Shown piece after piece: positions 1 through 32,653 of a DNA stretch of 32,653 nucleotides. Position 1 is the first letter of the stretch; each line of letters opens with the position of its first letter. The notes beneath the pieces were generated by a model that had not been told where the DNA came from, ran no database searches, and saw only the letters and a list, made by a program, of their open reading frames with translations. The stretch spans positions 1 through 32,653 of the forward strand of contig JAVXVR010000589.1 of NCBI GenBank assembly GCA_032230165.1, written 5' to 3'. Both the position numbers and the translations under genes were made by a program. Source of the DNA: Acidobacteriota bacterium. GTDB taxonomy: Bacteria; Acidobacteriota; Blastocatellia; Pyrinomonadales; Pyrinomonadaceae.

Positions 1-482
1 AGGTAGGTGTCGAACGCCGTCGAGGTCATCGTAATGACGACCTGCTGACCCGCCGTTCCCGTGAAGCTGTAGGCATCGTAGAAGGAGCCGTCAATAGGGT
101 TCGTACAGTCGCCGAACGCAAGCGTGCCGTTAACGCCGGCTGGATCGGAGCCAATCGAAGCAGTCGCATTGGCGCAGCCGAGCACCTGTGGGGTGACGCC
201 TCCGCCCGGTGCTGCCGAAGCCTTTGCCCCGCTCGCCTTGAACTTGCCGGGACTCACGGCGGGCTGCGTCGCCCCGGCTGCGCCCGTCTGCGTTGAATCG
301 CGCGGCGTTGCCTTCGGCGCTGTCCGAATGAAGCGCGCCGTTGCCCCGTCGCGTGCGCCGCTGAGAAACCGACTGGCGAACGCTGCGCCTTGCTTCATCT
401 CAGTGCCGGCGATGAGGGGCAGTGCGGCGGTGGCGACGAGCAGCGCGGCAAGGAGCACGATTCTGCCGGAGCGTAGTCTCAA
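1..482 (-). CDS. Secreted protein, N-terminal part only (gene runs off the window start); PPC (pre-peptidase C-terminal)-like domain
   Basis: Absent from the ORF track because it is truncated by the window edge. My reverse-complement translation from TTG at 482..480 gives MRLRSGRIVLLAALLVATAALPLIAG, a basic n-region plus hydrophobic core typical of a signal peptide. Further on it reads GTLAFGDCTNPIDGSFYDAYSFTGTAGQQVVITMTSTAFDTYL, a pattern typical of bacterial PPC domains. The start codon is uncertain because GAGG sits directly adjacent to the TTG. The plus-strand ORF 124..567 is its antisense shadow. Confidence 0.5.
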   Translation of the reverse strand, partial: MRLRSGRIVLLAALLVATAALPLIAGTEMKQGAAFASRFLSGARDGATARFIRTAPKATPRDSTQTGAAGATQPAVSPGKFKASGAKASAAPGGGVTPQVLGCANATASIGSDPAGVNGTLAFGDCTNPIDGSFYDAYSFTGTAGQQVVITMTSTAFDTY

Positions 483-756
483 CCTCGACGCGAGGGCGCA
501 TGTGTGTAATGAAGGCACGCGAGATTCTCAGACGGGACTTTATCGCAGGAGATATAAAGGAGATTAAGTGAAGCCGCAGATGTTAACCCGTTGACGTGGG
601 CGGCGGCACGCTCAAGCCGCGCGTCATGGCGAAGTCCGGCGAGCGCGCGGCAAGAACGTGAAAACGTTATCCGAAATACCACCCACGGTCAAGGCAGTGC
701 CACAGCAAAATTTGTCCGCGAAGGTCTGCCCCGCAAGCCCGCCGGTGAGCGACGCT

Positions 757-1275
757 TCAAATCGCGTCGCGCGCGTGCCACACACGGACGCTTGAGGGAT
801 CGCGTACTTGTGCGAGGAGCTGCCTGAAAGTTCTGCCGAGGACTGGGTGGCGCGCGTCGGGCGCGAGTTCGGCGAGCGGGGCGAGGACGAAGCGGCGCGC
901 GTGGAGGCGCGGGTGCGGGAGGCGTAGAAAGTCCGTGTCGGATTGCGCGTCGGCGTAGAGGAGGAGATCGAGATCAATCGTGCGCGCGGCGTTGAAGCCT
1001 TCGCGGCGACGACCCAAAGCGTGCTCGACGCGCAACAGCCGTGCGAGGAGTTGTTCGGGCGAGGGCGGCGTCCCGTCGAGCGAAAGCTCAGCGACCATGT
1101 TGAGGTAAAGCGGCTGCTCGTCTTCTACTTCGACCGGCTCAGTCTCATAGATCGAAGAGAGGCGCGTGACAACAAGCCCCGCGTCCAACATCCAGCGCAC
1201 GGCGAGGAGCAAATACCCGGCGCGGTCACCGAGATTCGAGCCGAGTCCGACGTAGGCGTGATCTGTTTCTGACAA
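757..1275 (-). CDS. folK: 2-amino-4-hydroxy-6-hydroxymethyldihydropteridine pyrophosphokinase (HPPK)
   Basis: 172 aa. It carries the hallmark HPPK motifs YVGLGSNLGDR, SSIYETEPV, PLYLNMV, RTIDLDLLLY and LRLPHPRLHARRFVLAPL. Confidence 0.9.
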   Translation of the reverse strand: MSETDHAYVGLGSNLGDRAGYLLLAVRWMLDAGLVVTRLSSIYETEPVEVEDEQPLYLNMVAELSLDGTPPSPEQLLARLLRVEHALGRRREGFNAARTIDLDLLLYADAQSDTDFLRLPHPRLHARRFVLAPLAELAPDARHPVLGRTFRQLLAQVRDPSSVRVWHARDAI

Positions 1276-1340
1276 GGTTGATTAATATTCGCGCCGCGCC
1301 AGTCGCGTGCTCGTGCTCTATCTCGCGTGCCGTCGTGTAC

Positions 1341-1369
1341 TTGCCGTCCCGCCGTTAACATATCATTAT
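1341..1369 (+). promoter_or_regulatory. Candidate sigma70-type promoter for the membrane-protein gene
   Basis: TTGCCG (about 1341-1346), a 17-nt spacer, then CATTAT (about 1364-1369), roughly 25 nt upstream of the ATG at 1394. Both hexamers match consensus at only 4 of 6 positions. Hand counted. Confidence 0.25.
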
Positions 1370-1393
1370 CGGCGGGCAGGGAACACACGAGGC

Positions 1394-3082
1394 ATGACGA
1401 TCGATCTACATCTCGAACAGGCGCGTGCGCTCGCGTGGCTCAAGTGGCGGCTCTTCCGCAACGCGATGAGATCGCGACGCGCGGCTTTGGGCAGCGCGGC
1501 TTCGGTGCTCGGCACGATCCTCGCCGTCGGGCTCGCGCTTCTATTCGCCGCAGGCATCGGCGTCGCCGCTTACGGTCTGACCGACGAGACGAACCCGATG
1601 CACCCGGTCGCGATGCGCGGCGGCACGCCTGAGCCGCTGCTGCTGCTCTTCGGGCTCTTGACGATCATCTTCGTGATGTGGTCGTTCATCCCGCTCAGCA
1701 CGGGGAGCACGAGCCAGTTCGATCCGGGTCGGCTGCTGCTCTATCCCATCAGCCTGCGCAAACTCTTCCTCATAGATTTCTTGAGCGATCTGACGAGCCT
1801 CGCCTCGATCTTCGCCGTGCCCGCCGTTCTCGCCGTCGGCGTCGGCGCTGGTATAGCGGGCGGAAATTTACCGCGCGGACTCTTCGCCGCACTCTTCGCG
1901 GCGGCGTTCGGCGTCGCGCTCGCAAAACTTTTCGCGACGACCGTCACCAGCCTGATGCGTCGCCGACGCGGTCGCGCCGAGACGCTGGTCGCCATCGTCA
2001 GCATCATCGCGGCAATGTCGGGTCTCATCATCCAGTTCGGCGTGCGCGCGGTCGCGGGGGCGAAAAGTTTTCCGCCCGCGCTCCTCTGGACGCCGCCCGG
2101 CGCGCTCGTGCTCGCTTTGACTTCGGGACTCAGAGAGAACGGCGCACAGACTTACGCGCGCGCGCTTGCGACGCTCGCGGTTTACGTTTGCCTGGCGACG
2201 TGGCTGACGTACCGCGTCGCCGTCCGCTCGCTCAACTCAAGCGGCGGGGCACAGAGATCGCGCGCCGTGCTCGCCGCGCAAGAGCGCGCGACGGTAAAGC
2301 CGGGCTGGCAGTTGCCGCTAGTTCCGGCGACGGTCTCGACCGTCTTCGAGAAGGAACTGCGCTACGCGATGCGCAACGCGCAGCTACGGACGATGATGGT
2401 GATGCCGGTCGTGATGACCGTCGCGCTCAGGTTCGCGGGCTCGTCGTCGCGCCGCGCGGCGTTCGCGGGGCTGCCGCTCTCGGTCGCGCCTTACGTCGAG
2501 GGCGCGCGCGCCGCGCTCGGCGTCTTCTACGTCTTCGCCATCACGAGCGCAATCACGACGAACTGTTTCGGCTACGATGCGGCGGGGATGCGCGCGTTCG
2601 TCCTCGCACCCGTCCCGCGCCGCCACGTCCTCGCGGGGAAAAACCTCGCGATGCTCGTCGTCATGTTCACGTCAGCCATGCTCGTCACTGCGGCGAACCG
2701 GATCGTTTACGGCGACCTCGGTCCCCGCGCGCTCGGCTTCACCGCGCTCGGATTTTTGTTCTATGCGGGCGCGTTCTTCTCGTTCGGCAACTTCTTCTCG
2801 GTGCGCTTTCCGAGGCGTATGCAATACGGGAAGCGCATGAAGGCGTCGGGCGTGGCGGGGCTGCTCCTGCTGCCGCTCTTTCTCGTGACGATTGCCGTCC
2901 CCGCGCTCGCCGTCGTCGCGGGCTGGCTCGCGCAGAGCGTGTTCGTCGAGTATGTTATACTCGCCGCGTTCGCGCTCATCGCCGTCGCCGCTTATTTCCT
3001 GCTGTTAAATTGGCAGGCGCGCGCGCTCGAAGAACGTGAACTTGACATTCTCGAAACGGTCGCGCGCCGCGATGAAGACTGA
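1394..3082 (+). CDS. Polytopic integral membrane protein, ABC-2 / 'putative ABC exporter'-like permease, uncharacterised
   Basis: Track ORF 1307..3082. I prefer the in-frame ATG at 1394 (MTIDLHLEQARALAWLKWRLF...). The protein has many long hydrophobic segments (for example AASVLGTILAVGLALLFAAGIGVAAYGL, LLLLFGLLTIIFVMWSFIPL, VAGLLLLPLFLVTIAVPALAVVAGWL) separated by R-rich loops. There is no cognate ATPase gene next to it. The R-rich alternative-frame ORF 1678..3039 is rejected. Confidence 0.6.
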   Translation: MTIDLHLEQARALAWLKWRLFRNAMRSRRAALGSAASVLGTILAVGLALLFAAGIGVAAYGLTDETNPMHPVAMRGGTPEPLLLLFGLLTIIFVMWSFIPLSTGSTSQFDPGRLLLYPISLRKLFLIDFLSDLTSLASIFAVPAVLAVGVGAGIAGGNLPRGLFAALFAAAFGVALAKLFATTVTSLMRRRRGRAETLVAIVSIIAAMSGLIIQFGVRAVAGAKSFPPALLWTPPGALVLALTSGLRENGAQTYARALATLAVYVCLATWLTYRVAVRSLNSSGGAQRSRAVLAAQERATVKPGWQLPLVPATVSTVFEKELRYAMRNAQLRTMMVMPVVMTVALRFAGSSSRRAAFAGLPLSVAPYVEGARAALGVFYVFAITSAITTNCFGYDAAGMRAFVLAPVPRRHVLAGKNLAMLVVMFTSAMLVTAANRIVYGDLGPRALGFTALGFLFYAGAFFSFGNFFSVRFPRRMQYGKRMKASGVAGLLLLPLFLVTIAVPALAVVAGWLAQSVFVEYVILAAFALIAVAAYFLLLNWQARALEERELDILETVARRDED

Positions 3083-3127
3083 TCGCGGACGGGGCGTGGC
3101 TCGCGTTCGAGAAAATCTGATTCCAGT

Positions 3128-3162
3128 GATGCGCGCTTCATCATTTTTCCTGAGCGCGCATC
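3128..3162. repeat. Perfect 10-bp inverted repeat (stem-loop) in the intergenic region; possible terminator or operator
   Basis: GATGCGCGCT, a 15-nt loop, then AGCGCGCATC, between the permease-like gene and the AlbA_2 gene. No U-tract follows, so its function is unclear. Hand counted. Confidence 0.4.
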
Positions 3163-3202
3163 CGGGCGGGGAAGCTAACGAAGCGAGACCGTCCTGACAA
3201 AA

Positions 3203-4528
3203 ATGGCTCGCAGAAAGTTTCGCGGCAACCAGCGGCACGCGTCCGAGACGGAACGCTCTTTCCAGGAGTACGTCTTCAACGCGCCCGCGCCGCAGACCTC
3301 GCGCATGGAGCTGTTGCGCCTCGCGCGCGGCGGCGAAGACACCTTCCTCGAACTCAAAGTCAAACTTTCAAACCCTGAGCGGATCGCACAGGAGATCGTC
3401 GCGCTCGCCAACACAGGCGGCGGCACCATCGTCTTCGGCGTCAACGACAACCTGCGCGTCGAAGGCGTGGACGACGCCGAAGAGGTGCGCGACGAACTGG
3501 TGCGCATCTGCCGCGAGGAAGTTCTTCCCGCACTCGTCCCGTTCATCGATCTCATCGCGTTCGACAGCGGTCGGCGCATCGTCTCGCTCGACGTTGAAGG
3601 CAAGCGTCGCCCGTATCAGACGACGGACGGTCGCTACTACATACGCGTCGGCGCGGACAAGCGCGAGGCGACGCGCGAAGAGCTGTCGGAGCTGTTAGAC
3701 GAAGCGCGCCCTCTGCGCTACGAGAAAATTGCGTTGCGCGGGGCGAAGCCTTCGGACATAGACGAGGCGCACCTGTGGAGTTTCGTGCGCGAGTTTGAGG
3801 GCGATGCCTTCGACGCCAACTCCGTGACGAAAGACTACCCGACGGGCGACGTCTTGAAGCGCGAGCTGCTGCTCGCCGCCGGGCACATGGACGAGGTCGT
3901 GCCCACGGTCGCGGGACTGCTGCTCTTCGGTCGCGACGAGCGCGTCACAGAGTTTCTGCCGCGCGCGAGCGTCACCGCCGTCCGCTACGCGGGCGAGACG
4001 ACGCAAGGAGCGGAGATCGAGCGCGCACAGCTCACGGGCAATTTGCACACGCTCTACGAGTCCTCCCTGCGCTTCGTCGCGCGCTACTGCGACCTGTGGG
4101 ACAAGCGACCGCCGCGCGCCGCCGCCGCCGCGAGTGTGGAGAGTGAAAGCGGCGACGCGCACAAGTTCGCGCGCTCGAACTACCAGCGCGCGTCGGTCGC
4201 AGAGGCTCTGGCGAACGCGCTCACGCATCGCGATCTGGCGCTGCGCGAGCGCCCGACGCGCCTCAATGTCTTCGACCGCTCAATCGAGATCGTCAACCCG
4301 CGCCGCACCTCGGGCTTTGCGCCCCCCGCGCAGCGCGCCATCCGTTACGGCATCCCGCAGCGTCTGAACCCGCAGACCTCTGCGATCTTCACGAGCCCGG
4401 CTTACGGTCTCGACTTGCCGCGCGGCGGCTTGCCTGCGCTCCTGCGCGGCGCGCGACTCTTTGCGGGTCGGCGACCAGAGATTCACGCCTTCAACGACGA
4501 GTTTCGTTTGCGGATTTTCGGGGTGTAA
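3203..4528 (+). CDS. AlbA_2 (Schlafen-like 'divergent AAA') domain protein with a C-terminal HATPase_c_4-like region; putative nucleic-acid-binding or regulatory protein
   Basis: The N-terminal region reads GEDTFLELKVKLSNPERIAQEIVALANTGGGTIVFGVNDN..VEGV...YYIRVGADKREATREELSELL, which fits the AlbA_2 pattern (E..lEfK ... AfaNt.GG.i.iGv ... yiR.gs.t..a). The C-terminal region reads EALANALTHRDLALRERPTRLNVFDRSIEIVNPRR, which fits the RecG-C-terminal/HATPase_c_4-like pattern. An alternative in-frame start is ATG 3305 (MELLRLARGGED). Confidence 0.75.
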   Translation: MARRKFRGNQRHASETERSFQEYVFNAPAPQTSRMELLRLARGGEDTFLELKVKLSNPERIAQEIVALANTGGGTIVFGVNDNLRVEGVDDAEEVRDELVRICREEVLPALVPFIDLIAFDSGRRIVSLDVEGKRRPYQTTDGRYYIRVGADKREATREELSELLDEARPLRYEKIALRGAKPSDIDEAHLWSFVREFEGDAFDANSVTKDYPTGDVLKRELLLAAGHMDEVVPTVAGLLLFGRDERVTEFLPRASVTAVRYAGETTQGAEIERAQLTGNLHTLYESSLRFVARYCDLWDKRPPRAAAAASVESESGDAHKFARSNYQRASVAEALANALTHRDLALRERPTRLNVFDRSIEIVNPRRTSGFAPPAQRAIRYGIPQRLNPQTSAIFTSPAYGLDLPRGGLPALLRGARLFAGRRPEIHAFNDEFRLRIFGV

Positions 4529-4569
4529 AAAATAAGCTCGCGGGCGCGCGAAACGCCCGGATAAATTTT

Positions 4570-4601
4570 AAGGGCAGCCGATTTATGAACCGGCTGCCCT
4601 T
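4570..4601. terminator. Strong hairpin between convergent genes (candidate bidirectional terminator)
   Basis: AAGGGCAGCCG, a 10-nt loop, then CGGCTGCCCTT: a perfect 11-bp stem between the stops at 4528 (+) and 4628 (-). The flanking A/T stretches are short, so there is no classical U-tract. Confidence 0.5.
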
Positions 4602-4627
4602 AACATTTGGTTGACTGTGTTTGTGCC

Positions 4628-5872
4628 CTACTTCTTCTGCGCGTCGGCGGTCGCGGCGGGCGCGGGCGCGATGTAGAACTGCCGGTGGTTGACCTCAAAC
4701 TCTTTGTCGTCGTAAACGCCGTCGCCATTCACATCAACCTTGACCTCGATCTTGTGCTTCTTGCCGTCGCGGCGCTCGCCGGGATTGTAGGCGAGGCTGT
4801 ACTGGCTGCGCATCATGGCGTTGATCGCTTGGATGGTGCTCGTCAGTTCACCCTCGAAGGTGACGGGGAAGTACGCGCCGCCCGTCTCGCGCGCGAAGGT
4901 GCCGAGCGCGTTCGCCGCCTGAAGGAAGGTCATGCGACCGGGCGCGCCCGTGATCGAGTCGGTCGCGCCGAGTTGGGACTCGTACCGCTTGTAGAACATA
5001 TTGCCCGTCCCGATGATGTAGATCGGGATACCGGCATTCTGCGTGATCTTGCGCGCCGTGTCGTAGTTGATCTTACTGAAGGTGTCTATGCCTGAGGCGA
5101 TCAAAAGCACCGCGCGCCTCCGCCCCTGCACGCTCACGAGCCCGTTGTACTCCGCCGTGCCGTTGCCGCCTTCGAGCACAACGGCGTCGCCCTTGCCGCC
5201 GACGAGCGTGAACTTGAGCGCGTCGTAGAGATTATTCTCGCGGAAGGCGGGCTGGCTGCGCAGCAGCAGGCTGATGACTTCGTTGAGGCGCGCGGGGTTG
5301 TTCGTGAAGTCGGTCAAAGTCGTCGGGCGCATGTCGAAGGCGACGACCGAGACGTAGTCGCCGCGCGAGACGGCGTCCTGCATGAAGACGGCGGCGGGCG
5401 TGATGACCTCGGTCTTGCCCCAGTCCCAGCCGTTCGTCTGCGCCAGCCCGAACGCTTCAGTCCACTTACTGAACTCGATGACGACGGCGACGTTTAACTT
5501 CGCCTCCGGCGTCGCGAAGTTCGTGATCTCCTGCTTGACGCCGTCCTCGAAGACGGCAAAGTTCGCCTTCGTCAAATTCGCGATGAGCTGGTGGCTCTTT
5601 TTGTGGATGACGACGGCGTCCACGTTGACGAGATTCGTCGTGACCTTCTCGACCTCCGAGGGTACGTTTAAGACTTCCTGCGGCGGCGGCTCTTCTTCCT
5701 TCTTCTTCTGCTCCTCAGTCTTCTGCTCATCGGGGCGCTTGTTCTTCTTCTCCGGCGTGGTCGGCTGCGTGCGGCGCGACTGCGCGAGGACTTGCGGCGC
5801 GCCCGACGAGACGAGCGCAAGGGCGAGCACCAAAAGCAGTGCGAAGGTGCGACGAGAGAGAGCAGCTTTCAT
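4628..5872 (-). CDS. Secreted VWA-domain protein of the Acidobacteria-type 'VWFA-related' family
   Basis: Track ORF 4628..5971. I prefer the in-frame ATG at 5872, which gives MKAALSRRTFALLLVLALALVSSGAPQVLAQ (signal peptide). A K/E/P-rich linker follows. Next comes NLVNVDAVVIHKKSHQLIANLTKANFAVFEDGVKQEITNF, the N-terminal module typical of the acidobacterial VWFA family. The VWA core follows (RRAVLLIASGIDTFS..., IPIYIIGTGN). Confidence 0.75.
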   Translation of the reverse strand: MKAALSRRTFALLLVLALALVSSGAPQVLAQSRRTQPTTPEKKNKRPDEQKTEEQKKKEEEPPPQEVLNVPSEVEKVTTNLVNVDAVVIHKKSHQLIANLTKANFAVFEDGVKQEITNFATPEAKLNVAVVIEFSKWTEAFGLAQTNGWDWGKTEVITPAAVFMQDAVSRGDYVSVVAFDMRPTTLTDFTNNPARLNEVISLLLRSQPAFRENNLYDALKFTLVGGKGDAVVLEGGNGTAEYNGLVSVQGRRRAVLLIASGIDTFSKINYDTARKITQNAGIPIYIIGTGNMFYKRYESQLGATDSITGAPGRMTFLQAANALGTFARETGGAYFPVTFEGELTSTIQAINAMMRSQYSLAYNPGERRDGKKHKIEVKVDVNGDGVYDDKEFEVNHRQFYIAPAPAATADAQKK

Positions 5873-5990
5873 GACTTCAAAACCTCTTCGAGACTTCTTC
5901 GAGACCAGGGCGGGAGACGTTTCAGCTTTGCTATAAGAATGATAGTAAGGCTCGCCCGCACGGAGATGCAAGAAGTAGGATGCCTAAAAA

Positions 5991-6113
5991 CAGAGGTTAG
6001 ATGTCAGAGGTCAGAGGTTAGAGGTTAGAGGTTAGACTAAAAACAAAAGACGCGGCGCGCATTATTTCGCGCCGCGTCTCTACTAATCTCTAATCTCTAA
6101 CCTCTGACCTCTG
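5991..6113. repeat. Heptamer tandem repeats (GAGGTTA/GAGGTCA) arranged as a long imperfect palindrome around a terminator hairpin
   Basis: Left arm, about 5993-6034: GAGGTTA GATGTCA GAGGTCA GAGGTTA GAGGTTA GAGGTTA. Right arm, about 6084-6111: TAATCTC TAATCTC TAACCTC TGACCTC, the reverse complements of GAGATTA, GAGATTA, GAGGTTA and GAGGTCA. The arms flank the inner 12-bp hairpin at 6048-6079. Confidence 0.85.
6048..6079 (-). terminator. Rho-independent terminator of the 6117..6908 gene
   Basis: AGACGCGGCGCG, an 8-nt loop, then CGCGCCGCGTCT: a perfect 12-bp GC-rich stem. On the minus strand it is followed by TTTGTTTTT, the reverse complement of AAAAACAAA at about 6039-6047. Confidence 0.75.
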
Positions 6114-6116
6114 CTT

Positions 6117-6908
6117 TTACGGTCTGTTTCCCGCGACCGCCTCCGCCTCGACCGTCACGTCGTAAGCGCCGGTGTTGTCGTTCAGATTTCCTTCGTTGAC
6201 GCCGAGGAAGAGCCGCCCGTCGCGCTGTGCGATGAACTCGCGGTTCGCGCCGATGAAGATGAAGTCGTCGTTGTCGTCGCCGATGACGGCGATCAGTCCG
6301 CCGGTCGGCTGGTTACGCATCAGCTTGTCGCGGTCGGCTTGGGCGGGCAGCCCCGTGGGCGTCGAGAAGATGCCGCCGCCGAGATTGACGCGCCCCTGCG
6401 CCGTGAGGCGCAGGCGCTGACCCTTTCGCACCATCAGACCGGAATCCGTCCAGCCGTTCGAGGCGTTGTCGGCGCGCACGCGCAGGCGGATCGGGAAGAA
6501 GATCGGCGACGCGCCGCCCGTCGGGCGACTCACGCCCGCGTCATTCGGTTGCGTCGTCGTCGTGTTGCGCGGCGAGGCTTGCGGCGCGGGTCGGTTGTCG
6601 GCGGGGAAGGGCTGCGAGTTGTTCGTGTCGTTCGCGGCAGCGTTATCGTCCGCCGGATTGTTCGCGTTCGCCGCTGCGGCAGCGTTGTCGAACTCGATGG
6701 ACTCCACGTCCTCCGCGTAGATCGTGATGCGGCTGCGGCGACCGCGCGCGCCGCCGATGAGCACGGTGAACTGTTGATCCTTGTAGCCGATGATCTGACC
6801 GCGTATGACCGAGCCGTCGCGCAGGCGCAGCGTGTCGGCGAGGGCGAGCGCGCCCGAAGAGGCGAGGAGCGCGAGCGAGAAGACCATGGCGGCGAACTTC
6901 CTGAGCAT
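6117..6908 (-). CDS. Secreted protein with a C-terminal PA-IL (LecA)-like beta-sandwich domain
   Basis: Signal peptide MLRKFAAMVFSLALLASSGALALA. GGAGGA lies 6 nt upstream of the ATG. A small N-terminal domain is followed by an N/A/P/T-rich linker. The C-terminal part reads NGWTDSGLMVRKGQRLRLTAQGRVNLGG...GGLIAVIGDDNDDFIFIGANREFIAQRDGRLFLGVNEGNLNDNTGAYDVTV, which resembles PA-IL/LecA-like domains. Confidence 0.6.
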   Translation of the reverse strand: MLRKFAAMVFSLALLASSGALALADTLRLRDGSVIRGQIIGYKDQQFTVLIGGARGRRSRITIYAEDVESIEFDNAAAAANANNPADDNAAANDTNNSQPFPADNRPAPQASPRNTTTTQPNDAGVSRPTGGASPIFFPIRLRVRADNASNGWTDSGLMVRKGQRLRLTAQGRVNLGGGIFSTPTGLPAQADRDKLMRNQPTGGLIAVIGDDNDDFIFIGANREFIAQRDGRLFLGVNEGNLNDNTGAYDVTVEAEAVAGNRP

Positions 6909-7074
6909 TATGATTCCTCCGAGGCGGATCGATTCGACTATCGGACGTTTACCAGACAGAGGCGCGCTTTGGCAAGCGGGAGAGAGTCAGCCGCACAGAT
7001 GGCGCGAGCGTGGCGCGCGGTTGCCTGAAAAGTGAGGCGCGAACCCACCGCGAAGGCGCGTGCCGCCCCGCGCA

Positions 7075-7110
7075 AGAGAAAAAGGCTGGCGCGATTCCTT
7101 CGCGCCAGCC
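7075..7110 (-). terminator. Rho-independent terminator downstream of the 7251..10682 gene
   Basis: GGCTGGCGCG, a 7-nt loop, then CGCGCCAGCC: a 10-bp stem. On the minus strand it is followed by TTTTTCTCTT. Confidence 0.65.
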
Positions 7111-7207
7111 CTCAATGTTCGACGGCAGTCAGCCGCGCCTCACTGCATCATCAACGCGCCGCCCGCCCGCTGTGACGCGCATCAGCGCGCGTCAGTAAAG
7201 ATGACGA

Positions 7208-7239
7208 GAGGGAGTGCGCGCCTGATAGCACACTCCCTC
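7208..7239 (-). terminator. Hairpin immediately after the stop of the 7251..10682 gene
   Basis: GAGGGAGTG, a 14-nt loop, then CACTCCCTC: a perfect 9-bp stem 12 nt past the stop codon. The downstream T-tract is weak. A third hairpin (TGACGCGC..GCGCGTCA) lies at about 7171-7192. Confidence 0.4.
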
Positions 7240-7250
7240 CCGTCGTTTGG

Positions 7251-10200
7251 TTAAGGCAGCGTTTCGAGGGTGACGAAGAAGCGGAAGCCGCCCTGTTGCT
7301 GCACACCGAGCAAGAACTGCACGTTGATGGACGCGCCCGGGGCGAGCGGCGTCGCCACCGTGATCGTCCCTGCTGCGAGCGTCGAGTTATAGCCCCCGCC
7401 GATTGTCTGCGTGGGCGGCGTCTCCAGAGTCAGTCCCTGCACAGTGACCGTCCCTCCGCCGCATGCCGGGCTGAGGGTGACGGTGGCTGTCGTCGAGGCG
7501 CGCGCGCGCAGGTCTGCGACACCGACGGGCACGGGAAGCGTCGTGACGTCAACGATGCGGAAGCGCAACTGCGTCACGACCCCGCCCGTGTTGTTGGTGA
7601 ACCGCCGCCGGACGGTGAGCGTGCCGAAAGTTGAGTTGTTCGGTATGTCAGCCGTCAAGTCGCGCACGCGGTTGGGCGGCGCGGCGTTGGACTGGCACGC
7701 GTCGATGAGCGACGCAGGGAATTGCGTCGTGCGCTGCACAGGGCTAAGGGTGTTTTCCGGACCGGGCGCGCCGAGCGACGACTGGAGCGCGCTGAGAATT
7801 CCTCCAGTGGTCGAGACGAACATGAAGTCCGACGCGTTGTCGCCCGTGTCCTGCGGGACGCCGGTCGTCAGCTTGCGCAGGAAGCTGTGCTCGCTATTGA
7901 CGGTGATGCCGGCGATCGGTAAAAGACTCGTTCCCTCGGTGAACAGCGTCGTCCCTGTGATCCCCTGGAAGCCGACCGCGTCGAGGCGCGAGTTGGTGCC
8001 CCAACTTGCCGCCGTGGTCGTGCTAAAGACCGCAACGCCACCGCCATCAACGATGCCGGTCGCGTAGGTCACGTCGCCCGCCGTGCCGAGGCTGTAGCCG
8101 CTCGCGCCGTTGTTCGTGCCGAGGTAGTGACCGCGTGCGGGGATGAGCGTGCCGTTCGGGATGGTGAAGCGCGTCGAGAAAGTGCCCGTGGTGTTGGTGC
8201 CGACGACGGCGTAGCCCGTTCCCCCGGCAGTGTCGGAGACCAAGATCGGCGAGTTGGTGTTGTTGTAAAGCTCGATGAACTCGTCGTTGCCGCCTGCCGT
8301 GCCGTGTAAGCGAAACTCGGAGATGAGCAGCGGGCTCGGCGGTGCAGCGCCCACATAGAAGACGCCGTTGGTCGTCGTGCTCTGCCCATCAGGGTTGGTG
8401 ATCGTCACGTTCTTCGCGCCGTTCGGAGCGGCGGTGGTGTCGAGGTTGAGCGTAACGTGCGTTGGATCGGTGTAAGTGACGCTGTTGACGACAACGCCGC
8501 CTGAGACCGTCGCCGAGATGTGGTTGAAGGGCAGGGCGGGCGGCGCGAGGTTCGCGCCCGGATCGTAGAACTCCGAGCCGGAGACGGATGTGCCCGTGAT
8601 GGTCACATTCGTCGAGGATGAGCCGGAAGGGACGCTAAACGTGCTTGCCGTGTTCGGCGCGGCGGGTGGCGGCGCAGCCAGCTTGACGACGCGCACGCCG
8701 TAAGAATTGTTGGCGTTGCAGAACTCCTGAATCGTCCACATCGTCATGTCGTCCTTGGGATCGACCGAGGTGAACGAGTAGTCGCCCCAGCGGCGCGGCG
8801 GTCCGGGGTCTGACGGGGGGTTGTAGTTGCCGGTCGTCGCGGTGTAGATGTTGACCGCGCCCGTCGTGCCGAGCGTGTCGGTGCGCAGACGCCCGTTGGT
8901 CGCTGCGTCGGCGTGGAAGGGCGTGCCAGCGGTGCTGTAGCCGAAGGCGGCATGCCCCTGCCCCGAGACCCCAACGGTCGGAATCCAGTACTGGCGCGCG
9001 AGGGCGACGGTCGCCGCCGAATCGAAGATCGTGCCCGACTGGTTGACGGTCGGCGTCCCCGTCGTCGGCGGGACGATCAACTCGTACCAGCGGACGCCGT
9101 TGCGCCGCTGCGTGTTGGAGTTCGAAGCGACGCCCGCCGAGGTGATCGCGAGGTTATGCGCCGTCCAGAGTCTGCCGTTGCGTATTTGCGCGGCGTAGAG
9201 GCGGTCGTCGAGCGAGTCGAGGTTGCCGTTGGTGCCGCCCGTATCTCCCAAGTGGTCAACGGTGATGGGGAAGGATGTCGTCGCGGGGGTGGTGATGAGG
9301 ATGTCGGCGGAGATGGTCGGCGTCCCGCTCGGCGTGCCGATGCGGCGGAAGATGAGCCGACCGAAGGCGGCGTTGCTGACGCCGATAAAGTAGCCTTCGG
9401 TCGCCGCCGGGTCGTAGTTGTCAACGCCGCGCGGAGTGAGCATCCCGTCCGTCGTATTGGGATCGGGGATAAGCCCGCGGAAGGCGGTCGAGACGACAGG
9501 TCCGCCGCTTAAGACCGAACTCTTGCGGATGACGAAGGCTGAACAGCCGATGAACGAGCCTGACACCGCGCCGAACATGTTGCCGCCGATGTAGAGCGCG
9601 TTCGCATCAACGCCGAGCGACGGGTAGTCGAGAAACTCGCCCGAGTCGCCGCCGCCGACCGTGTTCTGCTGGACGAAGTAGAACGTCCAGACCGTGCTGC
9701 CGCTGATGACGCCCGCGCTCGCCGCGTCCGAGACTGCGATGAGGACGCGGTTCGGGAGGTCGCCGACGGCGCTCTGACTCGGCACGTCGATGATGGTCAG
9801 TATCCAGCGCCCCGACAGGCGGTCGTAGCGCACCTGTGGATCGCTCGTGAAGTTAATGTTCAGACTGCCGCCGGAGACCGGCGTCATCACCGAAGCGAAG
9901 AACACGTTGGGGTCGGCGTTGATTTCGCCGTCCGCCGCGCCGGTCGCCTTGTTGAAAGTGCGCACGCGCCCGTTGACGAAGACGACGAACTGCGTGGGTC
10001 CGACCGCGCCCATCGAATCGGGCGGGAACGAGCCTGTATCGGCAAGCGTCGCGCCGGTGAAGCTCGTGCCGAGGGTCTGCGGCGCGTTAATGGTGTTCGG
10101 CGATCTCGTCGCGCCGCCCGCCGACTTCGCGCCGGCGGGGGCGTCCTTCAGGGAAGCGCCGCCTTTGATCACCGACGCGCCCTTTAGCACGGGCGCGACG

Positions 10201-10682
10201 CCGGAAGAGGGAGTGTTCGAGAGCGGCAACGCATCCGGGTCTTGCGGCAGGTTCTTGCGGCTCGGAAGCTCGTGCTCCTTCATCAGCCGGGGCGTGCGCT
10301 CAAACGCCGGGGCGTTACTCTGCTCGCGCATGATCTCGTCGGTCAGCTTCTGCACACCGGGTTCGCCTGTGGTTGGCACGCCGATGGTCTTGCCATCCGG
10401 AGTCACTGATCCGGGTGCGCTGTTGGAGTTGCGGTCTTGCGCTCCGGCTCTCATCCGTGCGCGGGAGCTGCGTTCCTTCTCGCGCTCCCGCTCGCTCTGA
10501 CGCGAAGCAGGGGCGACGGGCGGCGTCGTCTCGCCCGGGGCGACGCGGATGGCGGTGCGCCTCTGGGCAAGTGCGGGCGAAGCGGTGGATGTCAACAACA
10601 CGGCACACAGCGCCGTGGCGACGTAGCGGCGAACGAGGAGTCCGAGCCGAAAGACGTAGCGCGAAGAGGGGGGATATTTCAT
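7251..10682 (-). CDS. Large secreted multidomain protein (1143 aa): propeller/sialidase-like core, IPT/TIG-like domain, lamin-tail domain (LTD)
   Basis: Signal peptide ...LCAVLLTSTASPALAQ, followed by a low-complexity region. The central region has repeated beta-strand-rich motifs (DPQVRYDRLSGRWILT, RNGVRWYELIV, RRWGDYSFTSVDP). An IPT/TIG-like segment follows (NVTITGTSVSG...VTITNPDGQS). The LTD signature is LLISEFRLHGTAGGNDEFIELYNNTNSPILVSD. Confidence 0.7.
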   Translation of the reverse strand: MKYPPSSRYVFRLGLLVRRYVATALCAVLLTSTASPALAQRRTAIRVAPGETTPPVAPASRQSEREREKERSSRARMRAGAQDRNSNSAPGSVTPDGKTIGVPTTGEPGVQKLTDEIMREQSNAPAFERTPRLMKEHELPSRKNLPQDPDALPLSNTPSSGVAPVLKGASVIKGGASLKDAPAGAKSAGGATRSPNTINAPQTLGTSFTGATLADTGSFPPDSMGAVGPTQFVVFVNGRVRTFNKATGAADGEINADPNVFFASVMTPVSGGSLNINFTSDPQVRYDRLSGRWILTIIDVPSQSAVGDLPNRVLIAVSDAASAGVISGSTVWTFYFVQQNTVGGGDSGEFLDYPSLGVDANALYIGGNMFGAVSGSFIGCSAFVIRKSSVLSGGPVVSTAFRGLIPDPNTTDGMLTPRGVDNYDPAATEGYFIGVSNAAFGRLIFRRIGTPSGTPTISADILITTPATTSFPITVDHLGDTGGTNGNLDSLDDRLYAAQIRNGRLWTAHNLAITSAGVASNSNTQRRNGVRWYELIVPPTTGTPTVNQSGTIFDSAATVALARQYWIPTVGVSGQGHAAFGYSTAGTPFHADAATNGRLRTDTLGTTGAVNIYTATTGNYNPPSDPGPPRRWGDYSFTSVDPKDDMTMWTIQEFCNANNSYGVRVVKLAAPPPAAPNTASTFSVPSGSSSTNVTITGTSVSGSEFYDPGANLAPPALPFNHISATVSGGVVVNSVTYTDPTHVTLNLDTTAAPNGAKNVTITNPDGQSTTTNGVFYVGAAPPSPLLISEFRLHGTAGGNDEFIELYNNTNSPILVSDTAGGTGYAVVGTNTTGTFSTRFTIPNGTLIPARGHYLGTNNGASGYSLGTAGDVTYATGIVDGGGVAVFSTTTAASWGTNSRLDAVGFQGITGTTLFTEGTSLLPIAGITVNSEHSFLRKLTTGVPQDTGDNASDFMFVSTTGGILSALQSSLGAPGPENTLSPVQRTTQFPASLIDACQSNAAPPNRVRDLTADIPNNSTFGTLTVRRRFTNNTGGVVTQLRFRIVDVTTLPVPVGVADLRARASTTATVTLSPACGGGTVTVQGLTLETPPTQTIGGGYNSTLAAGTITVATPLAPGASINVQFLLGVQQQGGFRFFVTLETLP

Positions 10683-10744
10683 GTCAGCCTTTCTCGGTTT
10701 AAGGGAACTTGGTTAAAGGTTGATTACGTTCAGAGACGTTACTC

Positions 10745-10962
10745 TTGGAGGAGGTGATGCGAACGTCTCGGACGCGACTACTTCAAAAGTGCTGAAAACA
10801 ATTCGGCGCGCTGAAAACTTAAAACGCCGGGTGTGCCTGCTTGGAAGGTCTTACGAGGTTGGAGGCTGCGAACGCCTCGGTCGCAACTGCTTTATGTCTA
10901 TGAAAAGCTATTCCGCACGCTGGAACTTAAAACGTATGGGTGTGCCCGTTGGCAGGTCTATC
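10745..10962. repeat. Tandem duplication of a ~108-109-nt non-coding element upstream of the 7251..10682 gene
   Basis: Unit 1 (about 10745-10853) and unit 2 (about 10854-10962) share conserved blocks. These are GCGAACG(T/C)CTCGG(A/T)CGC(G/A)ACT(A/G)CTT, TGAAAA, ATTC(G/C)GC(G/A)CGCTG(A/G)AACTTAAAACG and GGGTGTGCC..TTGG.AGGTCT. The GCGAACG blocks are 109 nt apart and the CTTAAAACG blocks 108 nt apart. The region is visibly less GC-rich than the flanking genes. Confidence 0.8.
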
Positions 10963-11099
10963 TCTCAAGGGCGGAGATAGCGGAGATTAACCTTTGCTCC
11001 GCATTATTGTCAATTGATTTACTACCTCGCGCCGTAGTTGCGCGCCGCCCGCGCCGACGGCGCGCACGCGACTCTGGGCGGGCAACGCGGCGGACGCCT

Positions 11100-11627
11100 T
11101 TAACGGCATTTCCAGATGCGACCTTCGCTGCCGCGCGTGAGCGTGTAAGTGCCGATGGTCTGCCCCCGTTCGGTGAGTGTGACGGTGAGAGTCATCGTCT
11201 GATCTTTAATCGTGCCGGTGTAGCGTGCGGACTGGCTGATGGGTGTGATGCCGACACGGATCGGTCCGGGCGACTCACGGACGTGCGTGCCCTTCGCGTC
11301 GAAGCGACCTTCGCTATCGGCGATGAGTGGCTCGTCGATCTTTCCGTGGGCGCAGTCGTATTCGATGGTCGCGCCGCCCTCCGTCAACACGAGCCGGATG
11401 TGATCGCCGCCCCACACGCCTTCCGCCGCGCGCGCCGTCCGTTTCTTCAGGGTGTGATTCACTTTCTTCTGCTTCGATCTTTTCTTCTGCGACGTGATCC
11501 GGTGTGCCCTCGCACCGGCGGTGCTCTGCCCACGCACGTCTCGCGGCGCGGCGTAGCCCCGTCCCTGTGAAAGAGTCAGGAGCAGAGACACGGCGAAGAC
11601 GAGCGACGTAAATTTCCGAGCAAGCAT
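11100..11627 (-). CDS. Small secreted protein of unknown function
   Basis: 175 aa. The signal peptide is MLARKFTSLVFAVSLLLTLSQGRGYA. A basic K/R-rich linker follows, then a beta-rich domain containing a Cys pair (EYDCAHG...RIWKCR). I do not recognise the family. Confidence 0.55.
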   Translation of the reverse strand: MLARKFTSLVFAVSLLLTLSQGRGYAAPRDVRGQSTAGARAHRITSQKKRSKQKKVNHTLKKRTARAAEGVWGGDHIRLVLTEGGATIEYDCAHGKIDEPLIADSEGRFDAKGTHVRESPGPIRVGITPISQSARYTGTIKDQTMTLTVTLTERGQTIGTYTLTRGSEGRIWKCR

Positions 11628-11732
11628 CCGTATCCTTCGGCGTCAAAGAGAGTGTGCGATCTATCCGGCTGACATCGTAGCACCGCCGCCGCCTCGGATG
11701 CTACGCGCGCGCGTCTGCGTATACCGCACCGC

Positions 11733-11760
11733 TTGACAGGCGGCGAGCGCCTCTTTTAAT
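11733..11760 (+). promoter_or_regulatory. Candidate sigma70-type promoter for the 11947..14240 operon
   Basis: TTGACA (about 11733-11738), a 16-nt spacer, then TTTAAT (about 11755-11760; 5 of 6 matches to TATAAT). This would imply a ~190-nt leader. Hand counted, no experimental support. Confidence 0.35.
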
Positions 11761-11946
11761 GTATCGCTTCTTCGTTCGAGGACGGTAAGCCTCACCTGAG
11801 CCAGTCTCGCGTGAACAACCACTAACCAGCCAGCACGAAGGAACCTTACGCCCCCAATATCATCGGAGAATTGTGTCCGCGCGCCGCGCGCCTCAGACGC
11901 AACGCTTCGTCAACCCTCAACACTCGCAATGTAAGGAGAAGTCTGT

Positions 11947-12501
11947 ATGCACATCAAGCGAAACGCAAAGCGCCACGGGAGCGCCGCGCGCGCCTTAGCC
12001 CTCGCCTGCCTGCTGCTCTTTGGCGCGGGCGTGGCGTTCGGGCAAGACACGCAAGCGCCCGCCGCCGCCGCGGATCAGGAGTTTACCGTGACCGATCTAT
12101 TGAAGCTGCCGGGCAGAGTCGTCGGCAAAGGCAGCAACACGACGCCGAAGGGATTACACAAGCTGCGCTCTTACCGCGTTGAAGAGGTGGCGCTGCCGCA
12201 CATCACGAACGTCGAGCTGAAGGGTCAGCACGTCCCCGTCACGAAAGCTTTCCGCGTGACGATCACGGGCGGACCTTTCGCCGTGCGCGCGCTGCCGCCG
12301 GTCATCTGGCTCGACGACGTGGCGATAGGCTACGGCATCGAGAGCGAAGACCTCGACGCCATCACCGTCGTCACCTACGACGAGTCGCTGCTGCGCGACG
12401 GCGCGACGATCTATCTCTCCTACGGCGACAAGGAGAACAAGCAAGAGCGCACGGCGCTGCCGGAGAAACTGAAGCTCGGCACGAAAGGAGTCCAACCGTA
12501 A
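11947..12501 (+). CDS. Secreted protein of unknown function, translationally coupled to the downstream hydrolase
   Basis: 184 aa. AAGGAG lies about 10 nt upstream of the ATG. The signal peptide is ...ALALACLLLFGAGVAFGQ. Its stop overlaps the next start (TAATG at 12499-12503). Confidence 0.6.
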   Translation: MHIKRNAKRHGSAARALALACLLLFGAGVAFGQDTQAPAAAADQEFTVTDLLKLPGRVVGKGSNTTPKGLHKLRSYRVEEVALPHITNVELKGQHVPVTKAFRVTITGGPFAVRALPPVIWLDDVAIGYGIESEDLDAITVVTYDESLLRDGATIYLSYGDKENKQERTALPEKLKLGTKGVQP

Positions 12502-14240
12502 TGCGTAAGACCCTCACGACTTTCACCCTCGCACTGTTCTGCGTCCTCGCGTGCGCCGCCGCAGTGGCAGCGCAGACGCCCGACCCCGGCACGACCGGAG
12601 CTTACGCCGTCACGCGCGAAGAGTACGACTACGGCAACCTCGCCTTTCAGCCGAGCGGCTTCCCCTCGGCGGTCGAGCTGAAGGCTTCCGTTCACCATCC
12701 CACCGACATGACGGGCGGACCCTTTCCCCTAATCGTTTTCCTCCACGGCAGGCACGCCACCTGTTATCGCGGCACGACCGCAAGCTTGCGCTGGCCCTGC
12801 GCGGCTAACCAGCAGCCGATCCCAAGCTACCAGGGCTACGATTACATCGCGCAGACGCTCGCCAGCAACGGCTACATCGTCGTCTCCATCTCAGCCAACG
12901 GCATCAACGCCTTCGACAACAACGTCAACGATCTCGGCATGCAGGCGCGCGCCGAACTCATCGAGCGTCACCTCGATCAGTGGCGCACCTTCAACACGAC
13001 GGGCGCGTCGCCCTTCGGCACGAAGTTCGTCGGCAAGGTCGATCTCACGCGCGTCGGCACGATGGGTCACTCGCGCGGCGGCGAGGGCGTCGTCAAGCAC
13101 TACGTCTATAACGCGAGCCTCGGCTCGCCCTACACCGTCAAGGCGGTCTTCCCGCTCGCGCCCGTTGACTTCAACCGACCCGTCGTCAACAACGCCGCGC
13201 TCGGCGTCGTCCTCCCCTACTGCGACGGCGACGTGAGCGACAATCAGGGCATACACTTCTACGACGACGCGCGCTACAACGTCGCGGGCGACACCGGCGC
13301 GAAGCACACCATTCAGGTGATGGGCGCAAATCACAACTTCTACAACACCATCTGGACGCCCGGCATGTTCGCCGCGGGCACGGCGGACGACTGGAATTCG
13401 GGCGTCTCCGGCGGCACGAGCGATCCGCAGTGCGGCACGGTCGCGGGCAATCACCGTTTGACGAGCGCGCAGCAGCGCGGGACGGGTCTCGCTTACCTCT
13501 CCGCCTTCATGCGCGTCTATGTCGGCGGCGAGACGCAGTTCACGCCCATCCTGACGGGCGCGGCTGCGCCGCCCGCTTCGGCGCAGACGACCGATCTGCA
13601 CGTCTCCTATCACGCGCCCGACGCGGCGACGAAACGGCGCGACGTGAATCGCTTGCTCACGGCGACGAACCTGACGACCGACACGCTCGGCGGCGCGACG
13701 ACGCAAACGGGGCTCACGCCGCACGATCTCTGCGGCGGCAACTCGCCAGAGCCGCAGCACTGCCTCACGGCGGCGCAATCAACGAGCCGTCAACCGCACA
13801 CCGTGCCGAGCGCGCGTTCGTCTCTGCGGGGCTTGAGCCAATTGCGCACCGGCTGGGCGTCGGGCGGCGCGAGCTACACGAACGATCTGCCCACGGGGGC
13901 GCGTGACGTGAGCGCGTTTCAGGCTTTGCAGTTCCGCGTCAGCGTCAACTTCGACGATGCGCGCAACGCGAAAGCGCCGCAGAACTTCTCGGTCGTCCTC
14001 ACCGACGGCGCGGGCGCGCAATCGAGCGTGCGCGTCGGCGATGTGTCGAGCGTGCTCTTCTACCCGCCGGGCACGACAGGTCCCGTGCCGAAAGTGCTGC
14101 TCAACATGGTGCGCCTCCCGCTCACCTCTTTCACGGGCGTCAACCTGACGGACATCCGCTCCGTCAAGTTCCAGTTCGATCAGACCGCGCAGGGCGCGCT
14201 CCTCATCTCCGATCTGGCGTTCGCCTCCGCGCCGAACTGA
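12501..14240 (+). CDS. Secreted alpha/beta hydrolase (lipase/esterase or PAF-acetylhydrolase-like) with a C-terminal beta-sandwich-like domain
   Basis: Signal peptide MRKTLTTFTLALFCVLACAAAVAAQ. PLIVFLHGRHA is oxyanion-region-like. The nucleophile elbow is GTMGHSRGGEG (GxSxG). The candidate acid residue lies in PYCDGDVSD and the candidate His in MGANHNFYN. About 200 aa of unassigned sequence follow at the C-terminus. Confidence 0.7.
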   Translation: MRKTLTTFTLALFCVLACAAAVAAQTPDPGTTGAYAVTREEYDYGNLAFQPSGFPSAVELKASVHHPTDMTGGPFPLIVFLHGRHATCYRGTTASLRWPCAANQQPIPSYQGYDYIAQTLASNGYIVVSISANGINAFDNNVNDLGMQARAELIERHLDQWRTFNTTGASPFGTKFVGKVDLTRVGTMGHSRGGEGVVKHYVYNASLGSPYTVKAVFPLAPVDFNRPVVNNAALGVVLPYCDGDVSDNQGIHFYDDARYNVAGDTGAKHTIQVMGANHNFYNTIWTPGMFAAGTADDWNSGVSGGTSDPQCGTVAGNHRLTSAQQRGTGLAYLSAFMRVYVGGETQFTPILTGAAAPPASAQTTDLHVSYHAPDAATKRRDVNRLLTATNLTTDTLGGATTQTGLTPHDLCGGNSPEPQHCLTAAQSTSRQPHTVPSARSSLRGLSQLRTGWASGGASYTNDLPTGARDVSAFQALQFRVSVNFDDARNAKAPQNFSVVLTDGAGAQSSVRVGDVSSVLFYPPGTTGPVPKVLLNMVRLPLTSFTGVNLTDIRSVKFQFDQTAQGALLISDLAFASAPN

Positions 14241-14268
14241 ACGCGCCCGACGGGCACGCTGCTCCCCA

Positions 14269-14307
14269 CAGGGACGCTGGAGACATCTCCGGCGTCCCTG
14301 CTCTTTT
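14269..14307 (+). terminator. Rho-independent terminator of the hydrolase operon
   Basis: CAGGGACGC, a 14-nt loop, then GCGTCCCTG, followed by CTCTTTT. It lies 29 nt after the stop at 14240. Confidence 0.7.
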
Positions 14308-14573
14308 GGCAACCCGGCAAGTGTGAGCTTGAAGCCGATTCGACGAGCGATGAGACGACGCTGAGCTTGTCGTGATTCGCCGGGTATGTCTTCCGGCTAA
14401 TATTTCCTGTAGTATATGCGCCGTCGGTCTGACCCGTCCCGTTTTCTCTTCCTTGAACGTGAGATCGTAAACTAGAATCAGGAGGAGAGCTTTTACGCTC
14501 CGCTTTTGGTCAAGGCAGTCGGCATGACTACAAGCAAGATAATTCTTTGAACGAACAGGGTTAAGAAAAGCAG

Positions 14574-15392
14574 ATGACCCCAGAGACAGAAACCACTACC
14601 GCCGAGACTTCGCAAGCAGGCAAGTACGTCTATTGCATCATCGAAGCCGACGAGCCGCGCTCGTTCGGCGCGATGGGCATCGGCGCGCGCGGCGACGATG
14701 TTTACACCATCCACCACAACGGGCTCGCGGCGGTCGTCTCGAACACGCCGCTCGTCGTCTACGACCCGACGCGCGAGAACGTCTTCGCGCACGAGCAGGT
14801 GAACGAGACCGTGATGCGCGAGTTCACCGTGCTCCCGATGGCGTTCGGCGCGCTCTTCCGCACAGAGGACGACATCATCGAGCTGATTCGCGGCACATAC
14901 GACGCGCTGCGCGACGTGCTCGCCAAGATGGAAGGCAAGGTCGAGTTCGGTCTGAAGGTCAACTGGGATCGCGATCAGGTCATCGGGCAACTCGAAGAGG
15001 AGAACGACGAGATCCGTCACCTCAAAGAGCAGATCACCTCGCGCGCCACCGGCTCGACCTACTTCGCGCGCATGCAGCTCGGTCGCCTCATCGAGACGGC
15101 GCTCTCCGATCAGGCGGACGCCTACATCCGCGAGGTCTATTCCGCCTTGCGCGACACGGCGGTCGCCTCGCGCGCCAACAAGCCCATCGGGGATCGGATG
15201 ATCATGAACGCCGCGTTCCTCATCGAGCGCGACCGCGAGGCGGAGTTCGACGCGAAGGTCAAAGAGATCGCCGCCAAGTACGACAGCAAACTCTCATTTA
15301 AGTACACGGGTCCCTGGCCCCCCTATAATTTCGTCCACATCCGCCTGAAGCTGGAGCGCGGCGAGGGCGCGACGGAAGTCATCTCGAAGTAA
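14574..15392 (+). CDS. Gas vesicle protein, GvpL/GvpF family (paralog 1)
   Basis: 272 aa. Family hallmarks: YVYCIIEAD..., DDVYTIHHNGLAAVVSN, ENVFAHEQVNETVMREFTVLPMAFGALF, a coiled-coil middle region, and a C-terminal FKYTGPWPPYNFV. Confidence 0.9.
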   Translation: MTPETETTTAETSQAGKYVYCIIEADEPRSFGAMGIGARGDDVYTIHHNGLAAVVSNTPLVVYDPTRENVFAHEQVNETVMREFTVLPMAFGALFRTEDDIIELIRGTYDALRDVLAKMEGKVEFGLKVNWDRDQVIGQLEEENDEIRHLKEQITSRATGSTYFARMQLGRLIETALSDQADAYIREVYSALRDTAVASRANKPIGDRMIMNAAFLIERDREAEFDAKVKEIAAKYDSKLSFKYTGPWPPYNFVHIRLKLERGEGATEVISK

Positions 15393-15416
15393 ACGGGTCA
15401 CGCGGGAGTCGAAGCG

Positions 15417-15743
15417 ATGTTCTTCATAGACGATCTGCTGCTCGCGCCGGTCAACGGCTTCAAGTTCATCCTCGGTCAGATTCAGAAGATGGCTGATCAG
15501 GAGTTGAACGACGACTCGCTCATCAAGGAGCAACTCTTAGAGTTGCAGATGCGTCTCGAACTCGAAGAGATTTCCGAAGAGGATTATGCCGCGCAGGAGG
15601 CTGTGCTCTTCGCGCGCCTGCGCGTCATACGCGCGCACCAGCTCGACCTGCTCCATCAAGTCCACACCGCCGAGTCCACTTCCATCGTCATCGAAGCGGG
15701 CGGCGACGAGGGCGACTTCTGGGAGCCGGGCGGGGGGAAATAA
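15417..15743 (+). CDS. gvpG: Gas vesicle protein G
   Basis: 108 aa. MFFIDDLLLAPVNGFKFILGQIQKMADQELNDDSLIKEQLLELQMRLELEEISEEDYAAQEAVLFARL closely matches the GvpG pattern (MF..DDLLL.P...l.fv...i...A..E..D...i...L.eLq...e.GEI.EeEY...E..L..RL). GGGAG lies about 8 nt upstream of the ATG. Confidence 0.9.
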   Translation: MFFIDDLLLAPVNGFKFILGQIQKMADQELNDDSLIKEQLLELQMRLELEEISEEDYAAQEAVLFARLRVIRAHQLDLLHQVHTAESTSIVIEAGGDEGDFWEPGGGK

Positions 15744-15746
15744 GGC

Positions 15747-17954
15747 GTGGGCAAGAGGGCAGCCGGTGTGTCGGCGCGCGACGCAGACAAGACTTCGCCT
15801 GACGACGCACACGCGCCCGCCGCCGCAGCGTCGCCGCAGCCTCGCTACTATTTCTTCGGCGGCAAGGGCGGCGTCGGCAAAACGACCGCAGCCTGTGCCT
15901 TCGCGCTCAGCCTGCTCGATGCGTCGGACGAAGCGAGCGACGGCGAACAGATTCTCCTCTTCTCAACCGACCCCGCACACTCTCTCTCAGACAGCCTCGA
16001 CATAGATGTCGGCGACCGACTCACAGAGGTCGCACGCCGTGGCAAGTCGCGCCTCTTCGCCTACGAGATGGACGCTACTGCTGCGCTCGCGAAGTTTAAG
16101 GACGAACATCGCGGCGTGCTCGCAGAGATCGCCGAGCGCGGCACGCTCTTAGACGAGGGCGACATCAACGAGCTGCTCGATCTCTCTCTGCCCGGCATGG
16201 ACGAGGTGATGTCGCTCTTCGAGCTGAGCGAGCTTGACCGCACGAACAAGTTTGCGCGCGTCGTCGTTGACACCGCGCCGTCGGGTCACACGTCGCGGCT
16301 GCTCAAACTTCCGGAAGTCTTCTCGCACATGATCGGCGCGCTCGATCTCTTGGCGGAGAAGCACCGCTATATCGTCGCGCACTTCGCGCGGGGTCGGCGC
16401 GCGCGCGCCGACGAGGTTGATCTCTTCATCAACGATCTCACAGAGAGGATCGGGCGCGTGCGCTCGATGCTCCACGACGCGACGCGCGCTCGCTTCACGC
16501 TCGTCACGATCCCGGAAGCGATGGCGGTCGAAGAGACGGCGCGCTACTTCGCGTTGCTCAACGGTGAAGGCGTGCCCGTCACCGATCTGATCGTTAACCG
16601 TGTCGAGCGCACACACGCACACTGCCCTTACTGTCGCGCGCGCGCCGCGACGCAGAAGCCCTGGCTCGCACGCATCGCACGCGACTTCAAGGCACTGAGG
16701 CTGCGTAGCGTGCCACTCTTCGCCGAAGAGCTACACGGTCTCAACGCGCTCCGCGAGTTCGCGGACGCAATACGTGAGTTCGCCGTCGCGCGCGACGCGG
16801 CGTCTGCGGTCAGTGGTAAAGCGGCTTCGTCTAATTCGGTCGGTCAAGCAGCATCTTTGTCCGAAGACGAAAAGGGCGGCGCGCGCTTCACGCTCGAAGC
16901 GCGGCGGCTGCTCATCTTCGGCGGCAAAGGCGGCGTCGGCAAGACGACCGCCGCCTGCGCCTCCGCGCTCGCGCTTGCAGGAAGCGACCGGCGCGGGCGT
17001 GTGCTCGTCTTCTCGACCGATCCGGCGCACTCGCTCTCGGACAGTTTCGGTGAGCGCGTCGGCGAGTTGAAGCGCACTGTGGGCGGCATAAAGAATTTGG
17101 ACGCGATGGAGATCGATCCCGGGGCGCGCTTCGAGGAGTTGAAGGCGCGCTTCCGCGCGTGGACTGATGAGTTATTCGCGTCGCTTACCGCAGGCTCACG
17201 CTTCGAGGTGCAGTTCGACCGCGAGGCGATGCGCGAGCTGGTGGAGCTCGCGCCGCCGGGCATTGATGAGATCGCCGCGCTCAGCGTCATTAGCGATCTG
17301 GTGGATGAGAAGACCTACCAGACCATCGTGCTCGACACCGCGCCGACCGGGCATCTCATACGCTTCCTTGAGCTGCCGGAAGTTGCGCTCTCATGGGTGC
17401 GTGCTTTTCTCAAGCTGCTGCTCAAGTATAAGAACGTGGTGAAGGCTGGCAGCGTCGCGGAAGAACTGATCGCGCTCTCGAAGAGCATCAAGCGGATCAT
17501 CGCACTACTCACTGACGCAGACGCCTGTGAGTTTGTCGGCGTCGCGATCCCGGAACGCATGAGCCTCGAAGAGACGGCGCGGCTCGCGACGACGCTCGAA
17601 CGCCTGCGTGTGCCGATGCGTCGGCTGCTCGTCAACTCAATCGTGCCGGAGCGTGCCGCCGCGTCGTGCGACTTCTGCCGTGCGCGGCGTGACGCGCAGC
17701 TCGTCGTCCTCGACGAATTCCGTCGAAGACTCGGTCGAAAGATCGAGTTGTTCGTCGCCCCGCAGCAGCCCGAAGAGATACGCGGCGTCGAGCGACTGCG
17801 CGAACACTTCGCGGGCTGGCGCGAGTTGAACGCGCCGCCGCGTGCGAGTGCGGGCGCGAAGAAGAAGTTGAGCGCGAAGAGCGCGGGGAAGAAGAAGGCG
17901 AAGGCTGCGACGGCGAGCGCGCAGAAGCGCGTGCGGGAGGCGGAGAGAAGATGA
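15747..17954 (+). CDS. Internally duplicated Get3/ArsA-family P-loop ATPase (two complete ATPase halves, each with a CxxC)
   Basis: 735 aa with a GTG start 4 nt after the gvpG stop.
- Half 1: FFGGKGGVGKTT (aa 36-47), LLFSTDPAHSLSDSL, VVDTAPSGHTSRLLKLPE, LIVNRVERTHAHCPYCRARAATQ (C293/C296).
- Half 2: IFGGKGGVGKTT (aa 390-401), LVFSTDPAHSLSDSF, VLDTAPTGHLIRFLELPE, LLVNSIVPERAAASCDFCRARRDAQ (C641/C644).
- The tail is K/A-rich and basic.
- The stop overlaps the next gene's ATG (ATGA at 17951-17954). Confidence 0.85.
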   Translation: MGKRAAGVSARDADKTSPDDAHAPAAAASPQPRYYFFGGKGGVGKTTAACAFALSLLDASDEASDGEQILLFSTDPAHSLSDSLDIDVGDRLTEVARRGKSRLFAYEMDATAALAKFKDEHRGVLAEIAERGTLLDEGDINELLDLSLPGMDEVMSLFELSELDRTNKFARVVVDTAPSGHTSRLLKLPEVFSHMIGALDLLAEKHRYIVAHFARGRRARADEVDLFINDLTERIGRVRSMLHDATRARFTLVTIPEAMAVEETARYFALLNGEGVPVTDLIVNRVERTHAHCPYCRARAATQKPWLARIARDFKALRLRSVPLFAEELHGLNALREFADAIREFAVARDAASAVSGKAASSNSVGQAASLSEDEKGGARFTLEARRLLIFGGKGGVGKTTAACASALALAGSDRRGRVLVFSTDPAHSLSDSFGERVGELKRTVGGIKNLDAMEIDPGARFEELKARFRAWTDELFASLTAGSRFEVQFDREAMRELVELAPPGIDEIAALSVISDLVDEKTYQTIVLDTAPTGHLIRFLELPEVALSWVRAFLKLLLKYKNVVKAGSVAEELIALSKSIKRIIALLTDADACEFVGVAIPERMSLEETARLATTLERLRVPMRRLLVNSIVPERAAASCDFCRARRDAQLVVLDEFRRRLGRKIELFVAPQQPEEIRGVERLREHFAGWRELNAPPRASAGAKKKLSAKSAGKKKAKAATASAQKRVREAERR

Positions 17955-18790
17955 GCGCGCGCCGCAACAAGAAAGATAAAGTCGAATCGGCGCGTGGATT
18001 TTACGTCTATTGCGTGGGCGCGCGCGAAGAGCTTGCGCGTCTGTTCGAGGGAGAACTGCCCGAAGCCATCGAGCCCGACGCGCCGCTCGAAATGCTGGCG
18101 GGCGATGAACTAGCCGCTGTCGCGAGCAGTGTCCCACTGTCGGATTACGACGAAGAGAACTTGACCGCGCGGCTCACAGACGCGGAATGGATCGCCGTCA
18201 GAGCCATGCGTCACGAGCGCGTCGTCGAGCGCTTCGCGCGGCGCGCAGGCGTTGTGCCCTTGCGCTTCGGCACGATCTACCTGCGTCGCGAAGGCGTCGC
18301 GGGGATGCTCGCTGAGAAGCAAGGAGAGTTGCGCGCGGCGGTCGAGCGTTTACGCGGCAAAGAAGAATGGAGCGTCAACGTCTATTGGGATCGCGCGAAG
18401 TTGTTGGCATCAATCGTCGAGCTGAGCCCGCGCCTGCGTGAGTTAAGCAAGCGTGCGGGTTCGGTCTCACCGGGTCAGGCGTATCTCATGCGCAAACAGG
18501 TGGACGCGCTGCGCGCCGACGAAGCGCGCGAGGAGTTGAGCCGCGCGACGCGAGAGATCGAGCGCGCTCTCTCAGAGGCGAGCGCGGCGAGCGTGCGTCT
18601 GCAAGTGAGCAAGGCGGAAGCGGCGGAGCGGCGCGAGCTGTCGGCGAAGTTCGCTTTCCTCGTCGAGCGCGCGCGCTTCAAGGAGTTTCGTGCGGCGGCT
18701 GAGCGTCTCGCGCGTGAGCGCGCCGACGCGGGGCTGCGACTTGAGCTGGCGGGACCTCTGCCCGCTTACAGTTTCGTCGCGGAGTCGTAG
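17951..18790 (+). CDS. Gas vesicle protein, GvpL/GvpF family (paralog 2)
   Basis: 279 aa. Family hallmarks: FYVYCVGAREE, LAAVASSVPLSDY, RAMRHERVVERFARRAGVVPLRFGTIY, EWSVNVYWD, and a C-terminal LAGPLPAYSFV. A GGAGG-rich SD region lies upstream, inside the preceding gene. Confidence 0.85.
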   Translation: MSARRNKKDKVESARGFYVYCVGAREELARLFEGELPEAIEPDAPLEMLAGDELAAVASSVPLSDYDEENLTARLTDAEWIAVRAMRHERVVERFARRAGVVPLRFGTIYLRREGVAGMLAEKQGELRAAVERLRGKEEWSVNVYWDRAKLLASIVELSPRLRELSKRAGSVSPGQAYLMRKQVDALRADEAREELSRATREIERALSEASAASVRLQVSKAEAAERRELSAKFAFLVERARFKEFRAAAERLARERADAGLRLELAGPLPAYSFVAES

Positions 18791-18851
18791 AGCGGAGTGG
18801 CGGCGCGGGAGCAGTGCCCGTCGAAAGTTTGAGCACGCATCGAAAGTTTGC

Positions 18852-19106
18852 ATGGCGGACGAAATTTTACAGCAGCCGGAACCACTCGATCTGCTTGAGC
18901 ACAGCGACCTGTCTCTGCTGGAGACGCTCGACCACGTGCTCGCGCGCGGGATCGTCATCGCGGGCGAGATTACGATCTCGGTTGCCGACGTCGATCTCAT
19001 CTTCATGGGCTTGAACGTCCTGCTGACCTCGACCGAGACCGCACGCGAAGTGCTCAACCGACGCGCCGACGCGCTGGCGGCGGGCGAGTCGAAAGGCGAC
19101 GACTGA
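18852..19106 (+). CDS. Small GvpA/J/M/S-family gas vesicle protein (GvpS/GvpM-like)
   Basis: The in-frame ATG at 18852 within track ORF 18690..19106 gives 84 aa. LLETLDHVLARGIVIAGEITISVADVDLIFMGLNVLLTSTETAREV matches the gas-vesicle structural-protein core (L.dvLdr.L..G.vi.g...isva.v.L....l...l.s.eta). Confidence 0.8.
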   Translation: MADEILQQPEPLDLLEHSDLSLLETLDHVLARGIVIAGEITISVADVDLIFMGLNVLLTSTETAREVLNRRADALAAGESKGDD

Positions 19107-19142
19107 GCGCGCTTGGCGTGCCGCTCGCGACTCTCGTTTTCG

Positions 19143-19859
19143 ATGAACGTCTATGCTTACTGTTTGAGCGATGAGATCGCAGCCGACGCGCTGGGAGCGG
19201 TCACAGGCGTCGGCGGGGCGACGACGCGGCTGCTGTGGCGCGACGGTGTCGCGGCGGTCGTGAGTGATTTCGACGGAGACGCGGTCGCCGTCACGCGCGA
19301 GAACGTGCTGGCGCACGAGCGCGTCGTCGGGGCTATGCTTGCGCGCGCGACGCCGCTGCCGTTTCGGTTCGGCACGGTGATGGGCGAGGAAAGATTGATG
19401 AGCTACGTCGCCGCGCAGAGCGAAGCGTTGAAGGCGCAACTCGAACGCGTGCGCGGCTGCGTCGAGATGAGCGTCAAAGTGATCTGGAAGGCGGAGGCGG
19501 TCGGCGTTGAGTCGTCGCCGGAACATGCGGCGGAGTCGGCGGGGTCGGCGGAATCGGGCGCGGGCACGGCTTTCTTGCTGGCGAAGCGGCGGGAGATTTT
19601 TGGCGAGGAGGCGAAGGCTGTGCGCGCGAAGGAGATCACCGAGTGGCTGGCGGGCTGGCTCGCGGGCGCGGTGCGGGATGCGCGGGTCGAGGTTAATCCG
19701 CACGGTGCGATGGTTGTGTCCGCCGCATACTTGGTCGAGCGTGGGCAACTCGCAGAGTACCGTGAGCGTCTGCGGCTCGCGCGGGAGGAGCGACGCGATT
19801 TACATTTCTTGACGAGCGGTGCGTGGTCGCCTTACAGTTTCACGAGTGCTCGCGCTTGA
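19143..19859 (+). CDS. Gas vesicle protein, GvpL/GvpF family (paralog 3)
   Basis: The in-frame ATG at 19143 within track ORF 19113..19859 gives 238 aa. Family hallmarks: MNVYAYCLSDE, GVAAVVSDF, ENVLAHERVVGAMLARATPLPFRFGTVM, VEMSVKVIWK, and a C-terminal LTSGAWSPYSFT. Confidence 0.85.
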   Translation: MNVYAYCLSDEIAADALGAVTGVGGATTRLLWRDGVAAVVSDFDGDAVAVTRENVLAHERVVGAMLARATPLPFRFGTVMGEERLMSYVAAQSEALKAQLERVRGCVEMSVKVIWKAEAVGVESSPEHAAESAGSAESGAGTAFLLAKRREIFGEEAKAVRAKEITEWLAGWLAGAVRDARVEVNPHGAMVVSAAYLVERGQLAEYRERLRLAREERRDLHFLTSGAWSPYSFTSARA

Positions 19860-19861
19860 GT

Positions 19862-20251
19862 GTGGGCACGGCTCGGAGTAACCTAGTGAAGCCTTCCCCT
19901 GACTCCCCCAGTCCGGTTGAGCCGGAGGTGGAGACCGCGCACGCCGCGGAGTTCATCGAAGAACTGCGGCGCGTGTCGGACACTCTGCCGCCGCGCATCA
20001 ACATAGATGCGCAGTCCGTCGAACAAGGTCTGGCAAAGCTCGTCTTGACGCTCATCGAACTCATCCGTCGGCTGTTGGAAAAACAGGCTGTCAGACGGAT
20101 GGAGGGCGGCGGTCTCTCGCCGGAGCAAGTGGAGGAGTTGGGTCTCGCCCTGATGAAGCTGGAAGGGAAGATGCAGGAGTTGAAGGCGCAGTTCGGACTG
20201 GCTGAGGAAGACCTCAACCTCGATCTCGGACCCGTCGGTCGTTTGATCTGA
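19862..20251 (+). CDS. gvpK: Gas vesicle protein K
   Basis: Track ORF 19823..20251. RINIDAQSVEQGLAKLVLTLIELIRRLLEKQAVRRMEGGGLSPEQVEELGLALMKLEGKMQELKAQFGLAEEDLNLDLGPVGRL matches the GvpK signature. The start is uncertain: GTG 19862 and GTG 19886 lie just past the upstream stop, while 19823 would overlap gvpF/L by 37 nt. Confidence 0.85.
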   Translation: MGTARSNLVKPSPDSPSPVEPEVETAHAAEFIEELRRVSDTLPPRINIDAQSVEQGLAKLVLTLIELIRRLLEKQAVRRMEGGGLSPEQVEELGLALMKLEGKMQELKAQFGLAEEDLNLDLGPVGRLI

Positions 20252-20351
20252 AGGGCGGGGCGGTTATAAAACAACTTTCGTGGTGGTGACCGGAGCGCGC
20301 CGTGCTTTTCTCAGCACAGCAATCGCCACACACTGTTCGGAGGGGCGTAGA

Positions 20352-20747
20352 TTGTCGAGCGAGCGAACGAGTTTGATTACGGCGCGACCGCCGGGTCTGG
20401 TTGACGTGCTCGACCGGATTCTGGACAAGGGCTTGGTGATTGCGGGCGACATCAAGGTGTCGCTCGCCAACGTCGAGCTGCTGACCTTGCAGATACGTCT
20501 GCTCGTCTGCTCGATTGATAAAGCCGAGCAGATCGGTCTCAACTGGTGGCGCTACGACTCGAACCTGACGACGCGCGCCGAGCGCGCCGAATCCGAAAAC
20601 ACCGAGTTGCGCGAGCGACTCGCAGAGCTTGAGCGCGAGGTGCGGCGTTTGAACACGCCCGCCGACTCTGCGGCGAAAGCCCCGCGCTCGACAGCAACGC
20701 GCGCGCGCGTTGGCGGCGCGACGAAGAAGACAAGGAAGCGCGGCTGA
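20352..20747 (+). CDS. gvpJ: Gas vesicle protein J-like (GvpA-family core plus a coiled-coil/basic C-terminal extension)
   Basis: Track ORF 20280..20747. I prefer TTG 20352, which is preceded by GGAGGGG about 7 nt upstream. The core is LVDVLDRILDKGLVIAGDIKVSLANVELLTLQIRLLVCSIDKAEQIGLNWW. A C-terminal ELRERLAELEREVRRL segment and a basic tail follow. Confidence 0.85.
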   Translation: MSSERTSLITARPPGLVDVLDRILDKGLVIAGDIKVSLANVELLTLQIRLLVCSIDKAEQIGLNWWRYDSNLTTRAERAESENTELRERLAELEREVRRLNTPADSAAKAPRSTATRARVGGATKKTRKRG

Positions 20748-20858
20748 GCCGTCTCGCGCGCTGCAAAGCCGGACGGGCAAGCCGTAAGCCCGCGCCGCAA
20801 AGCAAGACCTCGCGTTGTGTTTAGTCAATCTTAATCTGGGAAAGAGGACTCAAAGCAC

Positions 20859-21161
20859 ATGGCTGTTGAAAGAGCGCCCGGCGGAACAAGTCTCATCGAC
20901 GTGCTGGATCGCGTGCTGGACAAGGGCATCGTGATTGATGCCTGGGTGCGCATCTCTCTCGTCGGCATCGACCTGATCACAATCGAGGCGCGCGTCGTCG
21001 TCGCTTCGATTGACACTTATCTGAAGTACGCCGAGGCGGTCGGTCTGACGCCCGCCGTCTCGCGCCCGGCGCTCACGCCCGGAGCCGCCGAGTCGTTCGA
21101 CGACGAGACGACGACGACAACCACACGTCGCCGTTCCACCTCCGACGTTGACCGCGGCTAA
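20859..21161 (+). CDS. gvpA: Major gas vesicle structural protein GvpA, with a ~30-aa C-terminal extension
   Basis: [64 protein letters not shown] is near-identical in pattern to canonical GvpA (..[53 protein letters not shown]). AAGAGGA lies upstream of the ATG. The extra tail is [36 protein letters not shown]. Confidence 0.93.
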
Positions 21162-21243
21162 AGCGCGCGAACTCGTCAAGCGCGCGCGCGCGTCGTCGCC
21201 GCGCGTGTGGCGTTGACCTGAAAGCCCGTCCTGCCCGTCTGTC

Positions 21244-23415
21244 ATGGGGAACGTTCCGGCACAACTCGCCCCGCCGCACCTGCCGCATCTGGCGGAGGAT
21301 GACGCGCTCGATCTGCGCCTGCGTCAGTACGACTTCTTCATGGAGACGACGACGCAGATGCTCGCCACGTCGCGACTCCAAGAGCGTCTGCTGCTCGCGG
21401 CGGAGGCGATCGTTTCGGGTCTCGGCTACCGTCAATCGGCAATCGCGATGTTGGACGAGCGCAGTGGCACGCTGCGCGTGCGCGCGACCGCCGGATTCCC
21501 CGAAGGCGCGGACGGGGGGCGCGTAATGCCGCTCGATTCAGGCGCGGCGTGCGTGAGGGTGGTGCATGAGGGGCGACCCCTCTGGGTTTCCATGCAGGAG
21601 GACGAAGCCTCGCGCGCGCTGCTTGGCGGGATGGGGTGGGAGCAGGACGTGTTGGCGCTCCCGCTCTTCGGCTTGCAGGAGGCAAGCCCGAAGCGCGCGT
21701 GGGAACTCGCCCTCAAGCCGGGCTTCGCCGACAGCTCTCTGGGTCTGGAACGCTCCTCGTGTCTCGGCGTGCTCTACGTCGGCGCGCGCGAGGAGATGGT
21801 TGACGACTTCTCCCGAAGATTCCTCGCGCGGCTCTCCGACCGCTTCGGTCTGATCATCGCGCTCGGCATCCAGCACGAGCGACTGAAGGCGAACGTCGAG
21901 AAGTTGCAGCGCGAGCGGCAGTGGGTCGAGTCGATCATGAAGTCGGTCGCAGACCCCATCGTGCTCACCAATCTCGACAACGAAATCTTGCTGCAAAACC
22001 GGCGCGCCGAAGAGTTGTTCAGCGGCTCGAACGACGCGGGCGAGGGCAAGCGCCGCGCGCTGAAGATGAACGATCTGCTCTTCTCCGCGTATCTGTCGAG
22101 CGCGACGGTCTCATCCTCTTCGGTCGTGCAGCGCGACATCACGCTCGTCGATCCCATCTTCGGCTCCGACATACACTTCGAGGTCATCTCGACACCCGCC
22201 TTGAACGCGCGCGGCGAGCGGCTCGGACTCGTCTCGATCTTCCGCGACGTGACCGATCTGCGCGAGGCGCACGAAGAGCTGGCGCGCAACTTCACAAAGT
22301 TGCAGCACGCTGAGTCTGAAGCGCGACGCGAGCGCGACCGCCTCGATCTGATCATCGAGAACGTCGGTCACCCCGTCGTCGTCTGCGACGCTTCGGGCAA
22401 CTTCATACTTTTTAACCATCGCGCCGAGTTGTTGTTTCAGCAGGACGAAGCGACGACGATGCGTGCGGCGACCGCCGTGCGCGCCAACTCCGTCAAGCTC
22501 ACGTCGTTCATCTCGGCGCTCGCCTCCGCCTCGGAGACCGACAGGCAGGCGGAGATCGAACTCATTGATCCGGAATCGGGGCAGGGGCTGCCGATGGAGA
22601 TCACTGCGGGCGAGGTGATGGACGCGCAGGGGCAGGTGACGGCGGTCGTCTCCGTGCTGCACGATCTCACCGAGATACGCGAGCTTGAGCGACGCCGCGT
22701 CGAGCAGCAACTCTTCGAGTCGGAGAAGCTGGCGGCGGTCGGTCGTCTCGCCGCCTCCATCGCGCACGAGGTGAACAACCCGCTCGAAGCGATCAAGAAC
22801 TCGCTTTATTTGATGGAGACGACGCGCGAGGCGGAGAAGAACGCGCGCTTTCTTGAGATCGCGCGCAAGGAGACCGAGCGCGTCTCGCACATCATCAGCC
22901 AGATGCTGGGTTTCGCGCGCAGATCGGGCGAAGTCGAGTGGGCGGACGTGAACCAACTGCTCGAAGAGACGCTCGTGCTCGTCGAGAAGAAGATGAAGCA
23001 GTCGGGCGTGCGCATCGTGCGCGAACTCGACGCGCGTGTGCCGCGTGTGCGCGCCCGCGCCGACCAGTTGCGGCAGGTCTTCCTCAACCTGATCCTCAAC
23101 GCGCAGCAAGCCATCAAGGGCGGCGGCGAGATTCGCGTCGCGACTTCGCCCTACGAGCCTTCAATTCAGCCCTCCGTCCTCGTCCAGATCGGCGACACGG
23201 GCGTCGGCATCAGCGAGGACGAGATGGCGCACATCTTCGAGCCTTTCTACTCGACGCGGAAGAAGGGCACGGGGCTGGGGCTCTGGGTGACGCACGACAT
23301 CGTCCGCCAGCACGGCGGGCGCATCGAGGTGTTGAGCGAGAAGGGGCGCGGCACGACCTTCCAGATCATCCTGCTCGTCGAGTCGCCGGTGCTGGAAGAA
23401 GAGAGCAAAAAATAG
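21244..23415 (+). CDS. Cytoplasmic sensor histidine kinase (GAF - PAS - PAS - HisKA - HATPase_c)
   Basis: 723 aa with no obvious TM segment. The N-terminus is GAF-like (LLLAAEAIVSGLGYRQSAIAMLDE...). Two PAS-like segments follow (SIMKSVADPIVLTNLDNEILLQN; LIIENVGHPVVVCDASGNFILFN). The H-box is LAASIAHEVNNPLEAI, the N-box FLNLILNAQQAI, G1 QIGDTGVGI and G2 KKGTGLGLWV. The start is uncertain (ATG 21244 or 21331). Confidence 0.85.
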   Translation: MGNVPAQLAPPHLPHLAEDDALDLRLRQYDFFMETTTQMLATSRLQERLLLAAEAIVSGLGYRQSAIAMLDERSGTLRVRATAGFPEGADGGRVMPLDSGAACVRVVHEGRPLWVSMQEDEASRALLGGMGWEQDVLALPLFGLQEASPKRAWELALKPGFADSSLGLERSSCLGVLYVGAREEMVDDFSRRFLARLSDRFGLIIALGIQHERLKANVEKLQRERQWVESIMKSVADPIVLTNLDNEILLQNRRAEELFSGSNDAGEGKRRALKMNDLLFSAYLSSATVSSSSVVQRDITLVDPIFGSDIHFEVISTPALNARGERLGLVSIFRDVTDLREAHEELARNFTKLQHAESEARRERDRLDLIIENVGHPVVVCDASGNFILFNHRAELLFQQDEATTMRAATAVRANSVKLTSFISALASASETDRQAEIELIDPESGQGLPMEITAGEVMDAQGQVTAVVSVLHDLTEIRELERRRVEQQLFESEKLAAVGRLAASIAHEVNNPLEAIKNSLYLMETTREAEKNARFLEIARKETERVSHIISQMLGFARRSGEVEWADVNQLLEETLVLVEKKMKQSGVRIVRELDARVPRVRARADQLRQVFLNLILNAQQAIKGGGEIRVATSPYEPSIQPSVLVQIGDTGVGISEDEMAHIFEPFYSTRKKGTGLGLWVTHDIVRQHGGRIEVLSEKGRGTTFQIILLVESPVLEEESKK

Positions 23416-23436
23416 AGCGGCAGCCAGCTTCAAGTC

Positions 23437-25086
23437 ATGGCTTCACCTAACGTCCGAGAGCGCGAAACGCAGACGAGCGCGGAGACGGGCGCGCCCGCCA
23501 CGCAGGGCGCGCGCCTGCTCGTCGTGGACGACGAGGAGAGCCTGCGCATCACGACCGCCGCCATCCTCGAAGCCGAAGGGTACGAGGTCGAGACCGCGGC
23601 GAGCGGCGAAGAGGCGATCGCGCAACTCGAAAAGTCCGAGTACGATCTCGTCCTCACCGATCTACACATGGAGGGCGGCGACGGGCTCTCCGTGCTCGGC
23701 GAGATTCGCCGTCGCGCCCCGTTCACCATCTCCGTCGTCCTGACGGGCTTCGCCTCGGTCGAGTCGGCGATTGCCGCGCTCCAACAGGGCGCATACGACT
23801 ACCTGATCAAGCCCTGCGACATCGACGAGATGAAGCACACGATCAGGCGCGGCGTCGAGCACCGGCGGCTGATGCTCGCCGAGCATCGTGCGCGGACGAA
23901 TCTCGAACGGCTCAATCGCGAACTCGAAAGCCGCGTCGAAGAGCGCACCGCCGAGCTAACACAGCTCAACGAGGAACTGGCGGAGGCGAACCGCGTCAAA
24001 GACATCTTTCTCGCCACGCTCTCGCACGAGCTGCGCACGCCGCTCACTCCGATCATCGGTTGGATCAGATTGCTGCGCGGCGAAAACCTCATGAGTCCGC
24101 TCGCCGCTCAGGCGCTCGACACCATCGAGCGCAACGCGCAGCTCCAGTCGCGCCTCATCGACGATCTCCTCGACATCTCGCGCATCGCCACGGGCAAGCT
24201 CTCCTTCGAGCCTGTGCCTTCCGATCTGAACGAGGCGGTTCTGTCGGCGGTCGAGACGGTGCGCGGCGCGGCGGCAGCGCGCGAAGTCAATCTCGACGTG
24301 GCGCTTGCGCCCACGCCGCTCACGGTCTCAGGCGAGCCCGTGCGCATCCAGCAGATCGTGTGGAATCTGCTCTCGAATGCCATCAAGTTCAGCGAGCCGT
24401 CGGGGCGCGTGAAAGTTTCGACTGAGGGCACTGAGGCGGAGGCGCGCGTCATCGTCGAGGACTCAGGCGTCGGCATTGACTCGGAGTTCTTACCTTACGT
24501 CTTCGACCGCTTCCGCCAGCAGGACGGCTCGACGACGCGACGCCACGGCGGTCTAGGATTAGGACTCGCCATCGTCCACGCGCTCACGAAAATGCACGGA
24601 GGGCACGTCGCGGCGGCGTCGGAAGGCACTGGGCGCGGCGCGCGTTTCACGCTGACGCTCCCGCGCCTCGCCTATACGGGCGATGCGGGCGAAGTCGAGG
24701 AGCAGGCGGCGTCCGCCATCACGAACCGCCGGATCATGATCGTGGATGATTCGCCCGACACTCTAGAGCTGCTCTGCGCGATCTTCATCCAGAAGGGTTG
24801 TCAGGTCGTCGCCGCCCGCTCAGCCGAAGAGGCTTTGAAGTCGATCTCGGAAGAGCGCCCGCACATCCTCATCTCGGATATCGGGATGCCGGGCATGGAC
24901 GGCTACGAGTTGCTCGCGCAGATGCGCCGTCTGCCGGGCATGGAAGCTGTGCCGGCGATTGCCATCTCCGGCTATGCGATGGAAGAGGATCGCGAGCAAG
25001 CTTTCCACGCGGGCTTCGCCGCGCACCTCGCCAAGCCCATTGATATGGACGAACTCTTCGCGGTCATCAAGCGTGTCGCGCCATAA
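23437..25086 (+). CDS. Hybrid histidine kinase (REC - coiled coil - HisKA - HATPase_c - REC)
   Basis: 549 aa. REC1 motifs are LLVVDDEESL...DLVLTDLHMEGGDG...YLIKP. The H-box is FLATLSHELRTPLTPIIGW, the N-box VWNLLSNAIKF, G1 VEDSGVGI and G2 HGGLGLGLAIV. REC2 motifs are IMIVDDSPDT...ILISDIGMPGMDG...HLAKP. Confidence 0.9.
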   Translation: MASPNVRERETQTSAETGAPATQGARLLVVDDEESLRITTAAILEAEGYEVETAASGEEAIAQLEKSEYDLVLTDLHMEGGDGLSVLGEIRRRAPFTISVVLTGFASVESAIAALQQGAYDYLIKPCDIDEMKHTIRRGVEHRRLMLAEHRARTNLERLNRELESRVEERTAELTQLNEELAEANRVKDIFLATLSHELRTPLTPIIGWIRLLRGENLMSPLAAQALDTIERNAQLQSRLIDDLLDISRIATGKLSFEPVPSDLNEAVLSAVETVRGAAAAREVNLDVALAPTPLTVSGEPVRIQQIVWNLLSNAIKFSEPSGRVKVSTEGTEAEARVIVEDSGVGIDSEFLPYVFDRFRQQDGSTTRRHGGLGLGLAIVHALTKMHGGHVAAASEGTGRGARFTLTLPRLAYTGDAGEVEEQAASAITNRRIMIVDDSPDTLELLCAIFIQKGCQVVAARSAEEALKSISEERPHILISDIGMPGMDGYELLAQMRRLPGMEAVPAIAISGYAMEEDREQAFHAGFAAHLAKPIDMDELFAVIKRVAP

Positions 25087-25112
25087 GCATCTAATTCGGG
25101 AGGCGTCGAACT

Positions 25113-26123
25113 ATGAACATCTTCTTGGCTTGTCTCTTTTCTGCCCTGCTGCTGTTGCAGGGCGCGTCTAACTACAAGGTCGTGGGTCGTTACCCGATTC
25201 CGGGCGTCGGCGGATTTGACTATGTGACGCTCGACGGCTCGGCACGCCGGCTCTACGTTTCGCACGCGACTCAGGTGGATGTGCTGGACGCGGATACGGG
25301 GAAGCTCATCGGCTCGATCCCTGACACGCCGGGCGTCCACGGGGTCGCGCTCGCCCCGGCTTTCAAGCACGGCTTCACGAGCAACGGGCGCGAGAACAAG
25401 GTCTCGATGTTCGACCCCGCGACGCTGCAACTCATCAAGAAGATCGAGGTCGGGAAGGGACCCGATGGCATCTACTACGACGAGCGCACGAAGCGCGTCT
25501 TCACCAACAACCACGGCACACACGACATCACCGCGATTGATGCCGCGAGCGGCGATGTCGTCGGCACGGTGAAAGTGGAGGGCGACGGCGAGCAGGCGGT
25601 CATCGGTAAGGACGGACTTATCTACGTCAACAGCGAGGAAGCCGGCGAGGTGGTTGTCTTCGACCCGAAGTCGCTGGATGTCAAAAAGCGATTCCCCATC
25701 GGCGTCGCCAAGACTCCCACGGGTCTCGCCTACGACGCTAAGACGAATCGCCTGTTCATCGGTTGCCGCAATGAGCCGAAGATGGTCGTGATGGATGCGG
25801 CGACGGGGAAGGTCATCAACTCATACCCAATCGGCGCGGGCGTGGACTACGCCGCTTTCGATCCGGGAAGCAATCTGATCTTTTTTTCGTGCGGCGATGG
25901 GACGTTGAGCATCTACCGAGAGAAGTCGGCGGACACTTACGAGGACGCGGGCGCGGTCAAGACGCAGCCGAGCGCGAAGACGATGGCGTTCGATCCGAAG
26001 ACGAAGAAAATCTTTCTCCCGGCGGCTGAATATCAGGAGACCCCCGCGACCGAACCCGGCAGGCGACCCACGCGCAGCGTGAAGCCGGGGTCATTTGCCG
26101 TACTCGTCGTCAGCAAATCATAA
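25113..26123 (+). CDS. Secreted YncE-like / YVTN-type beta-propeller protein
   Basis: 336 aa. GGGAGG lies upstream of the ATG and the N-terminus is hydrophobic (MNIFLACLFSALLLLQGA). Repeated blade motifs are present (RLYVSHATQVDVLDADTGKLIGSI, KVSMFDPATLQLIKKI, DITAIDAASGDVVGTV, VVVFDPKSLDVKKRF, MVVMDAATGKVINSY). Confidence 0.75.
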   Translation: MNIFLACLFSALLLLQGASNYKVVGRYPIPGVGGFDYVTLDGSARRLYVSHATQVDVLDADTGKLIGSIPDTPGVHGVALAPAFKHGFTSNGRENKVSMFDPATLQLIKKIEVGKGPDGIYYDERTKRVFTNNHGTHDITAIDAASGDVVGTVKVEGDGEQAVIGKDGLIYVNSEEAGEVVVFDPKSLDVKKRFPIGVAKTPTGLAYDAKTNRLFIGCRNEPKMVVMDAATGKVINSYPIGAGVDYAAFDPGSNLIFFSCGDGTLSIYREKSADTYEDAGAVKTQPSAKTMAFDPKTKKIFLPAAEYQETPATEPGRRPTRSVKPGSFAVLVVSKS

Positions 26124-26204
26124 AGAGGCTCGCGCGCACGCGTGGGACATCCTTCAGGTAGAAGACGAGCGCGGGCTTCATCTCAGTTTCATCAAGAGAA
26201 TCCT

Positions 26205-29200
26205 TTACGCCTCCCGCCGCGACGCGGCTTCGTCGCGCCGCAGCATCGCGTAGATCGTCGGCGTGACGACGAGCGAGAGCAGGAGCGCGACCGCCAGCCC
26301 GCCGATGACGGCGATGGCGAGCGGCTGCAACAGCTCCGCGCCCGCGCCGATGGCGAGCGCGAGCGGGAGCATGCCGAGGATGGCGGCGAGCGAAGTCATC
26401 AGGACGGGGCGGAAGCGCCTGCGCCCCGAACGCAAGAGCGCCTCGCGCAACGTGTCGCCCGCCGCCAGGTGTTCTTCGACCGCGTCGAGCATCAGGATGC
26501 CGTTTTTGGCGACGATGCCGACGACCATGATCATGCCCATCAGTGAGACGACGTTGAGCGTCGTGCCTGTGACGTAAAGCCCTGCGAGCACGCCGCCGAG
26601 CGCGAGTACCGCGCCCGCGACAATCGAGACGGGGTGCGCGAACGAGCGAAACTCGATAAGCAAAGTGATGAAGACGAGCACGATGGCGAGCGCGAGCGAG
26701 AGCATGAGTTCGCGGAAGCTCCCTTGCTGTTCCTGATAGATACCGCCGTACTCGACGGTCATGCCCGGCGGGAGCTTCACGTCTGTGGCGAGCTGCGTTT
26801 TGATCTGTGCGATGGCTGTGCCGAGGTCAATCCCTTCCAGCCGCGCCGTTACCGCCACGAACGTGCGCAAACTCTCACGCGCGATCTCAGTCTGACCCTT
26901 GTCGTATTGAATATCCGCGACCTGATCGAGTCTGAAGAGCGTGCCCGTCGAGGAGCGCACTTGCAGGGCGCGCAGGGCATCGAGCGAGGTGTGTGCTTCC
27001 GCTGGGAAGATGACGCGCACGGTGATGAGCCGACCCTGCTGCAAGATGGATGAAGAGGCGTCGCCCGACATCGCGGTCGTCACGGTGTTGGCGATGTCTG
27101 TGGCGGTGACGCCGAGGCGTGCGGCGCGCTGCGGGTCAATGTTGAAAGTGATCGCGGGACCACTGACGACGACGCCGTTGAAGGTGTCAACGACGCCCGG
27201 CACTTTCTTGATCGCCGTCTCCACCTCGTCAGCCTTCGCGTCGAGCGCGGTCGCGTCTTCACTAAAAAGCTTGACCTCGATGGGTGAGGGCGAGCTGGTC
27301 AGATCGCCGATCAGGTCTGCGAGGATGTGCGCGAACTCGACCTGCAAGGCGGGCTCCGAGGATTCGATCTGCCCGCGCAGGTCGTTCGACACGTCGTCGG
27401 TCGTGCGCGCATGACCGGGCTTAAGCTTGACGAGGAAGTCGCCGGTGTTCGGCTCGGTGATGGCGAGTCCGAGTTGCAGCCCCGTCCGCCGCGAGTAGCT
27501 CTCAACTTCGGGCGTCGCCTTCAACATCTCTTCGACGTGGCGCAGCATCCGGTCGGTCTCTTCGAGCGATGAGCCGGGCGGGGCTTGGTAGTCGAGCACG
27601 AACGCGCTCTCGTCGAAGGCGGGCAGGAACTCAGAGCCGAGACCGCGATAGAGTAGGTACGCGCCCACGAGCACCGCCGCCATGATCAGCAGGACGAGCC
27701 AGCGATTGTCGAGCGCGTGACCGAGCACCCACTCGTAGCGTCGTATGATCGCCTTGAGAATTCGTCCCTGTTCTTCCTCCTCTTCGGTGTCACCGGCACG
27801 CATCTCGTCCGCGCGCGAGCCCGGCAACCCATTCTTGTCCTCCGCACTCTCGCCGCCCTTGCGCTTCGCTTTCACGAAACGCTCGGCGAGCACGGGCGTG
27901 AAGGAGAGAGCGAGGACGAGCGAGGTGAGCAGCGCGACCGCCATCGTGAGCGCGAGCGAGCGGAAGAAGACGCCCGTGACGCCCGTCAGGATCGTGAGCG
28001 GCAGAAAGACGACGACGGGCGTGACGGTCGAGCCGATGATCGGGACGGTGATCTCCGTGATCGCGCTTTGCACCGCCTCGCGCCGCGACTGCCCGCGCGC
28101 CAGATGCGTGTAGATGTTCTCGACGACGACGATGGCATCGTCAATGACCAGCCCGATGGCCGCCGCCACGCCGCCGAGCGTCATCAGATCGAACGAGAGC
28201 CCGACGAGCCACATCGCGAGGAAGGTGACGAGCACCGTCACGGGGATGACGAGGATGGCGATGACGGTCGTGCCCCAGTTGCGCAAGAAGGCGTAGAGGA
28301 TGACGACCGAGAGGAGCAGTCCGATCAGGATCGCGTCGCGCACAGAGTTCATAGACTCGCGCACCAGCAGCGACTGATCGTAGTAGTTGGCGATGCGCAC
28401 GTCCTTCGGGAGTGAGGGTCGCACGGCGGCGAGTTCCGCCGTCACTTCATCCACCACCGTGACGGTGTTGGCGTCGGGCTGGCGGTCAACGTCGAGCAGC
28501 ACCGCCGGGTGGCCATCGGCGGTCACGATGGTGTACTGCGGCTCATACCCTGCGCCCACCGTCGCCACGTCCGCGACGGTGACGGGCGCGTTGTTAATGG
28601 TCGCGACGACGATGCCGTTCAACTGTTCGGGCGTGATCGCTTGCCCGCTCACGAGCGCGAGTTCGAGTTGATGATTCTCCTCGATCAAACCCGGCGACGC
28701 GATGATGTTCGAGTTTTTAACGGCGTCCACGACCTGTTGCACCGAGACGCCGTGCGCGACGAGCCGCTTCTCGTCAATCGTGACGTGATACTCACGCACA
28801 CGCCCGCCCGACACCCCGACGCTCGCCACGCCCGCGAGCCGCGCCAGTCGCGGGCGCACGACGTTGTTGGCGATGTCGCGTAGCGATGTCGGGTCGCGCG
28901 AGTCCGAGGTGAGACTGTAGCCGGCGACGGGGAAGACGGCGAAGGTCAGACGATCCACGCGGCGGATCGCCGCCGTCGGCGGAAGCTGCGCGGTGAGCTG
29001 CGAGAGTCGCGCCTGCACGAGTTGCAGCGACTGTGTGATGTCCACGTTCCAGTTGAAGAAGAGATCGACTTCGCAGGAGCCGCGCGCCGTCGTCGAGCGA
29101 ATGCGCGAGATGCCGGGGATGCCGTTCATCGCTTCCTCGACGGGGCGCGTGACGGAGACGAGCGTCTGCGGCGCGGGCACGACGCCGTTATCCACCGTGA

Positions 29201-29339
29201 TGACGATGCGCGGAAAGTTGGTCTGCGGGAAGATGGCAGTAGGCAGTAGCCACGCGGCGTACAGCCCCGCGACGCACAGGAGAGCGATGACGGTCAGCAC
29301 CGCGCGCTTCTGTGTGGAGATGAGACCCGCCAGCGTCAC
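26205..29339 (-). CDS. RND efflux transporter, inner-membrane permease subunit (AcrB/CzcA/CusA superfamily)
   Basis: 1044 aa with a GTG start. It has the typical RND N-terminus (an N-terminal TM segment followed by FPQTNFPRIVITV) and the conserved TM4 motif GLVIDDAIVVVENIY. Two large periplasmic loops and 12 predicted TM segments are present. The start overlaps the upstream adaptor stop. Confidence 0.9.
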   Translation of the reverse strand: MTLAGLISTQKRAVLTVIALLCVAGLYAAWLLPTAIFPQTNFPRIVITVDNGVVPAPQTLVSVTRPVEEAMNGIPGISRIRSTTARGSCEVDLFFNWNVDITQSLQLVQARLSQLTAQLPPTAAIRRVDRLTFAVFPVAGYSLTSDSRDPTSLRDIANNVVRPRLARLAGVASVGVSGGRVREYHVTIDEKRLVAHGVSVQQVVDAVKNSNIIASPGLIEENHQLELALVSGQAITPEQLNGIVVATINNAPVTVADVATVGAGYEPQYTIVTADGHPAVLLDVDRQPDANTVTVVDEVTAELAAVRPSLPKDVRIANYYDQSLLVRESMNSVRDAILIGLLLSVVILYAFLRNWGTTVIAILVIPVTVLVTFLAMWLVGLSFDLMTLGGVAAAIGLVIDDAIVVVENIYTHLARGQSRREAVQSAITEITVPIIGSTVTPVVVFLPLTILTGVTGVFFRSLALTMAVALLTSLVLALSFTPVLAERFVKAKRKGGESAEDKNGLPGSRADEMRAGDTEEEEEQGRILKAIIRRYEWVLGHALDNRWLVLLIMAAVLVGAYLLYRGLGSEFLPAFDESAFVLDYQAPPGSSLEETDRMLRHVEEMLKATPEVESYSRRTGLQLGLAITEPNTGDFLVKLKPGHARTTDDVSNDLRGQIESSEPALQVEFAHILADLIGDLTSSPSPIEVKLFSEDATALDAKADEVETAIKKVPGVVDTFNGVVVSGPAITFNIDPQRAARLGVTATDIANTVTTAMSGDASSSILQQGRLITVRVIFPAEAHTSLDALRALQVRSSTGTLFRLDQVADIQYDKGQTEIARESLRTFVAVTARLEGIDLGTAIAQIKTQLATDVKLPPGMTVEYGGIYQEQQGSFRELMLSLALAIVLVFITLLIEFRSFAHPVSIVAGAVLALGGVLAGLYVTGTTLNVVSLMGMIMVVGIVAKNGILMLDAVEEHLAAGDTLREALLRSGRRRFRPVLMTSLAAILGMLPLALAIGAGAELLQPLAIAVIGGLAVALLLSLVVTPTIYAMLRRDEAASRREA

Positions 29340-30814
29340 GGCGCGCTCCCCTTGTTCGCGTTGCCGCTGTTGCTATTGCTGCTGTCGCCGCTGCCGCCGC
29401 TGCCGTTCGGCTGGTCGCCCTCCTGCGCTACTTCAACTTTCGTCCCGTCGGGCAGCGCATAGTTGCCCTCGATGACGACGGTCTCGCCGCCTTCGAGTCC
29501 CGCCGTGATCTCCATCTTATCGCTCGTGCGGATGCCGACCGTAACCTTCGTCTCGTGTGCGACGCTCGTCGCATCAACGACCATCACCGTGCCTTCGTCC
29601 GCGTTCGAGGCATCGAGCGTGACGGCGGAAGCGGGGACGACGAGGGCGTCCGCCTTCGAGTTGGCAGAGACGGTGACCTGCGCCGCACCATTCGCGCGCA
29701 GATGTCCCGCGCCGTTGGCGAGCGTGACCCAGACCTCGACGCTGCGGTTCGCGGGATCGACCGAGCGGCTGATGAGCGTGACCTGCCCCGTCATCTGCTC
29801 GCCGGGCATATCGGTCGGCAGCACCGTCGCCGCGTCGCCGATCTTCAATTGCGACGCGACCGTGTCGGAGAAAGGCGCTTTGACGATGACCTGCGTGATA
29901 TCGGCGATGGTGACGAGCGTCGTGCCGGACGCGGCGAAGCTGCCCTCATAGAGCGCCTGATCGGTGACGACGCCCGTGATCGGCGCGCGCACCGTGGCGT
30001 AGGAGAGTTGCGCGTCGAGCGTCCCCAGGTGCTGCTCAGCCTGTATGACGCGGGCGCGCGCCTGCGCCAGATCGTTCGGGTTGAGCGAGCGCGCGCGCAG
30101 CGTCGCGGTCGCCTCGGCGGCACGGAGATCGTCTTCCGCTCTGGTCAGATCGAGTTGCGAGGCTTCGAGGTCTTTGAGCGAGATACCGCCTTGCTGGTAG
30201 AGCCTCTCGCGGCGCGCGTAGGTGGCGCGCGCGTTCGCGGCGGTCGCGCGTGCGTCGCGCAGCGCTTTCTGATCCTGCGCGTTGGTTTGCGGGATGGTGC
30301 CGGTCGCGACGCTGTTGGCGCTGGCGCGCGCTTCGCCGAGTGCGGCGGCGGCTTCTCCGCGTTGCGCCTGTAGGTCGCTCGATTCAAGCACGGCGATCAC
30401 GTCGCCCGCGTGGACGACGCGGTTCTTCCAAAGAGGCATCTGCCTGATCTGCGCGCTGACCTTGGGCGAGACCAGAGCCTGATCGCGCGGGAAGATCGTG
30501 CCGAGCGCCGAGACCTGCGCCGCGATGGGTTGCTTCTCGACCTTCGCCACGCGCACGCTCACGACTGGCGCGGCGGCTGTCTCCGCAGGGGCGGCACTTT
30601 TGCGCCAACGCCAGATGAGCACGACTGCGATGATCGCAACGAGGGCGCACGCTGCGATGATGATTAGACGTTGTCGCCGTCGCGCCGCCGCTTGACGCTC
30701 GTCCGCGAGCAACACTGATGAGCTTTCGACGTGTTCGACTGCGCGCGCGTGAGCTACTTCATCCGGTGGCAGCTCATCGTCTCTGATGTCGTCGGTGTTT
30801 CGATCTCGGTTCAT
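29336..30814 (-). CDS. RND efflux periplasmic adaptor (membrane fusion protein, HlyD-like)
   Basis: 492 aa. The N-terminal acidic extension is followed by one TM segment (LIIIAACALVAIIAVVLIW). A lipoyl-like motif is present (VHAGDVIAVLESSDLQAQ). Next come a coiled-coil hairpin and the beta-barrel motif YATVRAPITGVVTDQ. The tail is G/S/N-rich. There are 4-nt overlaps with both neighbours. Confidence 0.88.
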   Translation of the reverse strand: MNRDRNTDDIRDDELPPDEVAHARAVEHVESSSVLLADERQAAARRRQRLIIIAACALVAIIAVVLIWRWRKSAAPAETAAAPVVSVRVAKVEKQPIAAQVSALGTIFPRDQALVSPKVSAQIRQMPLWKNRVVHAGDVIAVLESSDLQAQRGEAAAALGEARASANSVATGTIPQTNAQDQKALRDARATAANARATYARRERLYQQGGISLKDLEASQLDLTRAEDDLRAAEATATLRARSLNPNDLAQARARVIQAEQHLGTLDAQLSYATVRAPITGVVTDQALYEGSFAASGTTLVTIADITQVIVKAPFSDTVASQLKIGDAATVLPTDMPGEQMTGQVTLISRSVDPANRSVEVWVTLANGAGHLRANGAAQVTVSANSKADALVVPASAVTLDASNADEGTVMVVDATSVAHETKVTVGIRTSDKMEITAGLEGGETVVIEGNYALPDGTKVEVAQEGDQPNGSGGSGDSSNSNSGNANKGSAP

Positions 30815-32457
30815 TGTCCTGTCGCCTGTTTGAGGCGCGCGAGCGCCACCTGATAGTCGAAGATCGCCTGAAAGAAAGCTATGCGCTGCGCCGCGAGCGA
30901 GGTCTCGGCGTCTGTCACTTCGATGATCTGCGCCTCGCCCGCGCGGTAGCGCAAGATGGAAGCGTCGAGGTTGCTCTGCGCGAGCCTGACGCCGTCAGCC
31001 GCGAGCCGGATGCGCCGCGCGGCTGACGCCACCTGCGTGCGCGCCGAGTTGAACTGCTGGTTGAAATTCCTGACGGCTTGCGCGCGCTCGTTCTGCGTCA
31101 CCTGCTCGCGCAGACGCGCCTGCCGCTCGCGACTCCGGCTCGCACCGAAATCGAAGATCGGGATCGTCAGATTCACGGCAGCCGAAACGCCCGTGTGTTC
31201 TCGAAGGCGCGGGAACCTGACCGAGTCGGTGTCGAAGCCCCCGTTGAGTGAGTAAGAGAGTTGCGGAAGCCGGTCGGCGCGCGCGGCGCGAATGTCCTGC
31301 TTCGCCGCGCGGAGTTGCGCGTCGAACTGCGCGAACTCGGGTCGCCGTGAAATGTTGTCGGCGGTGAAGCGCGCCGCTTCGCCGTCGGACGGAACGAGGG
31401 TCGTCAGATCGATCGTTTCAATCGGTCGCGCGAAGTCGTAGCCGACGAAGACGCGCAGCGAGTCAGCCGCGGCGGCTTCGAGGGCGCGTGCGCGTTCCAA
31501 CTCGTCGCGCCGCTGGACGGTCTGCAACTGCGCGCGCGTGAGATCGACGGGCGCAACTTCGCCGCCGCTCAAAAGCAGAGAGGTGATGTGCTCGAACTCT
31601 TCAGCCGCCGCGAGGTTCTGCTCCGCGCCGCGCCGCTGCGCCGAAGCGAGCGCGAGCCCGTAGTAGGCTTCGATGGTCGCTTGCTGAAGCGTGCGCCGAG
31701 CGATCTCAGTCCCTGCGCGCGCGGCATCGAGCAGCGCGCGGTTGCGTTCGAGCGTGGCGCGCAGTCGCCCTGAGATGTCTATGTCGCCCGCGACGTTGAC
31801 GAGCGCTTGATACTCGCCGATGGCGTTGTTGGCGATGAGACTCTGGACGCGCGGCTCGCCGGGCGGCAAGCCGAGCGCGGGCGAAGTGTAGATGTAGCTG
31901 AGCGGCGCGCTGATCTTCGGCAGGAACGCCGCCTGCGCTTGTCGCACGTCTTCCGCCGCGATGCTCTCGTTCAGTCGCGCCTGACCCACGGCGGAGACCT
32001 GCGCGCCGGAGAGACGCAAAGCGTCGTCGAGCGTGATGGGTGTGTTCGCACCCGCGCCTGTCTGCGCCGCTCCTGTTTGACCCGCGCCTGTCTGACTTGT
32101 CGGCGGCGGTGTTTGACTTGTTGGTGCTGCCGTCGCCGGAATGCCTGAAGGGGGCGGGGCGGCAAGCACCGGAGGCGCGGTCGGGGCTGGCGTCGCTTGC
32201 GGCGTTGCTTGCGGCGACGGGCTTGCGAGCGGCGAGGCGGAAGGGCTTGGTGTTTGCGCCGGGGTCGGGGGCGTCTGCTGATTGGGCGCTTTCGTCGGTT
32301 GACTAGGAGTTGAAGACTTCTGTGGCGCTGAAGTAGAAGGCGGTTGAGCGGGAGTTGAAGGTTGCTGAGGATACGCCGCGCCACTCGCCGCGACAAGCAG
32401 GGCAAAGGCGACGAAAAAGTTCCGAAGCAGTCGGTCAGCCAGCCGGGCAGCGCTCAT
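30811..32457 (-). CDS. TolC-family outer membrane efflux protein with a long P/T/S/Q-rich N-terminal linker
   Basis: Track ORF 30811..32514 (GTG). I prefer the in-frame ATG at 32457 (MSAARLADRLLRNFFVAFALLVAASGAAYPQ, signal-like), which has GGAGG about 13 nt upstream. After about 110 aa of low complexity comes ITLDDALRLSGAQVSAV..., followed by the two-repeat OEP architecture (ARRTLQQATIEAYYGLALA; NLDASILRYRAGEAQIIEVTDAETSLAAQR). Confidence 0.85.
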   Translation of the reverse strand: MSAARLADRLLRNFFVAFALLVAASGAAYPQQPSTPAQPPSTSAPQKSSTPSQPTKAPNQQTPPTPAQTPSPSASPLASPSPQATPQATPAPTAPPVLAAPPPSGIPATAAPTSQTPPPTSQTGAGQTGAAQTGAGANTPITLDDALRLSGAQVSAVGQARLNESIAAEDVRQAQAAFLPKISAPLSYIYTSPALGLPPGEPRVQSLIANNAIGEYQALVNVAGDIDISGRLRATLERNRALLDAARAGTEIARRTLQQATIEAYYGLALASAQRRGAEQNLAAAEEFEHITSLLLSGGEVAPVDLTRAQLQTVQRRDELERARALEAAAADSLRVFVGYDFARPIETIDLTTLVPSDGEAARFTADNISRRPEFAQFDAQLRAAKQDIRAARADRLPQLSYSLNGGFDTDSVRFPRLREHTGVSAAVNLTIPIFDFGASRSRERQARLREQVTQNERAQAVRNFNQQFNSARTQVASAARRIRLAADGVRLAQSNLDASILRYRAGEAQIIEVTDAETSLAAQRIAFFQAIFDYQVALARLKQATGQ

Positions 32458-32653
32458 CTTGCGGTTCGTACCTCCGTCATTCGCCGATCGGTCAACGCAC
32501 TCTCGCAAACTCACCGACGTTCGACGAATCCGGGGCGCGGACGAGAAACCCCACAGTACCGGCGCCAGGATGATAACAGTTTCCCCGAGTCCTGTCGCAA
32601 GCGGGAGGTGGCGGCGGCACTCGCCCGTGATGAACGAGACGCCCCTTCTTGAT

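What the first reader, a model, noticed from the sequence alone, without database searches (positions are those of the whole stretch)
14574..21161. Compact nine-gene gas-vesicle cluster with non-canonical composition and order, in a probable acidobacterial genome
All nine ORFs are on the plus strand with short gaps or overlaps. The order is GvpF/L-1, GvpG, double Get3/ArsA ATPase, GvpF/L-2, GvpS/M-like, GvpF/L-3, GvpK, GvpJ, GvpA.

Three features are notable:
- The major structural gene gvpA is the last gene rather than the first.
- There are three GvpF/L paralogs.
- There are three GvpA-family proteins, but no recognisable GvpN, GvpC, GvpO, GvpV/W, Hsp20-type GvpP/H or other accessory genes in the window.

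The cluster is bounded by a clean terminator at about 14269-14307 and a 330-nt lower-GC leader on the left. On the right it runs without an obvious terminator into a two-component system. The host assignment rests only on the neighbouring Acidobacteria-type VWFA protein and the GC-rich composition.
Basis: partly seen in the sequence, partly recalled or inferred. Interest (0 to 1): 0.65.

Follow-up and report, generated by a model that had tools for sequence, protein, structure and literature searches.

The report
GvpN-less gas-vesicle operon with Get3-like ATPase
This is a real gas-vesicle gene cluster from a soil acidobacterium (family Pyrinomonadaceae); it lacks the usual GvpN motor, and its only ATPase is a fused, Get3-like protein whose relatives in the genomes sampled lie almost only inside gas-vesicle clusters and have never been tested experimentally.

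Summary
All nine + strand ORFs at 14574-21161 hit the proposed families well above Pfam thresholds: three GvpF/L, GvpG, GvpK, three GvpA-family proteins and a tandem ArsA/Get3-fold ATPase. No GvpN, GvpO, GvpC or Hsp20 gene lies in the 32.6-kb window.

The interpretation needs four corrections.
1. The architecture is not a one-off. The same gene order occurs in 57 species-level Blastocatellia/Pyrinomonadaceae genomes. None has GvpN, Hsp20 or a CDC48-like ATPase within 10 kb.
2. Where contigs allow, two sensor kinases (21244-25086) follow gvpA, so the conserved unit has 11 genes.
3. The core order F-G-L-S-K-J matches Bacillus megaterium. The ATPase sits after G, a third F after S, and gvpA at the end.
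4. The ATPase is a gas-vesicle-linked family found in many phyla, usually beside GvpN. Castillo and Saier noted this link from gene context in 2010.

Here it looks like Get3/TRC40, not arsenite-pump ArsA. It has CxxC in both halves, Get3-like helical insertions and no arsenite-binding cysteines.

The best reading is a streamlined, kinase-linked gas-vesicle operon whose only energy-using factor is a Get3-like chaperone for hydrophobic Gvp proteins. That mechanism is inferred. I rate it a new variant of a known kind, of moderate interest.

The parts
14269..14310 (+). Intrinsic-terminator-like hairpin (14-bp stem, then CTCTTTTGG) that ends the upstream hydrolase gene (12501-14240). It marks the left boundary.
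   Evidence: sequence
14311..14573 (+). Leader with lower GC (50% over 14308-14573, against 64% for the window). No convincing sigma-70 match and no Rfam family. It cannot be aligned across the clade.
14574..15392 (+). gvpF/L paralogue 1, in the GvpF position. It is the most conserved accessory gene (median 84% identity across the clade).
15417..15743 (+). gvpG. It has a hydrophobic N-terminal helix, a long helix and a clade-specific C-terminal motif (HTAES.S.VIE.GGD..FWEPG).
15747..17954 (+). Tandem (pseudo-dimeric) Get3/TRC40-like ATPase of the ArsA fold, 735 aa.
- Walker A GGKGGVGKT at residues 38 and 392.
- TDPAHS at 74 and 424.
- DTAP[ST]GH at 175 and 530.
- CxxC at 293 and 641.
- Disordered linker at 347-376 and a Lys/Ala-rich tail.
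17951..18790 (+). gvpF/L paralogue 2, in the GvpL position. Its start overlaps the ATPase stop by 4 nt (ATGA).
18852..19106 (+). Small GvpA-family gene, GvpS/M-like by size and position. The mechanical ORF starts at 18690; ATG 18852 is preferred.
19143..19859 (+). gvpF/L paralogue 3. The ORF starts at TTG 19113; ATG 19143 is preferred. It is the least conserved gene (median 49%) and is absent in two clade loci.
19886..20251 (+). gvpK. The ORF starts at 19823; GTG 19886, with GGAG 8 nt upstream, is preferred.
20352..20747 (+). GvpJ-like GvpA-family gene with a coiled-coil and basic C-terminal extension. The ORF starts at 20280; TTG 20352, with GGAGG 7 nt upstream, is preferred.
20859..21161 (+). 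gvpA, the major shell protein (100 aa: a 71-aa canonical core plus a 29-aa tail). A purine-rich Shine-Dalgarno sequence conserved across the clade lies upstream.
21244..23415 (+). Sensor histidine kinase (PAS, HisKA, HATPase_c). It follows gvpA directly in the orthologous loci.
23437..25086 (+). Hybrid kinase (REC, HisKA, HATPase_c, REC). It is the last gene of the conserved 11-gene block. No DNA-binding output domain lies nearby.

Best explanation
The region is a functional, lineage-typical gas-vesicle operon of soil Blastocatellia/Pyrinomonadaceae.

**Proposed roles**
- GvpA builds the shell.
- The GvpJ-like and GvpS/M-like paralogues act as minor seeding or tip components.
- GvpF, GvpL, the third GvpF/L paralogue, GvpG and GvpK form the nucleation and chaperoning complex.
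- The fused Get3/TRC40-like ATPase is a dedicated gas-vesicle assembly factor.

**Proposed mechanism for the ATPase.** Like Get3, it uses ATP binding and hydrolysis to close and open a composite helical groove. The groove shields hydrophobic segments of GvpA-family proteins (or GvpG) and hands them to the growing vesicle, working with the adjacent GvpF and GvpG. This clade lacks GvpN, Hsp20 and the CDC48-like AAA+ protein that accompany the ATPase in other phyla. That leaves it as the only energy-using factor in the cluster. The two downstream sensor kinases probably couple expression or assembly to an environmental signal.

**Shown:** the family identities, the motifs, the synteny and the gene-neighbourhood specificity.

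**Inferred:** that vesicles are actually made, the chaperone mechanism, any substitution for GvpN, and the regulatory role of the kinases.
For: **Family identities:**. GvpA is close to shell proteins of known structure.

**Conservation in the clade.** The identical order is found in 57 species-level Blastocatellia-type loci. Of these, 35 are complete and identical; most of the rest are cut short by contig ends or have split ORFs. Median identities are GvpA 82%, F1 84% and the ATPase 64%, with intact frames. ATPase motifs are invariant or nearly so in 30 orthologues.

**Link between the ATPase and gvp genes**
- Nearly every tandem relative (35-69% identity) with enough flanking sequence lies among gvp genes. 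This holds across Terriglobia, Bryobacterales, Verrucomicrobiota, Desulfobacterota, Chloroflexota, Planctomycetota, Methylococcaceae, Doudnabacteria and archaea. One Thermoleophilia contig (L028) is the exception.
- GvpG lies immediately upstream in 82 of 94 loci.
- Among 66 informative GvpN-type clusters, 42 contain the ATPase between G and the next gvpA-family gene.

**Get3 character of the ATPase**
- The best sequence matches in the PDB are Chlamydomonas ArsA1 and archaeal and yeast Get3/TRC40. E. coli ArsA scores lower.
- Each half is 30-34% identical to Get3/TRC40, against 22-24% to ArsA.
- CxxC is present in both halves. Both halves carry helical insertions relative to a true ArsA.

**Absence of other ATPases and chaperones.** GvpN, Hsp20 and CDC48-like genes lie next to the ATPase in other phyla. 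None is found within 10 kb in any Blastocatellia-type locus or in the window.

**Kinases.** Both are syntenic in the 40 other clade loci whose sequence holds both gvpA and the second kinase, while the outer flanks differ.

**Literature.** GvpF and GvpG are proposed chaperones of GvpA, and how GvpA is inserted is an open question (PMC11445434).
Against: - No organism with this cluster has been cultured, and no gas vesicles have been reported for the family.
- In B. megaterium, Serratia and haloarchaea, loss of GvpN leaves only small bicones. A cluster without GvpN may therefore make only tiny vesicles.
- GvpN or GvpO could be encoded elsewhere in the genome. My scans for this were capped and inconclusive.
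- In most other phyla the ATPase co-occurs with GvpN. It is therefore not simply an alternative to GvpN.
- No client binding, ATPase activity or zinc site has been shown.
- The AlphaFold model has lower confidence in the helical subdomains (mostly pLDDT 55-75). The groove itself was not assessed.
Confidence: 0.6

Rival explanations
1. The cluster is not self-sufficient. GvpN, and perhaps GvpO or Hsp20, is encoded at another locus, and the Get3-like ATPase is only the same optional helper that it is in other phyla.
For: In 42 of 66 informative GvpN-type clusters the ATPase sits alongside GvpN, so the two are not mutually exclusive. One Blastocatellia MAG (L117) carries the full Hsp20-CDC48-F-F-A-N-F-G-ATPase-a-K-a form. 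The whole-genome check could not be completed.
Against: In every GvpN-containing cluster examined, gvpN lies inside the cluster, next to gvpA and F-G. None of the 57 Blastocatellia-type loci has it within 10 kb. No Pyrinomonadaceae record appeared among the best 80 GvpN loci or the 120 best GvpN proteins, although both lists were capped. Actinomycete clusters also lack gvpN.
Confidence: 0.2
2. The cluster is retained but no longer serves buoyancy. It makes only bicone-sized particles or is expressed rarely, as is debated for Streptomyces. The ATPase and kinases then serve a stress-related role for these particles.
For: The habitat is soil, no cultured representative exists and no vesicles have been reported. 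Mutants lacking GvpN make only bicones in the model systems. Soil actinomycetes also carry GvpN-less clusters.
Against: All nine genes are conserved with intact frames across 57 species. GvpA is about 75% identical to a shell protein that forms full cylinders. A conserved strong ribosome-binding site precedes gvpA.
Confidence: 0.12
3. The tandem ATPase does not act as a chaperone in the cluster. It is either an arsenite-pump ArsA that happens to sit there, or a ParA/MinD-like positioning ATPase that spaces vesicles in the cell.
For: It has the ArsA_ATPase Pfam domain and tandem architecture. The best full-length structural matches are ArsA. It belongs to the same P-loop class as ParA and MinD, with weak hits to both.
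Against: All three arsenite-binding cysteine columns of a genuine ArsA are replaced. The window holds no arsB, acr3, arsD or arsR gene. The ATPase is linked to gvp genes in about 100 loci across phyla. ParA and MinD scores are far below their cutoffs, and the Get3-specific CxxC and helical insertions are present.
Confidence: 0.06

Closest known systems
Bacillus megaterium gvp cluster (gvpAPQBRNFGLSKJTU; essential set B, N, F, G, L, S, K, J)
   Same: The families match and the core order F-G-L-S-K-J is the same. It too has two minor GvpA paralogues (S, J) beside the shell protein, and it is a soil bacterium.
   Different: The window has no GvpN, R/O, P, Q, T or U. A tandem Get3-like ATPase is inserted between G and L, and a third GvpF/L between S and K. 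The shell gene is last instead of first, and two sensor kinases are appended.
Actinomycete clusters (Streptomyces coelicolor gvpOAFG-JLSK)
   Same: They are soil bacteria, they lack GvpN and GvpC, and their GvpA carries a C-terminal extension.
   Different: They have GvpO, gvpA near the front and no ArsA/Get3-like ATPase. The order of J, L, S and K differs.
Gas-vesicle clusters with a tandem ArsA homologue in other phyla (Castillo and Saier 2010, clusters 4 and 6; here typically Hsp20-CDC48-like-F-F-A-N-F-G-ATPase-a-K-a)
   Same: The ATPase family is the same (35-41% identity), and so is the F-G-ATPase sub-block.
   Different: Those clusters keep GvpN next to gvpA and usually also Hsp20 and a CDC48-like AAA+ ATPase. 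The Blastocatellia form has none of these, has gvpA at the end and carries the kinase pair.
Get3/TRC40, and the fused Chlamydomonas ArsA1 (chaperones that target tail-anchored membrane proteins)
   Same: Shared features are the deviant Walker A, the TDPAH catalytic loop, DTAPxGH, the CxxC motif and the helical insertions. Each half is 30-34% identical. ArsA1 is likewise a fused pseudo-dimer and is the best sequence match in the PDB.
   Different: No Get1, Get2, Get4 or Get5 partners are present, and no lipid membrane is the target. The presumed clients are gas-vesicle proteins. CrArsA1 lacks CxxC in the aligned half. The helices are not methionine-rich: 0-2 Met per segment.
ArsA arsenite-pump ATPase (E. 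coli R773, L. ferriphilum)
   Same: It shares the tandem two-domain architecture and overall fold. It gives the top full-length Foldseek matches, with TM about 0.6 normalised to the query.
   Different: Identity is only 22-30%. The three metalloid-binding cysteines are absent and CxxC is present. There is no ars operon context.

Membership tests
Gas-vesicle (gvp) gene cluster | GvpA shell protein (PF00741; GvpA-level model) | tested here: met
   NF006874 scores 118 bits against a cutoff of 100. The protein is colinear with 8gbs and 7r1c.
Gas-vesicle (gvp) gene cluster | Core accessory genes GvpF, GvpL, GvpG and GvpK, plus two minor GvpA paralogues (J and M/S) | tested here: met
   All score above the Pfam gathering thresholds. 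The names J and S/M rest on size and position. They do not reach NCBIfam equivalog cutoffs.
Gas-vesicle (gvp) gene cluster | GvpN AAA+ ATPase, listed as conserved in gvp clusters by Pfeifer 2022 | tested here: not met
   No hit in the window or in any Blastocatellia-type locus within 10 kb. Other locations in the genome were not excluded.
Gas-vesicle (gvp) gene cluster | GvpC outer scaffold protein, or GvpO | tested here: not met
   No Pfam hit in any substantial ORF of the window. Divergent analogues cannot be excluded.
Gas-vesicle (gvp) gene cluster | Production of gas-filled vesicles | not testable with these tools
   This needs expression followed by electron microscopy or a pressure-collapse assay.
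Get3/TRC40 ATPases | Deviant Walker A, catalytic Asp in TDPAH, and switch II DTAPxGH | tested here: met
   All are present in both halves. They are invariant across phyla.
Get3/TRC40 ATPases | CxxC zinc motif at the dimer interface | tested here: met
   CPYC at residue 293 and CDFC at 641. The second aligns with CDFC of M. jannaschii Get3. The motif is absent from a true ArsA. Zinc binding itself was not tested.
Get3/TRC40 ATPases | Helical-subdomain insertion relative to ArsA (the TRC40 insert) forming a hydrophobic client groove | tested here: inconclusive
   Insertions of about 16 and 19 residues occur at the matching places in both halves. The segments are 43-55% hydrophobic. Groove geometry could not be examined, and model confidence is lower there.
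Get3/TRC40 ATPases | Homodimer of chains of about 330-350 aa working with Get1/2 or WRB/CAML receptors | tested here: not met
   The protein is a fused pseudo-dimer of 735 aa. No receptor homologue was seen among the neighbours. It works like Get3 at most. It is a separate gvp-linked subfamily.
ArsA arsenite-pump ATPase | Three metalloid-binding cysteines (E. coli C113, C172, C422) | tested here: not met
   In the alignment with the Comamonas arsD-arsA-acr3 ArsA, the three Cys columns hold Leu/Ser, an insertion and Gly. The window protein has no Cys between residues 51-292 or 405-593.
ArsA arsenite-pump ATPase | Operon context with arsB or acr3, arsD and arsR | tested here: not met
   None is present in the window. 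TIGR04291 scores 221 bits against a cutoff of 650.

The most novel reading that the evidence does not exclude
The fused Get3-like ATPase is the energy source for gas-vesicle growth in this lineage and replaces GvpN. It would work as a Get3-type targeting chaperone that delivers hydrophobic GvpA-family subunits to a protein-only, gas-filled organelle rather than to a lipid membrane. GvpF and GvpG would act as its loading or receiving partners. That would be a prokaryotic, membrane-free version of the tail-anchor insertion logic, and a second, independent solution to the problem of inserting GvpA.
Probability: 0.25. Interest if true: 0.75.

Novelty: new variant of a known kind. Interest (0 to 1): 0.45.

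Why it matters
How the extremely hydrophobic GvpA is kept soluble and inserted into a growing shell is an open question. So is why an ATPase is needed for this (PMC11445434).

This clade offers a natural experiment. It has a conserved nine-gene cluster with the universal core but no GvpN, no Hsp20 and no CDC48-like ATPase. It keeps one Get3-like ATPase whose family is linked to gas-vesicle clusters across many phyla. In the literature I could search, that ATPase has never been tested.

Expressing the cluster with and without the ATPase would show directly whether it can power vesicle assembly. The result matters for gas-vesicle biology and for engineering compact acoustic reporter clusters. 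It also bears on the ecology of abundant soil Acidobacteriota, where buoyancy organelles are unexpected.

Tried and rejected
- **Rfam scan of the window:** no family matched, so there is no known riboswitch in the leader.
- **Promoter scan:** nothing in the leader. The two hits in the region are at chance level.
- **Alignment of leaders across the clade:** not alignable. Only one subclade shows a TTGC-N17/18-TATTAT motif, which the window lacks.
- **gvpA upstream spacer:** only the ribosome-binding site is conserved.
- **Hairpin after gvpA in the window:** no better than shuffled sequence, z = +0.7.
- **Is the 11-gene block mobile?** None of the window's flanking genes occurs near any orthologous cluster. 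Flanks are conserved within subclades, and no mobility genes are consistently present. I rejected this as unsupported.
- **Do GvpG proteins differ between clusters with and without the ATPase?** No systematic difference appeared.
- **GvpN elsewhere in Pyrinomonadaceae:** The protein search returned 120 near-equidistant GvpN proteins, almost none with organism names. Both are inconclusive.
- **Structure search:** it could not separate ArsA from Get3, because the tandem ArsA chains win on length. The alignment decided the question.
- **Exact-protein look-up:** it found only a 4.4-kb JGI contig and added no context.
Full report
**1.

The nine + strand ORFs between 14574 and 21161 all match the proposed families far above the curated thresholds:
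- GvpL_GvpF three times (263, 188 and 163 bits).
- GvpG (72 bits) and GvpK (116 bits).
- The Gas_vesicle domain three times (51, 61 and 63 bits).
- A 735-aa protein with two ArsA_ATPase domains (445 bits).

NCBIfam places the last ORF at GvpA level (118 bits against a cutoff of 100). It places the ATPase in the GET3/ArsA/TRC40 subfamily and far below the true-ArsA cutoffs. GvpA aligns colinearly over residues 1-71 with Anabaena GvpA (8gbs) and with B. megaterium GvpB (7r1c). It then carries a 29-aa tail. GvpF1 matches the solved GvpF structures.

Orthologue N-termini and ribosome-binding sites favour later starts for four genes: S at 18852, F3 at 19143, K at 19886 and J at 20352.

The boundary features also check out:
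- A terminator-like hairpin lies at 14269-14310.
- The leader is 50% GC against 64% for the window.
- No terminator-like site separates gvpA from the next genes.

No other ORF of substance in the window belongs to a gas-vesicle family. The neighbours are a PETase-like hydrolase, a Schlafen/AlbA_2 protein, folK, an RND efflux system, a beta-propeller protein and several unknowns. I found no VWA-domain protein.

**2. Host and distribution**

A scan of one genome per GTDB species with the ATPase gave 34 loci. A second scan with an alignment of diverse relatives gave 80 loci. Of these, 57 are Blastocatellia-type, meaning GvpF1 is more than 70% identical to the window's. Nearly all are labelled Pyrinomonadaceae, Blastocatellia or Acidobacteriota, and all are MAGs (metagenome-assembled genomes).
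- In 35 of them the complete order F-G-ATPase-F-a-F-K-a-a is identical to the window.
- Most of the others are cut by contig ends or have split ORFs.
- In the 40 whose sequence holds both gvpA and the second kinase, the same two sensor kinases follow it.
- None of the window's outer flanking genes is found near any of these clusters. Flanks are shared only within subclades.

The conserved unit is therefore 11 genes, 14574-25086. The protein database holds more than 120 further clusters of this ATPase at 62-80% identity, mostly from soil-type metagenomes. The host call of Acidobacteriota, class Blastocatellia, probably Pyrinomonadaceae, is well supported. The exact architecture is typical of the lineage.

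**3. How the cluster compares with known ones**

Pfeifer's 2022 review lists B. megaterium as gvpAPQBRNFGLSKJTU and S. coelicolor as gvpOAFG-JLSK. The window's core order F-G-L-S-K-J is the B. megaterium order. The differences are the ATPase after G, a third F/L paralogue after S, and gvpA moved to the end.

Three GvpF paralogues are also known in Serratia. The gene set covers A, F, G, J, K, L and M/S. That is seven of the eight genes essential in haloarchaea (O is missing) and seven of the eight essential in B. megaterium (N is missing). In the model systems GvpN is needed to elongate bicones into cylinders.

**4. The ATPase is the most informative gene**

Nearly every tandem relative at 35-69% identity with enough flanking sequence lies inside a gvp cluster (one Thermoleophilia contig, L028, is the exception). 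This holds in Terriglobia, Bryobacterales, Verrucomicrobiota, Desulfobacterota, Chloroflexota, Planctomycetota, Methylococcaceae, a Doudnabacteria MAG and archaea. The usual layout there is Hsp20, a CDC48-like AAA+ ATPase, F, F, A, N, F, G, ATPase, a, K, a.
- GvpG lies directly upstream of the ATPase in 82 of 94 loci.
- Starting instead from GvpN, 42 of 66 informative clusters carry the ATPase between G and the next GvpA-family gene, and 24 do not.

The ATPase is thus an optional accessory factor that is strictly linked to gas-vesicle genes and normally coexists with GvpN. In the Blastocatellia-type loci no GvpN, Hsp20 or CDC48-like gene lies within 10 kb. One Blastocatellia MAG (L117) still has the full form. 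The streamlined form therefore looks derived.

**5. Get3-like, not ArsA-like**

- The best sequence matches in the PDB are the fused Chlamydomonas ArsA1, then M. jannaschii Get3, then other Get3/TRC40 proteins. E. coli ArsA scores lower.
- The AlphaFold model (pLDDT 75.9, pTM 0.76) superposes on tandem ArsA chains over its full length. Each half, however, is 30-34% identical to archaeal and yeast Get3, against 22-24% to ArsA.
- Both halves carry an intact Walker A, the TDPAH catalytic loop and DTAPxGH.
- I aligned the protein with a genuine ArsA from a Comamonas arsD-arsA-acr3 operon. The three arsenite-binding cysteine columns of ArsA are replaced. ArsA lacks the CxxC motifs that the gas-vesicle ATPase has in both halves. 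The gas-vesicle ATPase also has extra helical segments in both halves, at the place where Get3 carries its client-groove insertion.
- That the ArsA cysteines are C113, C172 and C422, and that CxxC and the insertion are Get3 hallmarks, is established knowledge that I recalled. The columns themselves are shown.

**6. Mechanism**

Shown: the family identities, the motifs, the conservation and the neighbourhood specificity.

Inferred: the ATPase acts as an ATP-driven holdase or targeting factor for hydrophobic Gvp segments, together with GvpF and GvpG. These two are the proposed GvpA chaperones in B. megaterium, and their genes form the conserved F-G-ATPase block.

Also inferred: in this clade it is the only energy-using factor, and the kinase pair provides regulation. 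The kinases have no DNA-binding output nearby.

The rivals are:
- GvpN is encoded elsewhere in the genome.
- The cluster gives a bicone-only or non-buoyancy product.
- The ATPase acts as an arsenite pump or a positioning ATPase.

**7. Prior knowledge and novelty**

Castillo and Saier (2010, PMC2963123) reported two-domain ArsA homologues inside gvp clusters of four phyla. One was an acidobacterium with two L/F genes plus J, K and M. They proposed a role in biogenesis and noted the missing ArsA cysteines.
- No paper in the searchable library combines gas vesicles with Get3.
- Only one combines them with tail-anchored proteins, and it is unrelated to this ATPase.
- No listed paper pairing gas vesicles with Pyrinomonadaceae or Blastocatellia turned up.

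New here are the Blastocatellia-wide architecture without GvpN, Hsp20 or CDC48, with gvpA last and a kinase pair attached, and the Get3-type diagnosis of the ATPase.

I rate this a new variant of a known kind, of moderate interest (0.45). A specialist would not be shocked, but it offers a clean test system for an open assembly question.

Noticed in passing
window 5980-6125 (- strand); also L001:8373-8450, L012, L010, L020, L056 and L004 (several spacers): Inverted pairs of tandem heptamer arrays form very long hairpins. In the window, AGAGGTT x6.4 at 5992-6036 pairs with its complement at 6083-6113. The pair flanks a GC-rich terminator hairpin with a U-tract (-73.8 kcal/mol, z = -10.8). In most orthologous loci such an element fills the spacer between gvpA and the first kinase (z -6 to -13). 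The heptamer differs from species to species. The elements also occur in other spacers, so they are a genome-wide intergenic element. They resemble cyanobacterial STRR heptamer repeats (a comparison from memory).
   Followed up: partly
L022:8805-9347, L010:8991-9506, L008:856-1233: In three clade loci an extra ORF (125-180 aa) sits between gvpF1 and gvpG. It encodes a coiled-coil protein with tandem 15-aa repeats (for example SDKRLTRIEEMAERN). It might be a GvpC-like outer scaffold. The window has no such ORF; its F1-G gap is 24 nt.
   Followed up: no
L002:8704-9489; L012:8908-9290; L006:11955-12527: Other lineage-specific insertions lie inside the cluster. They are a transposase-like ORF, two small overlapping ORFs that could be a toxin-antitoxin pair, and a 190-aa ORF with an N-terminal hydrophobic segment. 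All three labels are my reading of the translated sequence; none was scanned against a family library. The operon evidently tolerates insertions at the F1|G and ATPase|F2 junctions.
   Followed up: no
L026, L027, L029, L030, L032, L058, L067, L070, L094 (ATPase region): In several clade loci the tandem ATPase is split, in or near the inter-domain linker, into two ORFs in different frames. These could be real two-gene heterodimer versions, pseudogenes or assembly frameshifts.
   Followed up: no
L025:6090-7295 and L025:4001-6211: In a Chloroflexaceae gvp cluster one GvpF/L paralogue is fused to a DnaJ J-domain. A CDC48-type double AAA+ ATPase also lies inside the cluster, and CDC48-like genes recur in most ATPase-containing clusters outside Blastocatellia. 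Both point to extensive chaperone recruitment in these clusters.
   Followed up: partly
L031 (Woesearchaeota MAG), L092 (Doudnabacteria MAG): gvp clusters that include the tandem ATPase occur in MAGs labelled Woesearchaeota and Doudnabacteria. These lineages are generally regarded as small-celled and episymbiotic (my background knowledge), so buoyancy organelles would be unexpected there. Contig binning was not checked.
   Followed up: no
window 15417-15743 (GvpG C-terminus) and 17838-17954 (ATPase tail): Blastocatellia-type GvpG ends in a conserved motif, HTAE(S/T)SS.VIE.GGD..GGFWEPG, that is absent from GvpG of other phyla. The ATPase ends in a Lys/Ala-rich tail modelled with low confidence, whose length varies among orthologues.
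   Followed up: partly
window 3203-4528 (+), 757-1275 (-), 26205-32514 (-): Unrelated neighbours are a Schlafen/AlbA_2-domain protein, folK (HPPK) and a three-gene RND efflux system (outer-membrane factor, membrane-fusion protein, AcrB-like pump). None is syntenic with the gvp block in other genomes.
   Followed up: no

Follow-up and report, generated by a model that had tools for sequence, protein, structure and literature searches.

Two-domain homologues of the arsenite-pump ATPase ArsA have been connected with gas vesicles before. Castillo and Saier (2010) described such proteins in gas vesicle (gvp) operons of several phyla, including that of Acidobacteria bacterium Ellin345 in their cluster 6, and proposed that they energise a biogenic step of gas vesicles; a related tandem protein of Myxococcus xanthus showed no gvp linkage (PMC2963123). 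The pair of CxxC motifs and the Get3 connection went unremarked in that study (PMC2963123). Farkas et al. (2019) described tandem bacterial Get3 homologues with CxxC motifs as "Group 8", found them in Myxococcales and some Proteobacteria, stated that their function was unknown and listed the residues that bind Get1, Get2 and Get4 as absent from the tandem group (PMC6593721). Our literature searches found no paper that links the gvp-operon ArsA homologues with tandem CxxC Get3 and no experimental test of a gvp-linked Get3-type ATPase. Searches joining gas vesicles with ArsA or Get3 also found no mention of a Get3-type ATPase in recent gas vesicle reviews, and the Nodularia and Chloroploca papers name both ArsA and gas vesicles without connecting them.

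The ATPase described here belongs to the previously reported two-domain "ArsA homologue" family of gvp operons. An earlier note on this DNA had offered it as a candidate new Gvp component. That claim has to be given up, since the link between gene and operon was published in 2010 (PMC2963123), and its novelty is weakened further by the tandem CxxC bacterial Get3 proteins already present in the 2019 survey (PMC6593721). What is new is another member of the family, together with the joining of the gvp-operon ArsA homologues and the tandem CxxC Get3 group.

The window, by which we mean the whole stretch of 32,653 nucleotides that was analysed, contains a nine-gene gvp operon from a Pyrinomonadaceae-like acidobacterium, and the ATPase gene sits between gvpG and gvpL in this operon (Table 1). 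We found no publication that reports gas vesicles from a member of the Pyrinomonadaceae. Pfam matches among the neighbours comprised three to GvpL_GvpF, one to GvpG, one to GvpK and three to Gas_vesicle, and the gvp cluster held no unassigned gap larger than about 110 nt. The gvpG stop codon (TAA, 15741-15743) is followed after a 3-nt gap by the GTG start of the ATPase gene at 15747, and the TGA stop of the ATPase gene overlaps the start of the second gvpL/F paralogue in the sequence ATGA (17951-17954). A second possible GTG start lies at 15768, and the picture is unchanged with either. A terminator-like hairpin upstream is, judging from its sequence, likely to mark the upstream limit of the gvp transcription unit, and the real start of gvpK is probably downstream of 19823. 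A PAS histidine kinase gene follows gvpA. Of five related gvp clusters without GvpN that were checked, four had such a kinase inside or adjoining them, which makes it a likely regulator.

Table 1. Features of the gas vesicle operon and of the ATPase gene within it.
Feature	Position	Strand	Evidence
Terminator-like hairpin, 14 pairs, 10 G-C, 3' of unrelated upstream gene	14269..14300	+	Consensus match only
gvpF/L paralogue 1, 272 aa	14574..15392	+	Pfam GvpL_GvpF, E = 5e-78
gvpG, 108 aa, hydrophobic N-terminus	15417..15743	+	Pfam GvpG, E = 4e-20
Fused two-domain Get3/ArsA-family ATPase, 735 aa	15747..17954	+	Pfam ArsA_ATPase, TIGR00345, AlphaFold, Foldseek
Deviant Walker A P-loop, N half, GGKGGVGKTT, aa 38-47	15858..15887	+	
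CxxC of N half, C293-P-Y-C296, predicted half of shared Zn site	16623..16634	+	
Deviant Walker A P-loop, C half, GGKGGVGKTT, aa 392-401	16920..16949	+	
CxxC of C half, C641-D-F-C644	17667..17678	+	
gvpL/F paralogue 2, 279 aa	17951..18790	+	Pfam GvpL_GvpF
Small GvpA-family protein, 77 aa, GvpJ/M-like	18873..19106	+	Pfam Gas_vesicle; weak NCBIfam GvpJ, GvpM matches
gvpF/L paralogue 3, 248 aa	19113..19859	+	Pfam GvpL_GvpF
gvpK	19823..20251	+	Pfam GvpK, E = 1e-33
GvpJ-like GvpA-family protein, <=155 aa	20280..20747	+	Pfam Gas_vesicle, NCBIfam
gvpA, major shell protein, 100 aa	20859..21161	+	NCBIfam NF006874, 118 bits, cut-off 100
PAS histidine kinase	21244..23415	+	

A family search of the larger ORFs of the window detected no GvpN, GvpO, GvpC or ars family member. 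In addition, phmmer queries with four proteins that resemble GvpN and come from related loci detected no AAA_5 protein of this kind in the window, whichever the reading frame. The earlier note had described the ATPase gene as embedded in the gvp unit, and the window as free of GvpN, GvpO, GvpC and ars genes; both descriptions agree with these results. The last gene of the cluster does not encode a GvpS-like protein; its product is a canonical GvpA that exceeds the NF006874 cut-off.

The 735-aa ATPase consists of an N half (approximately aa 33-352), a disordered linker (aa 353-385), a C half (aa 386-690) and a basic C-terminal tail rich in Lys and Ala (aa 700-735). The two halves are 35% identical to each other (E = 3e-39). 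Each carries a complete set of nucleotide-binding motifs, with STDPAHSLSD (switch I, STDPAH) at aa 73 and 423 and switch II at aa 175 (DTAPSGH) and 530 (DTAPTGH), in addition to the P-loops. Residues G39, K40, G41, G42, G44, K45 and T46 of the N-half P-loop were invariant in a 41-sequence alignment, the same seven residues were at least 90% conserved in a 150-sequence alignment, and in these alignments both nucleotide sites were conserved across the family. A CxxC motif follows about 250 residues after the P-loop in either half, and the only cysteines beyond these motifs are C50, C404 and C594.

Profile searches placed the protein in the Get3/ArsA family. Pfam ArsA_ATPase matched in two stretches with 445 bits (E = 1.3e-133), versus at most 57 bits for CbiA, ParA and NifH-type models, and there was no match to Pfam AAA_5, the domain type of GvpN. 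The general GET3/ArsA/TRC40 model of NCBIfam, TIGR00345, was passed with 451 bits (cut-off 135). The two equivalog models for ArsA were failed: the protein reached 221 of the 650 bits required by TIGR04291 (arsen_driv_ArsA) and 326 of the 800 required by NF041417 (ArsA_halo). Among PDB sequences, Chlamydomonas ARSA1, itself a fusion, was a top match together with Get3 proteins of archaea and eukaryotes, and E. coli ArsA scored lower. In the alignment to E. coli ArsA and yeast Get3, the ATPase has no cysteine at the positions of E. coli ArsA C113, C172 and C422, and yeast Get3 C285/C288 line up exactly with its two CxxC motifs. M. jannaschii Get3 shares the entire CDFCRARR stretch of the C half. 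Not one of 121 close homologues deviates in either motif. The two motifs are also kept or lost together, as expected of a joint Zn site: of 138 full-length proteins, each representing a cluster at 50% identity, 102 had both, 27 had neither and 9 had only one (Fisher's exact p = 1e-19, uncorrected for phylogeny). A true ArsA pump was rejected on the missing metalloid cysteines, the two failed equivalog cut-offs and the lack of ars genes nearby.

The predicted structure was in line with this assignment. The AlphaFold model reached a pLDDT of 88.8 and a pTM of 0.88. In Foldseek searches, the entire model matched closed two-domain ArsA with target-normalised TM-scores of 0.78-0.80, and closed, substrate-bound Get3 chains, each covering one half of the model, matched with 0.80-0.85. 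The helical subdomains span 73 and 64 residues in the two halves; that of Get3 has 70 residues, and those of E. coli ArsA are shorter, at 57 and 44. Long helices are predicted in these regions, and their hydrophobic content is at least that of Get3. The helical subdomains are thus of Get3 length, and they may form a client groove. By sequence and predicted fold, the 735-aa ATPase is a fused pseudo-dimeric Get3. The proposals that the chain holds two complete ATPase halves, that each half ends in a Get3-type CxxC, that the protein resembles Get3 and is no genuine ArsA and that it forms a covalent pseudo-dimer had been made from the sequence alone, and all were borne out by the alignments, profiles and model.

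Next, we consider how far the gene is tied to gas vesicles in other bacteria. The genome census was a sample of species genomes, of which the best 80 of 600 stretches were evaluated. Among these, the two-domain relatives without the Cys triad had gvp neighbours in 12 of 13 cases, spread over five bacterial phyla, while none of 32 true ArsA proteins did; the complete triad was present in all 32. The conserved gvp linkage that the earlier note's proposal depended on was therefore found. The same gene order surrounds a relative that is 67% identical to the ATPase, and a gvpL/F gene comes after the ATPase gene in nine of the ten double-CxxC loci whose sequence does not break off there (best 80 of 600 stretches). 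The place between gvpG and gvpL is conserved. A related tandem protein from a Lyngbya genome (L009) was not gvp-linked. Three further two-domain loci with many small flanking ORFs (L011, L012 and L016) were tried as divergent gvp clusters and rejected, as all three have the Cys triad; L011 is an ArsR-ArsD-ArsA operon. The fusion of the two halves is ancient: when halves were compared individually, 81 of 82 had a nearest neighbour of their own type.

Taken with the family assignment, we consider it moderately probable that the ORF at 15747-17954 encodes a gas vesicle-dedicated, covalently fused pseudo-dimer of the Get3/TRC40 type that works as follows. The four cysteines would form one intramolecular Zn site that serves as a hinge between the ATPase halves. 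ATP binding would close the halves and create a composite hydrophobic groove, which would shield an aggregation-prone hydrophobic Gvp segment from GvpA, from the GvpJ/M-like paralogues or from the GvpG N-terminus. The GvpF/L-G-K complex of nucleation or growth is the probable site at which ATP hydrolysis would be triggered, and hydrolysis would then open the groove and pass the subunit to the growing shell. The ATPase probably aids the assembly of the very hydrophobic vesicle proteins; that it does so as a chaperone and that GvpA and GvpJ/M are its clients is what we infer. Several points count against a Get3-type chaperone. Gas vesicles lack a lipid membrane as well as a receptor of the Get1/2 type. 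Tail-anchored membrane proteins, which Get3 classically serves, are absent from the Gvp proteins of the cluster, and no Get1/2 homologue was seen in the gvp cluster. A narrower version, which we put forward tentatively, is that a Zn-hinged, ATP-driven Get3 pseudo-dimer in the GvpN-less clusters of soil bacteria captures new GvpA-family subunits in a hydrophobic groove and delivers them to the GvpF/L-G-K complex at the growing shell. If true, gas vesicle assembly would have its missing subunit chaperone, and a Get3-family machine would for the first time be known to serve a protein shell instead of a lipid membrane.

The relation to GvpN bears on the strongest alternative, in which the ATPase is an assembly motor that takes over the task of GvpN in clusters without it and drives GvpA insertion or shell maturation rather than acting as a holdase or targeting chaperone. 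GvpN is likewise an ATPase of gvp clusters with a presumed assembly role. A GvpN-like gene was absent from the window and, within +/-10 kb, from the related Acidobacteriota, Gemmatimonadota, Myxococcota and Rokubacteria loci. This distribution, the conservation of both ATP sites and the energised biogenic step proposed by Castillo and Saier (PMC2963123) would all suit a motor. However, gvp clusters of Chloroflexota (L003 and L010) and Chlorobiaceae (L013 and L014) contain a GvpN-like AAA_5 gene together with a Get3-like gene, so the two are not simple alternatives. Moreover, the absence of GvpN covers the window and the 10-kb flanks, and the gene could lie elsewhere in the genome. The folds are also of unrelated classes, AAA_5 for GvpN and a SIMIBI dimer for the ATPase, and SIMIBI dimer ATPases are generally nucleotide-dependent switches or clamps, not AAA+ ring remodelling motors. 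We therefore regard a motor as rather unlikely. The suggestion that the ATPase replaces GvpN was upheld in part: the GvpN-less architecture is conserved in four groups, but the clusters with both genes indicate a role distinct from that of GvpN and no general substitute for it. The ATPase may be the sole cluster-encoded assembly ATPase in the GvpN-less type, as far as the window and +/-10 kb of related loci are concerned. Streptomyces-type gvp clusters, which van Keulen et al. reportedly described in 2005, are said to have neither GvpN nor this ATPase, and gas vesicle genes can thus exist without either.

Another possible explanation concerns the cysteines. Oxidation of the CxxC motifs could release Zn and turn the protein into a general, ATP-independent Gvp chaperone under redox or other stress, as with oxidised yeast Get3. 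The four conserved cysteines lie at the Get3 Zn position, and Farkas et al. note a holdase activity of Get3 (PMC6593721). In contrast to what a redox switch would need, CxxC motifs are missing altogether from gvp-linked L004 and L006 and from the single-domain, gvp-linked Chlorobiaceae forms (L013 and L014), so the Zn site is dispensable for the gvp role, which counts against the preferred reading as well. The strict conservation of both nucleotide sites also favours an ATP cycle, and we consider a redox-switched holdase improbable.

A positioning ATPase similar to ParA or MinD, which would space or segregate gas vesicles in the cell, is more doubtful still. The deviant Walker A motif with its signature lysine belongs to the SIMIBI class and weak ParA and MinD matches were obtained, but ParA, MinD and CbiA models stayed at or below 57 bits against 445 for ArsA_ATPase, and the ParA/MinD scores were far under the NCBIfam cut-offs. 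A covalent pseudo-dimer would be unable to cycle between monomer and dimer like ParA and MinD, the helical Get3 subdomains are present, and neither an amphipathic membrane-targeting helix nor a ParB-like partner was identified. Finally, a housekeeping factor for tail-anchored proteins or a genuine arsenite-pump ATPase that lies in the gvp operon by chance is close to refuted: the protein is a Get3/ArsA family member and its relatives are publicly annotated as "arsenite-transporting ATPase", but gvp linkage with tight or overlapping junctions recurs across five phyla, the Cys triad and nearby ars genes are absent, the ArsA equivalog cut-offs were failed and 32 of 32 triad-bearing ArsA proteins lay outside gvp clusters (best 80 of 600 stretches).

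The preferred reading, a gas vesicle-dedicated Get3 pseudo-dimer, matters in several ways. Keeping the very hydrophobic GvpA soluble and feeding it to the growing vesicle limits the expression of gas vesicles in other hosts as acoustic reporters, and a conserved Get3-type ATPase is a concrete candidate for this subunit-handling step. For the bacterial Get3 group with tandem CxxC motifs, the gvp linkage also provides the first hint at a function. The annotation "arsenite-transporting ATPase" carried by thousands of such genes is very probably wrong.

The ATPase can also be set beside other known systems. The arsenite pumps E. coli and Leptospirillum ArsA (PDB 1f48 and 9nbo) share the two domains, and in the closed state their fold matches that of the ATPase with a target-normalised TM-score of at most 0.80. 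In contrast to these pumps, the ATPase has longer helical subdomains and the CxxC pair, and it lacks the C113/C172/C422 site and an ars operon and stays under the TIGR04291 cut-off. [quoted passage not shown] Unlike the ATPase, which is fused in one chain, they are homodimers, and no Get1/2 receptor, lipid membrane target or tail-anchored client is evident for the ATPase. The best PDB sequence match was Chlamydomonas reinhardtii ARSA1 (PDB 5zme; E = 1.7e-62), which is likewise a covalent Get3 pseudo-dimer and not an arsenic pump, but which is missing both CxxC motifs and serves tail-anchored membrane proteins of the chloroplast.

The two closest groups are those with which we began. Group 8 of Farkas et al. 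has the same tandem Get3 domains, each half bearing a CxxC and a helical subdomain that resembles the TRC40 insert, and it likewise lacks the Get1/2/4-binding residues. That survey left out Acidobacteriota, Chloroflexota, Gemmatimonadota and Rokubacteria and did not include gene context; the word "vesicle" is absent from the paper (PMC6593721). Clusters 4 and 6 of Castillo and Saier likewise have two ArsA-type domains per chain, lie inside gvp clusters with gvpF/L, J, K and M-like genes, are missing the E. coli Cys triad and have no arsR or arsB nearby, and their acidobacterial gvp cluster is also without gvpN. There is no essential difference from these proteins; the present ATPase represents another acidobacterial lineage, one that is Pyrinomonadaceae-like.

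By translation, the ATPase is a 735-aa protein, and the motif search (see table) and half-to-half alignment (35% identity, E = 3e-39) bore out the earlier note's description of two complete ATPase halves with deviant P-loops and one CxxC each. Its only other cysteines are C50, C404, and C594. The Pfam ArsA_ATPase model matched in two stretches (E = 1.3e-133, 445 bits), compared to at most 57 bits for CbiA, ParA, NifH-type, and other P-loop models, as expected of an ArsA/Get3 protein rather than a MinD, ParA, or NifH relative. The only NCBIfam cut-off that it cleared was that of the general TRC40/GET3/ArsA model (451 bits; cut-off 135); it fell below both ArsA equivalog/exception cut-offs (221 against 650; 326 against 800). 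The top PDB sequence match was Chlamydomonas ARSA1, a fused double Get3 (E = 1.7e-62), followed by archaeal and eukaryotic Get3, with E. coli ArsA weaker (1e-36). The protein ends in a basic, Lys/Ala-rich tail (aa 700-735, net charge about +11) with a low-confidence predicted helix; this tail is unaligned in most homologues, many of which cover only 85-90% of the query.

The halves were then aligned to E. coli ArsA and yeast Get3, which are sequence-identical to PDB chains 1f48_A and 2woj_A, respectively. No cysteine counterparts of the ArsA metalloid residues C113, C172, and C422 (the Cys triad) were found, and an intact ArsA metalloid site is, therefore, absent. Both CxxC motifs align exactly with yeast Get3 C285/C288, and the C-half stretch CDFCRARR is identical in M. 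jannaschii Get3. The helical subdomain builds the client groove of Get3. Its length in the two ATPase halves (73 and 64 residues) is close to that in Get3 (70) rather than E. coli ArsA (57 and 44), and its content of hydrophobic residues is at least as high as in Get3. The AlphaFold2 model, built from an alignment of 150 sequences, was confident (pLDDT 88.8, pTM 0.88), with predicted disorder only at the N-terminus, the linker (353-385), and the C-terminal tail. In Foldseek searches of the PDB, with TM-scores normalised to the target, the whole model matched closed-state two-domain ArsA (0.78-0.80) and also ARSA1, while Get3 chains in closed, ADP-AlF4 or substrate-bound states matched one half (0.80-0.85). 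The predicted fold alone does not discriminate between ArsA and Get3, whereas the sequence features do and point to Get3, in agreement with the earlier note.

Junctions of the ATPase gene with gvpG and the next gvpF/L gene were as previously described. The final gvp gene is canonical gvpA, encoding the major shell protein, and not a GvpS-like gene; the operon, thus, ends with gvpA, 111 nt past the GvpJ-like gene. A strong terminator-like hairpin lies upstream of the cluster. Across the 14000-23600 region, such matches are not enriched (6 observed compared to 7.5 expected in shuffled sequence). The reported absences also held: no GvpN-like protein was found in any frame of the window, and GvpO, GvpC, and ars families had no match among its larger ORFs. 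A Schlafen AlbA_2-domain protein upstream and an RND efflux operon downstream have no apparent tie to the gvp cluster or arsenic.

Features of the window, the ATPase, and related loci (L numbers denote loci of related genes in sampled genomes)
Feature	Location	Coordinates	Strand	Basis or remark
AlbA_2-domain protein	window	3203-4528	+	
Terminator-like hairpin	window	14269-14300		
gvpF/L	window	14574-15392	+	Pfam/NCBIfam
gvpG	window	15417-15743	+	Pfam/NCBIfam; stop TAA 15741-15743
ATPase	window	15747-17954	+	Pfam/NCBIfam; start GTG at 15747; between gvpG and gvpL/F
Basic tail of ATPase	window	17844-17951		
ATPase stop/gvpL start overlap	window	17951-17954		ATGA
gvpL/F	window	17951-18790	+	Pfam/NCBIfam
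GvpJ/M-like protein	window	18873-19106	+	Pfam/NCBIfam; 77 aa
gvpF/L, third	window	19113-19859	+	Pfam/NCBIfam
gvpK	window	19823-20251	+	Pfam/NCBIfam
GvpJ-like protein	window	20280-20747	+	Pfam/NCBIfam
gvpA	window	20859-21161	+	NCBIfam NF006874, 118 bits, cut-off 100
PAS histidine kinase	window	21244-23415	+	Pfam/NCBIfam; after gvpA, then hybrid kinase
RND operon	window	26205-32514	-	OEP, HlyD-type adaptor, AcrB-type pump
GGKGGVGKTT	ATPase	residues 38, 392		motif search
STDPAHSLSD	ATPase	residues 73, 423		motif search
DTAPSGH, DTAPTGH	ATPase	residues 175, 530		motif search
CPYC, CDFC	ATPase	residues 293, 641		motif search
PAS histidine kinase	L001	15457-17628		
PAS histidine kinase	L005	14841-16976		
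PAS histidine kinase	L008	6029-8221		
PAS histidine kinase	L029	11236-13371		
CDC48-like double AAA ATPase	L003	6553-8790		
CDC48-like double AAA ATPase	L013	5254-7419		
CDC48-like double AAA ATPase	L014	10896-13085		
Two-domain homologue, no CxxC	L004	9911-11791		Thermoanaerobaculia
Two-domain homologue, no CxxC	L006	7266-9335		Gemmatimonadaceae
Single-domain homologue, no CxxC	L013	4301-5275		Chlorobiaceae
Single-domain homologue, no CxxC	L014	9968-10915		Chlorobiaceae
ars operon	L011	9030-14709		Chloroflexota

A word-indexed protein search gave scores for 6512 proteins at E <= 1e-20, of which the 120 best shared 62-80% identity with the ATPase; those with a named source were mostly labelled Pyrinomonadaceae or Acidobacteriota. 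Neither CxxC motif varied among the 121 sequences, whereas C50 and C404 were not conserved. An exhaustive representative search gave 780 clusters at E <= 1e-30. Of the 138 full-length proteins that represent 50%-identity clusters, 102 had both CxxC motifs, 27 neither, and 9 only one; none had a cysteine at the triad positions. The two motifs are retained or lost together (Fisher's exact p = 1e-19, uncorrected for phylogeny), as expected if the four cysteines form one site across the pseudo-dimer interface. For 81 of 82 halves, the nearest neighbour belonged to the same half type; orthology runs among the N halves and among the C halves, and the fusion is, therefore, ancient. Two gvp-linked two-domain homologues (L004 and L006) have lost both motifs together, so the putative Zn site is dispensable in some lineages.

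Gene neighbourhoods were surveyed by a pattern scan across GTDB species, one genome each, and the best 80 loci were searched for gvp neighbours with the window's own Gvp proteins. Conserved co-occurrence, whose lack would have refuted the earlier note's proposal, was found: gvp genes surrounded the ATPase gene in at least 14 loci (L001-L008, L010, L013-L015, L017, and L029). Among the matches listed, these came from Acidobacteriota (Blastocatellia, Thermoanaerobaculia, Terriglobia, Vicinamibacterales, and Ca. Angelobacter), Chloroflexota (Anaerolineales and Dehalococcoidales), Gemmatimonadota, Myxococcota (Labilithrix), Rokubacteria, and Chlorobiaceae. The 67%-identical homologue (L001, on a 5.2-Mb contig) has the window's order, F-G-ATPase-L-M-F-K-J-A-kinase, with gvpG overlapping the ATPase start. 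In Rokubacteria and Vicinamibacterales, the order is J-A-kinase-F-G-ATPase-L-M-F-K, a circular permutation. The gvp-linked Chlorobiaceae homologue is a single-domain protein of about 315 aa without CxxC; linkage to gvp genes, therefore, predates the fused CxxC form or extends beyond it. Two-domain proteins in the 80 loci split cleanly: none of the 32 with all three ArsA cysteines had gvp neighbours, compared to 12 of the 13 without the triad, the exception being a Lyngbya genome. All 10 sampled two-domain proteins with CxxC at the Get3 position were gvp-linked, one of which (L002) is cut by a contig end that leaves only the first motif visible. As a negative control, L011 holds a textbook ars operon with ArsR, ArsD, a triad-bearing two-domain ArsA, a second ArsR, and LMWP-type ArsC; arsA is followed by an inserted BrnT/CopG toxin-antitoxin pair.

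The ATPase combines Get3-type architecture, two conserved ATP sites, paired CxxC motifs, and Get3-length hydrophobic helical subdomains with conserved placement beside gvpG and gvpL. The earlier reading as a Get3-like, gas-vesicle-dedicated protein was, thus, a good one. One Zn bound by four cysteines would act as an intramolecular hinge, and ATP would close the halves to form a hydrophobic groove. This groove may shield a hydrophobic segment of GvpA, GvpJ/M-like proteins, or GvpG until hydrolysis at the GvpF/L-G-K complex released it into the growing shell. Against this mechanism, neither a tail-anchored client nor a Get1/2-like receptor is apparent, CxxC-less gvp-linked members exist (L004, L006, and the Chlorobiaceae forms), and a few family members have no gvp linkage (Lyngbya here; Myxococcus xanthus in PMC2963123).

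The likeliest of four rival explanations is a GvpN-like assembly motor. Neither the window nor the 10 kb on either side of the Acidobacteriota, Gemmatimonadota, Myxococcota, and Rokubacteria loci showed a GvpN-like gene; over that range, the protein is the only ATPase encoded in this conserved cluster type. However, GvpN-like AAA_5 proteins occur with the Get3-like gene in Chloroflexota and Chlorobiaceae clusters (L003, L010 with two copies, L013, and L014). The proposal that the ATPase stands in place of GvpN, therefore, fits the GvpN-less layout of four lineages but does not hold generally. L003, L013, and L014 also encode a CDC48-like double AAA ATPase, giving three different ATPases per cluster; in Chlorobiaceae, its gene directly follows the Get3-like gene, and in L003, a gvpF/L gene separates the two. 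Four of the five related GvpN-less clusters checked have a PAS histidine kinase (about 720 aa) within or next to them, which is likely their dedicated regulator; the counterpart ORF of the fifth (L017) matched a response-regulator receiver domain only. A redox-switched holdase is the second likeliest rival. A ParA-like positioning ATPase ranks third; the protein shares a P-loop with that family, whose model scored far below ArsA_ATPase. A housekeeping or arsenic ATPase located by chance is least likely. Most source-named homologues bear the label 'arsenite-transporting ATPase' or 'ArsA family ATPase'; this functional name is very probably wrong for the triad-less gvp-linked subfamily, and the misannotation is widespread.

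The literature search found no experimental study of the ATPase and no paper containing both 'gas vesicle' and 'Get3'; gas vesicles were likewise not found reported for any member of Pyrinomonadaceae. The gvp association itself, suspected to be new in the earlier note, was published in 2010. Two-domain ArsA homologues without the three cysteines were described in gvp operons of four phyla, namely in Bacteroidetes/Chlorobi, Geobacter, Anabaena and Nostoc, and the acidobacterium Ellin345, where only L/F, J, K, and M genes accompany the homologue (Castillo and Saier 2010, PMC2963123). The ATPase is a further member of this bioinformatically described kind. Those authors proposed that the homologues probably provide energy for a biogenesis step other than the one served by GvpN; CxxC, zinc, Get3, and tail-anchored proteins are unmentioned in their paper. 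An explicit tie of the gvp association to a Get3-type chaperone mechanism was not found in the literature searched. The ATPase is an overlooked and testable candidate for the subunit-handling step in gas-vesicle assembly. A bacterial tandem Get3 group with TRC40 inserts and CxxC in both domains has been called unique in all domains of life and its function declared unknown, in a paper without the word 'vesicle' (Farkas et al. 2019, PMC6593721); the gvp linkage provides a functional clue for this orphan Get3 group.
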